From an uncultured Gammaproteobacteria bacterium (GTDB lineage: Bacteria; Patescibacteriota; Microgenomatia; Levybacterales; GWA1-39-11), in the NCBI GenBank assembly GCA_964452165.1, contig CAYVKP010000001.1, forward strand, positions 76,110 through 140,109: a stretch of 64,000 bases of DNA. Direction: 5' to 3'. The notes below the pieces were generated by a model. The model searched no databases. It had not been told where the DNA came from and saw only the letters and a list, made by a program, of their open reading frames with translations. Position 1 is the stretch's first letter. Every line of letters begins with the position of its first letter. A program made the translations under genes and the position numbers. This document shows positions 1-64,000 of this stretch, piece by piece.

Positions 1-17
1 GCCTGAAGGCTGCAAAA

Positions 18-1109
18 GTGGTTCCTGCAAAATCTACCAAAAGTTCTAAGGCGGATGATCTTCTAGCACTTGCAAAGAAACGCGGATATATCTCCCAAGA
101 GGAAATTCTGGCTGCCTTTCCAAAACCTGAGGATCACATTCAAGATATTGACTATCTCTATGACCAACTCCTCAAAAAGGGTATAGATATTTTTGAAACG
201 GTTGAAGAGGAAAAAGACTCCCAAAGATCAATTGAAGACCTTGAACGCGAGCTTGAAGCCCTCAATATTATTCAGGGTGGAGCGGTAACTGATCCTGTCC
301 GAATGTATCTTAAGGAGATTGGACGAATTCCACTTTTGACATTCCCTGAAGAAGTAGAACTTGCAAAAAGAATTGAAAAAGGTGATGAGCGCGCAAGAAA
401 GAAATTAGTCGAGTCTAATTTACGTCTGGTAGTCTCGATTGCCAAAAAGTATGTTGGTCGTGGAATGACTTTACTCGATTTAATTCAGGAAGGAAATCAG
501 GGATTAATCAGGGCCGTAGAAAAATATGACTGGAAAAAGGGTTTTAAATTCTCAACTTATGCAACCTGGTGGATACGTCAGGCAATAACCCGTGCAATTG
601 CTGATCAAGCAAGAACTATTCGTATTCCGGTTCACATGGTTGAGAATATCAACCGGTTTATGAGAGTTCAGAGAAAACTCATGCAAGAGCTTGGTCGACA
701 ACCAACACCAGAAGAGATCTCTGAAATTCTTGAGATAGATCCGGAAAAAGCACGCGAAATTATCAAAATTTCCCAGCAACCAGCCTCACTCGATACTCCG
801 GTTGGAGATGAGGAAGATTCATATCTTGGAGATTTCATTTACGATATTACAGCGCCAACCTTATTTGATACTGCTTCCCGAGGACTTTTGAAAGAACAGT
901 TAAATTCTGTTTTATCAACCTTATCTGATCGCGAAAGAAGAGTACTTGAAGAAAGATTTGGACTTAGAGATGGAAAACCAAAGACACTTGAAGAAGTTGG
1001 ACGCATGTTTGCTGTTACACGTGAACGTATTCGTCAAATTGAGGCAAAGGCCTTGAGAAAACTTCGCCACCCCTCCCGCGGCAACAAACTCAGGGATTAT
1101 TTGGAGTAA
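18..1109 (+). CDS. rpoD: RNA polymerase sigma-70 factor RpoD; possibly 5'-truncated by the window edge (no in-frame stop upstream of 18)
   Basis: Region 2 motif [56 protein letters not shown], plus regions 3 and 4 ([30 protein letters not shown]). The reading frame is open back to nt 3. Confidence 0.9.
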
Positions 1110-1860
1110 TACTTGAAAGATCTATTTCTTTTGACTTTTGAATCAGTGAATCTAGAACTGAACCACAAACCTCATAATCTCCTACGCTCATCTCACTTAC
1201 AACAACATCGTGATACATTCGTTCCGGACTTATGCGGGGTCGCGGGTCGCTTATAGAATCGGGAATCATACTCGATTTATATACCTTATTATCTTCACCC
1301 AAGGCGTAATATGTTCCCGCGTTGTACTGTATATAACCATCTCCCTCTTCTTGTGCAAGGTTTCTAATTCCCTCTTGAACGTGAGAATCCGTAACAAGAC
1401 CCGCTATGTATAGATATGCCGTCTCAGGAGCACCCCTGGTGAATGGGGATGGTTCTTGTTTTTTTTCACCATGATTAACTGAAAAGGTAATCTCTGCCCC
1501 ATTTGAGTCCTCTTGACCGGGAAGAATTATAGATTCATTGGATACTATTAAGGAACTGTCTACGTCTTGGTCTTCTTCCTCTGGATAATGTGCTATTTCA
1601 AAATCTCCGGCGTGAAATTCACCCCTGTTTACTTTAGTTTTATCTAACCATTTAATTAGAACTTCCATCTTGGCTCGCAAAATTTCGTCTGGATCAATCT
1701 TTTCCACTTCAGGCTCCTCGACGGGCGAGTTTCTTACTATTTCATGCGCCTTCTGCTGATCTTCTTTAAGTCTATCCTTTATAGATCTGTACCCGGGGCG
1801 CTTACTCGGAGTGACATAGGGTTCTTTTTTAGGAATATCGTTAGAGCCTGCTTCATTCAT
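1090..1860 (-). CDS. hypothetical acidic protein, no recognised domain; 3' end overlaps rpoD convergently by 20 nt
   Basis: 256-aa ORF with coding-like composition; function not recognised. Confidence 0.5.
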
Positions 1861-1964
1861 AAAACAATATTAGCACAACCGTTAGGATTATTTAAGTGAA
1901 AGCAATTTACAATCAGCCTTGGGTCTTATATAATTCAAAAGTTACGAACTATTTTTCGTAGTAT

Positions 1965-2036
1965 TCCCCTGTAGCTCAATGGTAGAGCAGGAAGCTGTTA
2001 ACTTCAAGGTTTGAGGTTCGAATCCTCACGGGGGAG
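1965..2036 (+). tRNA. tRNA-Asn (anticodon GTT); CCA not encoded
   Basis: Hand-folded cloverleaf. Acceptor stem tcccctg/cggggga with one G-U pair. D arm gctc/gagc. Anticodon loop cuGUUaa with U33 and A37. T arm tgagg-TTCGAAT-cctca. Discriminator G. Confidence 0.85.
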
Positions 2037-2055
2037 CAAGTTAAACTTACAACAT

Positions 2056-2376
2056 ATGTCACCAATAATTTATAAGAAAACACAAATAATTAAGGCTCCT
2101 ATTGATAAAGTTTTCGGAACAATTATTGATATTGGAAATTTTCCCAAATGGAACCCAACTACGCCACAGGCGCGGAAGATCAGCAGGGGTAAAATCAGTC
2201 AAGGAAGTGAGTTTGAGATGAAGGTGCGCGGGTTTGGAATGGTTAAACAAACCCTTGATGAGTTTGAGAATAATAAACGGGTGATGATTGTCCCGCATAT
2301 TAAAGTGCTTGGTGGAGGTCACCGTTTTATCTTAAAAAAACTGGTCCAAATCAAACACAAGTTAAGCACGAGATGA
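2056..2376 (+). CDS. SRPBCC (polyketide-cyclase/START-like) family protein
   Basis: PIDKVFGTIIDIGNFPKWNP-type N-terminus typical of the Polyketide_cyc2/SRPBCC fold. Start moved to the ATG at 2056 because the longer ORF would begin inside the tRNA. Confidence 0.5.
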   Translation: MSPIIYKKTQIIKAPIDKVFGTIIDIGNFPKWNPTTPQARKISRGKISQGSEFEMKVRGFGMVKQTLDEFENNKRVMIVPHIKVLGGGHRFILKKLVQIKHKLSTR

Positions 2377-2557
2377 TTATGATTCCAAAAGGAGTTTTTA
2401 TCCTCTTTTCTCCATTCATGAAAATGATGGGAGCAAAAAACGTTAATGCGCTAGCTGACAGCTTGCAAAAATATCTTGAAAAGAATTAAGAGTGCGATTA
2501 GATAGTTGCAACATTTTTGGCAAGGGTCCTAAACTGACTCTCTGCTATAATCTCCCC

Positions 2558-2959
2558 ATGAAAAAGATTTACTCTTCGGATAAAGTATATGTCAAACAAT
2601 CAGGAATTGTGAATGCCGGCCGGGGAGTCTACGCTGCGCATGATATCAAAAAAAACGAACTTATTGAAAAATGCCCTGCTATTGAAGTCCCAAAAAATGA
2701 TCTATCTAATTTAAACGAAAGTTTTCTCGTTACTTATTTTTTCTATTTTGGCAAGAATAAGGAGCGCCTGGCAGTAGCATTGGGTTTTGGGTCAATATAC
2801 AACCATGCGCACGAACCTAACGCAACATACAAAATAAACGGGTCGGAGGGGACAATCGATTTTATAGCTTTGAGGGGCATTAAAAAAGATCAGGAGATAA
2901 CATTCAACTACAAGCAGGGGAATCCAAAAAATAAAAATCCGCTATGGTTTGAGGAATAA
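2558..2959 (+). CDS. SET-domain protein (putative lysine methyltransferase)
   Basis: SET signatures GRGVYAAHDIKKNELIEKCP ... GSIYNHAHEPNATY ... FIALRGIKKDQEITFNY. ATG 2558 sits 7 nt after a TGcTATAAT extended -10 (leaderless). Confidence 0.7.
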   Translation: MKKIYSSDKVYVKQSGIVNAGRGVYAAHDIKKNELIEKCPAIEVPKNDLSNLNESFLVTYFFYFGKNKERLAVALGFGSIYNHAHEPNATYKINGSEGTIDFIALRGIKKDQEITFNYKQGNPKNKNPLWFEE

Positions 2960-2983
2960 TAATTTTAGATGGCGTCTACTTAG

Positions 2984-3826
2984 TTAGAGTGCTGGGGGAC
3001 GTTGGTATTCTTGGGGGAAATCTTTTGTGTAAGGAAGTTCTCCAAGCGCCGAGTACTTCTCATTAAGTCCGTGGAGCATTCTCATATCCCCCTCCTCAAT
3101 TTCAAAATCAAAAACGTTAAGGTCTTCTTCCAGGTGCTGTTTCTCATTGGCTTTTGAGATGGGGACGGTGCCAATCTGTAAATTCCACCGTATTAGAATC
3201 TGCGCCGGTGTCTTTCCATACTTTTCGGCCATATCGTCGAGTACCGGGTCATCAAGCTTGGTTCCACGAGTAAGAGAACTATACGCCTGTATCACAATAT
3301 TGTGGTCAACGCAGTATTTCATCATCTTGTCGGAATGACCGAAAGGCGTCCATTCAATTTGATTAACAACCGGGATCTCGCCGGTCACTCCAATCAACCT
3401 GTCAATAAGCTCTGCCGTATAGTTACTTACTCCAATATCCCGCACTAGTCCTTCTTTTTTTGCCCGGATTAAATCTTCCCACAACTTTTCCCCCGCTCCG
3501 TGCTCGGGCGGCCGGTGAATCAACATGAGGTCAGCATAATCAAGGTCAAGCTCTGAAAGGTTTGATTTAACACGTTCGTACGCGTTATCCGTCTCCTCAA
3601 CCTTTGTAACAAGGTAAATCTTATCTCGCGCAATGCCGCTCCTCTTAATTCCCTGCCCAACGCCCTTTTGAGTTCCATAATCACTTGAGGTATCAATCAT
3701 AGGCCAGCCAATTTTTAGTGCATACTCAATTGTCCCCGCCGTATCATCTGTAAGCTCCCAGGTTCCAAGTCCTAAGGTGGGCATTTTGCTTCCTGTACGT
3801 AGAGCTATCGTTGAGTTTCCAGTCAT
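2984..3826 (-). CDS. aldo/keto reductase family oxidoreductase
   Basis: AKR motifs (LGLGTW, IDTSSDYG, LMLIHRPP, IGVSNY) across the full length. Confidence 0.85.
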   Translation of the reverse strand: MTGNSTIALRTGSKMPTLGLGTWELTDDTAGTIEYALKIGWPMIDTSSDYGTQKGVGQGIKRSGIARDKIYLVTKVEETDNAYERVKSNLSELDLDYADLMLIHRPPEHGAGEKLWEDLIRAKKEGLVRDIGVSNYTAELIDRLIGVTGEIPVVNQIEWTPFGHSDKMMKYCVDHNIVIQAYSSLTRGTKLDDPVLDDMAEKYGKTPAQILIRWNLQIGTVPISKANEKQHLEEDLNVFDFEIEEGDMRMLHGLNEKYSALGELPYTKDFPQEYQRPPAL

Positions 3827-3950
3827 ACACCAATGATATACGCAGCTTGTAAGTTTGAGTATCGAGGAGAGTAAAAAAATAGTAAGTCTTACTTTTCCTT
3901 AACACGATTCTTCTTTTCAAAGGCTGGTTATTTTGCTATACTTGCTCCAC

Positions 3951-4379
3951 GTGAATGCAAAAATTACCCCATATTTAGCTTTTGACAAAAAAACTCGTGA
4001 GGCAATGGAGTTCTACAAATCCGTTCTAGGAGGCGAACTCACAATGCAGACATTTGGCGAATCGGGCCAATCTAAAAATGATAGCGAAAAGGATTTAATA
4101 ATGCACGCAGACCTCAAAAATGGCGAGCTTTCTTTTATGGCAAGTGACGGAAATCAAGAGAAGCCCGTACACATGGGAGACAATATCTCAATGAGCATCG
4201 CGGGAGACGACGAGGCAAAATTAACCGAATATTTCAATGGTTTAGCTGAGGGTGGAAAAGTCACCATGCCGCTTGCCAAGCAATTCTGGGGAGATACTTT
4301 TGGAATGTTAACTGATAAATTCGGAGTTAATTGGATGGTTAATATCTCATCCGGCCAACCTTTTCAAACAAAAAAATAA
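3951..4379 (+). CDS. VOC-superfamily PhnB/YjdN-like (3-demethylubiquinone-9 3-methyltransferase-domain) protein
   Basis: N-terminus (V)NAKITPYLAFD...AMEFYKSV, typical of PF06983/glyoxalase-like proteins. GTG start 8 nt after the TATACT -10 (leaderless); the ORF track begins at 3933. Confidence 0.65.
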   Translation: MNAKITPYLAFDKKTREAMEFYKSVLGGELTMQTFGESGQSKNDSEKDLIMHADLKNGELSFMASDGNQEKPVHMGDNISMSIAGDDEAKLTEYFNGLAEGGKVTMPLAKQFWGDTFGMLTDKFGVNWMVNISSGQPFQTKK

Positions 4380-4380
4380 T

Positions 4381-4791
4381 ATGAAAACAAACCCCGTAGT
4401 TCACTTCGAAATGCCTTACAAAGACCAAAAAAGAGTGGCTGATTTCTATTCCAAAGCTTTTGATTGGAAAATGCAGGTAATGGGAGCTGATATGAGCAAC
4501 TATGTAGTTGCCGTAACAGGAGAGCAGGATGAGAAAACTAGGAGACCAAAGACTCCGGGAGAGATTAACGGTGGATTTTTTGAAAGATCTGAGGAGAATA
4601 ATCTTCCCTCTGTTGTAATTTCGGTTGAAAATATTACTGATGCAATGAAAAATGTTGAATCAGCAGGTGGCAAAATTTTAAAACAACCCCAGGAGATTCC
4701 GGGAATCGGGAATTGGGCAGTATTTGAAGATACAGAAGGCAACCGCGTAAGTATTCTTCAGCCATTTCCTATGATGGAAATGCCGAAATAA
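4381..4791 (+). CDS. VOC/glyoxalase-bleomycin-resistance family protein
   Basis: HFEMPYKDQKRVADFYSKAFDW beta-alpha-beta-beta-beta module pattern. Confidence 0.65.
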   Translation: MKTNPVVHFEMPYKDQKRVADFYSKAFDWKMQVMGADMSNYVVAVTGEQDEKTRRPKTPGEINGGFFERSEENNLPSVVISVENITDAMKNVESAGGKILKQPQEIPGIGNWAVFEDTEGNRVSILQPFPMMEMPK

Positions 4792-4800
4792 ACAGTAATC

Positions 4801-5487
4801 ATGTATCTTCAGCTTTTAGAGAAAAGGCAAGAACTTGAGGGCGTAACCTCATTCTTTTTTGAGCCAGAAAGCCCAATTGAGTGGCAAGCAGGCCAATATA
4901 TTCATTATGTCTTGCATCACCTGCCCACAGACGACCGCGGATCTGACCGTTGGTTTACAAATTCTGCGGCACCATTTGAAAAAAACGTAAGAATAACCAC
5001 CAGATTTGCAACAGATAAGGGAAGTTCTTTTAAAAAAGCGCTCGATGGTATAAAAATAGGAAAGTGGATTGAAATATCTGTTGTTGAAGGTGATTTCACT
5101 CTTGAGGATCCGGAGCGCGAATATGTTTTTTTGGCCGGTGGAATCGGTGTAACACCCTACAGATCAATAATAACGCAGCTTGCACACGATAAGAAACCCA
5201 TAAATATTACTCTTCTTTATGCAAATCGAGATGAAAATATAGTTTTCAAAGATGAACTTGAAAAAATCGCAAAAGATAACCCCAATTTTAAAATCCACTA
5301 TATTATTTCACCAGAACATATTGACGAGGCGAAAGTAAAAGAATTTGTCCCGGACATTAAAAAACCTATTTTTTATGTCTCAGGACCCGAACCTATGGTT
5401 GATAGTCTTTCCGAGATGCTTGAAAAGATGGGAATCCCGAAAGATAATATTAAGCAAGATTCCTTCCCGGGATATCCAGGTGAATAA
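4801..5487 (+). CDS. FAD/NAD(P)-binding oxidoreductase (ferredoxin-NADP reductase-like)
   Basis: GGIGVTP NAD-binding motif; FNR-like domain order. Confidence 0.7.
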   Translation: MYLQLLEKRQELEGVTSFFFEPESPIEWQAGQYIHYVLHHLPTDDRGSDRWFTNSAAPFEKNVRITTRFATDKGSSFKKALDGIKIGKWIEISVVEGDFTLEDPEREYVFLAGGIGVTPYRSIITQLAHDKKPINITLLYANRDENIVFKDELEKIAKDNPNFKIHYIISPEHIDEAKVKEFVPDIKKPIFYVSGPEPMVDSLSEMLEKMGIPKDNIKQDSFPGYPGE

Positions 5488-5577
5488 TAAAGAGAAGATT
5501 TGCAGTCGCGGTCATAAATATCAGGGCAAACCCCCTTGTCCTGTTTGTTATCCGGGATTTTACAAAAAGAAGAAAAA

Positions 5578-6630
5578 CTAGTTTGCTTTTCCTATTTCAA
5601 AAATAGAAAGTAGTCCAACGATTCCATTTTCATAATCTTTTAAATCCTTGGCACGCATCTCCTTCTTAAATTTCTCGTGAGTATTTAAATTGGAGAGAGT
5701 ATAACCTTGGGTGTATGCATCAAAAACCGCCGGATGAATGTAATATTTGCGGCAAGTTGAAGGAAGATTTCTGAGATGTTTTGCAACCTGTTTTACGATA
5801 TCGCTTGTCGTCTTTTTAATTGCTGCTTTGTTATTCTGCAGTCCAAAGCGATCGAGCATTTCTGCGGCCAAAACAGTCCCGGCCCAAGTTCTAAAATCTT
5901 TAGCCGTTATGTCTTCTCCAGCTATCTGCCTTAGATACTCATTAATGTCTTGAGATGTAACCACCTGCATTTGCCCCTCTTCATCTTTGTATTCAAACAA
6001 ATCTTGGCCGGGTAGGTCCTGACATTGTTTTATAATCTTAGCAACACGGCGACTTTTAATCTCTACCTTATGGTAGACTCCGCTTTTTCCCTTAAAAGCA
6101 AACTTTACCTCTCCTCCCCAGATGTCAACGTGACGATTCTTAAGAGTAGTGAGACCATAAGACTTGTTGTCTTCTTCATATTCTTCGTTTCCAACACGAA
6201 TTAACGTATTTTCAAGAAGCCAAACAACTGTTGCCAAAACTTTTTCGCGGGTCAAACCCTTTCTTTCAAGGACATTATCAACGTGGTTGCGAATTTTCGG
6301 TAAAACTTTTGCAAACTCAAGCATATGCTCAAACTTTTTTTGCTGCGAAACTTCTGTCCAAAGAGGATGATACCTATATTGCTTGCGGCCGCGGTCGTCT
6401 ACTCCCGTTGCTTGAAGGTGACCATTTCTATACGGACAAATCCATACGTCGTGCCATGCCGGGGGAATAGCAAGAGAATTAATCTTTTCGATTATATTTT
6501 TATCGGTAATTTTTCCTCCTTGAGTATCAAAATAGTAATAAGTTTCTCCGTTTTTCTTTCTTGTGTAACCGTGGCCTGTGCCCTGCGAGTACCGGAGACT
6601 TGCTTGATCAAGTAATTCTTCTGTGGACAT
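5578..6630 (-). CDS. DNA topoisomerase IB (poxvirus/Deinococcus-type TopIB)
   Basis: ATGVDDRGRKQYRYHPLW, KDFRTWAGT and active-site-region motifs of bacterial TopIB. Start taken at the ATG at 6630 (MSTEELL). The track ORF extends to 6714. Confidence 0.8.
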   Translation of the reverse strand: MSTEELLDQASLRYSQGTGHGYTRKKNGETYYYFDTQGGKITDKNIIEKINSLAIPPAWHDVWICPYRNGHLQATGVDDRGRKQYRYHPLWTEVSQQKKFEHMLEFAKVLPKIRNHVDNVLERKGLTREKVLATVVWLLENTLIRVGNEEYEEDNKSYGLTTLKNRHVDIWGGEVKFAFKGKSGVYHKVEIKSRRVAKIIKQCQDLPGQDLFEYKDEEGQMQVVTSQDINEYLRQIAGEDITAKDFRTWAGTVLAAEMLDRFGLQNNKAAIKKTTSDIVKQVAKHLRNLPSTCRKYYIHPAVFDAYTQGYTLSNLNTHEKFKKEMRAKDLKDYENGIVGLLSIFEIGKAN

Positions 6631-6667
6631 TAAAAAATTATAGCATTTCAAGTGATATAATCTTCGG

Positions 6668-7138
6668 GTGAAATACGTTGCGCTTATTCGCGGAGTTGGC
6701 CCCGGCAATCCCAATATGCATCAGGCAAGGCTCAAAGAATTCTTTGAAAGCCTTGGATTTACGGGCGTTAAGCCGGTTATTTCGAGCGGAAATGTAGTCT
6801 TTGAGAGTGATTCGAACAATGCGAAAACACTCGAAGATAAAATCGAGGAGGAGCTGCCAAAGAAATTAGGTTTCTTGCGAACGGTTATTGTCCGCTCGGA
6901 ATCAGAACTCAAGAAGTTGATAGCAGGTGATCCATACAAAGGCATAGAAGACACGCTGCCAAATTATCTTCTCGTTACTTTTTTCAAAGATAGAAAACCG
7001 GAGTTGTGTTCGGTAATCAACATGAACTCAGGTAGAACTCCTGACTTCATGGCAAGGATTGAACGAGAACATGGGAAGGAAGTTACCTCCCGCACATGGA
7101 AAACCGTCAATCGAATTTTAAAAGCGATGGCAAAATAG
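6668..7138 (+). CDS. DUF1697 family protein
   Basis: MKYVALIRGVGPGNPNM...SSGNVVFES matches the DUF1697 N-terminal signature. GTG start 7 nt after TGATATAAT. Confidence 0.7.
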   Translation: MKYVALIRGVGPGNPNMHQARLKEFFESLGFTGVKPVISSGNVVFESDSNNAKTLEDKIEEELPKKLGFLRTVIVRSESELKKLIAGDPYKGIEDTLPNYLLVTFFKDRKPELCSVINMNSGRTPDFMARIEREHGKEVTSRTWKTVNRILKAMAK

Positions 7139-7151
7139 CTTTTGGTATAAT
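7131..7151 (+). promoter_or_regulatory. degenerate copy of the iterated promoter box (gcaaaatagcttttgGTATAAT) before gene 7158
   Basis: Extended -10 TGgTATAAT; ATG 6 nt downstream. Confidence 0.45.
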
Positions 7152-7157
7152 TGCCCC

Positions 7158-8009
7158 ATGAAGCGCGAAGAAGGATTTCTTAAAACCTCTGGCGGAAAGG
7201 TTTGGTATGAAATAGTTGGCGATTCCGTCAAAACCCCACTCCTTGTGATCCACGGAGGGCCGGGATATCCCCATGACTATTTGGAGCCGCTGTCTGATTT
7301 GGCTAACTCGCGAAAAGTCATTTTTTATGATCAACTCGATTGTGGAAATTCCCAACGGGTAAAAAATAAATCGCTTTGGACACTCGAATATTTTACTGAA
7401 GAACTCGAACAGCTCACGAAGGAGCTTGGCTTAAAACAGTACCATATCTTGGGCCATTCCTGGGGATCAGGCTTGGGACTTGCCTTTGCGCTTAAAAAAC
7501 CCAAAGGTCTTTCGGGTCTGATTTTGGCTGACCCATATATCAGCACACCTCTGTGGGAAAAGGATGCAATGAAACTACTCGGAAAGTTTTCAAAAAAAAT
7601 GCGGGAGACGTTATTAAAAAATGATGCCGAATCAGAAGGGTACAAAAATGCCTGGAGGCAGTTTTATTACAAGCACGTTTTCATGATGAAAGAGTTACCC
7701 GTGCACGTACTTAAGTCCGAACACAAAATGAACGTAGAACTTTATAATTATATGTGGGGACCTGCTGAATTTAAGCCTACCGGAACGCTCATAGATTTTG
7801 ATTTAGCAGGAAGACTGCACGAAATAAAAATACCGGTTCTTTTACTTTGTGGTCGGTTTGATGAAGCAACTCCAGCAACAGTTGAATATTTTAAAAATCA
7901 AATTCCGAACGCAAAAATGGAAGTGTTTGAGAAAAGCGCCCACTTCCCACACTGGACAGAAAGAAAAGAATACATTGAAACTGTCCGCTCCTTCCTAAAC
8001 AGCCTGTAG
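7158..8009 (+). CDS. alpha/beta hydrolase, proline iminopeptidase (S33) family
   Basis: LLVIHGGPGYPHDY and the GHSWG nucleophile elbow. Confidence 0.8.
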   Translation: MKREEGFLKTSGGKVWYEIVGDSVKTPLLVIHGGPGYPHDYLEPLSDLANSRKVIFYDQLDCGNSQRVKNKSLWTLEYFTEELEQLTKELGLKQYHILGHSWGSGLGLAFALKKPKGLSGLILADPYISTPLWEKDAMKLLGKFSKKMRETLLKNDAESEGYKNAWRQFYYKHVFMMKELPVHVLKSEHKMNVELYNYMWGPAEFKPTGTLIDFDLAGRLHEIKIPVLLLCGRFDEATPATVEYFKNQIPNAKMEVFEKSAHFPHWTERKEYIETVRSFLNSL

Positions 8010-8030
8010 ACAAATTTCTTCTGATATAAT
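8004..8030 (+). promoter_or_regulatory. iterated promoter box copy (cctgtagacaaatttcttcTGaTATAAT) before gene 8037
   Basis: TGnTATAAT extended -10; start codon 6 nt downstream (leaderless). Confidence 0.55.
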
Positions 8031-8036
8031 TGCCTC

Positions 8037-8765
8037 GTGGAAGATTTATTTATTGAAAACGACGGAAATAGGCTTGCTGCAACTATTTTTAGACCGAACG
8101 ATAAAAAGCGCAAAAATCCTGCAATTCTTTTTATTCCCGGCTGGACAGGCGAGCGAAAAAGAAATTTTCAGTTCGCAAAGTCTCTTGTAAAATTAGGCTA
8201 TATTTGTTTTCTGGTAGATTTACGAGGTCATGGAGATAGCGAGGGCGATATTAACAATTCTACTCATCAACAATTCTTAAGCGATGTCTTTGCAGCATAT
8301 GATTATCTTGCGGAGATAGATGGAGTAGACCCTGATAATATCAGCGCTGTTGGCTCAAGTTTTGGCGGATATCTTGCTTCGATCCTTTCATCCAAAAGAA
8401 AAGTTAAGAACTTGGTACTCCGTGTCCCCGCAAACTATCCCAATGATGCTTTTCTCAAGCTTTCAAGAGCCTCAAGCGCGACCAACAGCCCAGAGATAAT
8501 AGAGTGGAGAAAAGAAGCAAGACAGCCGGAAGATACCTATTCCCTTGAAGCGCTACACAATTTCGATGGGAGTGTATTGGTAATTGAATCGGAGCTTGAT
8601 GAATTTGTCCCCCATCAAACAATTGAAAACTACATGAACTCAGTCAAAGATAAGACTAAATTAACGCACGTCTTTATGAAAGACGCACCCCACAGTATAA
8701 GAGAAGGAAAATTCCGAGACGAAGTGGAAAAAATCTACCTCGACTGGTTCCGTAAGACCTTGTAG
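8037..8765 (+). CDS. alpha/beta hydrolase (dienelactone-hydrolase/BAAT-like)
   Basis: GSSFGG nucleophile elbow; ILFIPGWTGERK. GTG start 6 nt after TATAAT. Confidence 0.7.
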   Translation: MEDLFIENDGNRLAATIFRPNDKKRKNPAILFIPGWTGERKRNFQFAKSLVKLGYICFLVDLRGHGDSEGDINNSTHQQFLSDVFAAYDYLAEIDGVDPDNISAVGSSFGGYLASILSSKRKVKNLVLRVPANYPNDAFLKLSRASSATNSPEIIEWRKEARQPEDTYSLEALHNFDGSVLVIESELDEFVPHQTIENYMNSVKDKTKLTHVFMKDAPHSIREGKFRDEVEKIYLDWFRKTL

Positions 8766-8786
8766 ACAAATTTCTTCTGGTATAAT
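8759..8786 (+). promoter_or_regulatory. iterated promoter box copy (ccttgtagacaaatttcttcTGgTATAAT) before gene 8800
   Basis: Near-identical to the copy at 8004. Confidence 0.55.
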
Positions 8787-8799
8787 CAATTTTGAAATC

Positions 8800-9132
8800 A
8801 TGCAGTTTTTAATAATAGGAAAAGACGGGACTGACGAGGAAGGAAAAAACAGAAGAATCGCAGCAAGAGACGCACACATTAAGCTTGGAGATGAGCTTCT
8901 TGCTTCTGGTAATATGTGGTACGGCGCAGCCTTGTTGAACGACAACAATGAAATGATTGGATCAATGCTTCTCATGGACTTTACGTCCGAACAAGCGCTA
9001 CACGATTGGCTTGATAACGAACCCTATGTAACCGGAAAAGTATGGGAGTCAGTAGAAATATCAAAGTGCAATGTCCGGGATCCTTGGCAATTTAGCCGCC
9101 CACAATCCTTCTTTGAATCAAGAAAGAAATAG
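8800..9132 (+). CDS. YciI-like dimeric alpha/beta-barrel protein
   Basis: Pattern RRIAARDAHIKLGDELLASG...GAALLNDNNEMIGSMLLMDFTSEQALHDWLDNEPYV resembles the YciI family. Confidence 0.55.
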   Translation: MQFLIIGKDGTDEEGKNRRIAARDAHIKLGDELLASGNMWYGAALLNDNNEMIGSMLLMDFTSEQALHDWLDNEPYVTGKVWESVEISKCNVRDPWQFSRPQSFFESRKK

Positions 9133-9138
9133 AAACTT

Positions 9139-9166
9139 CTTGTAAACAAATTGCTTCTGATATACT
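9139..9166 (+). promoter_or_regulatory. iterated promoter box copy (cttgtaaacaaattgcttcTGaTATACT) before gene 9174
   Basis: Same box; ATG 7 nt after the -10. Confidence 0.55.
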
Positions 9167-9173
9167 TTTCGTA

Positions 9174-9938
9174 ATGCGGGAAATTAAGTTTGTAACTCAT
9201 ATATCGCGAAACTTCTATCTATATTTCCTAGTTTTTCTTCTTTTAAAGCTTGTCTTTAATTTTCAAACAAGCTTGCAATTGTTTTTTTTGGGATTGCTTG
9301 CATATGGAGTTGGATATGCGCCCGTATACTTCTTGAATGATTCTCAAGACCATAAAGAGGACAAAGCGGACCATAAGGACAATCTTTATTCGGCAATAGG
9401 GAGTCCGGCATTATTTTGGATCATTACGTTTTCTCTATTCGCAGTTGGAGCTTACTTAGGTATTTTGGTATCAACTAAGGGCTATATCTTAATGCTCGTC
9501 TGCTACATACTTAACTTTCTGCACAGCTTTAGGCCTTTTAGGTTTAAGGGGAACCTTATGCATTATTCCGCGAACTACTTTATTATGAACCTGGTTAAGT
9601 TTGGGCTCATGATTTCATATCTCCATTTTACCTTTACAACTAGCCTCATAGGATTGATGCTTATGTTTGCCTCTGGAGCAACGCTTGCTGGGTTAATTTA
9701 TAAAAGACATAAGCATAAAAACACGATAATTGAGGGTATTTTTGGCTTTATTTTTTTGATAGCTTCAGCTATTTCTACTTACCAGTATCCAAAACTATTG
9801 ATACTCTTGGCGCCGATCGTAGTTCTTATGGTTTATGCAAACAATAAATACAAAGATAAACCGCTGCCGGCCAACCAATTCCAACTCGCGATGCTTATTT
9901 ATTCTCTCGTTGTCTTCGCAATAATAACCTTCTTGTAA
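9174..9938 (+). CDS. UbiA-like prenyltransferase-family membrane protein (putative)
   Basis: Polytopic membrane protein with an NDSQDHKED (NDxxDxxxD) Asp-rich motif. Confidence 0.45.
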   Translation: MREIKFVTHISRNFYLYFLVFLLLKLVFNFQTSLQLFFLGLLAYGVGYAPVYFLNDSQDHKEDKADHKDNLYSAIGSPALFWIITFSLFAVGAYLGILVSTKGYILMLVCYILNFLHSFRPFRFKGNLMHYSANYFIMNLVKFGLMISYLHFTFTTSLIGLMLMFASGATLAGLIYKRHKHKNTIIEGIFGFIFLIASAISTYQYPKLLILLAPIVVLMVYANNKYKDKPLPANQFQLAMLIYSLVVFAIITFL

Positions 9939-9961
9939 ACAAACTACTTCGGTTTTAGAAT
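9932..9961 (+). promoter_or_regulatory. iterated promoter box copy (cttgtaaacaaactacttcggttttagaat) before gene 9969
   Basis: Conserved 5' half; -10 TAGAAT; ATG 7 nt downstream. Confidence 0.5.
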
Positions 9962-9968
9962 CAAATAG

Positions 9969-10544
9969 ATGTATCTTCGGCTGTATTTTTTATTTTTTGG
10001 TTTTGTTGGTTTAATTGCACTGCTTGCTCAGTTTATATCTTTTCCGAACCTAGTAAACTACCTTAGTCTCTTTACAATCTTAAGTAACATTGCGGCAACT
10101 TTTCTTTTTCTTTACCTTGGCTTTATGGGAAAAAGTAGATATTCGGAGACTATAGATTTTCTATTCGGTGCTTTTGTAATGTATATAATGCTTACTACTA
10201 CGGGTTATTGGGTATTTCTTAGAAATGAACCCGTTCTGACCCCATGGATTAATATAGTACTTCACCTAGTTATGCCAGGCGCAGTCGTGGTGGGCTGGAT
10301 AATCCATAAGCACCAAAAGACGCTAAAGTACAAAACAGTTTTAATATGGCTCACTTTTCCAGTTCTTTACCTTGTTTATACGCTTGTTCGCGGGGGCCTC
10401 ACAAATTGGTATCCATACCCATTTTTAAATCCCGCAGAGTCCGGTGGATACGGAGGAGCTTTTATTTACGTAGCCATTCTTTCAATAGCTGCTTATCTTT
10501 TTGGCATCGCAACAGTTTTCATCGGCAACAAACTCCGCAAATAA
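9969..10544 (+). CDS. integral membrane protein, 5-6 TM, function unknown
   Basis: Hydrophobic helices; NWYPYPFL motif; no confident family assignment. Confidence 0.5.
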   Translation: MYLRLYFLFFGFVGLIALLAQFISFPNLVNYLSLFTILSNIAATFLFLYLGFMGKSRYSETIDFLFGAFVMYIMLTTTGYWVFLRNEPVLTPWINIVLHLVMPGAVVVGWIIHKHQKTLKYKTVLIWLTFPVLYLVYTLVRGGLTNWYPYPFLNPAESGGYGGAFIYVAILSIAAYLFGIATVFIGNKLRK

Positions 10545-10548
10545 TAAT

Positions 10549-10576
10549 CTTGTAAATAAATTGCTCCTGGTATAAT
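10549..10576 (+). promoter_or_regulatory. iterated promoter box copy (cttgtaaataaattgctccTGgTATAAT) before gene 10582
   Basis: Same box; ATG 5 nt after the -10. Confidence 0.55.
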
Positions 10577-10581
10577 TAAGC

Positions 10582-11358
10582 ATGGCACCCACGCAATTTG
10601 AAGATGTTAATAGTCTTCTAGGTGAACTTCTAAAAGAGCTGCAGACCGTTCTTGGTGAAAAACTCGTAGGCTTGTATCTTTATGGATCGCTTGTTTGGGG
10701 AGATTTTGACCATGATATCAGCGATATTGATTTATTGGCCGCAACCTCGGAAGACATAAATCAAGAAGATCTTGAGGCATTAAGAACAATGCATGAAGAT
10801 TTTACCAGTAAACACCTTAGGTGGAAAGACAGGATTGAAATTCAATACGTTTCAGTTTCGGTATTAAAAACATATAAATCTTCCGCAGAGGAAGGAACCC
10901 TAGCCGCGATAAGTCCAGGGGATCCGCTTAAGATAGCGCCTGCCTTAAAGGATTATTTAATGAATTGGTATTCTGTCATGGAGAAAGGGATTACGCTTTT
11001 TGGACCTGATCCCAAAACGGTTATCGAACCTGTTTCGAAAGAAGAGTTTATCCAAGCGGTAAAGAAAAACGTAAGCAAATGGACTACGTATATAGAGGGG
11101 ACAAAACATTCTCGCCCTTATCAGGCATATGCAATATTAACCATGTGTAGGGCGCTATACGCTTATAAAAATGGCGAACAGCCTTCAAAAAAGCAAGCGG
11201 CTGAGTGGGCGCAGAAAGAATTACCGGATTGGGCTCCATTGATACAAGATGCTTTATCTTGGCGCAAAGATTACAGGAATGAAAATGTTGAACATGAGAA
11301 AACGTACCCCAAAACAGTTGAGTTCGTCAATTTCATAAGTAAGCTGATCCAAGAGTAA
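10582..11358 (+). CDS. nucleotidyltransferase-domain protein, ANT(9)/ANT(3'')-like aminoglycoside adenylyltransferase fold
   Basis: GSLVWGDFDHDISDIDLL NTase motif, roughly 260 aa with a helical C-terminal domain as in AadA-type enzymes. Confidence 0.6.
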   Translation: MAPTQFEDVNSLLGELLKELQTVLGEKLVGLYLYGSLVWGDFDHDISDIDLLAATSEDINQEDLEALRTMHEDFTSKHLRWKDRIEIQYVSVSVLKTYKSSAEEGTLAAISPGDPLKIAPALKDYLMNWYSVMEKGITLFGPDPKTVIEPVSKEEFIQAVKKNVSKWTTYIEGTKHSRPYQAYAILTMCRALYAYKNGEQPSKKQAAEWAQKELPDWAPLIQDALSWRKDYRNENVEHEKTYPKTVEFVNFISKLIQE

Positions 11359-11388
11359 CTTGTAAATAAATTACTCTGGGTGTATCAT
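11359..11388 (+). promoter_or_regulatory. iterated promoter box copy (cttgtaaataaattactctgggTGtATCAT) before gene 11397
   Basis: Conserved 5' half; -10 TATCAT; TTG start 8 nt downstream. Confidence 0.5.
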
Positions 11389-11396
11389 GCTCCAAA

Positions 11397-12134
11397 TTGC
11401 AGTCCGACTATATATCTATACGCTATAAAGAAGCTATACCGGTGGTAAGCCTCTGCTATTTATGCGATGAACCTTTAGATTCAACTGCCACTTCTGACCA
11501 TATTATTCCAAATCATTTATTTAAACCTGGGGATCCTCATAGACCAAAACTACCCGTACATTATGCCTGTAATAATTTGAAATCAAAGGAAGATGAATGG
11601 TTTGTTAAGCAATTACAATTACGATCTGCTTTTGACAAAGGTGCTGAGGAAGAATTTTCAAAGTTAATGACGAAAGCCATAATTGAAAAACCTGATGCAT
11701 ACATAATTGGCAAAAAGCTACACAACTATAAGTTGGCAAAAGGAATGTTCGAAGGAATAGAGTGGGGATTTGAACTGCCATACAAAGACGAGGCTCTCAT
11801 GCAATTTAAAATACCGAAAAACATCGCGGAGCGCTTTGGAAAAAATGTGGAGGATTTATGTACCGGATTGTATATTCGCAATATACCATCATCAAAACCA
11901 TCTAGGCCCGAAATTATGTTAACACAGGACAAAAAACTTGCTTTTAATGGTAAAGCTGAAGGATTTTATAATTCAATAATTGGATTTATGAAAGCTTCAG
12001 AAAGTAGTCTATTTATGCAACGCTGGGATAGTAGGATTTTCTACGTAGGAAGTCGCGTTGCAGAAACACCAGATAAAGGCTTTATATTCATCCAGTTTTA
12101 TACCCAATTCAATATTCTGGCTGTTTTTAGATAG
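11397..12134 (+). CDS. hypothetical protein with HNH-like N-terminal motif
   Basis: CYLCDEPLDSTATSDHIIPNHLF (CxxC...DHxxP...H). TTG start; start uncertain. Confidence 0.45.
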   Translation: MQSDYISIRYKEAIPVVSLCYLCDEPLDSTATSDHIIPNHLFKPGDPHRPKLPVHYACNNLKSKEDEWFVKQLQLRSAFDKGAEEEFSKLMTKAIIEKPDAYIIGKKLHNYKLAKGMFEGIEWGFELPYKDEALMQFKIPKNIAERFGKNVEDLCTGLYIRNIPSSKPSRPEIMLTQDKKLAFNGKAEGFYNSIIGFMKASESSLFMQRWDSRIFYVGSRVAETPDKGFIFIQFYTQFNILAVFR

Positions 12135-12158
12135 CTCACAGTCTATCGATATTAAGTC

Positions 12159-12187
12159 TTGACTTAATTAAGTGGAGGGTTTATAAT
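12159..12187 (+). promoter_or_regulatory. consensus sigma-70 promoter (TTGACT-17-TATAAT) for arsR; near-leaderless
   Basis: TTGACT at 12159-12164, 17-nt spacer, TATAAT at 12182-12187; ATG at 12195. Confidence 0.55.
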
Positions 12188-12194
12188 ACTCCTA

Positions 12195-12518
12195 ATGGAC
12201 ACATTTCAAGCTCTTTCTGACCCCAACCGTCGCCGTATTATCGAGTTAATCGCTGCTAAGGGACAACTTACTGCCACAGATATTTCAGACAACTTCAAAG
12301 TCTCAGCACCAGCAATTTCCCAACACTTAAAAATCTTACGAGAAGCAAAATTGGTTGACATGGAAAAGCGAGCACAACAAAGAATTTATACAATTAACAC
12401 TGCTTCAATTCATGAAATAGAAGAGTGGGCAAGAAAAATGGTCGCGACATGGGACGCGCGCTTTAAAAAATTAGACAAGTTACTTGAGGATCTTAAAAAG
12501 AAGGGAGGGAAAAAATAA
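12195..12518 (+). CDS. ArsR/SmtB-family transcriptional regulator
   Basis: LSDPNRRRIIELI...ISQHLKILREAKLV winged HTH. Confidence 0.85.
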   Translation: MDTFQALSDPNRRRIIELIAAKGQLTATDISDNFKVSAPAISQHLKILREAKLVDMEKRAQQRIYTINTASIHEIEEWARKMVATWDARFKKLDKLLEDLKKKGGKK

Positions 12519-12982
12519 TGGATAACAACACTCAATTTGAAGTAGATAAAAATAATTTACAGGTTACAATCACGCGTGTTTTCAATGCTACACCTGACAA
12601 ACTTTGGGCTGCATATACAAAGCCTGAATTAATCGTTAAATGGTGGGAAGGAACAGTCGTTGATAAATTAGAGATGAACGTAGGGGGTGCATGGCGTTTT
12701 GTAAGCAAGAGCCCTGACGGTCAAGAACACGCATTCCGGGGAGAGTTCAAAGAAATTGACGAGCCAAAAAAAATTGTCAGAACTTTTGAATACGAACCAA
12801 TGGCCGGACACGTAATGACTGAAACTCTAAATCTCACGCCTGTTGGAGACAACAAAACAAAAGTCACAACAATATCAAGGTTTAAAAACGAACAAGATTT
12901 GGAAGGAATGGTTTCAATGGGAATGAAAGAAGGATCATCTGCCGGTCTTGATAGACTCGCAAAGGTTGTAGAAAGTATGTAA
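12518..12982 (+). CDS. SRPBCC/AHSA1 (activator of Hsp90 ATPase homolog-like) domain protein
   Basis: ITRVFNATPDKLWAAYTKPELIVKWW is typical of PF08327. ArsR-AHSA1 is a common pair. Confidence 0.8.
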   Translation: MDNNTQFEVDKNNLQVTITRVFNATPDKLWAAYTKPELIVKWWEGTVVDKLEMNVGGAWRFVSKSPDGQEHAFRGEFKEIDEPKKIVRTFEYEPMAGHVMTETLNLTPVGDNKTKVTTISRFKNEQDLEGMVSMGMKEGSSAGLDRLAKVVESM

Positions 12983-13112
12983 CTAAAAGTGCGGCCGCAC
13001 TCACTGGAGTTTTCTCATACACTTTCTTAACAAAGTCCTACTTAAAAGCTCTTACAATTCATGTTAAAATGGCTAAGCTAATCTCAGGGAAGATCGGGGA
13101 TTAAAGATAAAA

Positions 13113-13616
13113 ATGCAAAAGATTACCACGTGTCTATGGTTTAAAAAAAATAACGGTGAAGAAGCTGCCAATTACTACGTTGAAACCTTTAACTCAGCCC
13201 CCAACTCTTCTCACAACGGAAAAATTTTGACAAGCCAGAAAACTCCTGAAGCGGCTGCGGAAATATCCGGAAGGCCGGCAGGGTCCCTCCTAACAATTGA
13301 ATTTGAACTAGATGGAGCTCGATTTTTAGGACTAAATGGTGGACCTGTTGAAGGATTTAATTTCTCTCCCGCAACTTCCTTTATTGTAGACTGCGAAACC
13401 CAAGAAGAAATTGATCATTTCTGGAAGGCTCTTTCTGCGGTCCCTGAGGCCGAGCAGTGTGGCTGGTGTACCGATCGCTTTGGAATAACATGGCAAATAG
13501 TCCCAAAAATTTTGACCGAACTGATGAGCGATCCTGCAACGAGCGAAAAAGTAACAGCGGCTTTCATGCCAATGAAAAAACTTAATATAGAAGAACTCAA
13601 AAAAGCTGCCGAATAA
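13113..13616 (+). CDS. VOC/PhnB-like 3-demethylubiquinone-9 3-methyltransferase-domain protein
   Basis: MQKITTCLWF...EEAANYYVETF...CGWCTDRFGITWQIVP, strong PF06983-like pattern. Confidence 0.75.
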   Translation: MQKITTCLWFKKNNGEEAANYYVETFNSAPNSSHNGKILTSQKTPEAAAEISGRPAGSLLTIEFELDGARFLGLNGGPVEGFNFSPATSFIVDCETQEEIDHFWKALSAVPEAEQCGWCTDRFGITWQIVPKILTELMSDPATSEKVTAAFMPMKKLNIEELKKAAE

Positions 13617-13618
13617 TA

Positions 13619-14218
13619 ATGCGAAAGATAATTGTTCTATCATTTATCTCTCTTGATGGTGTGATGCAGGCGCCTGGTGGCCCTGAGGAAGACACTTCAG
13701 GCGGTTTTAAATACGGCGGCTGGACAGCGCCTTTCTTTGATGACTTTGCAGGTAAAATAATGGGCGAGCAAATGAGTGGAGACTACGATTTGCTCTTAGG
13801 AAGAAAGACTTATGATATATTTGCAGGTTATTGGCCTACGCATGCAGGTGAATTCTGGCCCCAAGTAAATAAAATTACAAAATATGTCGTCTCAAAAACT
13901 CTCGAGAAAGGAACTTGGACAAATTCAGTCGTTTTAAAAGATTCATCGGATATCAAAAAACTAAAAGATGAGGACGGAACCCCTCTTCAGGTTCACGGAA
14001 GCGGAAATTTAATTCAGACACTTTTGAAAGAAGATCTAGTGGACGAACTCTGGCTTAAAACATTCCCCGTGACTTTAGGTCCCGGGAAAAAGCTTTTTGC
14101 GGAGGGTACGATTCCCGGTGCATTTACCCTTACTGACAGTAAAGTTTCACCAAGCGGAGTAATATTTGCAAATTACAAGCGTGCGGGAGAAGTCAAAACC
14201 GGCACGGTGGGTGAATAG
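13619..14218 (+). CDS. dihydrofolate-reductase-like RibD_C family protein
   Basis: MRKIIVLSFISLDGVMQAPGGPEED...GRKTYDIFAGYWP, RibD C-terminal (PF01872) pattern. Confidence 0.8.
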   Translation: MRKIIVLSFISLDGVMQAPGGPEEDTSGGFKYGGWTAPFFDDFAGKIMGEQMSGDYDLLLGRKTYDIFAGYWPTHAGEFWPQVNKITKYVVSKTLEKGTWTNSVVLKDSSDIKKLKDEDGTPLQVHGSGNLIQTLLKEDLVDELWLKTFPVTLGPGKKLFAEGTIPGAFTLTDSKVSPSGVIFANYKRAGEVKTGTVGE

Positions 14219-14266
14219 ACAAATCCGCTTGAAAAATATCCCGTATAGAATTAGAATCTACACACC

Positions 14267-14542
14267 ATGTGTCGGAATATTAAACATCTCTTCAACTTTG
14301 ATCCTCCTGCAAGAGAAGACGAAATTAAAGCTGCCGCTGAACAATTCGTAAGAAAAATCTCAGGATTCACCAAGCCTTCGAAGGCAAACGAAAAGGTATT
14401 TAATCATGCAGTCGAACATATAACAGAACATGCGGCGCAACTTCTATCCTCACTTGTCACAGACGCTGATCCTCGAAACCGTGAGGAAGAAGCAAAACGG
14501 GCACACGAAAGAGCAATCAAAAGATTTGGAACACAAAACTAA
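14267..14542 (+). CDS. DUF2277-like small protein
   Basis: MCRNIKHLFNFDPPAREDEIKAAAEQFVRKISGF resembles DUF2277. Confidence 0.55.
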   Translation: MCRNIKHLFNFDPPAREDEIKAAAEQFVRKISGFTKPSKANEKVFNHAVEHITEHAAQLLSSLVTDADPRNREEEAKRAHERAIKRFGTQN

Positions 14543-15115
14543 ATGAGAAAGATAATTGTTTTCAATATGATCTCGGCCGATGGCTATTTTGCAGGAATTG
14601 ATGGCGACATCTCATGGCACATGGTAGACGACGAATTTAATAAATTCGCGATTGAACATACACAAGAGTTTGGAACTATAATTTTTGGCCACACGACTTA
14701 CAAAATCTTTGAAGAATACTGGCCAAAAGCTTTAAAAGACCCAAAAACAGGTGCGGACGATCGTAAAATTGCGCAGATAATAGAGGACGTGCAGAAAATA
14801 GTATTTTCAAAAAAACGTAAAGAGGTCACCTGGAATAATTCGAAGGTATTCAATAAAATTACACCTGAAAATGTAATTGCCTGGAAAGAAAAAAAAGGAA
14901 GCGACGGAAAACCTGCTGCCATTTTTGGAAGCGGGCAGATAGTTGCGCAATTTACGGATCTGGGTTTAATCGACGAATACCGCCTGATGATAAATCCCGT
15001 TATTTTGGGCGCCGGGAAATCTATGTTTGCCGGAGTCAAAAAGCAGAATCTGAAGCTAATAAAAACGCGAGAATTTAAAAATGGAAATATACTCGCCTAT
15101 TACCAACCACAATGA
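14543..15115 (+). CDS. dihydrofolate-reductase-like RibD_C family protein (paralog of 13619..14218)
   Basis: MRKIIVFNMISADGYFAG...GHTTYKIFEEYWP. Confidence 0.8.
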   Translation: MRKIIVFNMISADGYFAGIDGDISWHMVDDEFNKFAIEHTQEFGTIIFGHTTYKIFEEYWPKALKDPKTGADDRKIAQIIEDVQKIVFSKKRKEVTWNNSKVFNKITPENVIAWKEKKGSDGKPAAIFGSGQIVAQFTDLGLIDEYRLMINPVILGAGKSMFAGVKKQNLKLIKTREFKNGNILAYYQPQ

Positions 15116-15474
15116 AAGCTGTAAATATAAAAAATCTTAAGAAACAAAAAATAGGCGCACCGCTTTTTACGGACGAGATTATCATGCAGACGGCAGTTTC
15201 GGAGGAGGAGGGTGCTGACATGGTTGTTGCCTACGTAACTTTTCCTAAAAATGTAAGGAATCGCTTTCATAAACATACACATGACCAGGTTTTAATAGTA
15301 ACTGAAGGCGAGGGATTCTATGAGACAAAAGAAAAACGTTTCATTCTGAAAAAGGGTGATATTGCGTGGAGTCCGGCAGGCGAAGTACATTCACATGGCG
15401 CGCTTGAAAAGGGCAAATTTACACACATTACTGTTACCCCCAAGAAAACAAAACTCACCCAGATTGAGAAGTAA
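15112..15474 (+). CDS. cupin-domain protein
   Basis: FHKHTHDQVLIVTEGEG...GEVHSHGA cupin motifs. Confidence 0.75.
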   Translation: MKAVNIKNLKKQKIGAPLFTDEIIMQTAVSEEEGADMVVAYVTFPKNVRNRFHKHTHDQVLIVTEGEGFYETKEKRFILKKGDIAWSPAGEVHSHGALEKGKFTHITVTPKKTKLTQIEK

Positions 15475-15563
15475 AAATTAGTCGATTTTGATCTACTTAG
15501 TCTAATTTACTTTCGTATTTTTTTCGTATATTATTATTAGTCCCAGACTGACCATGCAGGCCT

Positions 15564-15773
15564 ATGAACCTCTCAGATACCATTATAAAAATTATTAAAT
15601 CCTTCAAGCCAATTGAAGCAAAAACTCAGATTAAAAATCCTGTCATAAACTACAAAAGTCCCACAAATTATGTGTTCCAAAAATTTGAGATGGATAAATC
15701 CCAATTTGAAACTCTTGTTTCTGAGATCTCGAGCAAAATCATTGAAACGATTACCAAAGCGCTGGATAGTTGA
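15564..15773 (+). CDS. small hypothetical protein
   Basis: 69-aa ORF in an otherwise unassigned gap; no homology recognised. Confidence 0.3.
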   Translation: MNLSDTIIKIIKSFKPIEAKTQIKNPVINYKSPTNYVFQKFEMDKSQFETLVSEISSKIIETITKALDS

Positions 15774-15779
15774 TATAAT

Positions 15780-16514
15780 TTGACTATGTACGGAATTGCA
15801 AAGTTTTTAGATCCAAATCATCCAGAAGCACATACGGTCAATACTACGGCTAAGCTCAATTGGCTGCGTGCATCAGTCTTAGGTGCAAATGATGGAGTCG
15901 TATCAATCGCAGGACTCGTCTTGGGAGTCGCTGGGGCAACAAGCCATATTGGAGTAATTGTTGCTGCCGGAGTTGCGGGAATAATTGCAGGAGCCATATC
16001 AATGGCGGCGGGTGAATATGTCTCCGTCTCCTCATCTCGTGATACAGAACACGCACTTCTCAAAAAAGAGGAATATGAACTCAAGAACTATCCCGAGGCA
16101 GAACTTGAAGAGCTGATATCTCTCTATGAGAGAAAGGGTCTTTCAAAAAAAACCGCGACTCAGGTTGCAAATGAACTAACAAAAAAGGATGCATTTGCAG
16201 CGCATGTTGATATTGAACTTGGAATTGACCCTGAGAATCTGACTAACCCGTGGCATGCCGCTGCGGCTTCGGCTATTTCTTATCTGGTTGGGGCAATAAT
16301 TCCGCTTGTTGCGATTATTTTACCCAGCGCGTCTACTCGCGTGCCTATTGCGTTCGGTTCGGTTGTAGTGGCGCTTATTGTTATTGGAACGTTCTCTGCG
16401 GTAGTTGGCGGAGCAAGTATTTCAAGAGCGGTAATAAGAGTGGTTGCCGGGGGAATTCTTGCGATGGGCGTTACCTACTCAATTGGGCGACTCTTTGGAA
16501 TATCAGGACTTTAA
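15780..16514 (+). CDS. VIT1/CCC1-family iron/manganese transporter
   Basis: LRASVLGANDGVVSIAGLVLGVAGA and a C-terminal TM block. Confidence 0.8.
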   Translation: MTMYGIAKFLDPNHPEAHTVNTTAKLNWLRASVLGANDGVVSIAGLVLGVAGATSHIGVIVAAGVAGIIAGAISMAAGEYVSVSSSRDTEHALLKKEEYELKNYPEAELEELISLYERKGLSKKTATQVANELTKKDAFAAHVDIELGIDPENLTNPWHAAAASAISYLVGAIIPLVAIILPSASTRVPIAFGSVVVALIVIGTFSAVVGGASISRAVIRVVAGGILAMGVTYSIGRLFGISGL

Positions 16515-16533
16515 GTAGTGCTATAATACCTCT

Positions 16534-17139
16534 ATGAAAATCGCAGTGATTGGCGCAGGAAATGTAGGTGGAACTCTGGCTAAAAGATTTGCAGATGCCG
16601 GGCATACTGTTGTCCTTGGTGTTAGAAATCAGGACGATCCAAAAGTAAAAATACTTCTTTCAGATAAACTCTCTGCAAAATCAATTTCCGAGGCCGCACG
16701 CGAGGCTGAAGTTATTGTAACCGCAGCATATCCGACGGCGACAAAAGAAATTGCCGAACAACTCGGAGATGTCAAAAACAAGGTAATAATTGACGTCATG
16801 AATACTTTCCGTGGCGCGCCCGTTCCACACAAAACAACCGCCGAGGCACTTCTTGCCTGGACAAATTCAAAAGATGTTGTCCGATGTTTCAACACAACCG
16901 GTTGGCAAAATATGGAAAATCCTACATATAACGGTGAAGGTATTGATATGTTTGTTGCAGGAGACAGCAAGCGCGGAAAAGCACTCGCGACAAAGCTTGC
17001 CAAAGAAATTGGCTTCGGGCAAGTGTACGATCTTGGAGGAAATGATGCATTTGAACTTATGGAAAATATTGTTATAACTTGGGTTGGACTTTCTCAAAAA
17101 CTCGGGCGAGACATTGCTCTTAAGATCCTCAAACGCTGA
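16534..17139 (+). CDS. NAD(P)-binding oxidoreductase, F420-dependent NADP reductase/P5CR-like (PF03807)
   Basis: MKIAVIGAGNVGGTLA Rossmann N-terminus. Leaderless: TGCTATAAT then 6 nt to ATG. Confidence 0.7.
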   Translation: MKIAVIGAGNVGGTLAKRFADAGHTVVLGVRNQDDPKVKILLSDKLSAKSISEAAREAEVIVTAAYPTATKEIAEQLGDVKNKVIIDVMNTFRGAPVPHKTTAEALLAWTNSKDVVRCFNTTGWQNMENPTYNGEGIDMFVAGDSKRGKALATKLAKEIGFGQVYDLGGNDAFELMENIVITWVGLSQKLGRDIALKILKR

Positions 17140-17182
17140 ACACAAAACGATAGGAAAAGATCTTCTTAGGAAATAGAGGCGA

Positions 17183-17773
17183 TTAAACTTCTTCTGATGG
17201 GGTTTCTTGTGTTGGAGTTTCTGCTTGCTCTTCGGGTTGCACTTCAGCTTGGACCTTTGAAGGCGCGGCTTTTCTTGTTCTCTTGGGTTTTTCCGCTAAA
17301 ACGGTTGGTTCCTCCGGCGAAAGCTCCAGCTCTTCAACTTTTCTTGACGGGCGAGGTGAGGCTGCTGCTTGTGCCTTCTCGGGTTTTGTTGCGGAAGATT
17401 CAAGTAAGCCGATGATTCTGTCGAGTTTACTGTTTAAGGCAGCGAGTTGTTCGCCGAATTGGGCTTGACCATTACCCCTTGGAGCATCTGACCTTCTGTC
17501 TCCTCTATCTGATCCTCTTCTGTCATCTCTTCCTTCACTTCTCGCAGGACGGTCGCTACCACCTCTTTGTTCTCGGAAACAATCGTTGCAGAAAACCGGC
17601 TTACCACTTGTGGGCTGAAAGGGAACTTCACATTCTTTTCCACAGTTACTACAAACTGCACTATACATTTGGCGAGGTCCGGAGTCTCTTCTGTCAAACC
17701 CTCGTCCGCCTCCACGCGAAGATCTTTGTCCACGATTGTCTCTGTTAAAATCAGCCATGGGTACATTATACAC
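17183..17773 (-). CDS. zinc-ribbon protein with RG/RD-rich low-complexity region and acidic tail
   Basis: CSNCGKECEVPFQPTSGKPVFCNDCF (CxxC-x17-CxxC), arginine/glycine-rich segment, Glu-rich C-terminus. Confidence 0.5.
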   Translation of the reverse strand: MYNVPMADFNRDNRGQRSSRGGGRGFDRRDSGPRQMYSAVCSNCGKECEVPFQPTSGKPVFCNDCFREQRGGSDRPARSEGRDDRRGSDRGDRRSDAPRGNGQAQFGEQLAALNSKLDRIIGLLESSATKPEKAQAAASPRPSRKVEELELSPEEPTVLAEKPKRTRKAAPSKVQAEVQPEEQAETPTQETPSEEV

Positions 17774-17801
17774 TAGACTCGGCCCAAAGACACGAGTAAC
17801 T

Positions 17802-18779
17802 TCAGGAGGGTGAAAAGCTTTGAACTATCTTCTTAGCTTCTTCCTTCTTTTCTTCCGTGATATGGACTAGGACTCCGCCAACATCCGGCAAACCGTAAAA
17901 GACGGTTGAGGAGAGAGGCGCAAGGAGTATTGCGGGGAGAGTAAGTAGGTCCTCCTCGCCTTCAACTTCAATTGCCTGCCTATGTCCTGACAAGGCACCC
18001 TGGACTGCCTGATTTAAACTTTTAACCGCGGCGGAGCTTATCGTCCCGGGGTCATTTCTTACTTTAATATCCGGCTTTGGGAGCTTTTCTAAAATCTGTG
18101 GGGCTGCTGCTTGGCGTTTTGTCTTTAAATCAAAAACCGAAACGCTTTGGGCTATACCATTTTCAATAAGTCTAACCGTTGCCACATCTCCTATTGAAAC
18201 ATTGAATTTTGAATCGACGCCAAATTTATCGCTTGTTATAATTTCTCCCAACGGCTTTCTCAATTCTTCCCGCAAAGAGTCGGGCATATGTAAGTCTTTC
18301 TCGAACAGCCTTAAATAAACCGTTCCCTCACGATCTATTTCCCCATTCCTGATTCTTGTTGATGAAATCGGTCCTCCATCTTCTGCCTTAAGGATGGATA
18401 CCTGTATTGTCTCAAGCTCTGAAAGACCATTTTTTCCACGCGCTTGGTTTACTTCGCCTGCTCCCCCCAGGGTATTCTCGCTTACTATAATTGCTTCAAT
18501 GTCAGGATCAGTATAAGCGGGGCAGCCTGTTTTATCATGGACATGAAAATGTGCTCGCGCAGACCAATCTTTAGATCTTAAGAAATTCTCGACCCCCTGA
18601 GTCCTCGCATCTTGATCCTGAAGTGTATTTTTGCCTCGCTCGCGACAAAATTCATCTGAATTTACTCCTATCAAAACCTCTTCTGAATTTGAAAAAGCCT
18701 CACTAATCAACTTCTCATGACCTTTATGCAAAAAGTCAAATGCGCCACCTAAAATTGCACGTTTGTATTTAAAACTCAT
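17802..18779 (-). CDS. fusion of an archaeal-type phosphopantetheine adenylyltransferase-like cytidylyltransferase with a DUF359 (GTP-dependent dephospho-CoA-kinase-family) domain
   Basis: N-terminus AILGGAFDFLHKGHEKLI (HxGH) ... ISSTRIRNGEID (ISSTxIR). C-terminus GDVATV ... VEGEEDLLTLPAILLAPLSSTVFYGLP is DUF359-like. Confidence 0.55.
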   Translation of the reverse strand: MSFKYKRAILGGAFDFLHKGHEKLISEAFSNSEEVLIGVNSDEFCRERGKNTLQDQDARTQGVENFLRSKDWSARAHFHVHDKTGCPAYTDPDIEAIIVSENTLGGAGEVNQARGKNGLSELETIQVSILKAEDGGPISSTRIRNGEIDREGTVYLRLFEKDLHMPDSLREELRKPLGEIITSDKFGVDSKFNVSIGDVATVRLIENGIAQSVSVFDLKTKRQAAAPQILEKLPKPDIKVRNDPGTISSAAVKSLNQAVQGALSGHRQAIEVEGEEDLLTLPAILLAPLSSTVFYGLPDVGGVLVHITEEKKEEAKKIVQSFSPS

Positions 18780-18815
18780 TTTTGAATTATATCTTGAGGA
18801 CCGAAAGATTGCGAA

Positions 18816-19253
18816 TTATTGAACCACTATTGTCCCTTTTTGGGTTGGGTTGAAGTGGTTGTGGTATCCGTATGTGCCGGGTTTATCAAATGTAAGCTCA
18901 TGGGTCGCGCCGTCCTGGAAGGGCCCAAGATTAAGTGGCGGATAATTTGTGTGAGTGGGATGAGGGTCTGACGATACGGTTGCTGCTGCACCGCTCATAT
19001 TTTTCCACGTTACTTTGGTTCCTGCTTTTATAGTGAGTGTTGCCGGTGAAAATCCATCTTTTGTAAGGGTTACTGTGTTTTCCTCCATCATCATAGCGCC
19101 AGAAGGTGAAGCTGCCGCTGACGGAGCAGGAGTCTCTGTTGGGGTTTGACTTGCGGGAGCCGGTGTCATCGAGCTTTTTTTACCCATCAAATAGTATCCG
19201 CCTACCAAAATTACTACTATTACAACCGCAATCGCAAGCCACTTTGTCATCAC
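18816..19253 (-). CDS. membrane-anchored cupredoxin-like protein
   Basis: N-terminal TM helix; C-terminus TWKNMSGAAATVSSDPHPTH...GTYGYHNHFNPTQKGTIVV cupredoxin fold signature. Confidence 0.65.
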   Translation of the reverse strand: MMTKWLAIAVVIVVILVGGYYLMGKKSSMTPAPASQTPTETPAPSAAASPSGAMMMEENTVTLTKDGFSPATLTIKAGTKVTWKNMSGAAATVSSDPHPTHTNYPPLNLGPFQDGATHELTFDKPGTYGYHNHFNPTQKGTIVVQ

Positions 19254-19317
19254 CTAAATATACAGCAATTAATAAATATGTCAAGAAGAATTTGGATAGT
19301 CTTATGTAAGAGGCGGC

Positions 19318-19767
19318 TTACGGCGTGTACTCCTGATAATCGTTGTCGGGAAAGTTAACCCTATCGAACAAAGCAAATTTACGAGGTTTTATTCTGTAGA
19401 GCTTGTGTGGATTTTTGCCAGCAACAAAATCCCGATACCAATCTTGCCCTCTGCTAAATTTATCGGAATATAATTTGGATCCCTTTTCGATTTCGCTTTG
19501 ATCAGTCACTTCCTCTGCGTCCCCTTCAATGGACAGACCCCTAACTATTAAGTTGTCGAATTTGACTGGAATTGCAGCCGCGACTTTTGAATTATTTTTA
19601 ATTTCCATACTATGCCTTGTTTCGGGTTTGCTGATCCAATAAAGGCTTAAATTTTCGTCCGCTGCAAAATAGACGGTGCAATTCCAGGGCTGGTCAGCTA
19701 CGACTGTTGCAACCTGCATCATTCGTGCGGTTTTTAAGTCTTCCTCAATAATCTTTCGTAAATCCAT
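19318..19767 (-). CDS. pyridoxamine 5'-phosphate oxidase-like FMN-binding split-barrel protein
   Basis: PNPOx/general stress protein 26-like pattern. Confidence 0.65.
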   Translation of the reverse strand: MDLRKIIEEDLKTARMMQVATVVADQPWNCTVYFAADENLSLYWISKPETRHSMEIKNNSKVAAAIPVKFDNLIVRGLSIEGDAEEVTDQSEIEKGSKLYSDKFSRGQDWYRDFVAGKNPHKLYRIKPRKFALFDRVNFPDNDYQEYTP

Positions 19768-19894
19768 AGCGAAATTATAACATTTTTGTTTTTTATGGAA
19801 ACTGAATTGCTTAACGTTTTCTTACATTTCTCACATTGAAACTCCCGAATTGCTTAGCTAAGATTAAGGTAGATTAAGAATTGGAGGTGAGAAT

Positions 19895-20344
19895 ATGGCC
19901 GAATATATTGAAACAAAAACACAGGAGGTTAGTCACCCAACTGTTGTAAAGACGGTAAAACATGTTGAACCTACTCAGGCTGTCCGCACGGAACATCCTC
20001 AGAAAGTGTTTGAAAAAAAGAAGGTAATTTTTAGGACTTATCAAGTTGTGTGGTACGTGCTCGTTGTAATCGAGGTGATTTTGGGCTTTCGCATGACGCT
20101 TAAAGCACTCGGCGCAAATCCTGCCAGCGGCTTCACAAGTTTTGTCTACGGACTTTCCGATCCACTCGCTTTGCCTTTTAGTGGAATTTTGAGAACAAAT
20201 GTCGTACAGGGATCGGTCTTTGAATGGTCAACGTTAATTGCTGCAATAGTTTACTTTCTAATTGCGCTTGGGATTGTCCAATTCATACAGTTAGTAAAAC
20301 CTGTTAGTCCTCATGAAGTTGAGGAAACTGTTGATAACGCCTAA
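19895..20344 (+). CDS. membrane protein, YggT-like (putative)
   Basis: Two TM helices flanking LSDPLALPFSGIL. Confidence 0.4.
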   Translation: MAEYIETKTQEVSHPTVVKTVKHVEPTQAVRTEHPQKVFEKKKVIFRTYQVVWYVLVVIEVILGFRMTLKALGANPASGFTSFVYGLSDPLALPFSGILRTNVVQGSVFEWSTLIAAIVYFLIALGIVQFIQLVKPVSPHEVEETVDNA

Positions 20345-20358
20345 GGAGGTGATTTATT

Positions 20359-20502
20359 TTGACACTTGGAATAGGGAATCTTAATCCTGTTGTTTCAATC
20401 ATTTTTGGAATTTTAATTTTGGTATTTCCAAAGTTTTTAAATTATTTAATTGCGGCATTCTTGATTATTTCAGGACTTTTGGCGCTTGGAATAATTAGAT
20501 AG
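20359..20502 (+). CDS. DUF3096-like small membrane protein (47 aa, TTG start), not in the ORF track
   Basis: AGGAGG RBS 7 nt upstream. Translation LTLGIGNLNPVVSIIFGILILVFPKFLNYLIAAFLIISGLLALGIIR. Confidence 0.4.
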   Translation: MTLGIGNLNPVVSIIFGILILVFPKFLNYLIAAFLIISGLLALGIIR

Positions 20503-20554
20503 TTCTGCACAGAATGCTCAATGAGAGGTGGGGCTTCTGATATAATCTGATTTT

Positions 20555-21352
20555 GTGACAAAGATAATTGAGGTAACAAATCTTACTAAAAAGTTTAAGG
20601 AAGTAAACGCCGTATCCGATATTTCCTTTGACGTCCAAACCGGCGAGATATTTGCATTTTTGGGCCCAAATGGCGCAGGAAAGTCCACGACCATAAAGAT
20701 GCTCACAACCCTTCTTTCTCCAACGTCTGGACAGATGTCGCTCGCAGGAGCTGACCCTGCTAAAAACCAGGAAAAGGCAAGGCGTGCTTTCGGGATAGTT
20801 TTTCAGGATCCAAGCCTCGATGACGACTTGACTGCGCTCGAGAATATGCAGTTTCACGCAATTTTATACAGCGTTGCCGCAGATATTCGCGACAAGAGGA
20901 TTCAGGAACTTATGGAGTTTGTCGAGCTTTGGGATAGACGCAATGACTTGGTAAAAACCTTTTCGGGAGGCATGAAAAGAAGACTTGAGATTGCCAGAGG
21001 ACTTTTGCATCACCCCAAGATTTTGTTTTTGGATGAGCCAACCCTTGGCCTTGACCCTCAGACGAGAAACCATATGTGGAATTACATAAGAAACATAAAT
21101 AAATCAGAAAAAATGACCGTCTTTTTCACTACTCATTATATGGAAGAGGCTGAAAAAATTGCTAAAAGAATTGCGATTATCGACCATGGAAAAATAATCG
21201 CAATGGGAACGCCCACCGAACTCAAGAAAAAAACCGGCACAAAAAGTCTTGAGGAAGCATTCCTTAAATTAACGGGCTCAGCGATTCGTGAAGAAGAAGC
21301 AGGGTCGGCTGACGCAATGCGCAACATGAGAAGAATGTGGAGGGGAAGATAA
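20555..21352 (+). CDS. ABC transporter ATP-binding protein (ABC-2 exporter type)
   Basis: Walker A GPNGAGKST, signature LSGGMKRRLEIA, Walker B ILFLDEPT. Confidence 0.9.
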   Translation: MTKIIEVTNLTKKFKEVNAVSDISFDVQTGEIFAFLGPNGAGKSTTIKMLTTLLSPTSGQMSLAGADPAKNQEKARRAFGIVFQDPSLDDDLTALENMQFHAILYSVAADIRDKRIQELMEFVELWDRRNDLVKTFSGGMKRRLEIARGLLHHPKILFLDEPTLGLDPQTRNHMWNYIRNINKSEKMTVFFTTHYMEEAEKIAKRIAIIDHGKIIAMGTPTELKKKTGTKSLEEAFLKLTGSAIREEEAGSADAMRNMRRMWRGR

Positions 21353-22098
21353 TGGGATCAATCTATATTTTGTGGCTAAGACAAGTTAAAAAATACTTCA
21401 GATCAAGGTCTAGAATTATAGGTTCACTTGGTCAACCGCTTTTATTTCTTCTTGCTTTCGGCTTTGGATTCGGATCAATTTATGCAAGGGCTGGAGCAGG
21501 GAACTATATTCAATTTTTGGGACCCGGAATAATTTTGATGAGTGTTTTATTTACTGCGATTTTCTCGGGAATCGAAGTTATCTGGGATAGACAGTTTGGA
21601 TTTTTAAAAGAAACAATGGTTGCGCCAGTTCCGAGAATTAAGATTATGTTAGGCAGAACTCTTGGAGGAGCTACTGTTGCGTCGATTCAGGGTCTAATTG
21701 TTTTTATCTTAACTCTTATTGTAGGTTTTAGACCACATAGTTTGGTTGCGCTGCCGATTGCTGCTGTTTTTGTTTTTTTATCAGCCTTGCTTTTTACATC
21801 TCTTGGAACAGCTCTTGCATCAGTTCTTACAGACATGCAGGGTTTTCAGCTTATCATGAACTTTCTAGTCATGCCTATATTTTTCTTATCGGGCGCGCTT
21901 TTTCCTCTCCAGGGACTTCCCGGGGTTATGGAAGTTGTAACAAAATTTGATCCCTTAAGTTACGGCGTAGATGGACTCCGGGGCGCTCTTATAAACACCT
22001 CGAGCTTTGGAATAGCCACAGATTTTATCGTCCTTGCCATCTTGACTGTAATTTTGCTTGGAATCGGAAGCTATCTTTTTGAAAGAATCCAAATTTAA
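21352..22098 (+). CDS. ABC-2 family transporter permease
   Basis: Six TM helices. Start ATG overlaps the upstream stop (TAATG), preceded by GGAGGGG. Confidence 0.8.
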   Translation: MGSIYILWLRQVKKYFRSRSRIIGSLGQPLLFLLAFGFGFGSIYARAGAGNYIQFLGPGIILMSVLFTAIFSGIEVIWDRQFGFLKETMVAPVPRIKIMLGRTLGGATVASIQGLIVFILTLIVGFRPHSLVALPIAAVFVFLSALLFTSLGTALASVLTDMQGFQLIMNFLVMPIFFLSGALFPLQGLPGVMEVVTKFDPLSYGVDGLRGALINTSSFGIATDFIVLAILTVILLGIGSYLFERIQI

Positions 22099-22823
22099 GC
22101 GATACTTCTTCCGCCGTCGACCGGAAGAACAACTCCCGTCGTAAAATCTGAATCAAGAAGGTACAAAACAGCCTTTACTATTTCTTCTGCTCCTCCCCAT
22201 TTACCAAGTGGAGTTTTAGCAAGAACTTCACGGTTCTCGTCTTCTGTCAAACCAGGCGGCATAAGAATTGGACCCGGTGCGATGGCATTAACTGTAATCT
22301 TAGGAGCAAGTTCGCGGGCAAGAGTTTTTGTAATAGAATCGATAGCGGCTTTGGCTGCGTTATAAACGAGGTAATCGGGAAAGGGGGATCGTAGCACTGA
22401 CCAATCTGAGAAGAAAATTATTTTTCCACCCCTATCTTTCATAGGTAAACCCACTTCTTGACCCAGTAAGATTGCCGAACCGGCAATTGCTGAAAAGATT
22501 GCGGCAATCGCAGTCTCGTTGATTTGGCCAAGAGGAGTTTTGGGGTAGGGGGCAGCCATATGAACAAGGCCATCTATTTTTCCAAACTCATGCGTGACAC
22601 TCTCCACTAAATTCTTGATATCTGATTGCTTTGAAATGTCAGCTTTTATTAGCATGGAACGAACCCCTGTATCTTTAATTTGATTTACCAAGCTTTCCGC
22701 CTCTTCTTTTGAAGAATTGTAGGCGATAGCAAGATTTGCGCCTCGGCGGGCAAGTGCAATCGCAACATCGCGACCAATTCTCTTTGCCCCTGTTATTAAG
22801 ATGGTTTTATTTTTAATATCCAT
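22095..22823 (-). CDS. SDR-family oxidoreductase
   Basis: TGAKRIGRDVA Rossmann; NAAKAA...K catalytic region. Confidence 0.8.
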   Translation of the reverse strand: MDIKNKTILITGAKRIGRDVAIALARRGANLAIAYNSSKEEAESLVNQIKDTGVRSMLIKADISKQSDIKNLVESVTHEFGKIDGLVHMAAPYPKTPLGQINETAIAAIFSAIAGSAILLGQEVGLPMKDRGGKIIFFSDWSVLRSPFPDYLVYNAAKAAIDSITKTLARELAPKITVNAIAPGPILMPPGLTEDENREVLAKTPLGKWGGAEEIVKAVLYLLDSDFTTGVVLPVDGGRSIA

Positions 22824-23354
22824 TTAGGTTTTGACTTCCTCTTTAAATTCTCTGAGTAGCTTTTTAATTTTTGGGTCAATTATAACCTTGCAATATCCGT
22901 AATTTGGATTTTTTGCATAAAAGTCTTGATGATACTCCTCAGCTTTATAAAAGTTTTCAAAAGGCACGATTTTAGTGATTATCGAATTTTTATAAACGTG
23001 CTCGTCTTCTATTTTTTTGCGAACCTTCTCCGCTATTTTTTTCTGATCTTCCGAATGACAGAAAATAATCGAGCGATATTGTGTCCCAACATCATATCCC
23101 TGCTGATTTAGAGTCGTTGGGTCATGAAGGTGAAAGAAAATCTCGACAAGTTTTTCATACGAAATGATTTTTGGGTCAAACTCAACCTGAATTGCCTCGG
23201 CGTGCCCCGTCTCACCCTCTGAAACGGCCTCATAATCAGGCTTATCCATGTCACCCCCCGAGTAACCTGAAACAACCGAAACGACTCCTTTTACTCTTTT
23301 GAATATTGCTTCCGTGCACCAAAAACAGCCGCCTGCAAAAGTTGCTTTCTCCAT
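22824..23354 (-). CDS. msrA: peptide methionine sulfoxide reductase MsrA
   Basis: ATFAGGCFWCTEA active-site motif. Confidence 0.9.
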   Translation of the reverse strand: MEKATFAGGCFWCTEAIFKRVKGVVSVVSGYSGGDMDKPDYEAVSEGETGHAEAIQVEFDPKIISYEKLVEIFFHLHDPTTLNQQGYDVGTQYRSIIFCHSEDQKKIAEKVRKKIEDEHVYKNSIITKIVPFENFYKAEEYHQDFYAKNPNYGYCKVIIDPKIKKLLREFKEEVKT

Positions 23355-23357
23355 AGG

Positions 23358-24047
23358 CTAGTATGTTACTACGTGGACTCTTGCTTGGTCAAGATACGCG
23401 GGTGAAGCAAGTTGTGTACGCATTTGGACTTTATAGACATTAGTTCCGGGATCAAGACTAATCACTGAGAAAAGTACGCCTGAAGCGGTTCCACCAGAAT
23501 ATGAAATTGCAGAATTCCAAACTGGATGACCTGCGGTCACATTAAAAAGCTGAACATCAACCGATTCGTTACCGGTTGGAACCCTGATAGAAACTTCAAA
23601 ATTTGTTTGCTTGATCTTGCCATACGCACTGCCGTCTATGGCAACCTGCATCCCCGGGACATCAAACCAGTCGGTCGATGAAGCATATCCCGTACCAAAC
23701 GGAATAAAATACTCTTTTACAGATGCTTTGTTATCGGTCGGAGCTGGGGCGGCTGAGTTTTGAGATGGAATTGCTGCAGCAACCTCCCTCCTGATCTCTT
23801 CTTTGCAATTCTGACCGCAAGCATCTTCTCCTTTTGTAATAACCGTACTTTGCGGTGAAATCGCAGGGGCCTTTTTTTCTCCCGCGATAAATGGCAGAAA
23901 CGGAATATTTGAAGACCCGATAATAATTTTATAGTTCAGGAATAGAAGGTCTGCGACAAGAATTAAGCACAAGATAAAAGCAAATAATGGAAACTTTGGG
24001 TGCTTATGAACAGAAAGGAGTTTGTTGCGAGTTAGAAATTCGCTCAT
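23358..24047 (-). CDS. hypothetical membrane-anchored exported protein
   Basis: N-terminal TM helix followed by a soluble, probably beta-rich, domain. Confidence 0.5.
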   Translation of the reverse strand: MSEFLTRNKLLSVHKHPKFPLFAFILCLILVADLLFLNYKIIIGSSNIPFLPFIAGEKKAPAISPQSTVITKGEDACGQNCKEEIRREVAAAIPSQNSAAPAPTDNKASVKEYFIPFGTGYASSTDWFDVPGMQVAIDGSAYGKIKQTNFEVSIRVPTGNESVDVQLFNVTAGHPVWNSAISYSGGTASGVLFSVISLDPGTNVYKVQMRTQLASPAYLDQARVHVVTY

Positions 24048-24072
24048 GAATTAAGTATACAAAATCTTGAAA

Positions 24073-25116
24073 CTAAAGAAGAGATGCCTGCTTTGCTGGT
24101 GTTTTTGATCTTATTCCAAGATGCTTATAGGCATCAGGCGTTGCTACCCGTCCTCGGTTTGTTCGCTTAATAAAACCTGTTTGAAGAAGATACGGCTCAA
24201 CTATCTCTTCAATTGTACCAACATCCTCAGCAAGGGACGCCGCAATAGTTTCAACACCCACCGGACCCCCTGCGTGCTTTTCAATTATCGACCGGAGATA
24301 CCTATGATCTAAGTTATCAAGTCCCATTGAATCGACCTCGATTAACCTAAGAGCTTTTTCTGCCAGATCAAACGATATATCTCCTTTACCATGCACTTGA
24401 GCGTAATCTCTTGCTCGTTTCAGGAGGCGAAGCGCAATACGAGGAGTTCCCCTTGCTCTTTTCGCAATTTCCGTGATGGCCTTCTCATCAATCTTAACTT
24501 TGAGTTTTTTGGCAGCTTTTTCAATTATCTTTTCCAGATCAACCGGGTCGTAAAAAATCATTCGATGAACAACTCCGAAGCGATCCCTCAGGGGACCGGA
24601 GAGCATTCCGGCTCTGGTTGTTGCGCCGACTATTGTAAACCTAGGCAAATCAAGGCGAACAGTGCGCGCCGAAGGGCCTTTTCCAATAACGATATCTAAA
24701 GCAAAATCCTCCATGGCAGGATAGAGTGTTTCCTCAACCACTTTGTTTAATCTGTGAATTTCATCAACGAACAAGACGTCTCCGGGTTCAAGATTGGTTA
24801 GAATTGAAGCAAGATCTCCTGCGCGCTCGATTGCGGGACCTGATGTAATACGAATATTGGCTCCCATTTCTTTAGCAATTAAGTGTGAAAGAGTGGTTTT
24901 GCCAAGTCCCGGAGGTCCGTAAAGAAGGACGTGCTCAAGAGGCTCTTTTCTTTTCTTTGCAGCAGATATTCCAATTTGAATTGATTTTTTAACCTGATCC
25001 TGTCCTACAAAATCAGCCCAGTCTGAGACACGAAGCGAGGTGAATACAGCTTCCTCTTCAGGTGTTGTGTTTTCGTCAATAATCGAACCTTTTATTTTTT
25101 TCTTGTCGTCTTTCAT
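24073..25116 (-). CDS. ruvB: Holliday junction branch migration ATPase RuvB
   Basis: [28 protein letters not shown], and a winged-helix C-terminus. Confidence 0.95.
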
Positions 25117-25682
25117 CTGCCTAGGTTTTTAAGCGCTGCTTTTATTTGATTTTCGATTGAAAGGGAACCGTCAATGTTGCGAACCGCTTCATTAATCTCC
25201 GACGCTGTAAATCCGAAGGTCTTAAGAGCGATCGACACTTCACTGCGCGAAGAAATCGAACCATTCGTGAGGTCAATTTCTCCGCCACCTATCTTATTTT
25301 TCAGTTCAATTATTATCTTTTGAGCGTTCTTTGATCCGAGCCTTGGAACAGAAGTGAAAAAGGCTACGTTTCCTTCAAAAATAGCCTGCTTTATCTGATC
25401 TGATGACCCAATTGAAAAAATTCCAATGGCTGTCTTTGGGCCCACACCCGAAACATTAATTAAAGACTCGAATAATTTTAAATCCGAATATTTTAAGAAT
25501 CCATAAAGCTCAAGGATATCTTCGCGGACGTGAGTATAGGTGAAAACCTTCACCTTCGAATCTTGAGGAATAGAAGAGAGAACATCTTGGCTTGCGTGAA
25601 CTTTATAGCCAACACCTGCAACATCAACTATTAGAAATGGGTCATCTCTTATAACTACAGCGCCGTTTAATGAGCCTATCAT
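25113..25682 (-). CDS. ruvA: Holliday junction DNA helicase subunit RuvA
   Basis: OB-fold N-terminus, HhH segment [12 protein letters not shown]. Confidence 0.85.
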
Positions 25683-25714
25683 TTGCCACTCGATTATATC
25701 ATAGGGTCTTCAGT

Positions 25715-26188
25715 CTAAATTTTTCTTGAGAACCCACAAGCCAGGGCGCAGGCGAGAGCATCACATGTGTCATCCGGCTTTGGAACTTCGGGCAAACCTA
25801 AAAGTATTTTTACCATCTTGCCAACTTGATTTTTTTCAGCGCTTCCGGAGCCTGTTACTGCTACTTTTACTTGAGGTGGAGTATATGAGTAAATTTTCAA
25901 ACCCATTTCCGCTGCCGTCTCGATTACAACTCCCCTTGCTTGCCCAACTATCATTGCTGTTTTAGCGTTTGTATTAAAAAATAATTCCTCGATTCCAAGC
26001 TGCTGAGGCTTATGATCTTTAATAAGTTTTAGAATATGTTTTCTGATCTCAATTAATCTGTCCGGAAGCTCCATTGAAGAAGGAGTCTCAAGACAACCAT
26101 AGTCAATAGCACGACTTTTTGATCCCTGAATTTCAATTACTCCCCAGCCTGTTCTCCCAATCCCGGGATCTATGCCCAAAACAATCAT
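25715..26188 (-). CDS. ruvC: crossover junction endodeoxyribonuclease RuvC
   Basis: MIVLGIDPGIGRTGWGV and catalytic acidic residues. Confidence 0.9.
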   Translation of the reverse strand: MIVLGIDPGIGRTGWGVIEIQGSKSRAIDYGCLETPSSMELPDRLIEIRKHILKLIKDHKPQQLGIEELFFNTNAKTAMIVGQARGVVIETAAEMGLKIYSYTPPQVKVAVTGSGSAEKNQVGKMVKILLGLPEVPKPDDTCDALACALACGFSRKI

Positions 26189-26787
26189 GAAGCTATTAGA
26201 TCTGAAAGAAGATGTATTGTGCGAATCTCAGGGTCGTCATCTTCCGTTCTTCTATTGATCCAAACCGATTCTACAAAGGGGGCAATTTTTTGAGCAACCT
26301 CATGATTGTCATCGACTACCATCGCGTCCCGTGGTAAAAGCGCAATCGATTCATCTGATAGTTTTCTTGTGTGGACAAAGATGTGCTCTCCTTTGAAATA
26401 TTTCATTATTCCGCATGCATCAAGCTTCCTATTTTGTAGCTCTTCGTTACCCTGGGAGAAAATTCCTAAGGTTTTTGTGCTGGAAAGTTTTTTTAATGTA
26501 TCAACTATCTCAGGGTACAAACATTTTTTATAGATTTGGTTATCGCCGAAGAAAACCCTATCAAGACTTGCAGGATCAGCCTTAAATCTATCTGCCATAT
26601 GAGAGACCATACCCCGTGGAGAAAAGTCACTCCCGAGCTCTAGAGCCGCATAATAATCGGCGTTAGCACGGATTAACTCTTCTTCAACAACTCCCAGAAT
26701 ATTTATAAATCCTGCCCGAATGAGCTCCCCAAACAACTCGGGATCAAATAATGTTCCGTCTATATCAAGCAAGATAAGATCTGACAC
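26185..26787 (-). CDS. HAD-superfamily hydrolase
   Basis: LLDIDGTLFD motif I and a VVDDN-type motif IV. Confidence 0.75.
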   Translation of the reverse strand: MSDLILLDIDGTLFDPELFGELIRAGFINILGVVEEELIRANADYYAALELGSDFSPRGMVSHMADRFKADPASLDRVFFGDNQIYKKCLYPEIVDTLKKLSSTKTLGIFSQGNEELQNRKLDACGIMKYFKGEHIFVHTRKLSDESIALLPRDAMVVDDNHEVAQKIAPFVESVWINRRTEDDDPEIRTIHLLSDLIAS

Positions 26788-26852
26788 TACCCAAATTATA
26801 CATCAAGCAAGCAATTCGCGAAATTAGGCCTATATTTGTTATAATTGGGCCT

Positions 26853-27821
26853 ATGGGAAACAAACTTGTAAAATACGTTTTGCAAAACCAGTTTTTAGTT
26901 GCAATCTTAGTTGTTGCGACGGCCTGGTTAATCATTGAAATAAGAGAAGTTCTAATTGCAATATTTGTATCCTACATCTTAATGGCAGCAATCTCCCCTT
27001 ACGTTGAGTTCCTGCAGAGAAACAAAGTGCCAAGACCAATTGCTATTCTAATCCCTTATCTATCGGCCTTTATCTTATTGATACTTCTAGTAGTATCTCT
27101 CCTTCCATTTTTTGTAAGCCAGATACAAAGCCTTGTAGAACATTTTCCTTTTTACCTGGATCAGGCAATAGGTGCTCTTAATCTGTCTTTGAACCGAGAT
27201 CAGCTTAACTCCTTCGCATTCTCGGGAATTGGGAACGCTTTTTCTATAACCGGTAAGGTTTTTGGGGGACTTTTTTCGGGCATCTCTGTCTTTGTGATAT
27301 CTTTTTATCTCTTGTTTTACAAAAACACTGTCAAGAACAACTTTGCCTCGATTTTTCCAAAATCTTCCCGTGATAAAGTTTTGGTAGCGATGACCCAAGC
27401 TGAGGACAAGCTTGGAAATTGGCTAAGAGGCCAAATAATATTGTCGGGATTTATAGGGGTCTTTACTTGGGTTATCTTAACCCTACTGGGGGTAGAATTT
27501 GCCTTACCGTTAGCCGCCCTGGCAGGACTTTTGGAGATAGTGCCAACAATAGGTCCTGTGATTGCCGCTATTCCTGCCGTAGTCGTTGCCCTCACGGTAT
27601 CTCTCCCGCTTGCCGCAATCGTGGCATTTTCATACATCTTAATCCAATTCTTTGAAAGTCATGTCCTGGTACCTAGAATTATGCAGAAAGCCGTAGGACT
27701 TAATCCAATCGTAATTATTGTGGGGATCATAACCGGAGGCAAACTCTTGGGACCAATAGGCGCTCTCCTTGCAATACCGTTTATCTCGCTTCTTATAATC
27801 ACCTACAAAAACCTAGAATAA
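26853..27821 (+). CDS. AI-2E (UPF0118) family transporter
   Basis: Eight TM helices with the characteristic PF01594 layout. Confidence 0.8.
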   Translation: MGNKLVKYVLQNQFLVAILVVATAWLIIEIREVLIAIFVSYILMAAISPYVEFLQRNKVPRPIAILIPYLSAFILLILLVVSLLPFFVSQIQSLVEHFPFYLDQAIGALNLSLNRDQLNSFAFSGIGNAFSITGKVFGGLFSGISVFVISFYLLFYKNTVKNNFASIFPKSSRDKVLVAMTQAEDKLGNWLRGQIILSGFIGVFTWVILTLLGVEFALPLAALAGLLEIVPTIGPVIAAIPAVVVALTVSLPLAAIVAFSYILIQFFESHVLVPRIMQKAVGLNPIVIIVGIITGGKLLGPIGALLAIPFISLLIITYKNLE

Positions 27822-30227
27822 TTTTATTTTGTCCTGTATTTGGGAGTTTGCAACATAGAATAGCGTAGCCAAAAAGACGATTAGTATCCCGAGTGGCAGC
27901 AATGCAAATTTACCCGATGGTAACTTCTCCGTTCTTACCGCCTTAAACTCAAATGGCTTATCCTGCTTGAGAAGAATCTTTGAAATCCAGAAAGGAACAT
28001 AAGACATCAGGCCAGTTAATAATCCCGAGCTGTATCTCCTGCCTGAGGAATAGACGAGTAGACCTGTGTCTATCTTTACCTCTCCCACTTTTCTAAGTTT
28101 TTGAGATAGATCTATGTCTTCCCCCATCTTAAGAGTCGGATCAAATCCGCCGATTTTAAGAAATGCACTTTTTCTGGCAGACATATTAAAGCCAATTAGG
28201 TTCCAGCCTCCGGCGACTAATTTATCAAATCTCCAAAAGAGAGGAGAGATAAACCTACCCGCGGTTCTTGCCGTTAGGGGGCCTGAGTAGAGCAGGTTAA
28301 GACCTCCAAATCCAGATAGGTTTTTGTTCTTCTCGTATTCCTCGACTATTCTCGCTATCCAATTTTCAGGCACAACGGTATCTGCGTCTGTTGATACAAT
28401 TATTTCGCCTTTTGCGGCAAAGAAGCCTGCCTGCCTTGTCGCGGAAACTCCAGCAACGTGTTCGCGCAAGACTTTTGCGCCGAACCTTCTGGCAACCTCA
28501 CCGGTATTGTCGGTTGAGTTGTTGTCTACAACTATGATCTCGAAATTTTTATAGGTTTGGTTGAGAAGGCTTTTTAGTGTTGGTTCTATGAACTCTGATT
28601 CGTTGTAGGCCGGAACCACAACGCTTACCTTGGGATTTTCAGGATTCTCGTGTTTTAGCTCACGAGTGCTGATGTAAAATTTGGGCCTATCCTTTGTCCT
28701 GGTGTTAAAAAGAATTATGGGTAAAATGCCGGCGGCAAGTATTGGAATCAAATTCAAGGGATTCCAATAGTCAAGATAATTTGTGTGATATGAAAGCAGA
28801 GACCAGGCCTCGTTAGCAATCAGGCCGATTCCGACGCCTAGAATTGCAAGAGGAAAAAATCCGGGGGTTCTTTTCCGAACAAGCAGTGCCAAGAATATAA
28901 GGATCAAGAAAAGACCAAAGCTGGCATGGGGAAAAATCTGATTCCCCAAAATTACCTGAGGATAAGTTTGAGTATGAAAGAACAAGCTCAAAAGTCGAGA
29001 CGAAATTACTGTCAAAAAGAAAGAGATATTAACAAGAAACGCTCTTTCGCCTCTGGCATTTGAGCCCATTATTTTTCCAACGCTTTCCTTGTTGTATTTA
29101 TCCAAAACCTCAAAATATACGTTCTCAAGCGAGTCAACTGTATTTTTGACCGAGAATGTTTGCGCACTCTCAAAAGCATATTGACCCATTTGTTTTCTGA
29201 GGTCTTTGTTCTCAAGTATTGAGAGCGTTTTCAGAGCAAACTCTTTTGGATCCTTTTCAACAAGATATCCGTTCTTACCGCTTTCTATACACTCAAAAGC
29301 CGGATCGTCAACGGCAACCACCGGCACTCCTGAGGCAAGGGCTTCGGGGACCACCAGTCCCTGTGTCTCGGTTGTTGATGAAAAAACAAAAACCTCCGCA
29401 TCTTTGTAGACTTTTCGCATCAGAGACATGTCTATGTGCCCCAGAAAATGAATATTTGATAGAACCTTAAGTTTTGAAGCCAGATTCTCAAGTTTTTTCC
29501 TATCAACTCCATCTCCCACAATAACAAATTGCGTGGAAGGCAAGTTGTCGTGAACATACTTGAAACTTCTTATCAAAAAGTCCACTGACTTTTCCCTACC
29601 AAGTCTTCCCACAAATAGAATTATTGGGTCTTTTTGATTTTTAATTTTTTCTCGCAGGAATCCTTTCTCCTCATTCTTAAAAGCCTCAACGTCAATTCCG
29701 GACGGAACAACTTCAACAGGCTTCTTGACACCATATGATCGCAGCTCTTTTTCAACCCGTCCTGTGGGAGCAATAAGAAAGTCTGTTTGATTGCCGAAAA
29801 TCTTTGTAGCACGCTCCATAACGCGTGGTCCTACAACTTTTCCTTTCAAAAAATAATGCGTATATCGATTCCAAAGCGTGTGATAAGTTACAACAAAAGG
29901 AATTTTTTTAGCGCGTGCAACTTCCCACCCAAGAAGCGTCGTGGGTCCTCCGCTGTGACCGTGAATTATGTCAAAATCCATGGACATAATCTTGCGAAGC
30001 GCTTTGTCGGGAAGATTGAGAGAAATTCTTGTCTCCGGGGTCTTGTGAACCTTAAGCGAGGTTAGCCTTATAACTTTTTTGTTGCGATCAACGTATCCAG
30101 GGTATTTGGGAGCTATGATATAAACTTCATGTCCGCGCCTTTCAAGTTCTTTTGCTGATTCCAAAACTGAGGTTGTAACACCATGTGGCTGTGGTAAAAA
30201 CCCGTCTGTGAAAAAACCTATTCTCAT
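27813..30227 (-). CDS. multidomain glycosyltransferase: N-terminal GT4 (GT-B), central polytopic TM block, C-terminal GT2 (GT-A)
   Basis: GT4: MRIGFFTDGFLPQPHGV ... EGFGLVVPEALASG-like. GT2: VSVVVPAYNESEFIEPTLKSLLNQTYKNFEIIVVDNNSTD. Several TM helices lie between the two domains. Confidence 0.8.
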   Translation of the reverse strand: MRIGFFTDGFLPQPHGVTTSVLESAKELERRGHEVYIIAPKYPGYVDRNKKVIRLTSLKVHKTPETRISLNLPDKALRKIMSMDFDIIHGHSGGPTTLLGWEVARAKKIPFVVTYHTLWNRYTHYFLKGKVVGPRVMERATKIFGNQTDFLIAPTGRVEKELRSYGVKKPVEVVPSGIDVEAFKNEEKGFLREKIKNQKDPIILFVGRLGREKSVDFLIRSFKYVHDNLPSTQFVIVGDGVDRKKLENLASKLKVLSNIHFLGHIDMSLMRKVYKDAEVFVFSSTTETQGLVVPEALASGVPVVAVDDPAFECIESGKNGYLVEKDPKEFALKTLSILENKDLRKQMGQYAFESAQTFSVKNTVDSLENVYFEVLDKYNKESVGKIMGSNARGERAFLVNISFFLTVISSRLLSLFFHTQTYPQVILGNQIFPHASFGLFLILIFLALLVRKRTPGFFPLAILGVGIGLIANEAWSLLSYHTNYLDYWNPLNLIPILAAGILPIILFNTRTKDRPKFYISTRELKHENPENPKVSVVVPAYNESEFIEPTLKSLLNQTYKNFEIIVVDNNSTDNTGEVARRFGAKVLREHVAGVSATRQAGFFAAKGEIIVSTDADTVVPENWIARIVEEYEKNKNLSGFGGLNLLYSGPLTARTAGRFISPLFWRFDKLVAGGWNLIGFNMSARKSAFLKIGGFDPTLKMGEDIDLSQKLRKVGEVKIDTGLLVYSSGRRYSSGLLTGLMSYVPFWISKILLKQDKPFEFKAVRTEKLPSGKFALLPLGILIVFLATLFYVANSQIQDKIKLF

Positions 30228-30251
30228 GTAGCTTAATTATACCTAAAAAGT

Positions 30252-30407
30252 TTACTCACAGCACGGATCTTTGTAGCCACAATTCTTGCAAACTGCATCT
30301 CGACCTCCACTCATCGCTCCAATTATTTCTCCGCAACATGGACAATTCTGAAGTGGCATTCCAAATATACTTCTAACATCAATTTGCTCGTCAAGAGAAG
30401 TATTCAT
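30252..30407 (-). CDS. small zinc-ribbon protein (51 aa), not in the ORF track
   Basis: MNTSLDEQIDVRSIFGMPLQNCPCCGEIIGAMSGGRDAVCKNCGYKDPCCE; CPCC...CKNC; sits in the gap upstream of dnaA. Confidence 0.3.
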   Translation of the reverse strand: MNTSLDEQIDVRSIFGMPLQNCPCCGEIIGAMSGGRDAVCKNCGYKDPCCE

Positions 30408-30448
30408 CTGTCTTCAGGTTAGCATATTTTCTGATCCAGTTGCACCCC

Positions 30449-30478
30449 TTGACAAAAAGTTATCCACATTCGTATACT
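30449..30478 (+). promoter_or_regulatory. dnaA promoter (TTGACA-18-TATACT) with a consensus DnaA box TTATCCACA (30460-30468) in the spacer
   Basis: Direct read; a second weaker box TTATCCTGC lies at about 30491. Confidence 0.55.
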
Positions 30479-30517
30479 GTGACCCTCGCGTTATCCTGCC
30501 AAGAACGCCCCACACGT

Positions 30518-31861
30518 ATGGAAGATCTTTGGAAACAAGTATTAGCAGAGATTCAAGTAGAGGTCTCAAAGCCTATCTTTCTGACATTCTTTAAGCCAAC
30601 AACTCTTGTATCCGTAGCAAATTCCATAGCAACAATTGATGCTCCAACCCACATAACAGCTGACTACATAGAAAGGAGATACTATTCACTGATTAAAAAA
30701 TCTCTTGATAAAAAAACCGGAGAAAACTTAAGCCTTGTCTTTACTTCGGAGGGGAATGCCTCTAGAAAATCTGTGAAGAAAGAGGAGGGTCCTCTTTTTG
30801 TATCGGAAAATCGCAAGCCACAACTCGCAAGAAGGCCTGCCAGAATAAGATCCGATTATACTTTCGAATCCTTGGCAGTGTCTGAGAGCAATCAGCTTGC
30901 CTATACCGCTGCTCTAACTGTTGCTTCAGATCTTGGAAGCAAATACAACCCGCTCTTTCTCTACGGTAGTGTTGGTGTAGGCAAAACTCATCTCATGAAC
31001 GCTGTAGCAAACAAAGCCTGCGACCAAAACGAGCACTGCAAAATTGTTTATCTAACAACTGAAGAGTTCACCAATGAAGTAGTTGAGGCAATAATGGAAA
31101 AGACAACCGGACAACTGCGTAAAAAATTTAGGAACGTAGATCTGCTACTTCTTGATGACATTCAGTTTTTAGCAGGAAAAGAGAAGGTCCAAGAAGAACT
31201 CTTTCACACATTTAACACTCTCGTTGATCGTGGTGGTCAAATAGTTTTTTCTTCAGATAGACCACCTTCTGAAATTAGAAAAATTGAGGCAAGGCTTGCA
31301 TCCCGATTTGAAGGAGGGTTATCAGTAGACATAGAGCCTCCGGATTTTGAGCTAAGAACGGCAATTCTTCTTATTAAAAGCAGGAAATACGGGCTAAGCC
31401 TTAGCCTTGATGCTGCAAAAGCCGCTGCCGAGAAGATTGAAGATACCCGCGCGCTTGAGGGATTTTTATTAAGAGTATCATCTATCATAACGGATAAGAC
31501 AAAAGAAATTTTAGTAGAAGACATAGCTTCAATTCTTGAAAAAAACAAGCCTACGTCAACCATCCTGAGGCCCGATTCAATAATTTCTACTATATGCTCG
31601 TTTTACAACCTAAAGCCAACTCAGCTTAAGGGGGCCAAGAGAGATTCTTATCTCGTTGGACCGAGACACGTATGCATGTTTATCTTGAAGGAAGAGGCTG
31701 GCCTAACGTATGTTGAAATAGGGAATTTATTGGGTGGCCGTGATCATACAACAGTTATGCACGCTGTGGAAAAGATTAGGGAGATGAGCGCAAATTCTGA
31801 TAAAATTCGTGAGGAAATAATGTTTATAAAGAAGAAATTAAAAGAAGATAGTCTAGGATAA
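30518..31861 (+). CDS. dnaA: chromosomal replication initiator DnaA
   Basis: N-terminus MEDLWKQVLAEIQ, AAA+ GSVGVGKTHLMNAV, and C-terminal DnaA-box-binding HTH (DHTTVMHAVEKI). The track ORF starts at 30440, but ATG 30518 fits the DnaA N-terminus. Confidence 0.9.
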   Translation: MEDLWKQVLAEIQVEVSKPIFLTFFKPTTLVSVANSIATIDAPTHITADYIERRYYSLIKKSLDKKTGENLSLVFTSEGNASRKSVKKEEGPLFVSENRKPQLARRPARIRSDYTFESLAVSESNQLAYTAALTVASDLGSKYNPLFLYGSVGVGKTHLMNAVANKACDQNEHCKIVYLTTEEFTNEVVEAIMEKTTGQLRKKFRNVDLLLLDDIQFLAGKEKVQEELFHTFNTLVDRGGQIVFSSDRPPSEIRKIEARLASRFEGGLSVDIEPPDFELRTAILLIKSRKYGLSLSLDAAKAAAEKIEDTRALEGFLLRVSSIITDKTKEILVEDIASILEKNKPTSTILRPDSIISTICSFYNLKPTQLKGAKRDSYLVGPRHVCMFILKEEAGLTYVEIGNLLGGRDHTTVMHAVEKIREMSANSDKIREEIMFIKKKLKEDSLG

Positions 31862-31993
31862 AAAGATGAAAATACAATATCAACAAACAATACACATTTT
31901 TATCAACAGGTTTTCCACATTTTTGAGAGCACCGGTTTTTGCTTTAATCCACATATCCACCTATACTACTACTATTACTAAGATAAATAATAT
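31862..31993. other. candidate oriC/DUE region between dnaA and dnaN
   Basis: AT-rich 132-bp spacer with DnaA-box-like 9-mers (TTTTCCACA, TTAATCCACA, TATCCACCT) and an AT-rich run (tactactactattactaagataaataatat). Confidence 0.5.
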
Positions 31994-33097
31994 ATGAAAG
32001 TAGAATTTTTAATAGAAAACATTGAGGAGTTTTTGCCAACCATTGCAAAAGTTCTTCCTGTTCATTCCCAAATTCCAGTACTTTCAAACTTACTTATAGA
32101 AGCAAACGAAAAAGGATTATTTCTTTCTGCAACAAATCTGGAGATAGGAATAAGAGTAAAGATTCCAGCAAAAATAGAAGAAGGTGGAGCAACTACGGTC
32201 CCGGGTAAGCAATTCATTGAGGCCTTGTTAAGTCTTCCCAAGGATAAAGTTATTTTAAGTCAAGAAAAGGATAATTTAGTTCTTAAATCAAGAGGAAGCA
32301 GTATAAGTTTTCAGACTATCTCAAGGGATGAGTTTCCAACACTACTTGAAAATATTGGAGAAAAGACTCATGTGTTTGCAGAAGGAGAATTGAGTAGGGT
32401 TTTCTCTAAGGTTATTTTTGCTGTTTCCCTGGATGAGTCAAGGCCTGAGCTTACGGGCATATTGATAGCACAGAAGAAAGAGAGAATAGACTTTGTTGCA
32501 ACGGATGGGTTTAGGTTGTCTTTGAAAAAACTTGTAGGTAAAAAGATTTTTACAGAAGAGAGAAGCCTTATAATTCCGGCAAGAATAATAGCAGAAGTGA
32601 TGGGTTTTAAAACAGGGGGTAATGTTGCTATGTATCTTTATGGGAAAACGAATCAAGTGGTATTTGAAACAGAAAATGCAGTTTTGGTGGGGCGCTTGAT
32701 AAGCGGAGACTTTCCAAATTACGAGAGAGTTGTTCCATCAAAAAATAAAACTAAAATTACGCTGGACCGCGAGGAATTCGTTCAAAAACTTAGGCTTGCC
32801 TCGGTTTTTGCAAGAGATGCTGCAAATATTGTAAAAGTTAAAATAGAAAAAGAAGAGATGGGTATATTCTCCAAAGCCTCCGGGGTAGGAGAGGGGGAGG
32901 TTACTCTTGAGGTTGAAAAAGAAGGAGAAGACAACGAGATATCTTTTAACGTGAAGTTTTTAACGGATTTGCTAAAAAATCTTTCTAGTAAAACCGTTCA
33001 CGTAGAACTTTCCTCACCTGTTGAGCCGGCTGTATTTAAGATAGATGATGACCCGGACTTTCTCCATATAATAATGCCTGTAAGGATCCAGGATTAA
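31994..33097 (+). CDS. dnaN: DNA polymerase III beta sliding clamp DnaN
   Basis: Three-domain clamp pattern; position immediately after dnaA. Confidence 0.9.
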   Translation: MKVEFLIENIEEFLPTIAKVLPVHSQIPVLSNLLIEANEKGLFLSATNLEIGIRVKIPAKIEEGGATTVPGKQFIEALLSLPKDKVILSQEKDNLVLKSRGSSISFQTISRDEFPTLLENIGEKTHVFAEGELSRVFSKVIFAVSLDESRPELTGILIAQKKERIDFVATDGFRLSLKKLVGKKIFTEERSLIIPARIIAEVMGFKTGGNVAMYLYGKTNQVVFETENAVLVGRLISGDFPNYERVVPSKNKTKITLDREEFVQKLRLASVFARDAANIVKVKIEKEEMGIFSKASGVGEGEVTLEVEKEGEDNEISFNVKFLTDLLKNLSSKTVHVELSSPVEPAVFKIDDDPDFLHIIMPVRIQD

Positions 33098-33098
33098 T

Positions 33099-33563
33099 CT
33101 AGAGGCCTGTTTTGTAGTCGATTGGATAGGTTGATAGGTTAACCCCAAAACCGCTCAAGGTTTGTGTAACAGCGTTCTTTATTTGGGTAACATCGTTACT
33201 GCTCAGTCTGTTTGATGCATCGTAAATTTTTGCCGTAAACCTCTTGGTTTTTATATCAAAGTAAACAAAGTAATTGTCTGTTTGAATAGGAAGCTTTGAG
33301 TACCATGGATATTGGGAGTAGATTTTTGCGACCTGGTCGGAAAAGTTTTTATCAGCTGTTTCCTGCGCGTTTTGATTTTGAGGAGACGAGCTTGACGGAA
33401 GCGTCTCGGGAGTCACTTCTATTCTTTGTTTGGCGGCAGGTTTGGCTGTGGGTTTTGCCCCACTTATAAAAACGTAGACCACGAATAGAGTCACTATCGT
33501 TACAACCGATGCCGCTATAAAAATAATTCTTTTTTTGGCGTCCATATTATTGTGTTGTTCCAA
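33099..33563 (-). CDS. hypothetical exported/TM-anchored protein (T4SS-like locus)
   Basis: N-terminal TM helix; no domain recognised. Confidence 0.45.
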   Translation of the reverse strand: MEQHNNMDAKKRIIFIAASVVTIVTLFVVYVFISGAKPTAKPAAKQRIEVTPETLPSSSSPQNQNAQETADKNFSDQVAKIYSQYPWYSKLPIQTDNYFVYFDIKTKRFTAKIYDASNRLSSNDVTQIKNAVTQTLSGFGVNLSTYPIDYKTGL

Positions 33564-34260
33564 ATCCCATAACAGAATACGTTGAAGGACTTGTTAGCAG
33601 GCCTTTAATAGTCCAGGAATCTACAGGATATGAAAGCACTTTCCCCCCGCTTGCAGGTGAGATATTTGCGTCATACGTTTCAAGTGTTCCGTCTCCATGA
33701 GTATTCACGTTTATTGATTTTATTATAGCCGCATGGTCAAATGACCCAATAGTTGTTGATCCGGGGACTGCCTGAAAGAAAATTGCATATCCGGGCTTTG
33801 CTTGGCTAAGAGCAGAGGAGTGGCTACCTGAATAATAGTCCAGGAATTTATATCCTGCATTACCCCGGAAATAGTTCATAAGGTTGACTGCTCCTCCATG
33901 GTTTTGGCGACTGGTCCCCGAGAAACCGGCTAAATTATAGGAATCAATTACAAGATATGTGCACCAATATTTATTGGCAGAACTTGTCCCGGGACTTTGT
34001 GCTGTGGTGTACGAGCCATTGCTGATCTGACTTACCATCTTGTCATATGACCCGTCGTATCCTATCTCAAGCACAGCGCTAATTTTTTCAGTCCAAGAAA
34101 TAACTCCGGAAGAATTCTTGGAGGGTTGGCTTTGAGGATTTCCAATTCGAGTCTCTATGGTGTTGCTGTTTGTTTGAAGTTGCTGTGCCTGGGCCTGTTT
34201 AGCCGATAAAAAAACCAGCCCCAATACGATTAATATAGCTATTCTCTTCATTGTTGGCAA
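33547..34260 (-). CDS. secreted CHAP-domain (Cys/His amidohydrolase) protein, putative peptidoglycan hydrolase
   Basis: Signal peptide; NKYWCTYLVIDSYN (catalytic Cys) and FDHAAII (His) in CHAP-like spacing. Confidence 0.55.
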   Translation of the reverse strand: MPTMKRIAILIVLGLVFLSAKQAQAQQLQTNSNTIETRIGNPQSQPSKNSSGVISWTEKISAVLEIGYDGSYDKMVSQISNGSYTTAQSPGTSSANKYWCTYLVIDSYNLAGFSGTSRQNHGGAVNLMNYFRGNAGYKFLDYYSGSHSSALSQAKPGYAIFFQAVPGSTTIGSFDHAAIIKSINVNTHGDGTLETYDANISPASGGKVLSYPVDSWTIKGLLTSPSTYSVMGFGTTQ

Positions 34261-34709
34261 AAGCTTAAAGGATAAGATTTCCCTGAAAAATCCGGATTTG
34301 CGTAATATGGCGTTGTGATTTCAACGTTTGCTTGGCATGCCGCAGCCTGGCTCATGCCGGTTTTTTCAAGAAATATTTTCTCGGCCTCTTGTCGCAAAGA
34401 CTCAAAGGGAGAACCCGTAATACTTATCATAAAATTATTAAATTTTTCAAAATACATAATTTGATACTTGTTGGGCTCATCAATAATGTACACGTCTCTT
34501 TGTTTGTCGATTTTGGCAGCACCCTTGTAGAAGTTTTTAATAGGCGTACCGGAAAGACTTAGCGTATCGCTTTGTGGAATTGTGGGGGTTGCGTTCACGT
34601 TGTTGGGCTGGTTTGTTTTTGGTTGCTTGATGCTTGACAAGAAAGCAAACAGGATTACTATTCCAAAGAGCGTGACAATAATTGTTGCAACGAATACAAG
34701 CTTTTTCAT
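34248..34709 (-). CDS. hypothetical exported protein
   Basis: Signal/TM N-terminus; no domain recognised. Confidence 0.45.
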   Translation of the reverse strand: MKKLVFVATIIVTLFGIVILFAFLSSIKQPKTNQPNNVNATPTIPQSDTLSLSGTPIKNFYKGAAKIDKQRDVYIIDEPNKYQIMYFEKFNNFMISITGSPFESLRQEAEKIFLEKTGMSQAAACQANVEITTPYYANPDFSGKSYPLSFCQQ

Positions 34710-34713
34710 TTCA

Positions 34714-36918
34714 TTAGTTTATACCACAGGTATCAGCAGGCGTGTACCACGGCTTCCAGTTTGTTCCACCCGCTGACATCTCTGCCATTTTTTTAGTATT
34801 CTCGATGGGGTCTGAGTATTTGGCTACACATGCATCAAGTTTTGCTTGATTTGCAACTGCGCAAGTCGGCGGATTTATCGTGTAATTTGAAAAAGCTCCG
34901 GGACACTGGACGAGCATGTTTATTTGGAAAAGTCCGACACTGTAGTCAGCGGAGACTCCTGTTAGACAGCCCTTATTAAGCGCGGCGGGATTTCCTCCGC
35001 TTTCTCGCTTGCAAATTATAGAGGCTTTGAGGGCTTTTGTCTCATCGTTGCCAAAATATTGCTTTAAGCTCGACACGGCACAAAAATTGGATCCCCCGGA
35101 GCATACGCCGCCGGTTGGGGGAGCCGATTGTCCCGGAGTTGGGCCTGTGGGTGAAGGTGCCGCAGCTTGTGCATACAGGAAGTTCGATATTGATACATCA
35201 TCCTTCGCAGGCTTTAAAGTTAAGGTAAAGCCTTGTTGATTGTCGGTCTCTTTAAGAGACCAGGAGACTTTGTTGGTTGTTGGTTCAAAATGATATACAC
35301 CAGAAGTTGCCTGAAAAGTTGTCCCCTGCGGGATATCATCGTAGACTGTTATTTGCTCAAGAGGGACAGTTGCAATAGATGAATCATAAAAAACTTGCAC
35401 GTTATAGGCAATATCTCCCCCGTTATCAATTATGTCAGGACCAGAGAGCGTAAGCGTGAAGCCGGGAATTGGCGTAAGGCTTTGCTGTCCGGCAGGTCCG
35501 GCGCCTTTGCCATTTTGAGCATTGTTTGATCCACCTCCACCAAGGGGGATAGGTAGGGAGCTACCGGACATAAAAAAGAAAATAAAAATTATTAAAACGA
35601 TAAAAAGAAGAGCCCAGAATAAGGGAGATCGGAGGAGAAACCTTTTTATGAACGATGACGAATTCTGAAGTAGAGAGCGTGCTCGTGCTCCAGGTTGGCG
35701 ACCCTGCTTGGGATTTTTTTTAGGTTGTCTTCGTTCCGCGGCGGGTTGAGATTCGTGTGGGTGTTGTCCGGCGTCTTCTCTTTGGGCGTAGGGTTCTGCA
35801 GGCGCTTCAGTGTGGGAGGCATGTTCGGCTGTTTCATGGGGTGGATTCAGAGGCTCCATGTTTTCATGTGGAACCCGAGTTGCCTCCTCAAGTCTTTCCG
35901 TTGCTTGACTCGTCGGTGGTATGTTGACGACATCTGACGTCTGAACGTGTTCTGTATGAGATTGTTGTGTTGGAGGCACTGTTGGTGCAGGGGGCGCAGT
36001 CGCATGGGTTTCCTCGTGCTCTGGTGTCGATTCGGCAATTTTTTTATCAAGCACGCTTTGCGGGACGGGATAATAACCGTATTTTGCTGCTTCCTCAAGT
36101 TCTCCGAGTGTCGAGGTGGCATAATAGTCTGCCGTTCGTTTACGAATTTCCTGTCTCCCCAAAGCGCTTTTTATTTCTTCAGAGTCTTTTTTATAAGCCT
36201 CGGCTTTTTCGGGAAATCTATCTACGAATTTATTCCAGTGCTTTTCTTCTATCCGTTCTCGTATTTTGCTCCAGTCTTCTTTTGAGTCTTTTTTTCCGGC
36301 AGCAAGTACCCTGTCATGTATTTCATCTCTGACTTTTTTTTGTGTTACCCAATAGTTTGGATCCTTCTCAAGCTTAGTTATTTTTTTTGCTTGCTTGTCG
36401 TAATATTCGGCGTTTTTAGGTTTCTTTTCTCTGAACTCTTTTTCAACCTCATCGTGAAGACTGGGTGCTTCAGGATCTTCCAGGGAACCATGAACGTAAT
36501 CCAGAAACTCTTTGCTTTCATAGTTCTTATCCTTATTATTTTTTAGCCACTCGTCTTTCTTACGTATAGCAATTTTTATGAAATCGTTGTCATATTCCAT
36601 GACCTCATTTTGTTTTCTGAAGAGAAGCATGGGGGCAAAAGCAAAGCCAATTAGGCTACCAGCGCGGCTTCTTGTTGGAGGTTTGTAATCTTCTTGTGGC
36701 GCTTCGGGTTGTTTTGTTCCAGAGCCCAAATAATTTGATATCTCAAATCCCGCCACAACATTTGCTGGTAAGCTAATTCCCGTGCTTTCACTCCATTTGA
36801 CCAGCTCGTGTTCGGATGGAAAACCGGGTAGTCCGTTTCTTTTTTGATAATCTTGCCATTTCGCTATTAAGTTATCTGCTGTTTGGCGGTTGCTTTGTAT
36901 AAACTTTCCTGTATCCAT
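34714..36918 (-). CDS. large bitopic protein: cytoplasmic charged N-terminal region, single TM, extracellular domain ending in a lysozyme-like/SLT-type transglycosylase module
   Basis: C-terminal KRESGGNPAALN ... DYSVGLFQIN resembles the ES...GLMQ core of lytic transglycosylases; TM helix LFWALLFIVLIIFIFFFM. Confidence 0.55.
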   Translation of the reverse strand: MDTGKFIQSNRQTADNLIAKWQDYQKRNGLPGFPSEHELVKWSESTGISLPANVVAGFEISNYLGSGTKQPEAPQEDYKPPTRSRAGSLIGFAFAPMLLFRKQNEVMEYDNDFIKIAIRKKDEWLKNNKDKNYESKEFLDYVHGSLEDPEAPSLHDEVEKEFREKKPKNAEYYDKQAKKITKLEKDPNYWVTQKKVRDEIHDRVLAAGKKDSKEDWSKIRERIEEKHWNKFVDRFPEKAEAYKKDSEEIKSALGRQEIRKRTADYYATSTLGELEEAAKYGYYPVPQSVLDKKIAESTPEHEETHATAPPAPTVPPTQQSHTEHVQTSDVVNIPPTSQATERLEEATRVPHENMEPLNPPHETAEHASHTEAPAEPYAQREDAGQHPHESQPAAERRQPKKNPKQGRQPGARARSLLQNSSSFIKRFLLRSPLFWALLFIVLIIFIFFFMSGSSLPIPLGGGGSNNAQNGKGAGPAGQQSLTPIPGFTLTLSGPDIIDNGGDIAYNVQVFYDSSIATVPLEQITVYDDIPQGTTFQATSGVYHFEPTTNKVSWSLKETDNQQGFTLTLKPAKDDVSISNFLYAQAAAPSPTGPTPGQSAPPTGGVCSGGSNFCAVSSLKQYFGNDETKALKASIICKRESGGNPAALNKGCLTGVSADYSVGLFQINMLVQCPGAFSNYTINPPTCAVANQAKLDACVAKYSDPIENTKKMAEMSAGGTNWKPWYTPADTCGIN

Positions 36919-36931
36919 TGATTTTTACGCC

Positions 36932-39244
36932 TTATGGATTCGGTTGTTGCGGCGGCGTAGGAGCGGCAGGTGAGGCGGGCGTGGTGGGATCCGGAGAATT
37001 AGGAATCTCATGCGGCGCAATTGGTGTTGTTGCCTTAGGAGTAGCCGGGACAGTCTGAGCAGGTTGTGGGGCAGGCGCGACCGGGGCCTGTATCGGAACT
37101 GTCTGTTGTGTGGCCGGGCTTGCTTGAGGCGGGACAGTCTGATTTTGTGGCGCCGGTGTGGCGGGTGTTGGAATAGGCGGAGCAGAATCTACAATTTTAA
37201 TTTCCGTATCTGCTGCGGGAACGCTTGTTCCACTTGGTATTGGCGCAGGCGCAGGTGTCTGTCCGGCTGCTTGCTCGGCAGCAGCCTGAGCGGTTATGCC
37301 GGCTTGATCTTCTCCTTGTTTTATTATGTCTTGAGGTTTTGAAGTGATCAATTCGTATTCTGCGCTTGATGCTATGAACTGAGCGGTTATATGATTTTGT
37401 CCGGCAAAAAGAAGTCCTTCACCAACCTGGGCCGTAACCAAAAATTGTTTCTCGCCTTCTGATAAGAAGAGTGCTTTTGCAAGCGTTTCAACCTCGGACG
37501 AATTTTGTTTCAGGAGAATCTGGATTGAGGAGTTTGAGAGTATCGATTTCCCATAGTCGTTGTTAAGAAAGTCCTCAATGTCCTGCGTAAGCGTTGTCAC
37601 TCCCAGGAAATATTTTCTTGCTCTTTTTGCAATTCCCTGCAGGAAACTCGCCGAATCGGGGTGCTTCATAAGATACCACGCCTCATCGACTACTAGAATT
37701 CTTTTCTTAAGTTTTGTTCTAACACGATTCCAGATAAAGTCTAAGACCACGTGCATGGCAATCGGTCGTAATGCGTCCTCGAGTTGCTTAATAGAAAAAA
37801 CCGTAAGCTGGTTTTTAATATCGTAGTTAGTTTGTTCGTTTAGAAGTCCTGAGAATCCTCCCTTGACATATTTTTCAAGCCTAAAGGAGAGATCTTTGGC
37901 TTCGGGTTCTTCCATGTTGAGAAGAGTTTTATAAAGATCTTCAAGAATTGGCGGCTCGTTTTTATAAGTTGTCGGATCCGGCGTTATCCCCTTTTGCTTG
38001 TAGCAAAGCACAATTGCACGGTCGAGAATCGCTTCTTGGGTTGGGGTCATATCTCCAAGCATGGTCTTTAAGAGTCCATGGAGAGATAAGATTTTAATTC
38101 CAAGCTGGGCGTCTGTCATGTCCTCAGAGATTAGGGCAAAAGGGTTTATCTTGACCTCTGAGCTTTTTGAGAAATTTATATACTCGCCATCCAGTGCGTG
38201 ACAAAGTGCTTTGTACTCGTCCTCCGGATCAATTATCAAAATCTCGGCATCAAACATCATCTGGCGAAGAAGTTCGAGCTTAACAAGAAAAGATTTTCCT
38301 GCACCGGATTTTCCAAAGACAACTTCATTTGCGTTTTCAAAAGAAAATCTGTCAACTATTGCCAGGGAATTGTTTATTGTGTTTATTCCATACAGAATTC
38401 CATTCGGGTGAGAAATTTCGTATGAAGTAAAAGGAAAAGTTGACGCGAGTGAGGTCGTGTCCATGTTGCGCGTTATAAAGAGTTTGTCGGTTCCTGAGGG
38501 AAGAGTGGTTTTAAATCCTTCCTCCATTTGCAAAGTTGCCGGACGAATCAAAAGAAGGTTCGATGCAAGAAGCGATGAGAGTTCTTTTGTTTTTGAATCA
38601 AGCGCTTCAACTGTATCTGCTGCAAGAGTTATATAAAGCCCAAACTGAAAAAAGCGCTCTAACCCCCGAGCAAGCTCTTCGCGAAGGGCAATAGCGTCTT
38701 CAAGGGCTGCGTTTATCTTGGGATCCGGCTCAAGACCTTGCTCCGCATCAGACTGAAGCGTTGCTTCCATTTCTGATATCTTACGACGCAAATTTGACAA
38801 GACGTCTTTGCTCTCAACGGGATAAGCGAACATAGATATATTCATCGTCTCTTTGTAATCGATTAGTATTGAAAGCCAATTAGGTGAAACTTGACGAGGA
38901 TAATCAACAACAAAGAAGGTTCTGAAAAATTTATCCCCAACGCGAATATTTTTAAAATCTACCTCAACGGAGGAGGGGGAAATAAGATCAACAACCGAGA
39001 CTGACCCTTGTTTTAAAGCAGTATAGCCCTTACTTGGCCCCGTAGGTTTTGCCGCAACTTTGCCTTTCGGCGCCGCGCGTCCTACTGCGGTTTTTGCCGC
39101 AGGGGTGGCGGTCGAGGGGGGTGTGCTTGTTTGGGTCTGTGGCGCTGGTGGCACCTGAGGTTGAGGCTCGTTTTGCCCCGCCTGCTTAATAACAGGTGTC
39201 GATTCTAGAACTTGCGGTTGTTTTTTTTTGCCAAGACCTAACAT
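36932..39244 (-). CDS. VirB4/TrbE/CagE-family T4SS ATPase with Pro/Thr/Ala-rich N- and C-terminal extensions
   Basis: Walker A FGKSGAGKSF, Walker B ILVVDEAWYL, VirB4-type N-domain (TFFVVDYPRQVSPNWLSIL). Confidence 0.85.
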   Translation of the reverse strand: MLGLGKKKQPQVLESTPVIKQAGQNEPQPQVPPAPQTQTSTPPSTATPAAKTAVGRAAPKGKVAAKPTGPSKGYTALKQGSVSVVDLISPSSVEVDFKNIRVGDKFFRTFFVVDYPRQVSPNWLSILIDYKETMNISMFAYPVESKDVLSNLRRKISEMEATLQSDAEQGLEPDPKINAALEDAIALREELARGLERFFQFGLYITLAADTVEALDSKTKELSSLLASNLLLIRPATLQMEEGFKTTLPSGTDKLFITRNMDTTSLASTFPFTSYEISHPNGILYGINTINNSLAIVDRFSFENANEVVFGKSGAGKSFLVKLELLRQMMFDAEILIIDPEDEYKALCHALDGEYINFSKSSEVKINPFALISEDMTDAQLGIKILSLHGLLKTMLGDMTPTQEAILDRAIVLCYKQKGITPDPTTYKNEPPILEDLYKTLLNMEEPEAKDLSFRLEKYVKGGFSGLLNEQTNYDIKNQLTVFSIKQLEDALRPIAMHVVLDFIWNRVRTKLKKRILVVDEAWYLMKHPDSASFLQGIAKRARKYFLGVTTLTQDIEDFLNNDYGKSILSNSSIQILLKQNSSEVETLAKALFLSEGEKQFLVTAQVGEGLLFAGQNHITAQFIASSAEYELITSKPQDIIKQGEDQAGITAQAAAEQAAGQTPAPAPIPSGTSVPAADTEIKIVDSAPPIPTPATPAPQNQTVPPQASPATQQTVPIQAPVAPAPQPAQTVPATPKATTPIAPHEIPNSPDPTTPASPAAPTPPQQPNP

Positions 39245-39245
39245 A

Positions 39246-39914
39246 TTACAAGACTACGTTTTTTATATCGTCAGCGTTCCAATCAAGCGTTACAAACTCT
39301 TGATTTAACATTTCATAGAATAATTTAATAAGCTCATCGGTCCCAAGGGGTCTGTGAGTTAGTCCCATTCTTTCAACCTGGGTAAGTATATTATTTCTCT
39401 TTGAGATTAGAGCGGACTTTATCCTGTCATTGAGCGGTAGTTTCTTTCCCGGAGTAGCAGGGGCTCCCGGCTGCTGTGTAGGCCCAATATTTGTAGGCCC
39501 AAGCTCAAGCTGAGAAAATGGAATAACGATATAAACTTTCTTATCAAGAAGCCCCTCCCCCTTTATTAGATCCGCAATAAAATCTCTATAAAGAGTTAGT
39601 TGTTCGGATATCTTTGGGTTTTTCACTTTGGAAATCTTGTCTTCGAGCAGCTTGATGTAGTTGCCCATGTCAATTCGTCTTGAAACTATAAGTATCTGAA
39701 TGTAGAAAGAAAGAGAGTTAAGTAGGGACATGTATCCATATATTCTGGCTGTCTGTTCATCGCTTGAAAGCAGAAAGAAATTAACCGATGAGATTTCCGC
39801 AACCATGCAAGTGTTGCCTCCCTTGAAAAAAATCATGTCGTCTGAGATATCAACAATTTCCGTAAAATCCTGAGTTGTTGAATGAATTTTTGATTTTGCC
39901 ATATTATTCACCAA
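39246..39914 (-). CDS. hypothetical T4SS-associated protein immediately upstream of VirB4
   Basis: Tightly coupled to VirB4 (2-nt gap); no domain recognised. Confidence 0.45.
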   Translation of the reverse strand: MVNNMAKSKIHSTTQDFTEIVDISDDMIFFKGGNTCMVAEISSVNFFLLSSDEQTARIYGYMSLLNSLSFYIQILIVSRRIDMGNYIKLLEDKISKVKNPKISEQLTLYRDFIADLIKGEGLLDKKVYIVIPFSQLELGPTNIGPTQQPGAPATPGKKLPLNDRIKSALISKRNNILTQVERMGLTHRPLGTDELIKLFYEMLNQEFVTLDWNADDIKNVVL

Positions 39915-39938
39915 GGATATTTCTATCCTTGGTACTCC

Positions 39939-41222
39939 TTAGACTGCGGCTACCGCCGGCCCTTGGCCGCCAAAAAGCTCTCGTCTAAGTTTCTCACGTG
40001 AATCAACAGATGTTACTTCAATCGGATTAAATATTGATCCATCGAGCGTTATTTGAATAATTTGAAATTCGTGTTGTTTTTGCGGATCCTCAAAGTAGAC
40101 TTTATATGTACCATTTGATAGTGGTGTAGCAGATGCAAATTGTCCAAGAGAGTTAGTCTTGAAAGCTCTTACCGGAATATTATTCGTATCAACAATCTCA
40201 ACCAGGATGTTCGGCATGGTTTTCCCACGTGGATCTCGCACAATGCCAAGAACTACATTTCCAATGTCGGGAAGACTCGGGAAGCCGGCTGCAAGGCTTG
40301 CCCCCGGAGCAACATACTTTACGCTTTCGGTTTGTTTTTGTTCCTGCCCCTGAGAAGGGGTGAACACTTGTTCTTCGGTCTTGCTCTTATCGAGCTCATA
40401 TCCCACAACTTTCTTGGCTAGGGTATCTTTCTCGGCTTGTGCCTGACTGAGTTGACCCTGAAGTTCTTTCACCTTGCCGGTCAGGTCCTCATTTGGAGCA
40501 GCGGTTTTAGTAGTCTCTTCTATTTTAGCCTTCCTGATACTGTTTGCACCGGTTTCTATGACTTTTTGGGCGACGGCTTGTTTTTCGCTAATAACCCCTC
40601 TTACCTGATCTTCCGTTTGTCTGATCATCTGAATAGGGTCGCTCGCTTTTTCTATCTCTTGGTGAAGAAGTCTTGCGGTATTTGTCCTTGGAGTATCCGC
40701 GGCAATTGGCGTAAGGGGACGAATATTAGCGCTTGTTGGATTCTCAAAGAAGGATTTAATAGTTTTAAGTTGTGCTATTTCGGAATCGTCTGCACGTACA
40801 TTCGAGTTTCTAAGCCTTGAGAGGAGAAGTGTTTTTTTGTCGTTGGCAGGCGTTGTGGCGGTTGTTGTTGCGGTCTTTGAAGTAACCCGAGGCTTGACAA
40901 CAATCCTTAAGGCTTCAAAAGAGGCCAGGTTTGCACCCTTTTTGTGGTAAATGTATCTATTTTCAGAAGGAATAGTTTTGGCAAAATTTGAGATCATAAC
41001 GTCCATCGGGCGACCTTCAATGGGTATAAAAGTAAGCGCGACACCAATTCCTGCAAAAAGCATCATCAGGGGTACTTTAATAAAGAAGTTAAGGTGTAGG
41101 ACGAAAGCAACCGTGGTAAGAATCCCAAAACCCAGAAGATATAAGAATTGTTTTACCGTAACACTTCCGATCAGCTTAAACTTAAAACCCGTAACATCCT
41201 GAGGAATGGGATGATTCTCCAT
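39939..41222 (-). CDS. membrane protein with PrgI/VirB3-like N-terminal 2-TM module, coiled-coil middle and beta-rich C-terminal domain
   Basis: FKLIGSVTVKQFLYLLGFGILTTVAFVL...MMLFAGIGVALTFIPIEGRP resembles PrgI-family VirB3 analogs. Confidence 0.45.
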   Translation of the reverse strand: MENHPIPQDVTGFKFKLIGSVTVKQFLYLLGFGILTTVAFVLHLNFFIKVPLMMLFAGIGVALTFIPIEGRPMDVMISNFAKTIPSENRYIYHKKGANLASFEALRIVVKPRVTSKTATTTATTPANDKKTLLLSRLRNSNVRADDSEIAQLKTIKSFFENPTSANIRPLTPIAADTPRTNTARLLHQEIEKASDPIQMIRQTEDQVRGVISEKQAVAQKVIETGANSIRKAKIEETTKTAAPNEDLTGKVKELQGQLSQAQAEKDTLAKKVVGYELDKSKTEEQVFTPSQGQEQKQTESVKYVAPGASLAAGFPSLPDIGNVVLGIVRDPRGKTMPNILVEIVDTNNIPVRAFKTNSLGQFASATPLSNGTYKVYFEDPQKQHEFQIIQITLDGSIFNPIEVTSVDSREKLRRELFGGQGPAVAAV

Positions 41223-41315
41223 ATATAAAAGCGTATAACGTGAAAAATCTCATTGCAAGGGTCTCAAAGTACGTCAAAGTACGAGCGAGTTATGCGTAGT
41301 GTGTGAAAAGGGTAT

Positions 41316-43433
41316 TTATGGGGTCCCACCAACTAGTCGTCGTCCCGTACCTGTAACAACTGCTCCTGCAAATCCAAGTCCTCCCAAGAAACCCCAGATT
41401 CCCCAGCGAACCTTACTTCTTGTTGCAATATCAACAGGTATAGCACCTTTCGCAACTTCATCAGCAGGTTCTCGGCCTCTTGCTGGCTCTAATTTCTGAT
41501 GCCAATTTTCGTAGAACATACTCATCTCGTCATTTGAATAGGCTAGTTCACCCGCTTTACCAAACGCTATAACTCTGTCTCGTAGTCCTCTTGCCCCAAG
41601 GAACGCCTTCATGACTGTATCTTCGTAGTTTGCGCCTTCTCTGGTATATATTTCGTTAAACTTTTCGTTTCTCACTTTTACCGCCACATCTACTTTCTCT
41701 CTGTCGGTTAGGCTCAAGGTATCATAATCAGAGCCACTGTAAAGCTCCTCGACTACAATTGACCTTTGTTTTGCTGCATCAGTACTCCAGTTTACAATTG
41801 CGCCCATTGATTCTCTTCCGCCGTCTTTACCCTTGTGGACAAAGGGATCAAAGCGCTTCTTAATGTGAGTTCTGTCATACAGTCTTTTTCTCCTATTCTT
41901 GTCCATGGGCATTAACTTGTCTAAATCATCTTTTATTGCCTTGGCAGCATTCTTAGTCCATTCATCGCCTTTTTCTCCTGCTTCATCAGTCAATTTTTGA
42001 AGTCTTATTTCATTGAGTTTGATCATATCCCTTTGTCTTCCTGTTATGACTTCCGCAACAGAACTACGAACCAAATCTCGCATCTCAGCAACTATTCCTC
42101 TCTCTGCCTGGAGCCTGGCGGCGCGATCTCCCGCGGCCTCAGGACTTGCTTTGGTCTTCTCGATTGCTTCGTTTGCAGTACTGAGCCTCTTGTCTTCTTC
42201 AACCAGACGTTTTGCTGCTCCACCTATTCCTCCCTCACGAGTCATTCCGTCACTACCAACAGTTCCATATATCTGTTCTCGCATCGCCGAAATGGTTCTT
42301 AGGGCAGCGCTAATTTTCGTCTCGTCTCCTCCGAGAGAACCCTTAAGATATTCTCTTGTTGCCTGAGCCTCGGCTTTCTGCGTTTGCAGATCGATAACCT
42401 TATCCTGTAGTTCTCCGGCCCTTCTTGAAGTTTTATCGCTTCTTGTTCTTCCTCCCTCAAGTCTATCAATTTCACCTTGTAGTGCCTTGATTGTTTGGGC
42501 ACTTTTCTCTTCCACCAATTTTGCGGCTCCGTACGCGTCGTACTCGTTTATTCCCGTTATGCCCTTATCTTTTAGAAGTTTTAATAATATTCTTCCTTGA
42601 ATTTCTCCTTGAGATACGCCCGCTTTAATGAGCGGCTCGATTGCCGCTTTTAGTTCTGCTTGAGCCCCGCCTTCTATACCAAGTGTCTGAAAAACTAATT
42701 CAAAATTGGTTTCGATGTTCTTTTCAGCACTTACCTTGTCTACTTCGTGTTTCTTAAGTTCCTCGCCTTGTCCCACTTTTGCAAGCTCCCTGCTTCTTCT
42801 GAGTATGTCGTTGAGTTTGGTGGTCATAGCCTCATTAAGTTTGGGATCAGTTGCAAGTCTGTCTTTGACTATCGCTCTTTGTGCCGCGGGATCTGAATCT
42901 AAATCCTTAAGTCCGTCTATTCCTTCCCTAAGTCCGCCATCCGTCAGAAGAGTATCAAGCGCCTTGTCTTCAAAAACTTTCCACTCAGCAGCACCCTTAT
43001 CATAAACTTGCTCCGCCGTCCTTCCGGTTCTTGCAGCCTCGGCTACTATCTGAGTGTATTGCAAGACCGGTTCGTATGATTCTCGCGCTTCTTCACCTGC
43101 TGCAAAAATATCTTTGGCGTCCTGCGATGCTTCGGTGGGCATACTGGGTTTTCCGTCTGTTCCAAGGACTGCTTCCTCTGCGCCTAGTTGGGCCTGTAGG
43201 GCATTGCTGTCAGTTTTATTGAAATCGGGCCTTGGTTGATTTGCACGAAAAACTTCTGCTCCTGTCGTAGAGTTTGCGTGTTCTCTGACTGCATTCAGAT
43301 GTTCTGCCCTATCGGCTTGTTCTTTGGGCGCGCCTGTTGGCACAGTAGTTTTATCTTGTCCTCCATGATGGAATGCTTCTGTTTGAGTAGGTTGTTTGAG
43401 TTCGGTTGGTACGGCTGTTAATACGTCTGGCAT
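41316..43433 (-). CDS. large alpha-helical/coiled-coil protein with a Gly-rich hydrophobic C-terminus
   Basis: 705 aa, heptad-like charged repeats, C-terminal WGIWGFLGGLGFAGAVV. Confidence 0.5.
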   Translation of the reverse strand: MPDVLTAVPTELKQPTQTEAFHHGGQDKTTVPTGAPKEQADRAEHLNAVREHANSTTGAEVFRANQPRPDFNKTDSNALQAQLGAEEAVLGTDGKPSMPTEASQDAKDIFAAGEEARESYEPVLQYTQIVAEAARTGRTAEQVYDKGAAEWKVFEDKALDTLLTDGGLREGIDGLKDLDSDPAAQRAIVKDRLATDPKLNEAMTTKLNDILRRSRELAKVGQGEELKKHEVDKVSAEKNIETNFELVFQTLGIEGGAQAELKAAIEPLIKAGVSQGEIQGRILLKLLKDKGITGINEYDAYGAAKLVEEKSAQTIKALQGEIDRLEGGRTRSDKTSRRAGELQDKVIDLQTQKAEAQATREYLKGSLGGDETKISAALRTISAMREQIYGTVGSDGMTREGGIGGAAKRLVEEDKRLSTANEAIEKTKASPEAAGDRAARLQAERGIVAEMRDLVRSSVAEVITGRQRDMIKLNEIRLQKLTDEAGEKGDEWTKNAAKAIKDDLDKLMPMDKNRRKRLYDRTHIKKRFDPFVHKGKDGGRESMGAIVNWSTDAAKQRSIVVEELYSGSDYDTLSLTDREKVDVAVKVRNEKFNEIYTREGANYEDTVMKAFLGARGLRDRVIAFGKAGELAYSNDEMSMFYENWHQKLEPARGREPADEVAKGAIPVDIATRSKVRWGIWGFLGGLGFAGAVVTGTGRRLVGGTP

Positions 43434-43792
43434 TATTGATTTGTTTGTGTCTTTATCTCTTCAATTTTTTCCTGAACATCGGCTAGCTCTTGTTGATCAG
43501 TTTGTTTTGCTTCTTCTTGCTCAAGAGAGAGCAGGACAGGCTTGAAGACCGGATGATGGAGGACAAGCTCCTCAGCCCATACCTTCAGTTCTACATGGTC
43601 GTTTGCTCCTTCTATGTATTCAACTACAAAACGACTCGCTTGTTCGGATTCATCAACGGATAGATTTCCTTCTTTGAGTCCGTTAATCATGAGATCCGCA
43701 AGCTCATTAAGAAGCTCCTTTTTCTTCAATGCAAAACTTTGGGCGTTTGCGTCCATACCAAAAGAATAATGGAAAACGTGAGCAATTGTCAA
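43433..43792 (-). CDS. small acidic hypothetical protein
   Basis: 119-aa ORF translationally coupled to the gene downstream of it on this strand (1-nt overlap). Confidence 0.45.
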   Translation of the reverse strand: MTIAHVFHYSFGMDANAQSFALKKKELLNELADLMINGLKEGNLSVDESEQASRFVVEYIEGANDHVELKVWAEELVLHHPVFKPVLLSLEQEEAKQTDQQELADVQEKIEEIKTQTNQ

Positions 43793-43812
43793 GGAAAAAC
43801 AGAGTGGCCAGT

Positions 43813-44121
43813 CTATTTGGGGATCAATTGTTTGACTCCTGTAAATTTGCCAAGAGTTGCGAGTATTACAAATGAGGCAAGAACCAGAAGAAATCCACCC
43901 AATGCATAGAAAAGAGTTTTTCTCGTAGTTTTAAGTTTCTCCGGATCTCCTTCTGACGTGACCATTTTGTACCCTGAGAATATTATGAGAAAAACACATA
44001 CGATTCCGGCCAAGATAACGAGCGACCTTATAAGGTTGTCAAGAACAATCGGAATGCATCTAAGCGTTGCGACTTTTGTTTCTGGGTCGAGACAGCTATC
44101 CCAGGAGAGTGTTGGCATCAT
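43813..44121 (-). CDS. TrbC/VirB2-like mini-pilin (paralog A)
   Basis: Two hydrophobic helices around SGYKMVTSEGDPEKLKTTRKTLFYALGGFLLVLASFVIL. Confidence 0.6.
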   Translation of the reverse strand: MMPTLSWDSCLDPETKVATLRCIPIVLDNLIRSLVILAGIVCVFLIIFSGYKMVTSEGDPEKLKTTRKTLFYALGGFLLVLASFVILATLGKFTGVKQLIPK

Positions 44122-44179
44122 ATAACATTATTCTAAAAGCAAAATAGAGCAAAAGCAAGAGAAGAAGGAATTCGGAATG

Positions 44180-44602
44180 TTAAATCTGGCTGTCTGGAGC
44201 TTTTTGGAGAACCGGAATCTTGAGATGTGAGAGGCTTCCAAGTCCTAGCGCTGAGATTACGACGTTTACAATAACAAAAGATAGTGCAATTACAATGAGC
44301 CCAATGATTGCGGCGATAATGTGATTTCTCGCATCTGCTACTCTTTGTTTGTCTCCTCCTGATGTGATCCATTGAAATGCTCCAATAACTATGTAAAGAA
44401 GTGCTGCCAAGAATGCTACGACAATAACAAAAGCTACCGCAAAAGAGACGATAGAACCGATGCTTGTATCAGGTGTGATGATTGTCCCTCCGGGAGGGCT
44501 TTTAATAGACGCATTTAAAACGGCCGGGTCGCCCTGTGCGAGAACACCCTGAGCAAGTGCCAGAAAAGGTAGAGCTGAAAGCGCAATTTGTAATTTCTTC
44601 AT
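44180..44602 (-). CDS. TrbC/VirB2-like pilin with signal peptide (paralog B)
   Basis: Signal peptide MKKLQIALSALPFLALAQGVLA; core GAFQWITSGGDKQRVADARNHIIAAIIGLIVIALSFVIV. Confidence 0.6.
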   Translation of the reverse strand: MKKLQIALSALPFLALAQGVLAQGDPAVLNASIKSPPGGTIITPDTSIGSIVSFAVAFVIVVAFLAALLYIVIGAFQWITSGGDKQRVADARNHIIAAIIGLIVIALSFVIVNVVISALGLGSLSHLKIPVLQKAPDSQI

Positions 44603-44683
44603 AACCTAATTTTTATTACAGCATTTTTCACAACCTTTGTCAAGAGGAGTAGAGTATAACGTATTTTGTTAGAATAAGGGGAA

Positions 44684-46123
44684 ATGAAAATAGGATTAAA
44701 ATTATTCTTTTGGTTCGTAATTTTTTTGGTAGGTTTTGGCTTTTATATTAAAAATGTTTCATTGCTTGATCCCGACTTTGGTTGGCATCTTCACTTAGGG
44801 CAGTTAATTTTAAAGTCCGGAATACCAAAATTGGATCCCTTCTCATACACTATGCCCTCATTCCCATTTATAGATCATGAGTGGTTATCAAACGTAATAA
44901 TCTATCTAGTTTATTCCAAGAGCCAGTTTGTTTTAAATATAATTTTTGCAATCTTTACAACAGCAACGTTTATAATTCAATTTCCAAAGAAGAATAAGTG
45001 GTTGGCGATTCCGTTTTTCTTACTTTCTTGCGCCTCGATTGTAATTTTTTCAGGAGTTCGTGTACAGGTTGTCTCATGGTTTTTGTTCTCGGTGTTGTTA
45101 AAAATAATTTTTGATGAAAGTCTTTGGAAAAAATGGCGAATCACGGTTCCCTTACTGGTTGTTATTTGGGCAAATCTCCACGGCGGTTTTGCAATCGCCA
45201 TTTTTCTTTTAGGAATCTTTTTGTTCTCGAGGATTTTCTTAAAAAAGATTGATAAATGGGATTTTGCGGTTTTCTTAGCATCAATTGCTGCAACTTTTGT
45301 AAATCCATATGGAGCAAGACTTTGGTCTGAGGTTTTGTCTTCAGTGACAGACACGAGTCTTCGTTTTGAAATTCAAGAATGGCTTCCTGGAGTGCTCATA
45401 TTTAATGTCCCCCTTGTTGTTCTCGTTTCTATCATTTTGGGACTTGGTTCGTCGCTTTATAAAAAACTTACTTTTACCCAAATTGGAATTTTTATAGTAT
45501 TTCTTCTGCTCGCAGCATCAAGTATTCGTCATACACCTTTCTTTATAATAATTGCATTTTGTTTTTCAACTCAGCTTTTCACTCTCTTTTATTCGGGTAT
45601 CAAGAAAGCCGAACAAAAAAAACGTTTTGATAAATTTAATATTGGTCTCTTTTTAATCGCGGGATTCTTATTTATATACGCATTTTATAATTCGGCAATT
45701 CATAATCCTCATTCGGTAGAAAAATTTTATCCTACCAAGGACGCAGTAGGGTATATGTCTAAAAATGCAAAAGAAAGCCAAATTTTTGCTTTGTACAACT
45801 GGGGTGGATATTTAATATGGAAACTGCCTTCCAAAAAAGTTTTCATTGATGGAAGAATGCCTTCCTGGCGATTTAAAGCGCCCGTCGGACAGGCAGACTC
45901 AGCCTTAAAAGAATACGACAGTATTGTGACGGGAGACGCCGACTACAAAGTTTTTTTTGATAAATATAAAATTGCGTGGGCGATTCTTGATAAGCCCTGT
46001 CCCCAAAACAGATTATTTCTGTGTCAAAGATTGTTACATGATGGCTGGAGCAGGGTATATGAGGATAAGGTTTCCATCATTTACAAAAAGCCAATACTTA
46101 ATGGGTCACTGCGCCGTTTGTAA
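44684..46123 (+). CDS. polytopic membrane protein (about 11 TM plus C-terminal soluble domain), GT-C-fold-like putative glycosyltransferase
   Basis: First-loop motif DPDFGWHLHLGQLILKSG followed by many TM helices and a roughly 130-aa C-terminal domain, the layout of ArnT/PglL-type enzymes. Assignment is weak. Confidence 0.4.
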   Translation: MKIGLKLFFWFVIFLVGFGFYIKNVSLLDPDFGWHLHLGQLILKSGIPKLDPFSYTMPSFPFIDHEWLSNVIIYLVYSKSQFVLNIIFAIFTTATFIIQFPKKNKWLAIPFFLLSCASIVIFSGVRVQVVSWFLFSVLLKIIFDESLWKKWRITVPLLVVIWANLHGGFAIAIFLLGIFLFSRIFLKKIDKWDFAVFLASIAATFVNPYGARLWSEVLSSVTDTSLRFEIQEWLPGVLIFNVPLVVLVSIILGLGSSLYKKLTFTQIGIFIVFLLLAASSIRHTPFFIIIAFCFSTQLFTLFYSGIKKAEQKKRFDKFNIGLFLIAGFLFIYAFYNSAIHNPHSVEKFYPTKDAVGYMSKNAKESQIFALYNWGGYLIWKLPSKKVFIDGRMPSWRFKAPVGQADSALKEYDSIVTGDADYKVFFDKYKIAWAILDKPCPQNRLFLCQRLLHDGWSRVYEDKVSIIYKKPILNGSLRRL

Positions 46124-46442
46124 CACCTACGGCAGATGTTATAAAGTTTACTATAACCAAAGATAACGCCATGATTATAATCCCCAAAATTGAATAGACG
46201 ATAATTCTTCTTGCATGGTCAAGTTTTTCCTTATCTCCCTTAGATTGTAACCAGTAAAAGCCGCCATAAGTCATATAAATTAAAGAAAGAATTACTCCAA
46301 TGACCATTGCAACCTCAACGAATTTTGTGGCAAGTGAGGAGATTGTGAATTCCGCACCATGTGGAATTCCTGCAGGCGGGTGAATTTCAATTGATGACGT
46401 GCCATCTCCGGTTGGAACTTTCAAAGAAATAAGACCTCTCAT
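46098..46442 (-). CDS. TrbC/VirB2-like mini-pilin (paralog C)
   Basis: Core GGFYWLQSKGDKEKLDHARRIIVYSILGIIIMALSLVIV. Confidence 0.6.
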   Translation of the reverse strand: MRGLISLKVPTGDGTSSIEIHPPAGIPHGAEFTISSLATKFVEVAMVIGVILSLIYMTYGGFYWLQSKGDKEKLDHARRIIVYSILGIIIMALSLVIVNFITSAVGVTNGAVTH

Positions 46443-48127
46443 CTTGACAATCCTGGAATCTTAAGAATATCGACTCCAACTATCTCAAGTATAACAATCG
46501 AAAGAATTATAAACAACAATCCTACTATCGCCGCGGTTATTGTTTCCCTGGCTCCTGCAAGTTTTTCCTTATCTCCCCGAGATATCATAAGTAAGTAACC
46601 CGAGTAGATGATTATGATGATTGCTCCAAATCCTGCCAATGTTAGTATGAAGCCAAACATAGTTTCAATAAAACCCTTAAATGAACTGACATCAATGTTT
46701 CCTATAGCCGTATTTATTGATTTACAGTTAAGTGTCGAATTTTTGGTACGAATAGGATTACTTCCGTTTCCGCAAGGGAGTCCTACGGCCAGATCCTTCT
46801 TGTTAAGAGCTGCAAGCTCTTTCAGAAATGCCTTGTATTCTTCTCCTTGGGGATCCTTTCCGTCCTGAGGGTTTGTACAAGATCCCCCCGCTTTATTAGC
46901 AGGGCTTACGCCGCAAGTTATTTGATAGTATGTAAATCCGCCCTGACATGTATTAATAAAGGTATTATCGATGTCGTTTATTGTCCTAACGCCGAATTTT
47001 CCTACGTCTATAGCTTTTTGTATAGGGTAAATGATTGGCCTGAGCGCTTGTTTCGCAATATCAACTGCAAAATCTTTAGGGTGGGTGAAATCGTGTGCTA
47101 AGTCGCCAATCACACCAGTAACTTTTTTAACTACGTGCAGGGGATTTGGATCAAACCCAAGAAGTCCTCCTCCTCCGCCTCCACCACCACCCGTATCACC
47201 GCTTTTTAAGGCACCGCCCAGAGTATCGGGTTCATTTATCTGTTCTTTTATTAAAATCGTGTATACACCGGCGTCAGTAATTCCTCCAAAGGGTTGAGCT
47301 TGTCCAATGTCTATACACCCCTCACTGTCGTAGCCGCCTTCTCCTCCCTGAACCAGTACTTGATAATTATTCCTTTTTTCTCCTCCTCCTTTGGATCGGC
47401 CTGAAATAGTGACCTTGAAGGTGTTTATTGGAGCGACAAGGCTTTGATTTGGCTCAACGCTTACGGTGGGATAATATTTGGTCACATAGAATCCACCATT
47501 CTTAACAGGTTGGTATTTATCGCCTTGAGCGGCTTTTTTGACGACGCTGAAATTATACATTTGTCCACCCTGAAACCAATTCTCCTTATCTGGTCCACAT
47601 CCCTCGATCTTTAAATTATCTCCGTCTCCACAAACTCTGAAGCGTACATCTCCCTCTTCGTCTGCTTGACTCCCATCATCCGTTAATACGCTGTCGTCGG
47701 ATATCTTGCCCGTTCCAAAACAGTTATCGTCTCCCGTACAAATGAAATATTTTGTTCCCGGATTTAAATTGTGGAATGTAATATCTACGCAGGGTAGTGA
47801 TTCATCAATGCTCAAGAAGTTGGGGTTAGTTGTAAAGTCGCTATCGCCTTGGGTATCCTGTGCAAGTGCCAAGTCGGCCGACGTAAGAGGTATTCCATTT
47901 CCACAAGGGCTTGTTGGGGCCGCGGTTGGCGAGGGGGTAGTTTGGCCCGCGGGATTTTGTGCAGGTGTTTGGGGAGTGGTGTTTTGACCGGAGCCATTGG
48001 GTGACGTGGTTTGACCAAGGGGGTTGGGAGTAGTTTGAGCATAGCCGGTGCCTGAAAAAGAAGAGAAAAAGACAAAAAGAATTGAGGATACAAAAATGAA
48101 CTGTAGAATAACTCTCAAGATCTTCAC
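46439..48127 (-). CDS. secreted Pro/Thr- and Gly-rich surface protein carrying a C-terminal VirB2-like pilin module (paralog D)
   Basis: Signal peptide, poly-Gly tract GGGGGGGGGLLG, many Cys, C-terminus YSGYLLMISRGDKEKLAGARETITAAIVGLLFIILSIVIL. Confidence 0.6.
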   Translation of the reverse strand: MKILRVILQFIFVSSILFVFFSSFSGTGYAQTTPNPLGQTTSPNGSGQNTTPQTPAQNPAGQTTPSPTAAPTSPCGNGIPLTSADLALAQDTQGDSDFTTNPNFLSIDESLPCVDITFHNLNPGTKYFICTGDDNCFGTGKISDDSVLTDDGSQADEEGDVRFRVCGDGDNLKIEGCGPDKENWFQGGQMYNFSVVKKAAQGDKYQPVKNGGFYVTKYYPTVSVEPNQSLVAPINTFKVTISGRSKGGGEKRNNYQVLVQGGEGGYDSEGCIDIGQAQPFGGITDAGVYTILIKEQINEPDTLGGALKSGDTGGGGGGGGGLLGFDPNPLHVVKKVTGVIGDLAHDFTHPKDFAVDIAKQALRPIIYPIQKAIDVGKFGVRTINDIDNTFINTCQGGFTYYQITCGVSPANKAGGSCTNPQDGKDPQGEEYKAFLKELAALNKKDLAVGLPCGNGSNPIRTKNSTLNCKSINTAIGNIDVSSFKGFIETMFGFILTLAGFGAIIIIIYSGYLLMISRGDKEKLAGARETITAAIVGLLFIILSIVILEIVGVDILKIPGLSR

Positions 48128-48168
48128 TTATTAATGATAGTCAGAAGTAAAGCACATTGTCAAACAAA

Positions 48169-49470
48169 TTATTTACTAAATTTATAGCCCCGGCCTTTTA
48201 CGGTTTGAATGAAACGGGGATTCTCAGGATCATCTTCGATTTTTCGACGCAGTCTATAAATTATTTGATCGAGTGCTTGGTCCGTGACTCCTTCCTGGGT
48301 TTGGTTATCCTTCCAGACCCCTGTGATTATCTCGTCTTTCTCGGAAATTTTGTCTGCGTTTGTCATAAGGAATTTTAACAGTCTAAACTCTGAGGGGGTA
48401 AGTTTCTCGGTTAAGTTTTCTTGTCCTTTCATGATCTCATTTTTCTCAGGATCATATTTTAATTCGCCAGCAACCTCTTTCGGTCGCTTGTTAACGAACG
48501 AAACAAATAAGGGAATCGTTATTTTCCCCCCGCTTGTCAGATTTAATTTCTCAAGATTTTCATTTTTCGTTTCGCTTCTTATGTCTTTTTGTTCTTCGGG
48601 AGTCAGGAAATTCCATATTTCAAAAAGAGCAGCCTTTACCTGAGTGTTAGAGATTAAAAATTCCTCTAAATCTTTAGATCTATCTTCTGCAAGAACCGCC
48701 TCGTAAGAAACTTTTGCAAGCTTTCCATGTCCACCCGTAAGTGTTTCAACCTCATTTCTCACTTTTTCAGAAGCTTTTTTACCGGTAATCTCCTCAAGGT
48801 GAGAAAATCTGAAGGTAAGGCCAACGGGGTCTTTAATAGGTAGAAAGATTGTGTTGCCCACAAGGAGTTCATAAAATTCAGAGTAGAGCGGGAGTTCAAG
48901 TGTGTCTTCAATTGGACGGCTTACTGCAAAAACAGCAAGGAAATTGTATTTAACCCGGTTTCTTAAAATTCTTAAGTTTAGGAAAAACTTAGAATCCACA
49001 TTCGGAATATAATCTTCGAATCGGTCGAAAAGAAAAACCAAAAAGTATCCCTTGTCTTTGACTAGAAAATCTACAGTCTTTTTAAGCGCCTGAAAGAGTA
49101 TCAGCTCATCTTGAAAATTTACAACTTCTGCCAGATACTCGTTGACCGTATTTTGTGCTTCAGTTAGTCTTCTCTCGCCTAGGGAATAGGAGACTGAGAT
49201 CAGGATGAACTTTACAATCTCAAACAAACTTCTGCCCCGGACTTCCGAGAAGTCCATATATATAAAGTGAAAGCTAGGCTCATCTGTACCCAGGTGAAGT
49301 TCTCGTACCTTCCTGTTATATGGTAGTAGACGCAAGGCGTTACTTTTTCCAACACCGGGGATTCCAACCACCTGGCAAGATGCGCCCGTGCGTAGAATTT
49401 TGATCATTTCTGATATTTCTGCTTCACGCGTGTTGGGTGGGTAGAGAGCCTCAAAATGGTTGGGTTCCAT
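48169..49470 (-). CDS. P-loop NTPase fused to a C-terminal OmpR/PhoB-type winged-helix DNA-binding domain
   Basis: Walker A GIPGVGKSN. C-terminus TPSEFRLLKFLMTNADKISEKDEIITGVW...RLRRKIEDDPENPRFIQTVKGRGYKF (trans_reg_C). Confidence 0.65.
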   Translation of the reverse strand: MEPNHFEALYPPNTREAEISEMIKILRTGASCQVVGIPGVGKSNALRLLPYNRKVRELHLGTDEPSFHFIYMDFSEVRGRSLFEIVKFILISVSYSLGERRLTEAQNTVNEYLAEVVNFQDELILFQALKKTVDFLVKDKGYFLVFLFDRFEDYIPNVDSKFFLNLRILRNRVKYNFLAVFAVSRPIEDTLELPLYSEFYELLVGNTIFLPIKDPVGLTFRFSHLEEITGKKASEKVRNEVETLTGGHGKLAKVSYEAVLAEDRSKDLEEFLISNTQVKAALFEIWNFLTPEEQKDIRSETKNENLEKLNLTSGGKITIPLFVSFVNKRPKEVAGELKYDPEKNEIMKGQENLTEKLTPSEFRLLKFLMTNADKISEKDEIITGVWKDNQTQEGVTDQALDQIIYRLRRKIEDDPENPRFIQTVKGRGYKFSK

Positions 49471-49573
49471 AATATTTATTCTACTATTTTTACAGCCAAG
49501 GCGCCATTTATAGCTTTTTTGTTAGGTTGCTGGGAGGCAAATATCAAGTTCAAGGCAGCTTTAGGTTGTAAAC

Positions 49574-52500
49574 TTGCCGCATATGAATGAGAATTTGACA
49601 CCTAACAAACCTGTAGCGTATCCTTTAAATAGGCCTATGGCTGAAAATACAGCAGATAATTTACCCGCAACTCCTCCTACAGAGGTGAAAGGTTCTGATG
49701 AGGAGCAAGTAGTCGTTGTTGAATCAAGGGATAATGTTCAAAACGGCAAGACTGAGGATAGGGGGACCAACGGATCCAAAAAGGACGAGGAAACACGTAC
49801 TCAAAGGGAGACACGACAAGGCAGAAACAAGCCTACTCCTAAAGAGGCTGAGGAAATCCTAGAAACCTATAAAAAGATCTACGAAAGAGAGTTCAAAAAG
49901 AAGTACGAAGACTTAGACATAGAAACAAGGGAGGCTATTGAAAAAAGGATCGAAGAAGGTAAGCCACCTAACCCTATGGGTGGAGCAAACGAACACGAAG
50001 ACCATGATGAAGAACACGAGGAGCATGGTGGCGGAGGAAATGGGCCTAGAAACACTTATGAAAGAGCCAGGGATATTATGCGGGAATCAAAATATGGCGC
50101 TCAATATACAGCCTTTGTTAATGCTCTTAGAAATGGTGATATGCGTTCTGCATCAAGTCTCCATGATGAAGCGGCGCACGAACTATCTACAGAGCTCACC
50201 GCTGTTGAAGAAAGAATAATAGATGCTCAGAATAATCCTGACCCGGCAGATATTGTGAAAAGAAACGACATAACTAACCTTTTAGGTGAAATGGCTGGAA
50301 TAAAAAGAGAAATTACACCTGCTCCCCCGGTCGATAAACTTCACATAAAGGCTGAAGAACTCATAAGCAAAAGAGAAAGAGGAGAAGAGTGGACCGCTCA
50401 TGACAGAGAAGAAGTTATAGAGTACATAGAAGAAATGAATCCGGCCGGGTATCAAGTAGACGAAGGCGATATTGATTTTATTGCAAGAGACGATGAGTTT
50501 TCTGAAAGATATCTTGACCTTCTCTTAAGTTTGCCTGAAAGCCAACCTAGATCTGGTTACCATTTGGGCTTTCACGAAGGAAATAATCTTGAAGCTTTCA
50601 TGCACAAAGTAAAAGAACACGATCCAAAACGCCTTCAAAGATATTCAGATGAGAGAGGAATGCGTCAGAACTTTCACGAGATGCGCCGTTACATGCTTGT
50701 TGGAAATATCCGTGACTTTTCAACTGTGGCAAGAGATATTCCCGATACTTATATACAAGCAGCAACAGATTATGTAGGTGTGAACTCTGTTCAAAGATTT
50801 TATGATACGGTTTTCAAAGAAGCCATGGCAAAAAAACAGACAATCTCGCCTCAAGACTTCAAGCATATAGAAGAAAGACTCGAAAAATTATTCCGAGATG
50901 CTAATGAGTCTGGGGTTTTTAATATTGAACAGAAGGGTGAGGATGGAAATCCTCTCAGAGATGAACATGGAAATATTGCCACCAGGGCACTTCGCGAATG
51001 GGAAATAAATAGAGCAATTAATGTGGGTAGAAACTTCAGCGCAATCAAGCTTAGACTTCCAGAGCTAATATCTGTAGGGGAAATTCCCAGCAACTTTGGA
51101 ACCCCATCGGTCCCTGAAACTTTTGTCTCATTTGACTATGAAAGTGCCGTAAGATTTCTTAATCCATTAAGGTTCTTGGGCTCAAAGTTTGGAATAGGAG
51201 CAGTCAGGGGAGGCCAGGAATATCTTAAAAAACTTTTCATAGAGATTGATGCACAAAAAAATAGCCAAGCTAAATTTACCAAGCTTTTTGGTATTGATCG
51301 CAAGAATTATGAGCGATCAGCCCCCTTTGGTAATACCAGCTTTGACTCGGGCTGGCGTATACCTCAGGCAAACCTTAACGTCTTTAAAATTATGGCAAGA
51401 GTAAGAGACGAGAAAATATATGACGAGGTTGACAATAAAGAAATGATACTTAAAGTTTATGATCCAACACAAGCCGAGCAGGAAGTTGAGGCAGGTTATT
51501 ATATAGATCATCAGACAAGATACATCAGAGAGCTTAGAAAAAGAGGACTTAAAGACCCACAAATAAGCGCACAGTATGATCACAATGCAGCCATAAAACA
51601 AGCCGTCGAGAAATTACCCTTTTATCGAGGATTTTTGGCTTCTTACGGTAATGTTCCTATTGAAGCAAAAGTAGAGGCATGGAAGAAAATTGCCGAAGAT
51701 ATGCCAAACCAAGTTATGATGATTTTAAAGGGTAATGCCAGCTTTGATGCTTTAAAAGCGTCTCAGGGAATGACTGAAGAAAAAATGGAAACCCTTCAAA
51801 GAAAGCTTGCGTTATATCAAGAGCTGAGACTGCAAGCCCAAATGAGAGAAACTAAGCTTCGTGATGATGGTAGTCCAATTGATCCCACAGCCGGTATAAC
51901 CGAAAAAGATCCTAATGACCCCGAGGGTCACAGAAGAATCATCAGAAACGTAACTCTCAATGAAATAATTACCAGCAATCCAATTCATGGGGACAACAGC
52001 TTGTCACCTGACGAATTAAGATTCATTGATGCGATGAAAACGTGGATGGGACACGATATGCAGGAGGGTGGCGGCACCGTCTACAAAAATCTTGCCGAGG
52101 TTAAGTGGCCAATAAACCCTATAAATGAAGACTTTGCATATGAAACCGCTGACTATACCAGAACTGGAGCTGAGGTATTCAGACGCCGAATTGGAGGAGA
52201 TGCAGTAGCGCTTTATCAAGCCGCTGAAGAGGTAATTCCTATCTTGCGAAATCCCAATATGGCGTTTGAGACTTACATTGAGCATATGCAAAAAGCAGCT
52301 GATGCAATAGATACTCCTCATGGATATGAGGCAGCGCAAAACATGCTTTTCACCTTCCACAAGACCAAGCTGGATTTTACAAGAAAAGACAAAATATGGG
52401 AAAGCTTACCCGGAATCGATGAAGCGGCATCATATTTTGGAGTACCGGTTTCTGAGGCTCAGAGATGGTTTGGAAAAAATGGGGCAGCCTATGATACCTT

Positions 52501-52714
52501 CCAGACACGTGCGTTAATAGAGCAGTTGGTAGGTGCAGGTCTTATAAGACGTCACAAGGAGATTGGCGAAGATAAGCCTCAAATTGACAAGTTAAGAAAA
52601 GCGTTAAGAGCCACACTCCCTGACATTTTAGTAAAGAGAATTCCAATAGGGGGCATATTTATTCTTTTGATAATTATCTCGGAGTTTACAAAGAGGGCGC
52701 TTAAAGAAAAATAA
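49574..52714 (+). CDS. giant (1046 aa) mostly alpha-helical hypothetical protein with a His/Glu-rich patch and a C-terminal TM anchor
   Basis: HEDHDEEHEEHGGGGNG; C-terminal IPIGGIFILLIIISEF; no domain recognised. Confidence 0.6.
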   Translation: MPHMNENLTPNKPVAYPLNRPMAENTADNLPATPPTEVKGSDEEQVVVVESRDNVQNGKTEDRGTNGSKKDEETRTQRETRQGRNKPTPKEAEEILETYKKIYEREFKKKYEDLDIETREAIEKRIEEGKPPNPMGGANEHEDHDEEHEEHGGGGNGPRNTYERARDIMRESKYGAQYTAFVNALRNGDMRSASSLHDEAAHELSTELTAVEERIIDAQNNPDPADIVKRNDITNLLGEMAGIKREITPAPPVDKLHIKAEELISKRERGEEWTAHDREEVIEYIEEMNPAGYQVDEGDIDFIARDDEFSERYLDLLLSLPESQPRSGYHLGFHEGNNLEAFMHKVKEHDPKRLQRYSDERGMRQNFHEMRRYMLVGNIRDFSTVARDIPDTYIQAATDYVGVNSVQRFYDTVFKEAMAKKQTISPQDFKHIEERLEKLFRDANESGVFNIEQKGEDGNPLRDEHGNIATRALREWEINRAINVGRNFSAIKLRLPELISVGEIPSNFGTPSVPETFVSFDYESAVRFLNPLRFLGSKFGIGAVRGGQEYLKKLFIEIDAQKNSQAKFTKLFGIDRKNYERSAPFGNTSFDSGWRIPQANLNVFKIMARVRDEKIYDEVDNKEMILKVYDPTQAEQEVEAGYYIDHQTRYIRELRKRGLKDPQISAQYDHNAAIKQAVEKLPFYRGFLASYGNVPIEAKVEAWKKIAEDMPNQVMMILKGNASFDALKASQGMTEEKMETLQRKLALYQELRLQAQMRETKLRDDGSPIDPTAGITEKDPNDPEGHRRIIRNVTLNEIITSNPIHGDNSLSPDELRFIDAMKTWMGHDMQEGGGTVYKNLAEVKWPINPINEDFAYETADYTRTGAEVFRRRIGGDAVALYQAAEEVIPILRNPNMAFETYIEHMQKAADAIDTPHGYEAAQNMLFTFHKTKLDFTRKDKIWESLPGIDEAASYFGVPVSEAQRWFGKNGAAYDTFQTRALIEQLVGAGLIRRHKEIGEDKPQIDKLRKALRATLPDILVKRIPIGGIFILLIIISEFTKRALKEK

Positions 52715-54346
52715 TTATCCCCCAATTACTGAACGGAAGAGACCTCTCCATATTCCAATAGGTTGAGCATGACCACTTTTGTCGTATGTGTATCCAAGTC
52801 CGGCTGTGTAGCCTCTTCCGAATTGTCCAATAATCCCCGGACCTGCCGAAAGAGATCTACCGATACCCGATGAATACTTGAAGTCAGGAGACTTAAGAGC
52901 ATCTTTTACCATGACTGCTGCCTCAGGCGCCATTAATATTATTCCTAGGCCAATTATTGATCCAAAACGCGACGGATCAGTAAGATCTCCAACTAAAGGA
53001 GGGATAAATGGCGTTACTCCACCAGGAGTATGTCCGCTAAAGCCGTTAATAAAAGTTTGCCCTAGAAGAAATAAGGTTATTGTTGCGGGAAAGACAGCAA
53101 GATTTGAGAGCATTCCTCTGAAAAAAGCTCCGAGTCCGGATCTACCCGGAATAAGGCCGCTGGCGATATAAAAAGGGGAGAAAACTACGGTTACCAAGAC
53201 TGAGATGTAGCATTTAATTAGCTGGAACCATATTCGCAGAAGCGCTTGGAAGATAGCAATGATAATTACAATATATGCAATAAGACCGGCTATAAGACCG
53301 ATAAGTTTATTCCCGAGTATTGCTCCACCAACTCCACCAATTGCTCCTCCAATCAGGCTCGCTTTTGTAAAAAATGCGCCCACAAGAGGTAGCGGTATTC
53401 CTTTGCCTATCTGTTGGCCAATCAAACCACCAATAAGTGTACCTATTATTCCACCTAAGACCCTACCCAGTGTTCCATCAAATATAGATGCCGTAATTCC
53501 CGATATGTTTTTTGCGACTCCAAAAGCAATTCCGCTTACTCCCCCAATTCCTCCGGCAGCCCCAAAAGGATTGGTTGAAAGAGAGTTTGAAGGGTCAATT
53601 CCGGCTTGAGAAAAGAGTGACATTATAAGGTAGATTGAGACATACATCATGTCTATTAGAAATCCTGCAATTGCATACGAGAAAGTTACAAAAATAATAG
53701 CCATTATAATTTTTGGTATCTGATTTTGAAGTGTCATGACAGTTCTTGGATCAATTTTAATTCTGAACATTATTCCAAGTCCCACGATTACAAAAAGAAT
53801 TACAAAAAGAAGATATGTAACATTTCTAAAAACCTGCCAGAGCTTGAGAGTAGGCAGGAGAGAATTAAAACCTATGCTTCCCTCTCTTTGATTTTTTGCT
53901 TGTCCTGCCGCAGCCGGAGTATCTCCTGTGTTTTGTGCATACGTCCTTTTTGCTATGCCAAAATTTGATGCCACATCAGCAACATAATCGTGAGTCGATA
54001 TTGGAATGTAAAAAGTTTCAGCGATTAAATTACCTACAAGTCCTATTGCGCCCCCACCACCTTCAACAAAACCTATCTTTTTAGTTTTAGGGTCTATTCC
54101 AAGACATTTTCCGTCGGGATTTATGGGGTCAATGCCACTTAATTGGCAGGAAATTGCCGCTCCTACCTCTATAAAAACGCTTTGAGTATATGTATGAAAG
54201 TCCTGAGGAACGTTAGGATTTGTATTTAGATAATTTTGATTGGGCTGCGTTGGTGTTGTACTTTGAGCATATATTTTAGGAACGAACAGAAGTGCGAGCA
54301 AAAGAAAAAAGAGAATTGATAAAATCTTAAGCTTCATGGACAGCAC
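52715..54346 (-). CDS. VirB6/TrbL-like polytopic membrane protein with signal peptide and Gly-rich TM helices
   Basis: Signal peptide, then at least 6 TM with GxxxG-rich helices (GGIIGTLIGGLIGQQIGKGIP ...). Size and topology match VirB6/TrbL. Confidence 0.55.
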   Translation of the reverse strand: MLSMKLKILSILFFLLLALLFVPKIYAQSTTPTQPNQNYLNTNPNVPQDFHTYTQSVFIEVGAAISCQLSGIDPINPDGKCLGIDPKTKKIGFVEGGGGAIGLVGNLIAETFYIPISTHDYVADVASNFGIAKRTYAQNTGDTPAAAGQAKNQREGSIGFNSLLPTLKLWQVFRNVTYLLFVILFVIVGLGIMFRIKIDPRTVMTLQNQIPKIIMAIIFVTFSYAIAGFLIDMMYVSIYLIMSLFSQAGIDPSNSLSTNPFGAAGGIGGVSGIAFGVAKNISGITASIFDGTLGRVLGGIIGTLIGGLIGQQIGKGIPLPLVGAFFTKASLIGGAIGGVGGAILGNKLIGLIAGLIAYIVIIIAIFQALLRIWFQLIKCYISVLVTVVFSPFYIASGLIPGRSGLGAFFRGMLSNLAVFPATITLFLLGQTFINGFSGHTPGGVTPFIPPLVGDLTDPSRFGSIIGLGIILMAPEAAVMVKDALKSPDFKYSSGIGRSLSAGPGIIGQFGRGYTAGLGYTYDKSGHAQPIGIWRGLFRSVIGG

Positions 54347-54461
54347 TTTTCAGTATGAGAAAAAAAAGAAAAAAAGTCAATTATTTGGTTTTCTATATAT
54401 ATGTTATTTACGATTGGGGTTGACAATATAAAAGATTAAAGAGTATTATTATGCCAAAATC

Positions 54462-55022
54462 ATGATGAAGAAATTTTCAATTGTTTTCGCATTGCTCGTT
54501 GTTTTCTCCGTTTTATTGCCTAGGGTTATCTTTGCGGACGAAGCCAAAAATGATGAGGATTTGGTAGCAACAACTCCTGCAAAAATAGAATACAACCTTC
54601 CGTATCCCGGGATACTTCCCGACAACCCATTATATTTCTTAAAAACCGCGAGAGATAAGCTGGTTGCACTGTTAATAAGTGATCCTCTTAAAAAAGCGGA
54701 ATTTAATTTACTGACATCTGACAAGAGAGTAGCATCTGCTCAAGTTATGGCAGATCGCAGAAAATCTGAAATGGCTGTTTCAGTTTTTTCAAAAAGCAAT
54801 AATTATTTTGAAAGTGCAATTAGCAACATGGAACAAGCTAAAAAATCCGGAGAGAATGTTGATACAGTTTTACATACTATGCAAACTGCCGTTAAAAAGC
54901 ATTATGAGATCTTGGAGGGGGTAGAAAAGAAGGCGGATAAAAAGTTTTCTTCTCAGCTTCAGCAAGAAGAAGACAGGCTTAAAAAATTCGAAAATACTGT
55001 AACTAAGCTCGACCATAATTAA
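54462..55022 (+). CDS. DUF5667-domain secreted protein
   Basis: YPGILPDNPLYFLKTARDKL matches the DUF5667 hallmark; signal peptide. Confidence 0.65.
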   Translation: MMKKFSIVFALLVVFSVLLPRVIFADEAKNDEDLVATTPAKIEYNLPYPGILPDNPLYFLKTARDKLVALLISDPLKKAEFNLLTSDKRVASAQVMADRRKSEMAVSVFSKSNNYFESAISNMEQAKKSGENVDTVLHTMQTAVKKHYEILEGVEKKADKKFSSQLQQEEDRLKKFENTVTKLDHN

Positions 55023-55204
55023 GAGATAAACTGTCCACTTAGATCATTTTTTGTATACAGCTTTTGGCGAACCTTCTCTGCTATTTTTTCGAATACTTCT
55101 GTCCTGGTTTATAAAATAAATTCTGAAGCTAGAAAATGACCTGTTATATTTTGATATAAAAGTTGATAGTTGACCGACGCGATATAGTGCTTTACTATTA
55201 ATTT

Positions 55205-55294
55205 AACACTAGATATGGGGCGAAGCTTAAGCGAAAGCTGAAGGTTAACCCGCCCGCAAAAAGCGGGAATGAAGCAACTAACATATAGATGTTT
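55205..55294 (+). promoter_or_regulatory. candidate NrdR-box palindromes upstream of nrdR-nrdJ
   Basis: aACACTAGATATGggg (55205-55220) and aACATATAGATGTTt (55280-55294) resemble the ACACwAtATaTwGTGT NrdR box. Spacing is atypical. Confidence 0.3.
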
Positions 55295-55349
55295 CATTAT
55301 ATTTAGGGGTAATAGCACTTTTTAAATTTGTCCAAATTTTTTCTAAATT

Positions 55350-55799
55350 ATGCAATGCCCTTATTGTAAAAGTACTGATTCAGAAGTCGTCGAGACGAGA
55401 GTCTCCGAGGACGGAACAAATATAAGACGTCGAAGAAATTGCCTTTCTTGCGGAAAAAGATACACCACATACGAGCGGATAGAAAACGTTACATTAATAG
55501 TCCAAAAAAAAGACGGGAAACGCGAGCAATTTGACCGGGAGAAACTACGAGTTGGAATTGCAAGGGCTTGCGAAAAGACTACGGTATCAGCAGAAGATAT
55601 TAATAATATAGTAGATGAGATAGAACGGGAATTGATTGGCGGAGACTCAGTTGAAATAGAAGCAAAAAAAATTGGACAAATGGTAGCAGCCAAGCTTAAG
55701 AAAATCGACAAAATTGCATATATAAGATTTGCAAGCGTTTTTAAAAGATTTGTTGATGTTGAAGATTTTGAAAAAGAAGTAAAAAGATTATTAAAATAA
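55350..55799 (+). CDS. nrdR: transcriptional repressor NrdR
   Basis: MQCPYCKSTDSEVVETR...NCLSCGKRYTTYE zinc ribbon plus ATP-cone. Confidence 0.9.
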   Translation: MQCPYCKSTDSEVVETRVSEDGTNIRRRRNCLSCGKRYTTYERIENVTLIVQKKDGKREQFDREKLRVGIARACEKTTVSAEDINNIVDEIERELIGGDSVEIEAKKIGQMVAAKLKKIDKIAYIRFASVFKRFVDVEDFEKEVKRLLK

Positions 55800-55801
55800 A
55801 A

Positions 55802-58336
55802 ATGAAATTAGACGGAATAAGAAATAAAGTATTTTTAGACAGGTACTCCTTAAAAGACGTAGAGGGAAATCCCCTCGAGTCAACTCCCGAGGAGATGTGG
55901 AGAAGAGTTGCCAAGGGAATTGCCGGTGTTGAGAAAAAGGCAGATCGAAAGCGCTGGGAAGACAAGTTCTATAAAGTAATGGAGGACTTTAAATTCTTGC
56001 CGGGTGGTCGAATCTTTGCAGGGGCCGGAACGGGTTTTGATGTAACCTACTTTAATTGTTTTGTTATTCCAAATCCTCCCGACTCAAGACAGGGGATCAT
56101 GGAGAATTTGACTCAAATGATTGAAATTATGGCCCATGGTGGGGGTGTGGGACTTAATCTTTCGGGACTTCGCCCGAGAGGAGCAAGGGTAAAGAAAGTT
56201 AATGGTTTTTCCTCAGGCCCCATGAATTGGGCAGAGCTTTATTCGCTAGCTACAAAAGATATTGTTCAGCAGGGTGGTTCGCGCCGCGGCGCACTCATGC
56301 TTATGATTCATGATTGGCACCCGGACGTTGAAGAGTTTATCACTGTCAAGCAGGATCTCACCAAAATTAACGGGGCAAATCTTTCCGTATGTGTTTCAGA
56401 CGAATTTATGGAAGCGGTAAAAAAAGACGCTGACTGGGACTTGATGTATCCGGATCTCGATGATAAGAAGTATGACAAAAATTGGGATGGCGATATCCAT
56501 GACTGGAAGAAAAAAGGCGGTAAAGTCAGGGTTTACAAAACAGTAAAAGCATCATATCTCTGGAATCTAATTTGCGAAGCTGCATGGAGAAGTGCAGAGC
56601 CGGGTTTGCATTTCTTAGATCGCTCAAACAAAAGATCAAATACATGGTATTTTGAAAAACTTCTTGCAACAAACCCCTGCGGAGAACAGCCACTTGGTGC
56701 TTGGGCAGTTTGTAATTTGGGAGCGATGAATCTTTCAGCCTATGTAAAAGACGATGATCTTACTTCCGATAAGGCAGGTTGGTTTGACTATGAATCATTC
56801 GGGAAAGATGTGAAGATTGCCATGAGGTTCCTCGACAACGTTATTGATGATACGCATTATTTCTTCAAAGAGAATGAAAAAGTGGCAAAAGACATTAGAA
56901 GAACAGGCCTTGGTATTATGGGGATTGCTGACACCTTTATTAAAATGAAAGTTAGATACGGATCTAGCGAATCAGAAGAGGTTTCTAAAAAGATTTTTGA
57001 AACACTTCGTAACAACGCCTACATTGCCTCATCAGATATCGCGAAAGAAAAAGGATCTTTCCCCAAGTACGATCGTATCAAATATCAAAAAGGCTATCAT
57101 ATTAAAGCGTTGCCAAAAGCAATTCGCCAGAGAATTTTTGATCAAGGGATCCGCAATGCTGTTCTTCTGACAATTGCGCCAACCGGTACAACCAGTCTTA
57201 TCGCCGGTGTTTCATCAGGGGTCGAGCCGGTTTATGAATTTGAATACTCTCACAACGGGAGACTCGGGAAGCAAATGGTATATCATGACCTGTATGGAAA
57301 ATGGAAAGAGGCACATCCAGAAGATGAGAAGCCTGACTATTTTGTCGGAGCAAATGATCTAACCCCTGAGGATCACGTAAAGATTCAGGCAATCGCGCAA
57401 GCATATATCGACTCATCAATCTCAAAAACTGTCAATGCTCCAAATAGTCATACGGTTGAGGACGTAAAGAGCTTATATATGAAGTCTTACGACATGGGTC
57501 TAAAGGGAGTTACATACTTCAGGGACGGTTCACGCCAGGGTGTATTGCAGAGGGAAGAAAAGAAAGAGGAGCTGCCGGTTGCGGTGCCGAAAACGCCTGC
57601 GATTTTAAAAAGACCATCTATCATGTATGGGTTAACTTATAAAACACCAACTCCACTCGGAGACGCCTTTATCACTTTGAATAATGATGAGAATGGAGAT
57701 CCGTTTGAAGCATTTGTAACAATTGGAAAATCGGGAAGTGATGTTGCCGCAATGACTGATGCGCTTGGGCGAATGATCTCGCTACTCCTGAGAATTCAAT
57801 CTCCTGTTACATCGCGAGAGAGAGTAAGACAAATTGTTGCCCAGCTTTCAGGAATCGGAGGAGTTAGAAGTGTAGGATTTGGACCTAAGCAAGTTAGGTC
57901 TGTCCCGGACGCCATCGCCAAAATATTGGCCGAACAATTCGGGTTTGCTGTAAATGGAGTCGTCAAGGATCTACAAAAGAAAGAAGCACTTATGAGTAGC
58001 AATGGTATACAGGTTACAAATGGCAATGGAAAGTCTTTGAATGGTAATGGAGTCGCTCTTACCAACGGAAATTCTAATGGAAACGGTATTTCAAACGGCA
58101 ATGGATTACTTGCAAACGGTCACAGTAACGGAGCGGCACAAGTACAAAACATTCAAATAAATGTTGCAACTCAGGTCTCAACACCTGACGCGTCGACAAC
58201 AGTTATGGAGCAATTAAGTCTTAATTCAGAACCCACTCACAACGCCTTTGATCTGTGTCCATCGTGTGGAGGAGCAACCCTTGCACATGAAGAGGGTTGC
58301 AAAAAATGCTATAGCTGTGGTTATAGCGAATGTTAG
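55802..58336 (+). CDS. nrdJ: class II (adenosylcobalamin-dependent) ribonucleotide reductase NrdJ with an Asn/Gly-repeat insertion and a C-terminal zinc ribbon
   Basis: FLDRYSLKD start, catalytic NPCGEQPL, radical-site and B12-region motifs, C-terminal CPSCGG...CKKCYSCGY. Confidence 0.9.
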   Translation: MKLDGIRNKVFLDRYSLKDVEGNPLESTPEEMWRRVAKGIAGVEKKADRKRWEDKFYKVMEDFKFLPGGRIFAGAGTGFDVTYFNCFVIPNPPDSRQGIMENLTQMIEIMAHGGGVGLNLSGLRPRGARVKKVNGFSSGPMNWAELYSLATKDIVQQGGSRRGALMLMIHDWHPDVEEFITVKQDLTKINGANLSVCVSDEFMEAVKKDADWDLMYPDLDDKKYDKNWDGDIHDWKKKGGKVRVYKTVKASYLWNLICEAAWRSAEPGLHFLDRSNKRSNTWYFEKLLATNPCGEQPLGAWAVCNLGAMNLSAYVKDDDLTSDKAGWFDYESFGKDVKIAMRFLDNVIDDTHYFFKENEKVAKDIRRTGLGIMGIADTFIKMKVRYGSSESEEVSKKIFETLRNNAYIASSDIAKEKGSFPKYDRIKYQKGYHIKALPKAIRQRIFDQGIRNAVLLTIAPTGTTSLIAGVSSGVEPVYEFEYSHNGRLGKQMVYHDLYGKWKEAHPEDEKPDYFVGANDLTPEDHVKIQAIAQAYIDSSISKTVNAPNSHTVEDVKSLYMKSYDMGLKGVTYFRDGSRQGVLQREEKKEELPVAVPKTPAILKRPSIMYGLTYKTPTPLGDAFITLNNDENGDPFEAFVTIGKSGSDVAAMTDALGRMISLLLRIQSPVTSRERVRQIVAQLSGIGGVRSVGFGPKQVRSVPDAIAKILAEQFGFAVNGVVKDLQKKEALMSSNGIQVTNGNGKSLNGNGVALTNGNSNGNGISNGNGLLANGHSNGAAQVQNIQINVATQVSTPDASTTVMEQLSLNSEPTHNAFDLCPSCGGATLAHEEGCKKCYSCGYSEC

Positions 58337-58359
58337 TGACCCTATAATAAATTTGCCTG

Positions 58360-58388
58360 TTGACAGTTTTTAGTCTTCGATTTATTAT
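58360..58388 (+). promoter_or_regulatory. sigma-70 promoter TTGACA-17-TATTAT for the B12-binding-protein operon
   Basis: TTGACA at 58360-58365; TATTAT at 58383-58388. Confidence 0.5.
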
Positions 58389-58394
58389 AGTCAA

Positions 58395-58516
58395 ACTTTA
58401 GTTTACATAGGTAATCACCGTGAAAGTCGGTGACTGTGCCGCAACTGTTAAAGTCAGAAAACTATGTTTACATCAAATCCCGAGCAGGAATTTTTTTGTT
58501 CTTTCGAACAACGAAT
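58395..58516 (+). ncRNA. structured 5' leader with weak, partial resemblance to a cobalamin riboswitch
   Basis: GTGAAA-capped hairpin tcaccg-tgaaagt-cggtga, gccgcaactgt (like GCCACTG), aagtcagaaaac (B12-box-like AGYCMG...). Sits between the promoter and the terminator, upstream of B12-binding-protein genes. Confidence 0.35.
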
Positions 58517-58517
58517 T

Positions 58518-58543
58518 AACTCCTCGGGAAGAGGAGTTTTTTT
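58518..58543 (+). terminator. intrinsic terminator/attenuator hairpin immediately before the ATG of 58544
   Basis: 8-bp stem aactcctc/gaggagtt, loop gggaa, then TTTTTTT. The 3' arm contains the only SD-like GAGGAG. Confidence 0.55.
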
Positions 58544-59173
58544 ATGTTCGAGCAAATAAAAATAGTTTTTAAAAAGTATTTAGGATCGCCCCTTATTGCG
58601 CTTGCGATCGTTTTCTTTATCCTGGCAGGAGCAACGGTTCTTTTTTCCGGTAAGTCTACAAAGACACTAGGCGTAATAACGGAAAATAAACAAGCGGCAA
58701 GAGTTAAGTCTGTTAAATCAACAGCGACACCCACTCAAGAGGCTCAGGAAAGTTCGAATACTTCGACAAATTCCTACCAACAGCCAACAACGGCCTCGTC
58801 AACTCCCACCCCGTATAAAACCGAGACTACAACCACAACAAATTCTTCCAATAACTCGAATGGATCCTCTCAAACACAAGGCAGGGTAAAACTTTCAATC
58901 AACGGTTCATCCACCGGAGAAGTAAATGTTGGTGCGGGACAAAATCAGTGCGATGTTCTAAACGATGCTCTTGCGCAGGGAAAAATTTCTCAGCTTACTA
59001 TGCGTTATGAATCAAGTCTTGGGACTTACGGCGTCTACAAAATTAACAATACTGGCAAAGATAATTCTATTTGGTGGACTTATAAAGTAAACGGAAACTC
59101 GCCTGACAAGGGGTGCAGTTACCTAGGAGTAAATAATGGTGACAGTGTCGAATGGAATTATATAGGAAGCTAA
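58544..59173 (+). CDS. membrane-anchored Ser/Thr-rich protein with a C-terminal DUF4430-like (transcobalamin/intrinsic-factor beta-domain-like) module
   Basis: N-terminal TM helix, ST-rich linker, C-terminus WWTYKVNGNSPDKGCSYLGVNNGDSVEWNY. Confidence 0.55.
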   Translation: MFEQIKIVFKKYLGSPLIALAIVFFILAGATVLFSGKSTKTLGVITENKQAARVKSVKSTATPTQEAQESSNTSTNSYQQPTTASSTPTPYKTETTTTTNSSNNSNGSSQTQGRVKLSINGSSTGEVNVGAGQNQCDVLNDALAQGKISQLTMRYESSLGTYGVYKINNTGKDNSIWWTYKVNGNSPDKGCSYLGVNNGDSVEWNYIGS

Positions 59174-59174
59174 T

Positions 59175-60905
59175 ATGAAATTTATTAAATCAACATTGCT
59201 ATTATTCTTATTCGCGACAGTCTTTTTATTCGTGACCTCAAAAGTTTTTGCAGCAGGAGTGACCGCCGAGGTCAGAATTGTAGGTTCATCAAGAACTATT
59301 TTCTACAATAACGTAACAATCGACGGCGGTTGCACGGTGACAGATGTTGATGGTGGGGTACATACATACACTGACCCGCTCGCAATTTGTGCACTCGATA
59401 AAGCATCAAAAGATGGCGGTTTTTCCTACAAAATCAAAGATAGTTCTTTCGGAATATACCTGACGGGAATTGCGGAAGACGACGGCGCAGCGGATTTTTC
59501 AACTTATTGGCTTTACGATATTAATGGAGCAGGAGCCCAAGTTGGAATTTCAAGCTTAACTCTAAATAACAATGATAAGCTTTTCTTACATTTTTATCCT
59601 GATGCCGACCCTAATGCTCGTTCGTCAAATGATGGAATTGCGTACCTGCGTAGCCAGCAGGCAGCAGACGGGCACATTAACGGATTTGGTGGAGTAAGCC
59701 AGTGGGCGGCGATGGCATTTGCAGCAAAAGGAATTGATATAAGTGGTGTTTCAAAAGGCGGCGCGAGTCTTAAAAGTTATCTTGAGGCCAATTTGCCCAC
59801 TGCTTGTTCTTCTGCAACAGATTGGGAGAAAGATATACTCGCGATAGTTGATACCGGCGCAAATCCTTACAACTTTGGGGGATTAAATTTTGTTGGAACT
59901 CTCAAGTCTTCTGCTTATTACAACGGCACACAAATAGGAGATAGCTCGGGGCTCAACGACGACTTTTTTGGAGTAATGGCTCTCATTGCCGCTGGTGTCT
60001 CAAACTCGGATTCCGTAATAAAAAATAGTGTTTCGTACATAATTTCAAAACAAAATTCGGACGGAGGATGGGGTTTTTCCACAAGTAGTAAATCTGACAG
60101 TAATGATACTGCAGCAGCGCTTCACGCCTTGTCTTCAGCAAAAAATTACGGAGTAACTCATGCAAGTCTTGATAACGCAATAAGCCAAGCCAAGACTTAT
60201 TTGCTTTCACTTCAAGCTTCAGACGGTGGATTTAAATACGATGGTTCTTCGACTGATCCCGATGGATCATCAACTGCTTGGGATTTGGTTGGGCTAAATG
60301 CTGCGGGCATGAATGATGCCGCAACCAGTGCAAAAAAATGGCTCACAAACAATCAGAATAAGGACGGCGGATTTTATTATCAGGCCTCATTTGGAAGTGA
60401 TACGTACACAACAGCACATGCGGTGATAGGGCTTTCGGGTAAGAATTGGATAATTAAGAATTTTGATGCCGGTTCAAATTCAAGCACGGGTACAACATTA
60501 TCGTCCTGTATTACTCCTACACCAACAAGTTCTGTTACTCCAACTCAAACACCAAGCCCAACAAATACTCCCACACCAACACCTACAAGCTCAACTACTA
60601 ATAATAATTCGACTAATAATACTACCAATACAACCAATAATTATTTCGACAGACCAACCCCGGGACTCTCAAGCGTAGTCAACCGAACTCTTTCTGAAAA
60701 TAAGGTAGTTGATAATCCCGGTGAAACAAAAGAACAAGTTTTGGGTGTACAAACCGATAACTCCGGAAGTAATTTACCCAAAACAGTTCAGGTTGCCGGC
60801 ATTAATAATACGCCCAATGTTTTTGCACAATTGTTCTTTGCATTAGGTATTGCCGTCCTCTGTTTTCACATAGGATCACTTTATCAAAAGAGGAAATTAG
60901 CCTAG
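59175..60905 (+). CDS. surface protein: signal peptide, DUF4430-like domain, alpha/alpha-toroid (prenyltransferase/terpene-cyclase-like) repeats, Pro/Thr linker, C-terminal TM anchor; a bacterial intrinsic-factor/transcobalamin-like candidate B12 binder
   Basis: TYWLYDINGAGAQVGISSL (DUF4430). Repeats QQAADGHINGFGG, KQNSDGGWGF, LQASDGGFKY, NQNKDGGFYY. TPTPTSSVTPTQTPSPT linker; C-terminal hydrophobic anchor. Confidence 0.6.
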   Translation: MKFIKSTLLLFLFATVFLFVTSKVFAAGVTAEVRIVGSSRTIFYNNVTIDGGCTVTDVDGGVHTYTDPLAICALDKASKDGGFSYKIKDSSFGIYLTGIAEDDGAADFSTYWLYDINGAGAQVGISSLTLNNNDKLFLHFYPDADPNARSSNDGIAYLRSQQAADGHINGFGGVSQWAAMAFAAKGIDISGVSKGGASLKSYLEANLPTACSSATDWEKDILAIVDTGANPYNFGGLNFVGTLKSSAYYNGTQIGDSSGLNDDFFGVMALIAAGVSNSDSVIKNSVSYIISKQNSDGGWGFSTSSKSDSNDTAAALHALSSAKNYGVTHASLDNAISQAKTYLLSLQASDGGFKYDGSSTDPDGSSTAWDLVGLNAAGMNDAATSAKKWLTNNQNKDGGFYYQASFGSDTYTTAHAVIGLSGKNWIIKNFDAGSNSSTGTTLSSCITPTPTSSVTPTQTPSPTNTPTPTPTSSTTNNNSTNNTTNTTNNYFDRPTPGLSSVVNRTLSENKVVDNPGETKEQVLGVQTDNSGSNLPKTVQVAGINNTPNVFAQLFFALGIAVLCFHIGSLYQKRKLA

Positions 60906-60940
60906 AAAATCAATCTAACTTATGATACGATAAAAAAATA

Positions 60941-61459
60941 ATGAACAAGCATTTTGACAAATTTTTCCCACTTCTGATTATTTCTATTGGGGTTTTGATG
61001 CGTCTTGTTCCTCACTCTCCAAACTTTACGCCAATAGCGGCGACCGCGTTATTCGGTGGAACATATTTATCCAAAAAATATGCTTTTATAATTCCAGTTG
61101 CAGCCATGCTTGTATCAGATTATTTTATAGGTTTTCATCACACTATGGTTTATGTCTATGGATCTTTCATTTTGACGGGAGTGATTGGGATTTGGCTTCG
61201 CGAACACAAGAGTGTTCGTAATGTAATTGGCGCATCCTTGCTCTCATCGGTCCTTTTCTTCCTAATTACAAATTTTGGGGTTTGGGTAAACGGCGCATAC
61301 GCGCGTGATATCTCGGGACTTTGGCAAAGCTATATGATGGGAATCCCATTCTTCAGAAATACGGTTGCCGGAGACCTTTTCTACACGGGTGCGTTTTTCT
61401 TATCGTTTGAGGCTGCCAAAAGCTTAATCTATCAATTAAAGCCCGCACGCGTAAAATAA
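60941..61459 (+). CDS. small 5-6 TM membrane protein, candidate vitamin/B12 permease (ECF-S/BtuM-like by context)
   Basis: 172 aa, hydrophobic helices, conserved-looking PHSPNFTP segment. It lies between the B12 binders and the adenosyltransferase. Confidence 0.45.
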   Translation: MNKHFDKFFPLLIISIGVLMRLVPHSPNFTPIAATALFGGTYLSKKYAFIIPVAAMLVSDYFIGFHHTMVYVYGSFILTGVIGIWLREHKSVRNVIGASLLSSVLFFLITNFGVWVNGAYARDISGLWQSYMMGIPFFRNTVAGDLFYTGAFFLSFEAAKSLIYQLKPARVK

Positions 61460-62025
61460 TGCCTATCTACACGAGAACCGGGGATCGCGGTAAGACACGG
61501 CTTGGGACGGGTAAGAAAGTCTCAAAAGATTCCTGCAACGTTGAATCCTACGGAACCATAGATGAATTAAATGCACTTTTAGGCGTGGTTTATGCAGAAA
61601 TTGAAATAGGGAAAAGCCCGTATAGAAAGCGTTTACTTAATTTACTTCTTCTTATTCAAAGCGACCTTTTTTGCATAGGAGCGTATTTGGCAAATCCGGG
61701 TCTATCAAATATGATGGATCATTTTCCCGAGAGGATAAAAAGTTTTGAACGTGAGATAGACTTTATGATGGGAAAAGCCCCTCCTCTTACCAACTTTGTT
61801 TTTCCACAAGGGGGTAGAGTAGGTTCACTTTTTCAGCTGGCAAGAACCGTTTGTCGTCGAGCGGAACGTACGGTTGTTACGCACGCAAAAAAGGAAAAAA
61901 TTGACGAGCGAGTGTTAATCTATACAAACAGACTCTCAGATCTAATGCTTGCAGCCGCTCGTTTCACTGCCCACATTGATAAAAAGAGAGAAATTGTTTG
62001 GAGCAGAGAAAAATACCTCAAATAG
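61459..62025 (+). CDS. PduO-type ATP:cob(I)alamin adenosyltransferase
   Basis: MPIYTRTGDRGKTRL...VESYGTIDELNALLG, classic PduO/MMAB N-terminus. Confidence 0.85.
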   Translation: MPIYTRTGDRGKTRLGTGKKVSKDSCNVESYGTIDELNALLGVVYAEIEIGKSPYRKRLLNLLLLIQSDLFCIGAYLANPGLSNMMDHFPERIKSFEREIDFMMGKAPPLTNFVFPQGGRVGSLFQLARTVCRRAERTVVTHAKKEKIDERVLIYTNRLSDLMLAAARFTAHIDKKREIVWSREKYLK

Positions 62026-62147
62026 CCTCATCAACTCATAGTAAAACAAGCGAAATGTGGATAACTTTGTATAACTCTCAGACCTTAGTCCTATAGTTAG
62101 TCAACCGAAAGGGGTTAAAATTCCATATTATTGCTTATAATTAATGT

Positions 62148-62840
62148 ATGGCTCTGATTGATCTCATATTTCCCAAGAAATGTATTAATTGCGCAAAATT
62201 TGGGGAATTTATATGTGCAGATTGTTTTTCAAGGATTAAGTTTAATGACGCCTTGGAATGTCCGGCGTGTTTGCGCCCGGCCCTCAATGGTATGACTCAC
62301 CCGGCTTGTATTACCGCCCAAGGGCTAGACGGGGCCATTTCAGTAGTTGTTTATAATGGTGTTGTTAAGAAGTTGATATACCAATTCAAATATAATCCAC
62401 ATTTATCAAAGTTAGCCTCAACTATTTCCGAGCTTATGACTGAGGGTTTGTCTCAAAATGAGAGCTTTTACGCATTTTCTGAAAAATACCAACCCGTTTT
62501 GGTTCCAATTCCATTAAGCACAAAGCGATTGCGTGAGCGCGGATATAATCACGCAGAATTATTGAGTAATTATGTCGCACAATATTTTAAGCTTGGTTCT
62601 GACAACAAAATATTAACTAGATCTAAAGAAACCAAGCCTCAGTTTAGATTAAATCGCGAAGAACGAAAGAAAAATGTTGAAGGCGCGTTCGATGTGGCTA
62701 AAAGTTCTAAAGTTCCAAGTTCAATAATTTTGATTGATGATATTGCAACAAGTTTTGCAACCTTAAAGGAGGCAGCCAAAATCTTGAAGCGAAAAGGAGC
62801 CAGGAAGGTTCTGGCCGTAACGTTTGCGAGAGAAATTTAG
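62148..62840 (+). CDS. comF: ComF/GntX-family phosphoribosyltransferase-domain protein
   Basis: N-terminal Cys4 zinc finger (CINCAKF...CADCF...CPAC) and C-terminal PRTase motif ILIDDIATSFATL. Confidence 0.8.
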   Translation: MALIDLIFPKKCINCAKFGEFICADCFSRIKFNDALECPACLRPALNGMTHPACITAQGLDGAISVVVYNGVVKKLIYQFKYNPHLSKLASTISELMTEGLSQNESFYAFSEKYQPVLVPIPLSTKRLRERGYNHAELLSNYVAQYFKLGSDNKILTRSKETKPQFRLNREERKKNVEGAFDVAKSSKVPSSIILIDDIATSFATLKEAAKILKRKGARKVLAVTFAREI

Positions 62841-63199
62841 TATGCGCTAGGTGAGGAGTTTGTAGTTGGGTAAGCTGGATTGTACTTCTTCATACACTCT
62901 TTCATGCAAATCATTTTATATTGACTAGTGACACACTCTTTGGCGCAAACACTTTCTTGAGCTTTCTGAAGTTGAGCCGCAGGATTAATTGCTATTAGAC
63001 CAATAATGCTGAAGAAGAAAAAGATCAGTAGAATCATCGGCAAGCTTATCACGAGCTTTACCCATTTTGGCCAACTGGTCCAGACCCACATTAGAATTAT
63101 TCCGGCGGGATATGCGAGTAAAAGCGTGAGAACTGTGACTATTAGCTTTGTGTCTTCCGATACGCTCTGTGATTGTGTCTTTGACTTTCTTTTTGCCAT
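62837..63199 (-). CDS. hypothetical 2-TM membrane protein with a Cys-rich C-terminus
   Basis: 120-aa ORF; TM helices; CAKECVTSQYKMICMKECMKKY. Confidence 0.45.
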   Translation of the reverse strand: MAKRKSKTQSQSVSEDTKLIVTVLTLLLAYPAGIILMWVWTSWPKWVKLVISLPMILLIFFFFSIIGLIAINPAAQLQKAQESVCAKECVTSQYKMICMKECMKKYNPAYPTTNSSPSAY

Positions 63200-63235
63200 G
63201 CAATTAGTATTTCAAACTAAATTCACCGTGTCAAC

Positions 63236-63805
63236 TTATTTGATTATTAAAACTCTATTTACATCTTCCAATAGTCTTTCGAATTTAGTATACCCTGCGG
63301 CTTGATTAAAGTGTCCGGCATTGGAAATGAAAGTTAATGGGACTCCCAAGTGTCGTGCGAGTTGTTGGCCATTTTCAAGCGCAACATAAGGGTCATTGTC
63401 TGAGTGAAAAACTTCAAAATAACCCGAGGACTTCCTTATTTTGTCCCAATCAAAATCAAAATTTCCGCTAAACTTTCTATCGTTTTCAATATTTTTTATT
63501 GGTTCGATACCAATTGGTGTTCCTACTAAGAAAGCTGCTTTTATGGGCACTTCAAGACGTTCCAATAGTCTCAAAGTAAAAAGGCCTCCCAAGCTATGCC
63601 CGATTAAAATGGTTTTTTCATCAATATCTTTGATTTGTGGATCAACTACTTCAAGCCAGGCCTCGAGCGATTGACCATCTGGGGTGGGAAACTGTGGAAC
63701 GGATACTCTGTGCCCTTTATTTTCAAGTTGCGATTTCATCCACGGAAACCAATTCTCTTCAGGGTATCCGGCATTTCCGTGGAATATAAAAACTTCAGAT
63801 CTCAT
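63236..63805 (-). CDS. RBBP9/YdeN-like serine hydrolase (alpha/beta fold)
   Basis: GHSLGG nucleophile elbow; size and pattern of PF06821. Confidence 0.7.
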   Translation of the reverse strand: MRSEVFIFHGNAGYPEENWFPWMKSQLENKGHRVSVPQFPTPDGQSLEAWLEVVDPQIKDIDEKTILIGHSLGGLFTLRLLERLEVPIKAAFLVGTPIGIEPIKNIENDRKFSGNFDFDWDKIRKSSGYFEVFHSDNDPYVALENGQQLARHLGVPLTFISNAGHFNQAAGYTKFERLLEDVNRVLIIK

Positions 63806-64000
63806 TCGCCGATTATACCAAAAAGCCTCCCTTAGCAGGAGGCTATTATGTGGAGATGGGGGGCTATGAGCCCCCGTCCAAAATTACAAAATAAAAACAT
63901 CTACAAGCTTATTTTGTCTTTGATTGTCGTTACAACATACTCCGACAAAAAGGATTTGTTGTAACCAAGGTTATATTTTTTCGAATAAAGCTCCAACCAA

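What the first reader, a model, noticed from the sequence alone, without database searches (positions are those of the whole stretch)
43813..48127. Four paralogous VirB2/TrbC-like pilin modules, one fused to a large Gly/Pro/Cys-rich surface domain
All four share the core [hydrophobic helix]-G(G/Y)(F/L)xx(I/M)(T/S)SxGD(K/P)EKLxxAR-[hydrophobic helix]. Examples are TSEGDPEKLKTTRK, TSGGDKQRVADARN, QSKGDKEKLDHARR and ISRGDKEKLAGARE. Three are about 100-140-aa mini-pilins. The fourth is the C-terminus of a 562-aa secreted protein with a proline-rich stalk, a Cys-rich region and a poly-Gly tract, which could be a tip adhesin or minor pilin that integrates into the filament via its pilin module. Multiple differentiated pilin paralogs suggest filament heterogeneity or antigenic/host-range variation.
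Basis: seen in the sequence. Interest (0 to 1): 0.7.

Follow-up and report, generated by a model that had tools for sequence, protein, structure and literature searches.

The report
Four-gene pilin set of a Patescibacteria secretion system

Summary
Four minus-strand genes (102, 140, 114 and 562 aa) each end in the same two-helix hairpin with the loop S-x-G-D-x-E-K-x3-A-R. No fifth copy exists in the window. Three pass Pfam PF18895 (T4SS_pilin). The 562-aa protein scores below threshold, but a profile built without any of its orthologues finds it at E 7e-16.

The genes lie in a PrgI/VirB3, TrsD-like, VirB4, VirB1-like cluster beside dnaN-dnaA, in a Levybacteria-like (Microgenomatia) genome. Such VirB2-like pilin arrays in Patescibacteria are published (Wang 2023; Quiñonero-Coronel 2025), so the core finding is a new member of a known kind.

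Three results go beyond those papers:
- The four genes are fixed orthologous positions in 11 genomes. Identity is 45-59% within a position and 28-37% between positions. This argues for division of labour, not antigenic variation.
- The first pilin always has a signal peptide and a variable Cys-rich ectodomain of 39-469 aa, here with two Ig-like domains. It belongs to a family of at least 593 clusters.
- A GT-C glycosyltransferase-like gene sits inside the array in one subclade.

Membership of canonical TrbC/VirB2 (PF04956) is not met. Whether a pilus forms is untested.

The parts
46439..48127 (-). Pilin position 1 (562 aa). Layout: signal peptide (1-31), Pro/Thr-rich linker, two beta-sandwich domains (~98-298), a lineage-specific Gly-rich disordered insert (299-392), a conserved Cys-rich juxtamembrane module (394-478), a PF18895-type helical hairpin (480-555) and a conserved C-terminal tail G-V-D-I-L-K-I-P-G-L.
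   Evidence: ORF and sequence. PF18895 21.1 bits. Leave-one-out HMM E 6.6e-16. AF2 model. Foldseek finds tandem FN3/Ig-like folds. Homologue alignment A1. Large family.
46098..46442 (-). Pilin position 2 (114 aa). No signal peptide. Conserved N-tail motif L-S-L-K-V-P-G...G-I-P-x-G, then the hairpin. Its start overlaps the stop of position 1 by 4 nt.
   Evidence: (PF18895 29.1 bits).
44684..46123 (+). Embedded non-pilin gene (479 aa). Polytopic GT-C-fold glycosyltransferase-like protein on the opposite strand. It splits the array into two transcription units.
   Evidence: No Pfam hit. More than 2000 homologues in Microgenomates. AF2 pLDDT 92.7. Foldseek best hits are STT3/PglB/AglB, then ArnT and ALG. 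Same position inside the array in L007 and L019-L022; elsewhere it sits beside GT87/PMT_2 genes.
44180..44602 (-). Pilin position 3 (140 aa). Signal peptide ending AQG-VLA-Q, short ectodomain tail, hairpin, and C-tail L-K-I-P. It is the most conserved position and a candidate major subunit. A TTGACA-17-TGTAAT promoter-like site lies 5' of it.
   Evidence: (PF18895 35.7 bits).
43813..44121 (-). Pilin position 4 (102 aa). No signal peptide. Short N-tail with two conserved Cys (W-D-S-C...T-L-x-C-I-P), then the hairpin.
   Evidence: (PF18895 29.9 bits; TrbC 16.8 bits).
48169..49470 (-). Candidate regulator: P-loop/AAA-like N-terminal region plus an OmpR-type winged helix (Trans_reg_C). It is conserved immediately upstream of pilin position 1 in all 10 related loci.
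   Evidence: (79.6 bits).
39939..41222 (-). PrgI/VirB3-like protein with two TM segments and a C-terminal CarboxypepD_reg-like beta-sandwich.
   Evidence: (PrgI 28.6 bits, cutoff 27).
39246..39914 (-). TrsD-like protein (222 aa; resembles the VirB4 N-terminal domain).
   Evidence: TrsD 20.4 bits, sub-threshold; Mbov_0397 VirB4 N-terminal region E 9e-7. Conserved next to VirB4.
36932..39244 (-). VirB4 ATPase, CD1110 (monoderm, MPF_FATA-type) family.
   Evidence: NF045971 407.9 bits, cutoff 325.
34714..36918 (-). VirB1-like protein: long charged N-terminal region, one TM segment, and a C-terminal lysozyme-like SLT_3 domain.
   Evidence: (38.2 bits).
41316..43792 (-). Two lineage-variable genes between the pilins and PrgI: 119 aa, and 705 aa (helical, charged, Gly-rich hydrophobic C-terminus). 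Function unknown. They are recognisable only in L009 among the related loci.

Best explanation
The interval encodes the fixed four-member set of VirB2-like (Pfam PF18895) pilin subunits of the chromosomal, origin-proximal, monoderm-type T4SS of a Levybacteria-like Patescibacterium.

Shown here:
- All four share a two-helix hydrophobic hairpin with the loop S-x-G-D-x-E-K-x3-A-R.
- They lie in one gene cluster with PrgI/VirB3, a TrsD-like protein, VirB4 and a VirB1-like lysozyme, beside dnaN-dnaA.
- Each of the four is a separate orthologous lineage kept in the same order in 11 genomes, under purifying selection.
- The first subunit always has a signal peptide and an ectodomain that varies in length and sequence.

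Inferred from signal peptides, charge distribution and known VirB2/TraA biology:
- The hairpins insert N-out/C-out with the charged loop in the cytoplasm.
- VirB4 extracts them from the membrane.
- They polymerise into a short heteromeric pilus or conduit.
- The small subunits, most likely position 3, build the shaft.
- Position 1 is incorporated sparsely or at the tip, so that its N-terminal Ig-like, Cys-rich ectodomain projects outward and binds the host cell. This would fill the adhesin role that VirB5 or separate adhesins play in other T4SSs.
For: - Family assignment: PF18895 above the gathering score for three proteins. All 38 orthologue cores hit PF18895, best E 5e-14. NCBIfam 'Mbov_0395 pilin-like conjugal transfer protein' is the only hit for all four.
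- Paralogy beyond chance.
- T4SS context: VirB4 CD1110 family 408 bits, PrgI, SLT_3, TrsD-like, dnaA/dnaN.
- Conserved synteny regulator-pos1-pos2-pos3-pos4-...-PrgI-TrsD-VirB4 in 10 other loci.
- Clustering by position: within-position identity 45-59%, between-position 28-37%, nearest neighbour at the same position in 42 of 44. Each position has its own N- and C-tail motifs.
- Purifying selection on the cores: omega 0.02-0.10 in the closest pair.
- Position 1: signal peptide in every orthologue, N-region 39-469 aa, up to 15 Cys, dN about 6 times that of the core. The model shows two beta-sandwich domains matching tandem FN3/Ig folds.
- The fusion is a real family: 593 representative clusters at E <= 1e-30 (that count includes partial matches). 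Of the top 150, most are full-length fusions of about 380-780 aa with the pilin module at the C-terminus, and about a dozen are shorter proteins matching only the C-terminal part.
- Literature: a predicted pilin series inside the T4SS cluster is essential in Southlakia epibionticum (PMC10633639). 441 arrays of 2-11 PF18895/VirB2 genes, in tandem or split by one non-pilin gene, are abundant in Microgenomatia, often near dnaA (PMC12102498).
Against: - No pilus has been seen for any Patescibacteria T4SS in the papers found.
- Two of the four lack a signal peptide, so their N-out topology is inferred only from charge bias.
- The p562 model has low overall confidence (pLDDT 58), and the Ig-like assignment rests on segments with pLDDT 65-89.
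- Stoichiometry, the identity of the major subunit and tip location are all guesses.
Confidence: 0.6

Rival explanations
1. The four hairpin proteins are membrane-resident parts of the T4SS translocon, for example a hetero-oligomeric channel or assembly platform around VirB4/PrgI. They never form an extracellular filament. The 562-aa protein is then simply a surface adhesin or receptor anchored in the cell membrane by a C-terminal hairpin.
For: - Gram-positive-type T4SSs normally lack pili (PMC12102498, PMC12857230).
- VirB2 is required for substrate transfer even in Gram-negative systems that make no pilus (PMC12857230).
- A fixed 1:1:1:1 gene set with position-specific conserved motifs suits a defined hetero-oligomer at least as well as a filament.
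- No significant similarity to solved pilus subunits.
Against: - The family is the one that Pfam and NCBIfam name pilin or pilin-like.
- The signal-peptide-plus-hairpin architecture equals that of VirB2.
- Published structure-based annotation calls the Southlakia homologues pilins (PMC10633639).
- None of this is direct evidence for a filament.
Confidence: 0.27
2. The paralogues are interchangeable variants used for antigenic or host-range variation, as proposed for the multi-copy TrwL/VirB2 genes of Bartonella and Anaplasma. Copy number and sequence would then turn over between strains.
For: - Multiple divergent copies are present.
- The 2025 survey raises this possibility for Patescibacteria arrays (PMC12102498).
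Against: - Copy number (4) and order are identical in 11 loci spanning 45-95% core identity.
- Copies group by position, not by genome (42 of 44 nearest neighbours).
- Each position has its own topology signals: signal peptide yes/no/yes/no.
- Cores are under purifying selection.
- No recent duplication or gene-conversion tracts; the longest shared DNA is 26 nt.
Confidence: 0.06
3. The shared motif is coincidental similarity among unrelated small membrane proteins (generic TM hairpins).
For: - Low-complexity hydrophobic sequences attract weak hits to many families: DUF350, Yip1, DHHC and TrbC at 13-17 bits.
Against: - PF18895 scores are 12-20 bits above that background.
- Leave-one-out HMMs separate the four from every other ORF in the window by more than 14 orders of magnitude in E-value.
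- The loop motif and the synteny are conserved across genomes.
Confidence: 0.01

Closest known systems
Patescibacteria T4SS pilin arrays: the essential pilin series in the Southlakia epibionticum ML1 T4SS cluster SEML1_0006-0019 (Wang et al. 2023, PMC10633639), and the 441 arrays of 2-11 VirB2/PF18895 genes surveyed by Quiñonero-Coronel et al. 2025 (PMC12102498)
   Same: - Same Pfam family (PF18895).
- Same monoderm-type VirB4/PrgI/TrsD context.
- Same chromosomal position near dnaA.
- Tandem genes that may be split by one non-pilin gene.
- About 25-35% identity among the copies.
- Class Microgenomatia is named as rich in such arrays.
   Different: - Here there are four copies, against six described for Southlakia (PMC12857230).
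- The papers read do not mention the position-by-position orthology.
- They do not mention the large variable ectodomain on the first pilin.
- They do not mention the embedded GT-C gene.
VirB2/TrbC/TraA conjugative pilins of Gram-negative T4SSs (Pfam PF04956; A. tumefaciens VirB2)
   Same: - Small proteins with a signal peptide (two of the four here).
- Two hydrophobic helices joined by a short charged loop.
- Encoded beside VirB3 and VirB4.
- An in-register but non-significant profile alignment.
   Different: - PF04956 threshold not met.
- hhalign probability 2.5%.
- The organism is expected to be a monoderm.
- Four distinct subunits instead of one.
- One subunit carries an ectodomain of about 450 aa.
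- No evidence for cyclisation or for a pilus.
Mycoplasma ICE 'Mbov_0395 family pilin-like conjugal transfer protein' (NCBIfam NF045849)
   Same: It is the only NCBIfam model hit by all four proteins, over 55-72 residues spanning most of the 80-position profile, and it is also part of a monoderm MPF_FATA-type system.
   Different: Scores of 19.9-34.6 bits are below the family cutoff of 40. It is a single gene in ICEs, not an array. It belongs to a mobile element rather than a chromosomal, origin-proximal system.
Multi-copy trwL (VirB2) arrays of the Bartonella Trw system and virB2 paralogues of Anaplasma
   Same: Several tandem VirB2-type genes in one T4SS locus.
   Different: Those are interpreted as recent amplifications for surface variation. 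Here the copies are ancient, position-specific orthologues with a fixed number.
VirB5 tip protein, and initiator minor pilins of type IVb pili (CofB/TcpB). These are functional analogies recalled from general knowledge and were not tested here.
   Same: A low-abundance subunit that carries an extra beta-rich domain, sits at the filament tip and mediates contact. Position 1 could work like this.
   Different: No sequence or fold relationship was shown. Type IV pilins have a single N-terminal helix, not a hairpin. VirB5 has no pilin module.

Membership tests
Pfam PF18895 T4SS_pilin | Profile match at or above the gathering score (26.6 bits) | tested here: met
   Scores are 29.9, 35.7 and 29.1 bits for the 102-, 140- and 114-aa proteins. 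All 38 orthologue cores match, best E 5e-14.
Pfam PF18895 T4SS_pilin | The same match for the C-terminus of the 562-aa fusion protein | tested here: inconclusive
   The score is 21.1 bits, below 26.6. However, 5 of 9 homologues carry a precomputed PF18895 hit, and an HMM built without any position-1 sequence finds it at E 6.6e-16.
Pfam PF18895 T4SS_pilin | Two hydrophobic helices separated by a short charged loop | tested here: met
   Hydropathy, alignment and AF2 helices 480-515 and 520-555 in p562.
TrbC/VirB2 pilin (Pfam PF04956) | Profile match at or above the gathering score (27.9 bits) | tested here: not met
   Only the 102-aa protein hits, at 16.8 bits. Eight of 38 orthologue cores give sub-threshold hits, best E 1.7e-4.
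TrbC/VirB2 pilin (Pfam PF04956) | Profile-profile homology to authentic VirB2/TrbC proteins | tested here: not met
   hhalign of A2 (38 cores) against A4 (A. tumefaciens VirB2 plus six annotated VirB2/TrbC proteins from plasmids) gives probability 2.5% and E 0.019. The alignment is in register but not significant.
TrbC/VirB2 pilin (Pfam PF04956) | Cleavable signal peptide followed by the hairpin | tested here: inconclusive
   A signal-peptide-like segment is present at positions 1 and 3 and absent at positions 2 and 4, consistently across orthologues. No dedicated signal-peptide predictor was available.
TrbC/VirB2 pilin (Pfam PF04956) | Polymerises into an extracellular conjugative pilus, often after processing or cyclisation | not testable with these tools
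   This needs microscopy or proteomics. No solved-structure relative was found by sequence or by fold.
Patescibacteria chromosomal MPF_FATA-like T4SS with pilin array (PMC12102498) | VirB4 of the monoderm type encoded nearby | tested here: met
   NF045971 CD1110-family VirB4 scores 407.9 bits against a cutoff of 325, at 36932-39244.
Patescibacteria chromosomal MPF_FATA-like T4SS with pilin array (PMC12102498) | PrgI/VirB3 and TrsD homologues adjacent to virB4 | tested here: met
   PrgI scores 28.6 bits against a cutoff of 27. TrsD is only sub-threshold at 20.4 bits, but it has conserved synteny and similarity to the VirB4 N-terminal domain.
Patescibacteria chromosomal MPF_FATA-like T4SS with pilin array (PMC12102498) | Two to eleven PF18895/VirB2 genes in tandem or separated by one non-pilin gene | tested here: met
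   Four genes, split 2+2 by one opposite-strand gene.
Patescibacteria chromosomal MPF_FATA-like T4SS with pilin array (PMC12102498) | Location near dnaA/dnaN in a Patescibacteria genome | tested here: met
   dnaA is at 30440-31861 and dnaN at 31994-33097. The closest relatives are Ca. Levybacteria MAGs. The source contig is 650,109 bp.
Patescibacteria chromosomal MPF_FATA-like T4SS with pilin array (PMC12102498) | No relaxase or coupling protein in the cluster | tested here: inconclusive
   None was found among the larger ORFs scanned between 22 and 63 kb of the window. The rest of the window and the genome were not scanned.
Antigenic-variation pilin arrays (Bartonella Trw type) | Recent tandem amplification with variable copy number and high inter-copy similarity | tested here: not met
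   Copy number is fixed at 4 in 11 loci. Inter-copy identity is 28-37%. Copies cluster by position. The longest shared DNA is 26 nt.

The most novel reading that the evidence does not exclude
Microgenomatia build a heteromeric T4SS pilus from four non-interchangeable VirB2-like subunits. The first is a pilin-adhesin chimera: a swappable Ig-like, Cys-rich ectodomain fused directly to the pilin hairpin. It would nucleate or cap the filament and set host specificity, replacing VirB5 or separate adhesins. In one Levybacteria subclade the subunits may also be modified by the OST-like GT-C enzyme encoded inside the array. To my knowledge no T4SS pilus with a defined multi-subunit composition or a pilin-fused adhesin has been described.
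Probability: 0.25. Interest if true: 0.7.

Novelty: new member of a known kind. Interest (0 to 1): 0.38.

Why it matters
Patescibacteria are a large share of uncultured bacterial diversity and live attached to host cells. Their T4SS, including its pilin series, is essential in the one genetically tractable species, yet what it transports and whether it makes a pilus are unknown.

This locus adds no new kind of system, but it sharpens the question in two ways:
- The pilins in Levybacteria are a conserved four-part kit rather than a variable family.
- One part carries a rapidly diverging surface domain that belongs to a family of hundreds of clusters.

That gives concrete candidates for a host-recognition determinant and for the shaft subunit. 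These could be tested by proteomics, cryo-ET or multimer modelling.

Tried and rejected
- Exact-sequence look-up of the 562-aa protein and of its 559-aa NCBI version found no contig. Taxon assignment therefore rests on the nearest relatives.
- Sequence search of the pilin profile against all PDB chains gave only chance hits, best E 0.042 to a viral glycoprotein TM region, and no conjugative pilin.
- The Foldseek AFDB50 library was unavailable.
- hhalign against a small authentic VirB2/TrbC alignment was not significant. A larger, more diverse VirB2 profile might do better.
- The promoter and terminator scan found no more sites than in shuffled sequence. The two promoter-like sites mentioned are consensus matches only.
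- dN/dS is mostly saturated (dS > 1). Only the L002/L003 pair is usable, and even there the values are rough.
- The 'RGD' in the p562 loop was considered as an adhesion motif and rejected. It lies in the predicted cytoplasmic loop and is not conserved (SSGD, SQGD and SGGD in orthologues).
- Pilin N-glycosylation by the embedded GT-C enzyme was considered. N-x-S/T sequons occur in the position-3 tails of the window, L002 and L003, but not in L007, which also has the enzyme. L002 and L003 lack the enzyme. There is no support beyond gene adjacency.

Full report
OBSERVATION

All four quoted motif strings are present. Each protein ends in two strongly hydrophobic segments joined by the loop S-x-G-D-x-E-K-x3-A-R. 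The 140-aa and 562-aa proteins also begin with a signal-peptide-like segment. A six-frame HMM scan finds exactly four copies in the 64-kb window.

The interval also holds a fifth, unrelated gene on the plus strand (44684-46123, 479 aa). It overlaps the 3' end of the 114-aa gene by 26 nt and diverges from the 140-aa gene across an 81-bp spacer (44603-44683).

IS IT MORE THAN A GENERIC TM HAIRPIN?

Yes, on three counts.
- Pfam PF18895 (T4SS_pilin) scores 29.9, 35.7 and 29.1 bits against a gathering score of 26.6 for the three small proteins, and 21.1 bits for the C-terminus of the 562-aa protein. The usual hydrophobic background families (DUF350, Yip1, DHHC, DUF6336) reach only 13-17 bits.
- The TrbC/VirB2 family PF04956 is hit only by the 102-aa protein, at 16.8 bits against a cutoff of 27.9. 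That is inside the background.
- In a leave-one-position-out test, HMMs built solely from orthologues of the other three positions in other genomes recover each window paralogue at E 7e-16 to 1e-23. The best non-pilin ORF of the window scores E >= 0.075.

NCBIfam's only hit for all four is the 'Mbov_0395 family pilin-like conjugal transfer protein' of Mycoplasma ICEs, below its cutoff.

CONTEXT

Downstream on the same strand lie, in order:
- two lineage-variable genes (119 and 705 aa);
- a PrgI/VirB3-family protein (39939-41222);
- a 222-aa TrsD-like protein;
- a VirB4 ATPase of the monoderm CD1110 family (408 bits, cutoff 325);
- a 734-aa protein ending in a lysozyme-like SLT_3 domain (VirB1-like);
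- three small exported proteins;
- dnaN and dnaA on the other strand.

Upstream is a conserved regulator-like gene with a P-loop region and an OmpR-type winged helix.

An identical copy of the fusion protein is recorded on a 650,109-bp NCBI contig. The closest loci in a species-level genome collection are Candidatus Levybacteria and Shapirobacteria MAGs, both in class Microgenomatia.

This is the chromosomal, origin-proximal, MPF_FATA-like T4SS of Patescibacteria. Quiñonero-Coronel et al. 2025 searched with PF18895 and PF04956. They report 441 'VirB2 arrays' of 2-11 genes, tandem or separated by one non-pilin gene, averaging 25% identity, especially in Microgenomatia and Saccharimonadia, often near dnaA (PMC12102498). 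Wang et al. 2023 showed that the pilin series inside the Southlakia T4SS cluster is essential (PMC10633639). A 2025 review calls these the only monoderm T4SSs with VirB2-like pilins (PMC12857230). The core of the finding is therefore already described as a class. This locus is a new member.

WHAT THE COMPARISON ADDS

In ten related loci the order is the same: regulator, large pilin, about 113-aa pilin, about 140-aa pilin, about 100-aa pilin, then PrgI, TrsD-like and VirB4, with dnaN/dnaA beyond.

Hairpin cores cluster by position, not by genome. Identity is 45-59% within a position across genomes and 28-37% between positions. The nearest neighbour sits at the same position in 42 of 44 cases.

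Each position has its own flanking signature:
- Position 1: signal peptide plus ectodomain, and an invariant C-tail D-I-L-x-I-P-G-F/L.
- Position 2: no signal peptide, N-tail L-S-L-K-V-P-G...G-I-P-x-G.
- Position 3: signal peptide, C-tail L-x-I-P-T-L.
- Position 4: no signal peptide, two conserved Cys before helix 1.

In the least saturated pair the cores have omega of about 0.02-0.10. Position 3 is the most conserved. The paralogues share no DNA repeat longer than 26 nt. These are ancient, differentiated, co-retained subunits. That fits a heteromeric structure or a division of labour. It does not fit antigenic variation by paralogue turnover.

THE FUSION PROTEIN

Position 1 always has a signal peptide, but its N-region ranges from 39 to 469 aa and carries up to 15 Cys. 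It diverges faster than the hairpin: 23-37% identity where the cores are 45-95% identical, and dN 0.167 against 0.029 in the closest pair.

The window's version is the longest. An AlphaFold model (mean pLDDT 58, domain segments 65-89) shows these parts in order:
- a disordered Pro/Thr linker;
- two beta-sandwich domains (about 98-298);
- a disordered Gly-rich insert found in only a few homologues (299-392);
- a small conserved Cys-rich module (394-430, pLDDT 84-89);
- the helical hairpin (480-555).

Foldseek matches the beta part to tandem FN3 and cytokine-receptor-like pairs (E about 6e-6, low TM-scores). This is a generic Ig-like fold and gives no specific function.

An exhaustive profile search finds 593 representative clusters at E <= 1e-30. 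Most of the top 150 are full-length proteins of about 380-780 aa with the pilin module at the C-terminus; about a dozen are shorter and match only the C-terminal part. The chimera is thus a sizeable uncharacterised family, not a one-off. It is not discussed in the papers I read.

MECHANISM

Shown: family membership, context, orthology, selection and domain layout.

Inferred:
- With a cleaved signal peptide the mature N-terminus is outside, so helix 1 runs out-to-in, the basic loop is cytoplasmic and the C-tail is outside. This is the membrane topology established for VirB2 and TraA.
- The Cys-rich ectodomain agrees with an extracytoplasmic location.
- By analogy with VirB2 systems, VirB4 would extract the hairpins and feed them into a pilus or conduit in which both termini face outward.
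- An N-terminal domain of about 450 aa would then project from the filament. For steric reasons it could be tolerated only sparsely or at the tip.
- I therefore favour position 3 as the shaft subunit and position 1 as an adhesin-bearing minor or tip subunit. Confidence in the pilus part is moderate only.

The main rival is that the four form a membrane-resident hetero-oligomer of the translocon, with the fusion as a hairpin-anchored surface protein. Nothing here excludes that.

MEMBERSHIP CAVEATS

Homology to canonical VirB2/TrbC could not be demonstrated:
- PF04956 is not met.
- hhalign against authentic VirB2/TrbC sequences retrieved from plasmids gives probability 2.5%.
- No PDB pilin was found by sequence.

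'VirB2-like' is thus a statement about architecture and context, plus the published structure-based annotation. It is not a tested homology.

SIDE OBSERVATION

The embedded 479-aa gene folds with high confidence (pLDDT 92.7). Its best matches are the oligosaccharyltransferases STT3, PglB and AglB (TM-score 0.56-0.64), then ArnT and ALG enzymes. It is therefore a GT-C-fold glycosyltransferase-like protein, without an obvious WWDYG motif.

It occupies the same slot inside the array in a Levybacteria subclade. In other Microgenomates its homologues sit beside GT87 and PMT_2 genes and dnaG-rpoD. A specific link to the pilins is possible but unsupported.

VERDICT

The system is already published as a class. 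The new details are modest: four fixed orthologous subunits, a widespread pilin-ectodomain chimera and an embedded GT-C gene. Interest is moderate to low (0.38). It would be higher only if the heteromeric-pilus and fused-adhesin reading were confirmed.

Noticed in passing
window 44684-46123 (+): A 479-aa polytopic protein with no Pfam hit sits between pilin genes 2 and 3 on the opposite strand. Its high-confidence AF2 model (pLDDT 92.7) best matches the oligosaccharyltransferases STT3/PglB/AglB, then ArnT and ALG, so it has a GT-C fold. It has more than 2000 homologues in Microgenomates. It lies inside the pilin array only in a Levybacteria subclade and elsewhere sits beside GT87/PMT_2 genes. 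Pilin glycosylation is conceivable but unsupported.
   Followed up: partly
window 48169-49470 (-): A 433-aa protein with a P-loop/AAA-like N-terminal region and a C-terminal OmpR-type winged helix (Trans_reg_C, 79.6 bits). It is conserved immediately upstream of the first pilin gene in all 10 related loci, making it a candidate dedicated regulator of the pilin/T4SS operon. It has no receiver domain.
   Followed up: partly
window 52715-54346 (-): A 543-aa protein with about 7 hydrophobic segments and no Pfam or NCBIfam hit, conserved upstream of the locus in all related loci (37-58% identity). It could be the highly diverged VirB6-like polytopic component that the 2025 survey reports as scarce in Microgenomatia.
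   Followed up: no
window 43813-48127; C-termini of pilin positions 1, 3 and 4: A conserved proline-containing tail follows helix 2: D-I-L-K-I-P-G-L at position 1, L-K-I-P-V/T-L at position 3 and Q-L-I-P-K at position 4. Position 2 lacks it. It might be a processing or packing signal, by analogy with C-terminal processing of TrbC. It remains unexplained.
   Followed up: no
window 48134-48163 (-) and 44610-44643 (-): A near-consensus sigma-70-like site (TTGACA-18-TATCAT) ends only 6 nt before the GTG start of the 562-aa gene. This suggests a leaderless mRNA or a downstream start; NCBI calls a 559-aa product. A second site (TTGACA-17-TGTAAT) precedes the 140-aa gene, so the array is probably two transcription units. 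These are consensus matches only.
   Followed up: partly
window 41316-43792 (-): A 705-aa highly charged, helical protein with a Gly-rich hydrophobic C-terminus, and a 119-aa acidic protein, lie between the pilins and PrgI. They are recognisable in only one related locus (L009). In other genomes this slot is variable in length, from 0.15 to 4.9 kb.
   Followed up: partly
window 39939-41222 (-): The PrgI/VirB3-like protein is unusually long (427 aa). It carries a C-terminal CarboxypepD_reg-like beta-sandwich (27 bits, just under the cutoff) after a long low-complexity linker. This is another membrane T4SS component with an appended extracellular Ig-like domain.
   Followed up: no
L012-L017 (Shapirobacteria-like loci): Only two adjacent PF18895-type genes are present (a large one followed by a small one), with no VirB4, PrgI or regulator homologue within 10 kb. 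Array size and linkage to virB4 therefore differ between orders of Microgenomatia.
   Followed up: partly

What the first reader, a model, noticed from the sequence alone, without database searches (positions are those of the whole stretch)
48169..49470. Unusual regulator architecture: N-terminal P-loop ATPase fused to a C-terminal OmpR/PhoB winged helix, inside the T4SS-like locus
The Walker A motif (GIPGVGKSN) and an about 300-aa NTPase/helical region precede a canonical trans_reg_C domain (RLLKFL...VW...YRLRRKI...I.TVRG.GY.F). This is the reverse of SARP/AfsR/EmbR order and lacks a receiver domain. It is a candidate one-component, nucleotide-gated master switch for the adjacent secretion genes.
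Basis: seen in the sequence. Interest (0 to 1): 0.55.

Follow-up and report, generated by a model that had tools for sequence, protein, structure and literature searches.

The report
STAND ATPase fused to OmpR-type regulator
This gene from a Levybacteria (candidate phyla radiation) genome encodes an uncharacterised but widespread kind of one-protein transcription switch, a STAND-type nucleotide-binding module joined to an OmpR/PhoB DNA-binding domain, and its best candidate target is the large unknown gene next door rather than the nearby secretion-system genes.

Summary
ORF 48169-49470 (-) encodes 433 aa with Walker A GIPGVGKSN, a roughly 330-aa P-loop/helical/winged-helix module, and a canonical Trans_reg_C domain (E 1.9e-22). 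There is no receiver domain and no BTAD. It is not a frameshift fusion: 76 species-level Levybacteria orthologs are full length, and 71 of 74 distant relatives (21-51% identity to the first of them) keep the same C-terminal domain. Profiles place the N-terminal module in the STAND class (nSTAND1, AAA_16). Fold search gives PAB2304, Orc1/Cdc6 and CED-4. The ATPase site is atypical in this clade: the Walker A lysine is K in 37 and R in 39 orthologs, and the Walker B Asp is followed by Arg. The "master switch of the T4SS genes" reading is not supported. The only strong operator-like site in the 64 kb lies at 49519-49548. It consists of three boxes phased at 11-12 bp (TTGTaAGg, TTGTaAGG, TATCAAG) placed 20 nt upstream of a -10, with no -35, in front of the divergent 1,043-aa gene 49583-52714, and it overlaps the regulator's own likely promoter. 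This geometry recurs in about 65 of 75 related loci, even where the regulator gene is inverted. Verdict: a new variant of a known kind (STAND transcription factors such as AfsR and MalT). Binding and nucleotide gating remain inferred.

The parts
48169..49470 (-). Regulator gene (433 aa): STAND-type NOD module (residues 1 to ~330) plus a C-terminal OmpR/PhoB winged helix (residues ~334-433)
   Evidence: ORF; Pfam; AF2 models; fold search; 76 full-length orthologs
49339..49365 (-). Walker A / P-loop, GIPGVGKSN (residues 36-44). K42 is K in 37 and R in 39 orthologs
49015..49041 (-). Walker B strand LVFLFD149-R150-F-E (residues 144-152). Arg replaces the usual second acidic residue in 74/76 orthologs
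48718..48738 (-). Lid-domain motif T-G-G-H-G-K-L (residues 245-251), the clade's variant of the STAND GxP motif (T/S-G-G-H-P-G-L in the wider family)
48172..48471 (-). OmpR/PhoB-type DNA-binding domain (residues ~334-433; Trans_reg_C 356-431), with recognition helix DQALDQIIYRLRRKI nearly invariant across orthologs
49519..49548 (+). Candidate operator: three phased boxes, TTGTTAG (49519-49525), CTGGGAG (49530-49536) and TATCAAG (49542-49548), centred at about -58, -47 and -36 of the target promoter
   Evidence: PWM score 38.0 against a shuffle maximum of 12.5, the only site in the window; conserved geometry in 46/75 loci by strict pattern and about 65-68/75 with variants
49569..49574 (+). -10 element TAAACT of the target gene, exactly 20 nt after TATCAAG and 8 nt before the ATG. 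No -35 and no extended -10
49583..52714 (+). Predicted primary target: 1,043-aa protein with no known domain, a conserved ~30-aa N-terminal motif (MNENLT...) and a hydrophobic C-terminal tail. The true start is the ATG at 49583, not the TTG at 49574
   Evidence: (NCBI product of 1,043 aa)
49519..49547 (-). Inferred promoter of the regulator on the opposite strand of the same element: TTGATA (-35, 49547-49542), 17 nt, TAACAA (weak -10, 49524-49519). Orthologs read TTGATA-N18-TACAAT, 6-10 nt before the ATG
   Evidence: inference from the sequence pattern
48134..48163 (-). Separate sigma70-like promoter TTGACA-18-TATCAT of the big pilin-domain gene, in the 41-bp gap after the regulator's stop codon. 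The -10 ends 6 nt before the GTG start
   Evidence: 11/12 match; same layout in 40/62 loci against 4.6% of control windows
46439..48127 (-). Downstream neighbour: 562-aa secreted protein with a C-terminal T4SS_pilin domain, the first gene of the pilin array (followed by 46098-46442, 44180-44602 and 43813-44121)

Best explanation
The gene encodes a one-component transcription factor. Its signalling module is a sensor-less STAND-class NOD (P-loop nucleotide-binding domain, helical lid, winged helix; nSTAND1-like). Its output is a C-terminal OmpR/PhoB winged helix. Shown: the domain architecture, its conservation, and a rigid cis-element next to the gene. Inferred: several copies of the protein, brought head-to-tail by the oligomerising NOD as in other STAND and AAA+ proteins, place their wHTH domains on three direct-repeat boxes phased at 11-12 bp (TTGTaAGg, TTGTaAGG, TATCAAG) centred near -58, -47 and -36 of the promoter of the divergent 1,043-aa gene (49583-52714). 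That promoter has only a -10, so the promoter-proximal protomer would stand in for the missing -35 contact and activate transcription, as PhoB and the SARP domain of AfsR do. The opposite strand of the same element carries the regulator's own TTGATA/TACAAT-type promoter, so occupancy would at the same time repress the regulator (negative autoregulation). Nucleotide binding to the NOD probably sets the active or oligomeric state. Hydrolysis is probably not essential, because half of the orthologs carry Arg in place of the P-loop Lys and nearly all lack the second acidic Walker B residue. The T4SS pilin genes downstream have their own constitutive-looking promoter and are not predicted direct targets.
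For: Architecture. Family-wide conservation of the fusion: 76/76 complete orthologs and 71/74 distant relatives with Trans_reg_C. Cis-element: an 11-bp peak in the direct-repeat spacing spectrum of regulator-upstream regions (z = 6.0). Conservation peaks inside the promoter spacer. The layout [TGTnAk]-N4-[TGTnAk]-N4/5-TATCAAG-N20-TAnnnT-N6-9-ATG occurs in 46/75 loci, rising to about 65-68/75 with proximal-box variants TGTCAAG, CGTCAAG or TATAAAG. There is a single site in the 64-kb window (38.0 against a shuffle maximum of 12.5). The element keeps its position and orientation relative to the large gene both in loci where only the regulator gene is inverted (L052, L057, L073, L075, L077, L078) and in loci where a small gene is inserted between the element and the regulator, yet the regulator stays adjacent. 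A metagenome scan with the DNA pattern alone recovered 27 regulator-adjacent sites among 80 hits. The target promoter lacks a -35 (0.6-1.4 of 6 matches to TTGACA) and an extended -10 (0/37), with an unconserved 20-nt spacer. Precedent: the AfsR afs box is two 11-bp direct repeats overlapping a poor -35, and AfsR is autoinhibited by its NOD/TPR region and activated by ATP binding (PMC10936776). The recognition helix and the box cores are both nearly invariant across orthologs of 34-69% identity.
Against: No binding data exist; the link between regulator and element rests on adjacency and on geometry typical of OmpR-family sites. The element is not exclusive to this junction. It occurs at an unlinked site in a Levybacteria chromosome (L103). 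It occurs on plasmid-like contigs carrying their own small HTH gene and sigma factor. As a TGTCAAC variant, it occurs upstream of lipoprotein genes on high-GC contigs with no family member within up to 14 kb. Another OmpR-family protein could therefore be the binder. In the window the middle box (CTGGGAG) is a poor match. Distant family members show no such element within 8 kb. The single sequence's NTPase hit is below Pfam's threshold. The K/R toggle and the Arg at Walker B+1 leave open that the NOD does not respond to nucleotide at all in this clade. Activation versus repression is inferred from position only.
Confidence: 0.55

Rival explanations
1. One reading: the protein is the master switch of the adjacent T4SS-like genes (pilin array, PrgI, VirB4, VirB6-like), binding operators in front of those operons.
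For: The regulator is next to the pilin array in every locus with enough flank (66/83) and in two different orientations, while the NrdR/RNR linkage is lost in about half of the loci. In about 12 loci it shares a divergent intergenic region with the pilin genes.
Against: No site above score 8 anywhere in the window except at 49515-49548. The 20-nt PWM gave no strong hits before pilin, PrgI or VirB4 across 80 loci. The pilin promoter has consensus-like -35 and -10 elements in 40/62 loci with an unconserved spacer. The divergent-class pilin-regulator intergenic regions show no shared repeat. All loci come from one order-level clade with generally high synteny, so adjacency alone is weak evidence.
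Confidence: 0.15
2. The three-box element is recognised by a different factor, for example a conventional OmpR/PhoB-family response regulator or a plasmid-type HTH protein. The regulator gene is merely one of the genes flanking, or controlled by, that promoter, and its own DNA targets are unknown.
For: The same element occurs without any family member nearby on plasmid-like contigs (divergent small HTH gene, own sigma factor), at an unlinked Levybacteria locus, and as a TGTCAAC variant on high-GC contigs. TGTnA repeats at 10-11 bp are common to many OmpR-family regulators (general knowledge of PhoB, CpxR and ArcA sites).
Against: The regulator is adjacent to the element in about 65-68 of 75 genome loci and stays adjacent after inversion of the regulator gene alone. 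27 of 80 hits from a DNA-only pattern search are regulator-adjacent. Unlinked sites are what a trans-acting factor with a regulon would produce. The wider family is present in Anaerolineaceae as well, so it could also account for the high-GC variant.
Confidence: 0.2
3. Pseudo-ATPase version: the NOD has lost nucleotide switching in this clade and serves only as a constitutive oligomerisation scaffold, so the protein is a simple autoregulated repressor/activator with no signal input of its own. This rival is not exclusive of the DNA-binding part of the best explanation.
For: Walker A Lys is Arg in 39/76 orthologs, switched at least 5 times and then stably kept. The Walker A Ser/Thr position is G, N or A in 16/76. 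Walker B+1 is Arg in 74/76. The GxP proline is lost, whereas the wider family keeps GKS, D[Q/R/E]FD and GGHP. There is no sensor domain (TPR, WD40 or LRR).
Against: The window protein itself retains G-K-S and the Walker B Asp. P-loop glycines, D149, R170, K174 and R185 (sensor-1-like) are invariant or nearly so, which points to a maintained phosphate-binding pocket. Arg preserves the positive charge.
Confidence: 0.3
4. An Orc1/Cdc6- or DnaA-like origin-proximal DNA-binding ATPase involved in replication or segregation rather than transcription.
For: The top Foldseek E-values are ORC4 and archaeal Orc1/Cdc6, with DnaA domain III also matching. The gene lies about 16 kb from dnaA/dnaN.
Against: The genome has a canonical DnaA. 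TM-scores to ORC/Cdc6 are only 0.31-0.48. Sequence profiles favour STAND families. The C-terminal domain is a bona fide OmpR/PhoB effector domain. The element sits at a fixed distance from a -10 and a start codon. Distant family members are not origin-linked.
Confidence: 0.03
5. A STAND conflict/defence protein (nSTAND1 was defined in counter-invader systems) in which the wHTH senses foreign DNA.
For: nSTAND1 similarity. Rare relatives are fused to TIR, protein kinase or TCAD9 domains (PMC8195603).
Against: No PADLOC match for the regulator or its neighbours. It is a single-copy, syntenic core gene across Levybacteria. There is no effector domain.
Confidence: 0.04

Closest known systems
AfsR / large SARP regulators (Streptomyces)
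   Same: Combine an OmpR-type wHTH with a STAND NOD in one polypeptide. They bind 11-bp direct repeats that overlap a poor -35 and activate by contacting RNA polymerase. The NOD region controls output, and ATP binding activates (PMC10936776).
   Different: Domain order is reversed (wHTH-BTAD-NOD-TPR). Here there is no BTAD and no TPR sensor. Here there are three boxes reaching to about -58 rather than two boxes centred at -29.5. Different phylum, and the NOD belongs to a different STAND clade (nSTAND1-like rather than NB-ARC-like).
MalT / LAL regulators (STAND NTPase + C-terminal LuxR-type HTH)
   Same: Same order: N-terminal NOD, C-terminal DNA-binding domain. Oligomerisation-driven binding to repeated sites (general knowledge of MalT).
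   Different: MalT has a large arm/sensor (SUPR) domain between the NOD and the HTH and binds an inducer. Its DNA-binding domain is a LuxR/GerE HTH, not an OmpR wHTH. This protein has no sensor domain at all (433 aa).
PhoB/OmpR response regulators
   Same: Homologous DNA-binding domain (E 1.9e-22; PhoB effector 1gxq at 34% identity). Tandem head-to-tail direct-repeat sites at about 11 bp that replace the -35.
   Different: No receiver domain and no phospho-acceptor. The input module is a P-loop NTPase.
Pfam nSTAND1 (PF20703), a STAND clade defined in bacterial conflict systems
   Same: Distant family members hit nSTAND1 (42/74, best E 1.2e-11). They share the NBD-lid-WH organisation and the GGHP lid motif.
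   Different: The window protein itself does not reach the family threshold. There is no effector or sensor array typical of conflict systems and no PADLOC match.
PAB2304 (PDB 2qen; Pfam ATPase_2) and archaeal Orc1/Cdc6
   Same: Best structural superpositions of the N-terminal module: TM 0.60/0.58 for 2qen and 0.46-0.48 for Orc1/Cdc6. Same three-part ATPase + lid + winged-helix layout and similar overall size.
   Different: Sequence identity is 12-15%. The C-terminal DNA-binding domain here is an additional OmpR-type wHTH beyond the NOD's own winged helix. No evidence of an initiator role.

Membership tests
OmpR/PhoB winged-helix DNA-binding domain (Pfam Trans_reg_C) | Profile match above the curated threshold covering the whole domain | tested here: met
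   E 1.9e-22, 79.6 bits against 26.2, profile positions 5-77 of 77; PDB profile hits to RegX3, PhoB, KdpE and others
Two-component response regulator | N-terminal receiver domain with a phospho-acceptor Asp | tested here: not met
   No Response_reg hit. NCBIfam response-regulator models align only from about position 130 onward. The N-terminus is a P-loop fold
SARP family (AfsR, EmbR, DnrI) | N-terminal wHTH immediately followed by a BTAD domain | tested here: not met
   The wHTH is C-terminal and there is no BTAD hit at E <= 1
STAND NTPases | Walker A GxxxxGK[ST] | tested here: met
   GIPGVGKS at residues 36-43 in the window protein. The clade as a whole has K 37 / R 39; the wider family has K in 60/71
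STAND NTPases | Walker B hhhhD followed by a second acidic residue | tested here: inconclusive
   hhhhD149 is present (70/76), but the next residue is Arg in 74/76. An acidic residue follows at +3 (E/D in 67/76). The wider family reads D-[Q/R/E]-F-D
STAND NTPases | Helical lid with a GxP motif, followed by a winged-helix domain (NBD-HD-WHD) | tested here: met
   T-G-G-H-G-K-L here and T/S-G-G-H-P-G-L in the wider family. The model shows lid helices 215-261 and a small helical/hairpin domain 268-328. CED-4 matches at TM 0.46
STAND NTPases | Profile similarity to recognised STAND families | tested here: met
   Sub-threshold for the single sequence (AAA_16 E 0.016-0.027). Family-wide: AAA_16 18/23, NPHP3_N 12/23, nSTAND1 7/23. 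Distant relatives: nSTAND1 42/74 to 1.2e-11, with NACHT, nSTAND2 and AAA_35 also present
STAND NTPases | Nucleotide-dependent oligomerisation and ATP/ADP switching | not testable with these tools
   Requires biochemistry
MalT/LAL regulators | C-terminal LuxR/GerE HTH and a large sensor (SUPR/TPR) domain | tested here: not met
   No GerE or TPR hits. The protein is only 433 aa, and the NOD ends about 5 residues before the wHTH platform
Orc1/Cdc6 AAA+ initiators | AAA+ core with a Cdc6-type C-terminal winged helix and an origin-binding role | tested here: not met
   Structural resemblance only (TM 0.31-0.48). No Cdc6_C or AAA Pfam hit. The genome encodes DnaA
Known anti-phage defence systems (PADLOC) | Match to a defence-system protein model | tested here: not met
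   No hit for the regulator or three neighbours at E <= 0.01

The most novel reading that the evidence does not exclude
Sensor-less STAND-wHTH proteins form a distinct, widespread class of transcription factors. The nucleotide state of a minimal NOD would drive head-to-tail assembly of three or more wHTH domains on phased heptamer boxes (T[G/A]T[C/A]A[A/G][G/C] x 3, with the proximal TATCAAG exactly 20 nt from the -10) that replace the -35. The same promoter grammar would be shared from CPR bacteria to high-GC (probably Chloroflexota) organisms and borrowed by plasmids. In Levybacteria, which depend on hosts for nucleotides, the switch would couple cellular nucleotide status to expression of a giant, fast-evolving protein encoded beside the T4SS pilin array.
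Probability: 0.2. Interest if true: 0.75.

Novelty: new variant of a known kind. Interest (0 to 1): 0.5.

Why it matters
Very few transcription factors of candidate-phyla-radiation bacteria have any predicted target. Here a conserved regulator is paired with a precisely defined, testable operator and a specific target gene next to the T4SS/pilin region, which published work links to the epibiotic lifestyle (PMC12102498). The architecture also fills a gap among STAND transcription factors: a minimal form with no sensor domain and with the OmpR-type output at the C-terminus. The natural K/R polymorphism of the P-loop gives a ready-made experiment on whether such switches need ATP hydrolysis. The rigid promoter layout (three boxes, then 20 nt, then a -10 with no -35), which recurs on plasmid-like and high-GC contigs, may be of wider use for annotating regulons in uncultured bacteria.

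Full report
OBSERVATION. The window holds an ATG-initiated ORF of 433 aa at exactly 48169..49470 on the minus strand. Pfam finds a full-length Trans_reg_C domain at residues 356-431 (E 1.9e-22, 79.6 bits against a cut-off of 26.2). It finds nothing else above threshold: the N-terminus gives only AAA_16 at E 0.027, and there is no Response_reg and no BTAD. NCBIfam response-regulator models (RpaB, PhoB, MtrA and others) align only through their last ~100 positions. The Walker A string GIPGVGKSN is residues 36-44. Downstream on the same strand lie a 562-aa protein with a C-terminal T4SS_pilin domain and three small T4SS_pilin genes. Further on are PrgI, a TraC-like protein, a VirB4/TraG-type ATPase and an SLT_3 lysozyme. 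dnaA and dnaN lie at 30.4-33.1 kb. This matches what PMC12102498 reports for the T4SS of Microgenomatia: pilin arrays and proximity to the origin. That paper does not mention this regulator.

IS THE FUSION REAL? Yes. The protein database holds more than 1,100 relatives. The best 120 are 422-511 aa, cover 96-100% of the query at 50-100% identity, and where named come from Levybacteria or Patescibacteria. A scan of one genome per species returned 80 loci, from which I extracted 76 complete orthologs of 397-509 aa. None is split.

WHAT IS THE N-TERMINAL MODULE? A PDB sequence-profile search was uninformative. Three other lines agree.
(i) Scanning each member of an N-terminal alignment against Pfam gives AAA_16 in 18/23, AAA_22 in 15/23, NPHP3_N in 12/23, and nSTAND1, nSTAND3, ATPase_2 and NACHT in fewer.
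(ii) An exhaustive profile search with residues 1-332 finds 1,245 clusters at 50% identity with E <= 1e-3 and 644 with E <= 1e-10. Of 74 distant representatives (21-51% identity to the first of them), 71 end in Trans_reg_C, 42 hit nSTAND1 (best 1.2e-11) and 40 hit AAA_16. The few exceptions are fused to protein kinase, TIR or TCAD9 domains. Named members include Roizmanbacteria and an Anaerolineaceae bacterium.
(iii) AlphaFold models are confident: pLDDT 90.6 and pTM 0.84 for the full length, and 94.1 and 0.91 for residues 1-332. Foldseek against PDB returns the P-loop + lid + winged-helix group. PAB2304 (2qen) gives the best superposition (TM 0.60/0.58), then archaeal Orc1/Cdc6 (0.46-0.48) and the STAND protein CED-4 (0.46), with ORC4 best by E-value.
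I therefore read residues 1 to ~330 as a STAND-class NOD (nucleotide-binding domain, helical lid, winged helix). It is followed directly by the OmpR-type domain, with no TPR, WD40 or LRR sensor in between.

THE ATPASE SITE IS ATYPICAL IN THIS CLADE. Among the 76 orthologs the P-loop lysine position is K in 37 and R in 39. The following Ser/Thr position is S or T in 60 and G, N or A in 16. The Walker B Asp (70/76) is followed by Arg in 74/76, where STAND and AAA+ proteins usually have a second acidic residue. The lid motif is TGGHGKL. The K/R switch occurred at least five times on a neighbour-joining tree and is then stably inherited, with six different Arg codons in use. So it is selected, not noise. 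The wider family is canonical: K in 60/71, S in 67/71, D-[Q/R/E]-F-D, and T/S-G-G-H-P-G-L, a proper GxP motif. The window protein itself retains G-K-S and D149. My inference is that a phosphate-binding pocket is maintained but hydrolysis is probably dispensable. "Nucleotide-gated" is possible but unproven.

GENOMIC CONTEXT. The regulator lies next to the pilin array in every locus with enough flank (66/83). orf543 is within 5-7 kb in 69 loci, while NrdR/RNR is linked in only 33 (searches show the gene maps). In about 12 loci the regulator gene alone is inverted, so that it diverges from the pilin genes. All these loci come from one order-level clade, so synteny by itself is weak evidence of function. 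Distant family members sit in unrelated contexts: glycosyltransferases and PMT_2 in Roizmanbacteria, and AAA_35, FGE-sulfatase and gyrB in Anaerolineaceae. The architecture is thus a general regulator class, not a T4SS component.

The 41-bp gap between the regulator's stop codon and the big pilin gene holds a near-consensus sigma70 promoter, TTGACA-18-TATCAT, with its -10 ending 6 nt before the start codon. The same layout is present in 40/62 co-directional loci against 4.6% of control windows, and the spacer is not conserved. So the pilin gene looks constitutively promoted and leaderless.

Upstream of the regulator the picture is different. The spacing spectrum of direct repeats has an 11-bp peak (z = 6.0). 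A much stronger 7/14/21-bp series is due to an unrelated feature. An anchored alignment shows conservation peaks at an 11-12 bp period, including inside the promoter spacer. Strong PWM hits occur almost only at this junction.

The key result came from two kinds of loci: those with the regulator inverted and those with a small gene inserted. In both, the element keeps its position and orientation relative to the large neighbouring gene, not the regulator. On that gene's strand the layout is [TGTnAk]-N4-[TGTnAk]-N4/5-TATCAAG-N20-TAnnnT-N6-9-ATG, followed by an ORF of about 770-1,600 aa. It appears in 46/75 loci by strict pattern, and TATCAAG-to-(-10) spacing is 20 nt in 44 of the 46. PWM rescue shows that most remaining loci carry it with the proximal box as TGTCAAG, CGTCAAG or TATAAAG, for roughly 65-68 of 75. 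The consensus is TTGTaAGgT-N2-TTGTaAGGT-aAA-TATCAAG.

In the window the element lies at 49519-49548 (score 38.0; the maximum in 20 shuffles was 12.5; nothing else in the 64 kb exceeds 8). The -10 TAAACT is at 49569-49574 and the ATG at 49583. This corrects the ORF start and matches NCBI's 1,043-aa product.

These promoters have no -35 (0.6-1.4 of 6 matches to TTGACA), no extended -10 (0/37) and an unconserved spacer. That is an activator-dependent design, with boxes centred near -36, -47 and -58. On the opposite strand the same bases read TTGATA-N17/18-TACAAT, 6-10 nt before the regulator's ATG in many loci. In the window the -10 is a weaker TAACAA. A protein bound to the boxes would therefore occlude the regulator's own promoter.

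MECHANISM (inferred). Tandem direct repeats at about 11 bp are the signature of OmpR/PhoB-type wHTH domains bound head-to-tail. For AfsR, the one characterised protein that combines this domain with a STAND NOD, two 11-bp repeats overlap a poor -35, and the NOD/TPR region autoinhibits until ATP binds (PMC10936776). A NOD that oligomerises head-to-tail is a natural way to line up three wHTH domains on three phased boxes. I therefore propose activation of the 49583 gene together with negative autoregulation, with nucleotide binding (not necessarily hydrolysis) setting the active state. Shown: the architecture, its conservation, the element and its geometry. Inferred: who binds it, the sign of regulation and the signal.

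CAVEATS FROM THE METAGENOME SCAN. Of these, 27 are regulator-adjacent, including 3 of the inverted class. The rest are not all noise.
- L103 is a Levybacteria chromosome (EF-G 80-86% identical to named Levybacteria). It has the element at an unlinked site in front of small unknown ORFs. Four other Levybacteria fusA neighbourhoods lack it.
- Plasmid-like contigs (ParA, SprT-like, a sigma70-family factor and a divergent small HTH gene) carry an element that matches the consensus at 6 of the 7 informative positions the pattern did not force.
- About 25 high-GC contigs carry TGTCAAC-TGTCAAC-TATCAAG-N20-(-10) some 20-45 nt upstream of lipoprotein genes, with no family member within up to 14 kb.
- Some Levybacteria loci have a second strong site several kb away.

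These findings cut both ways. They show that the three boxes are repeats of one heptamer and that the grammar is a real, reused promoter class, as expected for a trans-acting factor with a regulon. They also mean that another OmpR-family protein could be the binder. I give that rival 0.2.

THE TARGET. The 1,043-aa protein has no Pfam or PADLOC match and no word-indexed homolog. Its 41 positional orthologs share an N-terminal motif of about 30 aa (M-K/N-E...LT...G-D/N-I-F-M-A/P-E), a long charged body and, in many of them, a hydrophobic C-terminal tail. Its function is unknown. A surface or secreted role connected with the adjacent T4SS is speculation.

COMPARISON AND NOVELTY. The protein works like AfsR/SARP and MalT (STAND-controlled transcription factors) and like PhoB at the DNA level. 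It is a member of none of these: there is no BTAD, TPR, LuxR HTH or receiver (see the membership table). It belongs to a large, uncharacterised family that databases label only as a 'winged helix-turn-helix domain-containing protein'. I found no paper describing the architecture. I rate it a new variant of a known kind. Interest is moderate (0.5). The architecture is not rare, and the master-switch idea is not supported. The regulator-operator-target triplet, however, is precise and testable in a lineage where almost no regulation is understood.

Noticed in passing
window 48134-48163 (-), and loci L004-L083: The big pilin-domain gene (46439-48127) has its own TTGACA-18-TATCAT promoter directly after the regulator's stop codon, with the -10 ending only 6 nt before the GTG start. 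This implies a leaderless mRNA. The same layout occurs in 40/62 related loci against 4.6% of control windows. The regulator and its target also have -10 elements 6-10 nt from their start codons in many loci.
   Followed up: partly
L002, L003/L016, L007, L011, L013, L017, L023, L036, L038, L054, L056, L062, L067, L069, L079, L080 (not in the window): In 17 loci a ~120-aa four-helix-bundle gene (Pfam 23S_rRNA_IVP) is inserted directly beside the regulator. It sits either between the operator and the regulator's ATG or within 20-80 nt after its stop codon. Loci with such insertions carry 7-bp tandem arrays (for example TTCTAAT, CTAGTTG, TTTTGAC) next to the regulator; the spacing spectrum at 7/14/21 bp gives z = 23/21/12. 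It looks like a small insertional cassette that targets promoter-proximal intergenic DNA.
   Followed up: partly
L094, L098, L099, L126, L136, L151, L154, L156, L159 (metagenome contigs): Plasmid-like contigs (ParA, SprT-like protein, a sigma70-family factor, PIN/RHH-like toxin-antitoxin ORFs) carry a near-identical three-box element (TTGTAAAGTTCCTGTAAGGTTAATATCAAG-N20-TATAAT-N6-ATG). It sits between a divergent 76-99-aa HTH gene and small unknown ORFs. The host and the binding factor are unknown.
   Followed up: partly
L087, L100, L104, L106, L112, L113, L122, L127, L133, L135, L139, L142, L155, L158, L162 and others: About 25 high-GC (0.5-0.65) contigs have TTGTCAAC-N3-yTGTCAAC-N5-TATCAAG-N20-TAnnnT some 20-45 nt upstream of genes for lipoproteins or secreted proteins (signal peptides ending ...L(A/S)AC). 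No STAND-wHTH family gene lies within up to 14 kb. This may be a regulon-type promoter of another phylum with the same grammar.
   Followed up: partly
L103:4199-4254 (+): A Levybacteria chromosome (EF-G 80-86% identical to named Levybacteria) has the element at an unlinked site between the tuf region and fusA, in front of 83-, 112- and 198-aa ORFs with no known domain. Four other Levybacteria lack it there, and the rpsG-fusA-tuf interval has variable gene content among them (L206-L209).
   Followed up: partly
window 49574-49583: The mechanical ORF list starts the large neighbouring gene at the TTG at 49574. The conserved -10/ATG spacing, the conserved N-terminus MNENLT and NCBI's 1,043-aa product all indicate the ATG at 49583.
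   Followed up: yes
L042, L046, L051, L052, L057, L062, L063, L073, L075, L077, L078, L079: In about 12 species the regulator gene alone is inverted in place between the pilin array and the operator/large gene. The operator then lies just 3' of the regulator's stop codon, pointing away from it.
   Followed up: yes
window 58393-58469 (+): AdoCbl-II (cobalamin) riboswitch (50 bits against a gathering score of 36.5) upstream of the DUF4430 and prenyltransferase/terpene-cyclase-like genes at 58544-60905. A cobalamin adenosyltransferase gene lies at 61459-62025.
   Followed up: no
window 63848-64000 (-) and 1965-2036 (+): The 3' part of a tmRNA gene, cut by the window end, and one tRNA gene.
   Followed up: no
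window 30440-33097: dnaA (30440-31861) and dnaN (31994-33097) lie about 1.6 kb from the start of the T4SS-like cluster (SLT_3 gene 34714-36918). This matches the origin proximity reported for the Patescibacteria T4SS (PMC12102498).
   Followed up: partly
P0201, P0224, P0237 (distant relatives): A few relatives of the N-terminal module are embedded in much longer proteins (642-1,784 aa) fused to Ser/Thr kinase, TIR or TCAD9 domains. JGI names one of them 'serine/threonine protein kinase/DNA-binding wHTH protein'.
   Followed up: no

What the first reader, a model, noticed from the sequence alone, without database searches (positions are those of the whole stretch)
58337..58543. Structured leader with a terminator abutting the start codon; weak, partial cobalamin-riboswitch likeness
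Between nrdJ and the DUF4430 gene lie a sigma-70 promoter (TTGACA-17-TATTAT), about 120 nt of leader, and then a strong intrinsic terminator. The terminator (8-bp GC stem aactcctc/gaggagtt, loop gggaa, T7) has a 3' arm that is the only SD-like sequence (GAGGAG) and ends 1 nt before the ATG. The leader contains a GTGAAA-capped hairpin (tcaccg-tgaaagt-cggtga), gccgcaactgt (like GCCACTG) and aagtcagaaaac (like the 5' half of the B12 box AGYCMGgAga). The resemblance to the cobalamin aptamer core is partial: the 3' half of the B12 box and a clear P1 stem are missing. However, placing a ligand-controlled terminator/SD-sequestering hairpin in front of B12-binder genes is what a B12 riboswitch would do. 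It could also be a divergent or novel aptamer class.
Basis: partly seen in the sequence, partly recalled or inferred. Interest (0 to 1): 0.6.

Follow-up and report, generated by a model that had tools for sequence, protein, structure and literature searches.

The report
Class-II vitamin B12 riboswitch with terminator
This leader is an ordinary member of a known family of vitamin-B12-sensing RNA switches (Rfam RF01689) that most likely shuts off B12-uptake genes in a Patescibacteria genome by forming a terminator that also hides the ribosome-binding site.

Summary
The likeness to a cobalamin riboswitch is a full-length match, not a weak one. Rfam's AdoCbl-II model (RF01689) matches window 58393-58469 at 50.0 bits (gathering score 36.5, E 3.9e-9 for the whole window).

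It is the P13/L13 partner of the L5 kissing loop (UGCCG x CG[A]GCA). The same hairpin region is complementary to the terminator's 5' arm and loop (58520-58529), so it can form an antiterminator.

In 49 related riboswitches, P13, the kissing loop and the antiterminator all covary. At the U-tract the two states are nearly equal in energy (-20.4 vs -19.3 kcal/mol).

Likely mechanism: B12 locks the kissing loop and P13. The terminator then forms, transcription stops at the start codon, and the GAGGAG ribosome-binding site is hidden.

The regulated genes are DUF4430, a DUF4430 plus alpha-toroid protein, DUF6580 and a PduO-type adenosyltransferase, directly after AdoCbl-dependent nrdJ. This synteny recurs across Patescibacteria.

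Verdict: a new member of a known kind, of low to moderate interest.

The parts
58360..58388 (+). Sigma-70-like promoter: TTGACA (58360-65), 17 nt, TATTAT (58383-88). The predicted transcription start is about 58395, at the 5' edge of the aptamer.
   Evidence: It matches 11 of 12 consensus positions, and 0.3% of random 76-nt windows do as well. Activity was not tested.
58393..58469 (+). Cobalamin class-II aptamer (Rfam RF01689 AdoCbl-II). P3 is 58406-10 with 58462-66. P4/L4 is 58416-32 (GUGAAAGU T-loop). P5/L5 is 58435-43. P6/L6 is 58445-57. J6/3 is AAAA at 58458-61. J1/3 is UAGUUUA at 58399-58405. P1 is weak (AAA 58393-95 with UUU 58467-69).
   Evidence: 50.0 bits, gathering score 36.5, full model. 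One search shows covariation in P3, P4, P5 and P6 across 49 homologs.
58437..58441 (+). L5 kissing-loop strand, 5'-UGCCG-3'.
   Evidence: It is complementary to L13 (58481-86) apart from one bulged A. It is nearly invariant, and where it changes L13 changes to match.
58478..58489 (+). P13/L13 regulatory hairpin: UCC (58478-80), loop CGAGCA (58481-86), GGA (58487-89). Proposed kissing-loop pairs are U58437-A58486, G58438-C58485, C58439-G58484, C58440-G58482 and G58441-C58481, with A58483 bulged.
   Evidence: The stem covaries (UCC/GGA, CCC/GGG, CUUC/GAAG, CCUU/AAGG, UCU/AGA, ACC/GGU). The loop is conserved. The third loop base varies (A, U or C), as expected for a bulge.
58478..58529 (+). Antiterminator (the ligand-free state). 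58478-84 (UCCCGAG) pairs with 58523-29 (CUCGGGA), and 58486-87 pairs with 58520-21. It encloses an inner hairpin, 58496-58501 with 58506-58511.
   Evidence: It is the minimum-energy fold of the nascent platform for 3' ends from 58530 to 58542 (-20.4 kcal/mol). Searches show that P13 and the terminator's 5' arm covary across loci (0 of 5000 permutations).
58518..58543 (+). Intrinsic terminator and SD-sequestering hairpin: 8-bp stem 58518-25 with 58531-38, loop GGGAA, and a U7 tract at 58537-43 that abuts the start codon.
   Evidence: -12.0 kcal/mol. In one search, all 15 of 354 SD-preceded starts that have T>=6 just before the ATG are riboswitch-controlled genes.
58531..58536 (+). Shine-Dalgarno sequence GAGGAG, which is the 3' arm of the terminator, 7 nt upstream of the ATG.
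   Evidence: The same arrangement occurs in 20 of 24 related terminator-type platforms.
58544..59173 (+). First regulated gene: a 209-aa membrane-anchored DUF4430 protein (a domain like the C-terminal domain of transcobalamin).
   Evidence: PF14478, 35.8 bits. The orthologous first gene in L002 is also DUF4430.
58546..58557 (+). Second L13-like hairpin, GUU-CGAGCA-AAU, overlapping the start codon. It could be a second kissing-loop acceptor. This is speculative.
   Evidence: Stem-flanked CGAGCA has a background rate of 8.4e-6 per base. About 0.1 copies are expected downstream of the 49 hits, and 2 were seen (the window and L050). It is absent from close relatives.
59175..62025 (+). The rest of the regulated operon: a DUF4430 plus alpha-alpha-toroid protein (59175-60905), a DUF6580 membrane protein (60941-61459), and a PduO-type ATP:cob(I)alamin adenosyltransferase (61459-62025).
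   Evidence: TIGR00636, 161 bits against a cut-off of 108. Synteny is shown.
55802..58336 (+). Upstream gene nrdJ, an adenosylcobalamin-dependent ribonucleotide reductase. No terminator lies between it and the riboswitch.
   Evidence: TIGR02504, 578 bits against a cut-off of 400. One search shows nrdJ ending 0-150 nt upstream of the riboswitch in about 20 loci.

Best explanation
Window 58393-58543 is a class-II (Cbl-II, Rfam RF01689) cobalamin riboswitch that acts as an OFF switch on a B12-salvage operon. The operon encodes two DUF4430 proteins, a DUF6580 protein and a PduO-type adenosyltransferase. It lies just downstream of nrdJ, which encodes an AdoCbl-dependent enzyme.

Shown by computation:
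- The aptamer matches the family model.
- Its helices covary.
- A conserved hairpin, P13 (UCC-CGAGCA-GGA, 58478-89), follows 8 nt after the aptamer.
- The P13 loop is complementary to L5 (UGCCG) except for one bulged A.
- The same P13 region is complementary to the terminator's 5' arm and loop.

Inferred mechanism:
- With cobalamin bound, the L5-L13 kissing loop locks the otherwise marginal P13 hairpin (-1.6 kcal/mol).
- The terminator's 5' arm is then free, and the 8-bp terminator forms.
- RNA polymerase releases at the U7 tract, right at the start codon.
- In any transcript that escapes, the GAGGAG ribosome-binding site stays buried in the terminator's 3' arm.
- Without cobalamin, P13 opens as the transcript grows. 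UCCCGAG pairs with CUCGGGA (58523-29) before the 3' arm is made.
- The terminator cannot form, the SD is exposed, and the uptake and adenosylation genes are expressed.

Transcripts can start at the promoter at 58360-88. They can probably also read through from nrdJ.
For: - RF01689 hit: 50.0 bits against a gathering score of 36.5, full length, E 3.9e-9.
- The same family sits next to DUF6580 in 7 of the 12 Patescibacteria loci scanned with Rfam.
- A model built from the aptamer plus P13 finds 49 instances in the window and the 80 genome-scan loci.
- Pair counts on those 49: 92.5% of cells paired against 71.6% in shuffles. 16 of 23 pairs change on both sides. The P13 stem changes on both sides in 13-18 sequences per pair.
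- Kissing loop: 94.7% paired. Compensatory variants are AGCCG with CGAGCU in L031, and UCCCG with CGG(NN)GA in L051, L053, L055 and L076. The bulge position varies freely.
- Antiterminator: the mean duplex energy between the P13 region and its own terminator's 5' arm is -11.6 kcal/mol. It is -9.4 +/- 0.4 when loci are swapped (0 of 5000 permutations reach the observed value) and -5.6 for shuffled arms. Matched changes include CCCGAG/CUCGGG, UUCCGAG/CUCGGAA, UCUCGAG/CUCGAGA and UUCGAG/CUCGAA.
- Energetics in the window: the antiterminator fold is the minimum-energy fold of the nascent platform up to 58542 (-20.4). The P13-plus-terminator state is at -19.3. The switch is therefore balanced, and a few kcal/mol from the kissing loop could tip it.
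- A U-tract of 6 or more before the ATG occurs in 15 of 354 SD-preceded starts, and all 15 are riboswitch-controlled.
- Gene context: AdoCbl-dependent NrdJ, DUF4430, PduO.
- Literature: the kissing loop is the cobalamin-dependent regulatory switch and always has at least one unpaired L13 nucleotide (PMC5028336). [quoted passage not shown]
Against: - No experiment: ligand binding, termination and the transcription start are all untested.
- P1 is nearly absent in the window, with only 3 A-U pairs.
- The P13 stem has only 3 bp.
- Free minimum-energy folding of the whole leader does not recover the aptamer fold, which is common for riboswitches.
- For the full-length mRNA the terminator fold is more stable (-26.1). 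The antiterminator therefore matters only kinetically, during transcription.
- L5 and L13 are almost invariant, so covariation support for the kissing loop rests on a few events.
- The homologs are phylogenetically related, so the permutation and shuffle counts are not true probabilities.
- The alignment used for the pair counts was fitted to the model's nested helices. The kissing loop was not part of that model.
Confidence: 0.85

Rival explanations
1. Translation-only switch. The hairpin at 58518-58538 only sequesters the SD, the U-run is just a spacer, and no ligand-dependent transcription termination occurs. Cobalamin would still act through the kissing loop and P13.
For: The SD is inside the 3' arm. 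Close relatives have purely translational platforms, in which the P13 3' arm GGAG is followed by an AUG 4-8 nt later (L004 and L068; L085, L088, L103 and L096). Class-II riboswitches studied so far (env8) regulate translation (PMC5028336). Intrinsic termination has not been studied in Patescibacteria.
Against: A G+C-rich 8-bp stem followed directly by U7 is a canonical intrinsic terminator. U-runs of 6 or more before a start codon are found only at riboswitch-controlled genes (15 of 15, out of 354 starts), so the U-run is selected with the switch and is not a generic spacer. The two modes do not exclude each other.
Confidence: 0.1
2. Constitutive terminator. The hairpin is simply the nrdJ operon terminator, and the upstream aptamer-like sequence is a non-functional relic.
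For: No other terminator lies between nrdJ (which ends at 58336) and 58518. P1 is degenerate in the window.
Against: The aptamer scores well above the family threshold. L5, L13, P13 and the antiterminator complementarity are all intact, and they covary among relatives. A constitutive terminator placed between a strong promoter-like site and the operon's start codon would silence four conserved genes.
Confidence: 0.03
3. Divergent or novel aptamer class with a ligand other than a corrinoid.
For: J6/3 (AAAA), J1/3 and the kissing-loop geometry differ from the marine AdoCbl-variant consensus (PMC5028336).
Against: The match to RF01689 is full-length and above the gathering score. All core motifs are present: the L4 GUGAAA T-loop, GCCGCAACUG and AGUCAG. 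The regulon consists of B12 binders, a putative transporter and an adenosyltransferase, next to a B12-dependent enzyme.
Confidence: 0.02

Closest known systems
Class-II cobalamin riboswitch (Rfam RF01689 AdoCbl-II, formerly 'AdoCbl-variant'; type structure env8HyCbl, PDB 4FRN/4FRG)
   Same: - Four-way junction P3-P6.
- L4 T-loop (GUGAAA), with a short P6 capped by a loop that can dock into it.
- No P2 arm and no P6 extension.
- A bulged J1/3 of 7 nt.
- A short single-stranded linker (8 nt here, 7 in env8) leading to a P13 hairpin whose loop kisses L5.
- An OFF switch placed in front of B12-related genes.
   Different: - In 144 AdoCbl-variant sequences the kissing loop has an A-G pair plus two unpaired purines, strictly conserved, and L13 itself carries the RBS (PMC5028336).
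- Here L13 is the hexaloop CGAGCA, with one bulged A and five Watson-Crick pairs to L5 UGCCG.
- The RBS is not in L13. It lies in a separate downstream terminator.
- J6/3 is AAAA.
- P1 is nearly absent.
Priestia megaterium metE corrinoid riboswitch (class I), with the P13 / antiterminator / terminator model tested by compensatory mutagenesis (PMC10327014)
   Same: - The same logic: the kissing loop stabilises P13.
[quoted passage not shown]
- The L5-L13 core pairs are CCG x CGG.
   Different: - That RNA has a class-I aptamer, with a P2 arm and a P6 extension.
- Its antiterminator uses the 3' side of P13. Here it uses the 5' arm and the loop, plus two 3' bases.
- Its P13 is long and has an internal loop. 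Here P13 has 3 bp.
- Here the terminator also contains the SD, and its U-tract abuts the start codon.
Dual transcription/translation expression platforms of other riboswitches, in which the terminator's 3' arm overlaps the SD
   Same: One hairpin serves both as an intrinsic terminator and as an SD sequestor.
   Different: This is a general architectural similarity only. No specific family membership is implied, and the comparison rests on general knowledge rather than on a test made here.

Membership tests
Rfam RF01689 AdoCbl-II (class-II cobalamin riboswitch) | Covariance-model score at or above the curated gathering score, over the whole model | tested here: met
   50.0 bits against 36.5, model positions 1-81 of 81, E 3.9e-9 for the 64-kb window.
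Rfam RF01689 AdoCbl-II (class-II cobalamin riboswitch) | Four-way junction P3-P6 supported by covariation | tested here: met
   In 49 homologs, P3 has 4 of 5 pairs with changes on both sides, P4 has 5 of 5, P5 has 2 of 2, and P6 has 1 of 3. Overall 92.5% of cells are paired against 71.6% in shuffles. The alignment was fitted to the model, so the counts lean towards the structure.
Rfam RF01689 AdoCbl-II (class-II cobalamin riboswitch) | Class II rather than class I: no P2 arm between P1 and P3, and P6 capped by a simple loop with no P7-P11 extension | tested here: met
   J1/3 is 7 unpaired nt (58399-58405). P6 is 3 bp with a 7-nt loop (58445-57). The definition is taken from PMC7367189.
Rfam RF01689 AdoCbl-II (class-II cobalamin riboswitch) | L4 T-loop (GUGAAA) and its L6 docking partner | tested here: inconclusive
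   The sequence motifs are present (L4 UGAAAGU, L6 UUAAAGU). Tertiary docking cannot be tested by computation.
Cobalamin riboswitch clan (CL00101) | An L5-L13 kissing loop to a hairpin in the expression platform, with at least one unpaired L13 nucleotide | tested here: met
   UGCCG (58437-41) pairs with CG[A]GCA (58481-86). This helix is 94.7% paired in 49 sequences. L5 and L13 variants are compensatory in L031, L051, L053, L055 and L076. The bulge base varies. The criterion is taken from PMC5028336.
Marine 'AdoCbl-variant' subgroup (env8-like) | Kissing loop with a non-canonical A-G pair and exactly two unpaired purines, and the RBS inside L13 | tested here: not met
   There is one bulged A, the other pairs are all Watson-Crick, and the RBS is in the terminator's 3' arm rather than in L13. 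So this RNA is a class-II member but not of the env8-like kissing-loop subtype.
Rfam RF01689 AdoCbl-II (class-II cobalamin riboswitch) | P1 helix closing the aptamer | tested here: inconclusive
   Only AAA/UUU could be aligned, and 3 of 6 model pairs are deleted. Relatives such as L002 and L006 have a clearer P1.
Rfam RF01689 AdoCbl-II (class-II cobalamin riboswitch) | Binds a cobalamin. Subclass selectivity: IIa binds MeCbl/HyCbl, IIb binds AdoCbl. | not testable with these tools
   The architecture (a bulged J1/3, and P6 capped by a loop) resembles Cbl-IIa as drawn in PMC7367189. However, selectivity within class II is reported to be broad (PMC6158498).
KL / P13 / antiterminator / terminator platform (P. 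megaterium metE type) | Mutually exclusive pairing of a P13 strand with the terminator's 5' arm | tested here: met
   There are 7 + 2 bp of complementarity in the window. The antiterminator is the minimum-energy fold of the nascent RNA (-20.4, against -19.3 for P13 plus terminator). Covariation across loci gives 0 of 5000 permutations reaching the observed value.

The most novel reading that the evidence does not exclude
The Patescibacteria riboswitches may form a distinct lineage-specific subtype of class II. Its features would be:

- a minimal 3-bp P13 with an invariant CGAGCA hexaloop;
- a class-I-like kissing loop with one bulge;
- a terminator whose U-tract ends exactly at the start codon.

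It would be used as a conditional terminator inside the operon. When B12 is scarce, transcripts of the B12-dependent nrdJ gene would extend into a previously uncharacterised B12-scavenging system (transcobalamin-like DUF4430 binders plus a solitary DUF6580 membrane protein).

In the window, a second L13-like hairpin over the start codon (58546-57) could add a second, translational lock.
Probability: 0.2. Interest if true: 0.4.

Novelty: new member of a known kind. Interest (0 to 1): 0.22.

Why it matters
For riboswitch biology this is a confirmation, not a discovery. The aptamer class, the kissing-loop switch and the P13 / antiterminator / terminator logic are all known.

Its value lies in annotation and physiology. 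It marks DUF4430, the DUF4430 plus alpha-toroid protein and DUF6580 as B12-regulated genes, and so probably as B12-acquisition genes. The organisms are Patescibacteria, which have tiny genomes and depend on external cofactors for their only ribonucleotide reductase.

The compact platform (about 75 nt, with two nearly isoenergetic states) and the many natural covarying variants collected here could serve as a data set for studying or engineering kissing-loop-coupled terminators.

Tried and rejected
- Free-energy folding of the whole leader does not reproduce the aptamer and is not informative on its own.
- I looked for a convincing P1 in the window by hand and found none beyond AAA/UUU. The direct repeat GUUUACAU (58401-08 and 58466-73) has no obvious pairing role.
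- Sub-threshold Rfam matches in 58200-58700 (snoRNA and sRNA families, E 0.14-8.4) are noise.
- Literature searches for cobalamin riboswitches in Patescibacteria or CPR, and for DUF6580, returned nothing relevant.
- A profile of DUF6580 hit only one solved chain, 6fnp_A 'Membrane protein', at E 0.12. From memory 6FNP is the ECF-CbrT B12 transporter. The match is too weak to claim homology.
- The second CGAGCA hairpin at the start codon is statistically borderline and absent from close relatives. I keep it only as a note.
- I considered that the U-run might be a generic A/U-rich SD-AUG spacer. I rejected this because such runs occur only at riboswitch-controlled starts.
- I considered an ON switch. 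I rejected it because P13 and the terminator can form together, and it is the alternative to P13 (the antiterminator) that blocks the terminator.
- A Pfam call with wrong coordinates and a script with a wrong file path failed and were repeated.

Full report
**Observation**

- The consensus scan finds one promoter-like site: TTGACA (58360-65), 17 nt, TATTAT (58383-88), matching 11 of 12 positions. It also finds one + strand terminator-like site: AACTCCTC-GGGAA-GAGGAGTT at 58518-58538, followed by T's.
- The T-run (58537-58543, seven T) abuts the ATG at 58544 with no gap. GAGGAG (58531-36) is the 3' arm of the stem and lies 7 nt from the ATG.
- In a background test, only 10 of 3000 random 76-nt windows from the sequences in hand reached 11 of 12. 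The promoter-like site is therefore unusual, but it is untested.

**Identity of the leader**

A scan of the whole window against Rfam 15 at gathering thresholds gives three hits. One is RF01689 (AdoCbl-II, cobalamin clan CL00101) at 58393-58469 on the + strand. It scores 50.0 bits against a gathering score of 36.5, with E 3.9e-9, and covers model positions 1-81 of 81.

- tcaccg-tgaaagt-cggtga is P4 with the L4 T-loop.
- gccgcaactgt is L5, the 3' strand of P5 and the 5' strand of P6.
- aagtcagaaaac is the 3' strand of P6 plus J6/3.

Class II lacks the P2 arm and the P6 extension (PMC7367189). Here J1/3 is 7 unpaired nt, and P6 is 3 bp capped by a 7-nt loop.

P1 really is weak. Only AAA/UUU align, and three model pairs are deleted.

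The -10 box ends 4-5 nt before the aptamer. The predicted transcription start (about 58395) therefore coincides with the 5' edge of the aptamer.

**Context**

- Upstream are NrdR (55350-55799) and an adenosylcobalamin-dependent ribonucleotide reductase, NrdJ (55802-58336; TIGR02504 scores 578 bits against a cut-off of 400).
- Downstream are a membrane-anchored DUF4430 protein (58544-59173), a 576-aa protein with DUF4430 plus an alpha-alpha toroid (59175-60905), a DUF6580 membrane protein (60941-61459) and a PduO-type adenosyltransferase (61459-62025; TIGR00636 scores 161 bits against 108).
- Homologs of the DUF6580 protein are named by their sources as Patescibacteria (Levy-, Gottesman-, Woykebacteria). 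The identical protein sits on a 650-kb NCBI contig.

**Relatives**

An alignment of DUF6580 homologs was used to fetch 80 genomic loci.

- Rfam finds RF01689 next to the DUF6580 gene in 7 of the first 12 Patescibacteria loci.
- Reading those leaders showed a motif outside the Rfam model. Between 5 and 25 nt after each aptamer lies a small hairpin, YCC-CGAGCA-GGR. In the window it is UCC-CGAGCA-GGA at 58478-58489.
- A covariance model of the aptamer plus this hairpin finds 49 instances in the window and the 80 loci at E <= 0.01.
- On that alignment, 92.5% of cells form standard pairs (71.6% in column shuffles, 29-43% when the partners are slid). 16 of 23 pairs change on both sides.
- The hairpin stem covaries freely: UCC/GGA, CCC/GGG, CUUC/GAAG, CCUU/AAGG, UCU/AGA, ACC/GGU, GCC/GGC. 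The loop stays CGAGCA.
- Caveats: the alignment is fitted to the model's nested helices, and the sequences are related. These counts are supportive, but they are not probabilities.

**The kissing loop**

In cobalamin riboswitches the ligand-dependent switch is a kissing loop between L5 and the loop of P13 in the expression platform. L13 always has at least one unpaired nucleotide (PMC5028336; PMC7367189).

- Here L5 5'-UGCCG-3' (58437-41) is complementary to L13 5'-CG[A]GCA-3' (58481-86), with A58483 bulged.
- This pairing was not part of my model, yet 94.7% of cells pair.
- The bulge position is the only loop position that varies without a partner change (CGUGCA in L009, CGCGCA in L021).
- Changes in L5 are matched in L13. 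AGCCG goes with CGAGCU in L031. UCCCG goes with CGG(UC)GA or CGG(G)GA in L053, L055, L076 and L051.
- The P. megaterium metE kissing loop uses the same CCG x CGG core (PMC10327014).
- The geometry differs from the marine AdoCbl-variant subgroup. There an A-G pair and two unpaired purines are reported as strictly conserved, and L13 carries the RBS (PMC5028336).

**Coupling to the terminator**

- In the window, UCCCGAG (58478-84: the 5' arm of P13 plus half of L13) is the exact complement of CUCGGGA (58523-29: the 3' part of the terminator's 5' arm plus its loop). A58486-G58487 can pair with C58520-U58521.
- Folding successively longer nascent platforms shows that this antiterminator is the minimum-energy structure for 3' ends from 58530 to 58542, at -20.4 kcal/mol. 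It contains an inner hairpin at 58496-58511.
- With the 3' end at 58543, forcing P13 plus the terminator gives -19.3 kcal/mol. P13 alone is worth only -1.6, and the terminator alone -12.0.
- At the decision point the two states are therefore nearly equal in energy. A ligand-stabilised kissing loop would tip the balance towards P13 plus terminator.
- For the full-length mRNA the terminator fold, extended by CGAACA/UGUUCG across the start codon, is favoured at -26.1.

**Comparative support for the antiterminator**

- In 24 related platforms with a terminator, the P13 region and its own terminator's 5' arm give a mean duplex energy of -11.6 kcal/mol.
- The value is -9.4 +/- 0.4 when loci are swapped (0 of 5000 permutations reach the observed value) and -5.6 for shuffled arms.
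- The changes are visibly compensatory: CCCGAG/CUCGGG, UUCCGAG/CUCGGAA, CUUCCGAG/CUUGGAAG, UCUCGAG/CUCGAGA, UUCGAG/CUCGAA. A few loci use the 3' half of P13 instead.
- In 20 of the 24 platforms the terminator's 3' arm is an SD (GAGGAG or GAAGGA) and the U6-8 tract runs straight into the AUG.
- Among 354 SD-preceded starts of long ORFs in the window and the 80 genome-scan loci, only 15 have T>=6 just before the ATG. All 15 are the riboswitch-controlled starts. The U-run is therefore tied to the switch and is not a generic spacer.
- An exact-match scan of metagenome contigs with the 27-nt core found 45 more contigs with the same layout. Some have a purely translational version, in which the P13 3' arm GGAG is followed by an AUG a few nt later.

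**Operon logic**

- The order NrdR, NrdJ, riboswitch, DUF4430, (DUF4430 + toroid), DUF6580, PduO recurs in about 20 loci.
- The aptamer starts 0-90 nt after the nrdJ stop codon. It overlaps the stop in L003, and the gap is 3 nt in L006, 10 nt in L050 and 12 nt in L002.
- In those loci there is no room for a separate promoter. The riboswitch must act on transcripts coming from nrdJ, as a conditional terminator.
- The window has a 56-nt spacer with a strong promoter-like site. A few other loci also carry TTGACA or TATAAT boxes in their spacers.
- In the window both routes are plausible.

**Comparison with known systems, and novelty**

- By the family's own test this RNA is a member of RF01689, and it has the class-II architecture.
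- Its platform follows the P13 / antiterminator / terminator logic shown by compensatory mutagenesis in a class-I riboswitch (PMC10327014).
- Three things differ: the 5' side of P13 is used, P13 has only 3 bp, and the terminator contains the SD.
- It is not of the env8-like kissing-loop subtype.
- I found no paper describing cobalamin riboswitches in Patescibacteria. That is a gap in description, not a new kind of element.
- Ligand selectivity (AdoCbl versus MeCbl/HyCbl) cannot be inferred. The bulged J1/3 and loop-capped P6 resemble Cbl-IIa, but selectivity in class II is reported to be broad (PMC6158498).

**Verdict**

This is a new member of a known kind, with interest of about 0.2.

Noticed in passing
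L081:7095-7205, L021:7123-7233, L010:7139-7242, L026:7073-7181, L008:7136-7247, L031:7090-7212, L015:7001-7095, L044:1783-1916, L011:1417-1534: Many relatives carry a second cobalamin riboswitch at, or overlapping, the 3' end of pduO. It sits in front of a fast-evolving protein of about 525 aa that has no Pfam hit (for example L081:7243-8820). That protein has a C-terminal CxxC...CxxC zinc ribbon reminiscent of the NrdJ C-terminus. The window has neither this second switch nor the gene. Its function is unknown, and it appears to be a B12-regulated orphan family.
   Followed up: partly
window 58546-58557: A second stem-flanked copy of the L13 hexaloop, GUU-CGAGCA-AAU, overlaps the start codon of the DUF4430 gene. 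L050 has a similar copy 17 nt into its ORF. About 0.1 such copies are expected by chance downstream of the 49 hits, and 2 were seen. It is absent from close relatives. It could be a second kissing-loop acceptor, or it could be chance.
   Followed up: partly
L003:4153-4249 and L003:4295-4404: Two cobalamin riboswitches lie in tandem directly after nrdJ. The first overlaps the nrdJ stop codon. A third lies on the opposite strand at 9049-9158, in front of DUF4430 genes.
   Followed up: no
L020:5009-5106, L027:5024-5194, L053:898-1053, L055:1488-1606, L076:5081-5198: A second kissing-loop type occurs in more distant relatives. L5 is GUC(A/C)CGC and P13 is CCUU-CGGUCGA-AAGG, which implies a 2-nt bulge. 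This is closer to the env8-like geometry.
   Followed up: partly
window 57990-58170 (C-terminal region of NrdJ): NrdJ carries a low-complexity Asn/Gly-rich insert (NGNGKSLNGNG...) between the catalytic/TSCPD part and the C-terminal CxxC...CxxC zinc-ribbon tail. I read this from the sequence and did not analyse it.
   Followed up: no
window 60941-61459: The DUF6580 protein family has 6469 homologs at E <= 1e-10, many of them in Patescibacteria, Ignavibacteria and Bacteroidota. Its only, non-significant, match among solved structures is 6fnp_A (E 0.12). A few homologs also hit PF12822 (ECF transporter S component). No ECF energising module lies in the operon, so it may be a solitary S-component-like B12 transporter.
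   Followed up: partly
window 63848-64000 (- strand) and 1965-2036 (+ strand): A tmRNA gene (RF00023, cut off by the end of the window) and a tRNA gene were found by the Rfam scan. Both are unrelated to the finding.
   Followed up: no
window 58401-58408 and 58466-58473: The direct repeat GUUUACAU flanks the aptamer core on both sides (5' of P3 and 3' of P3). I found no pairing role for it.
   Followed up: no
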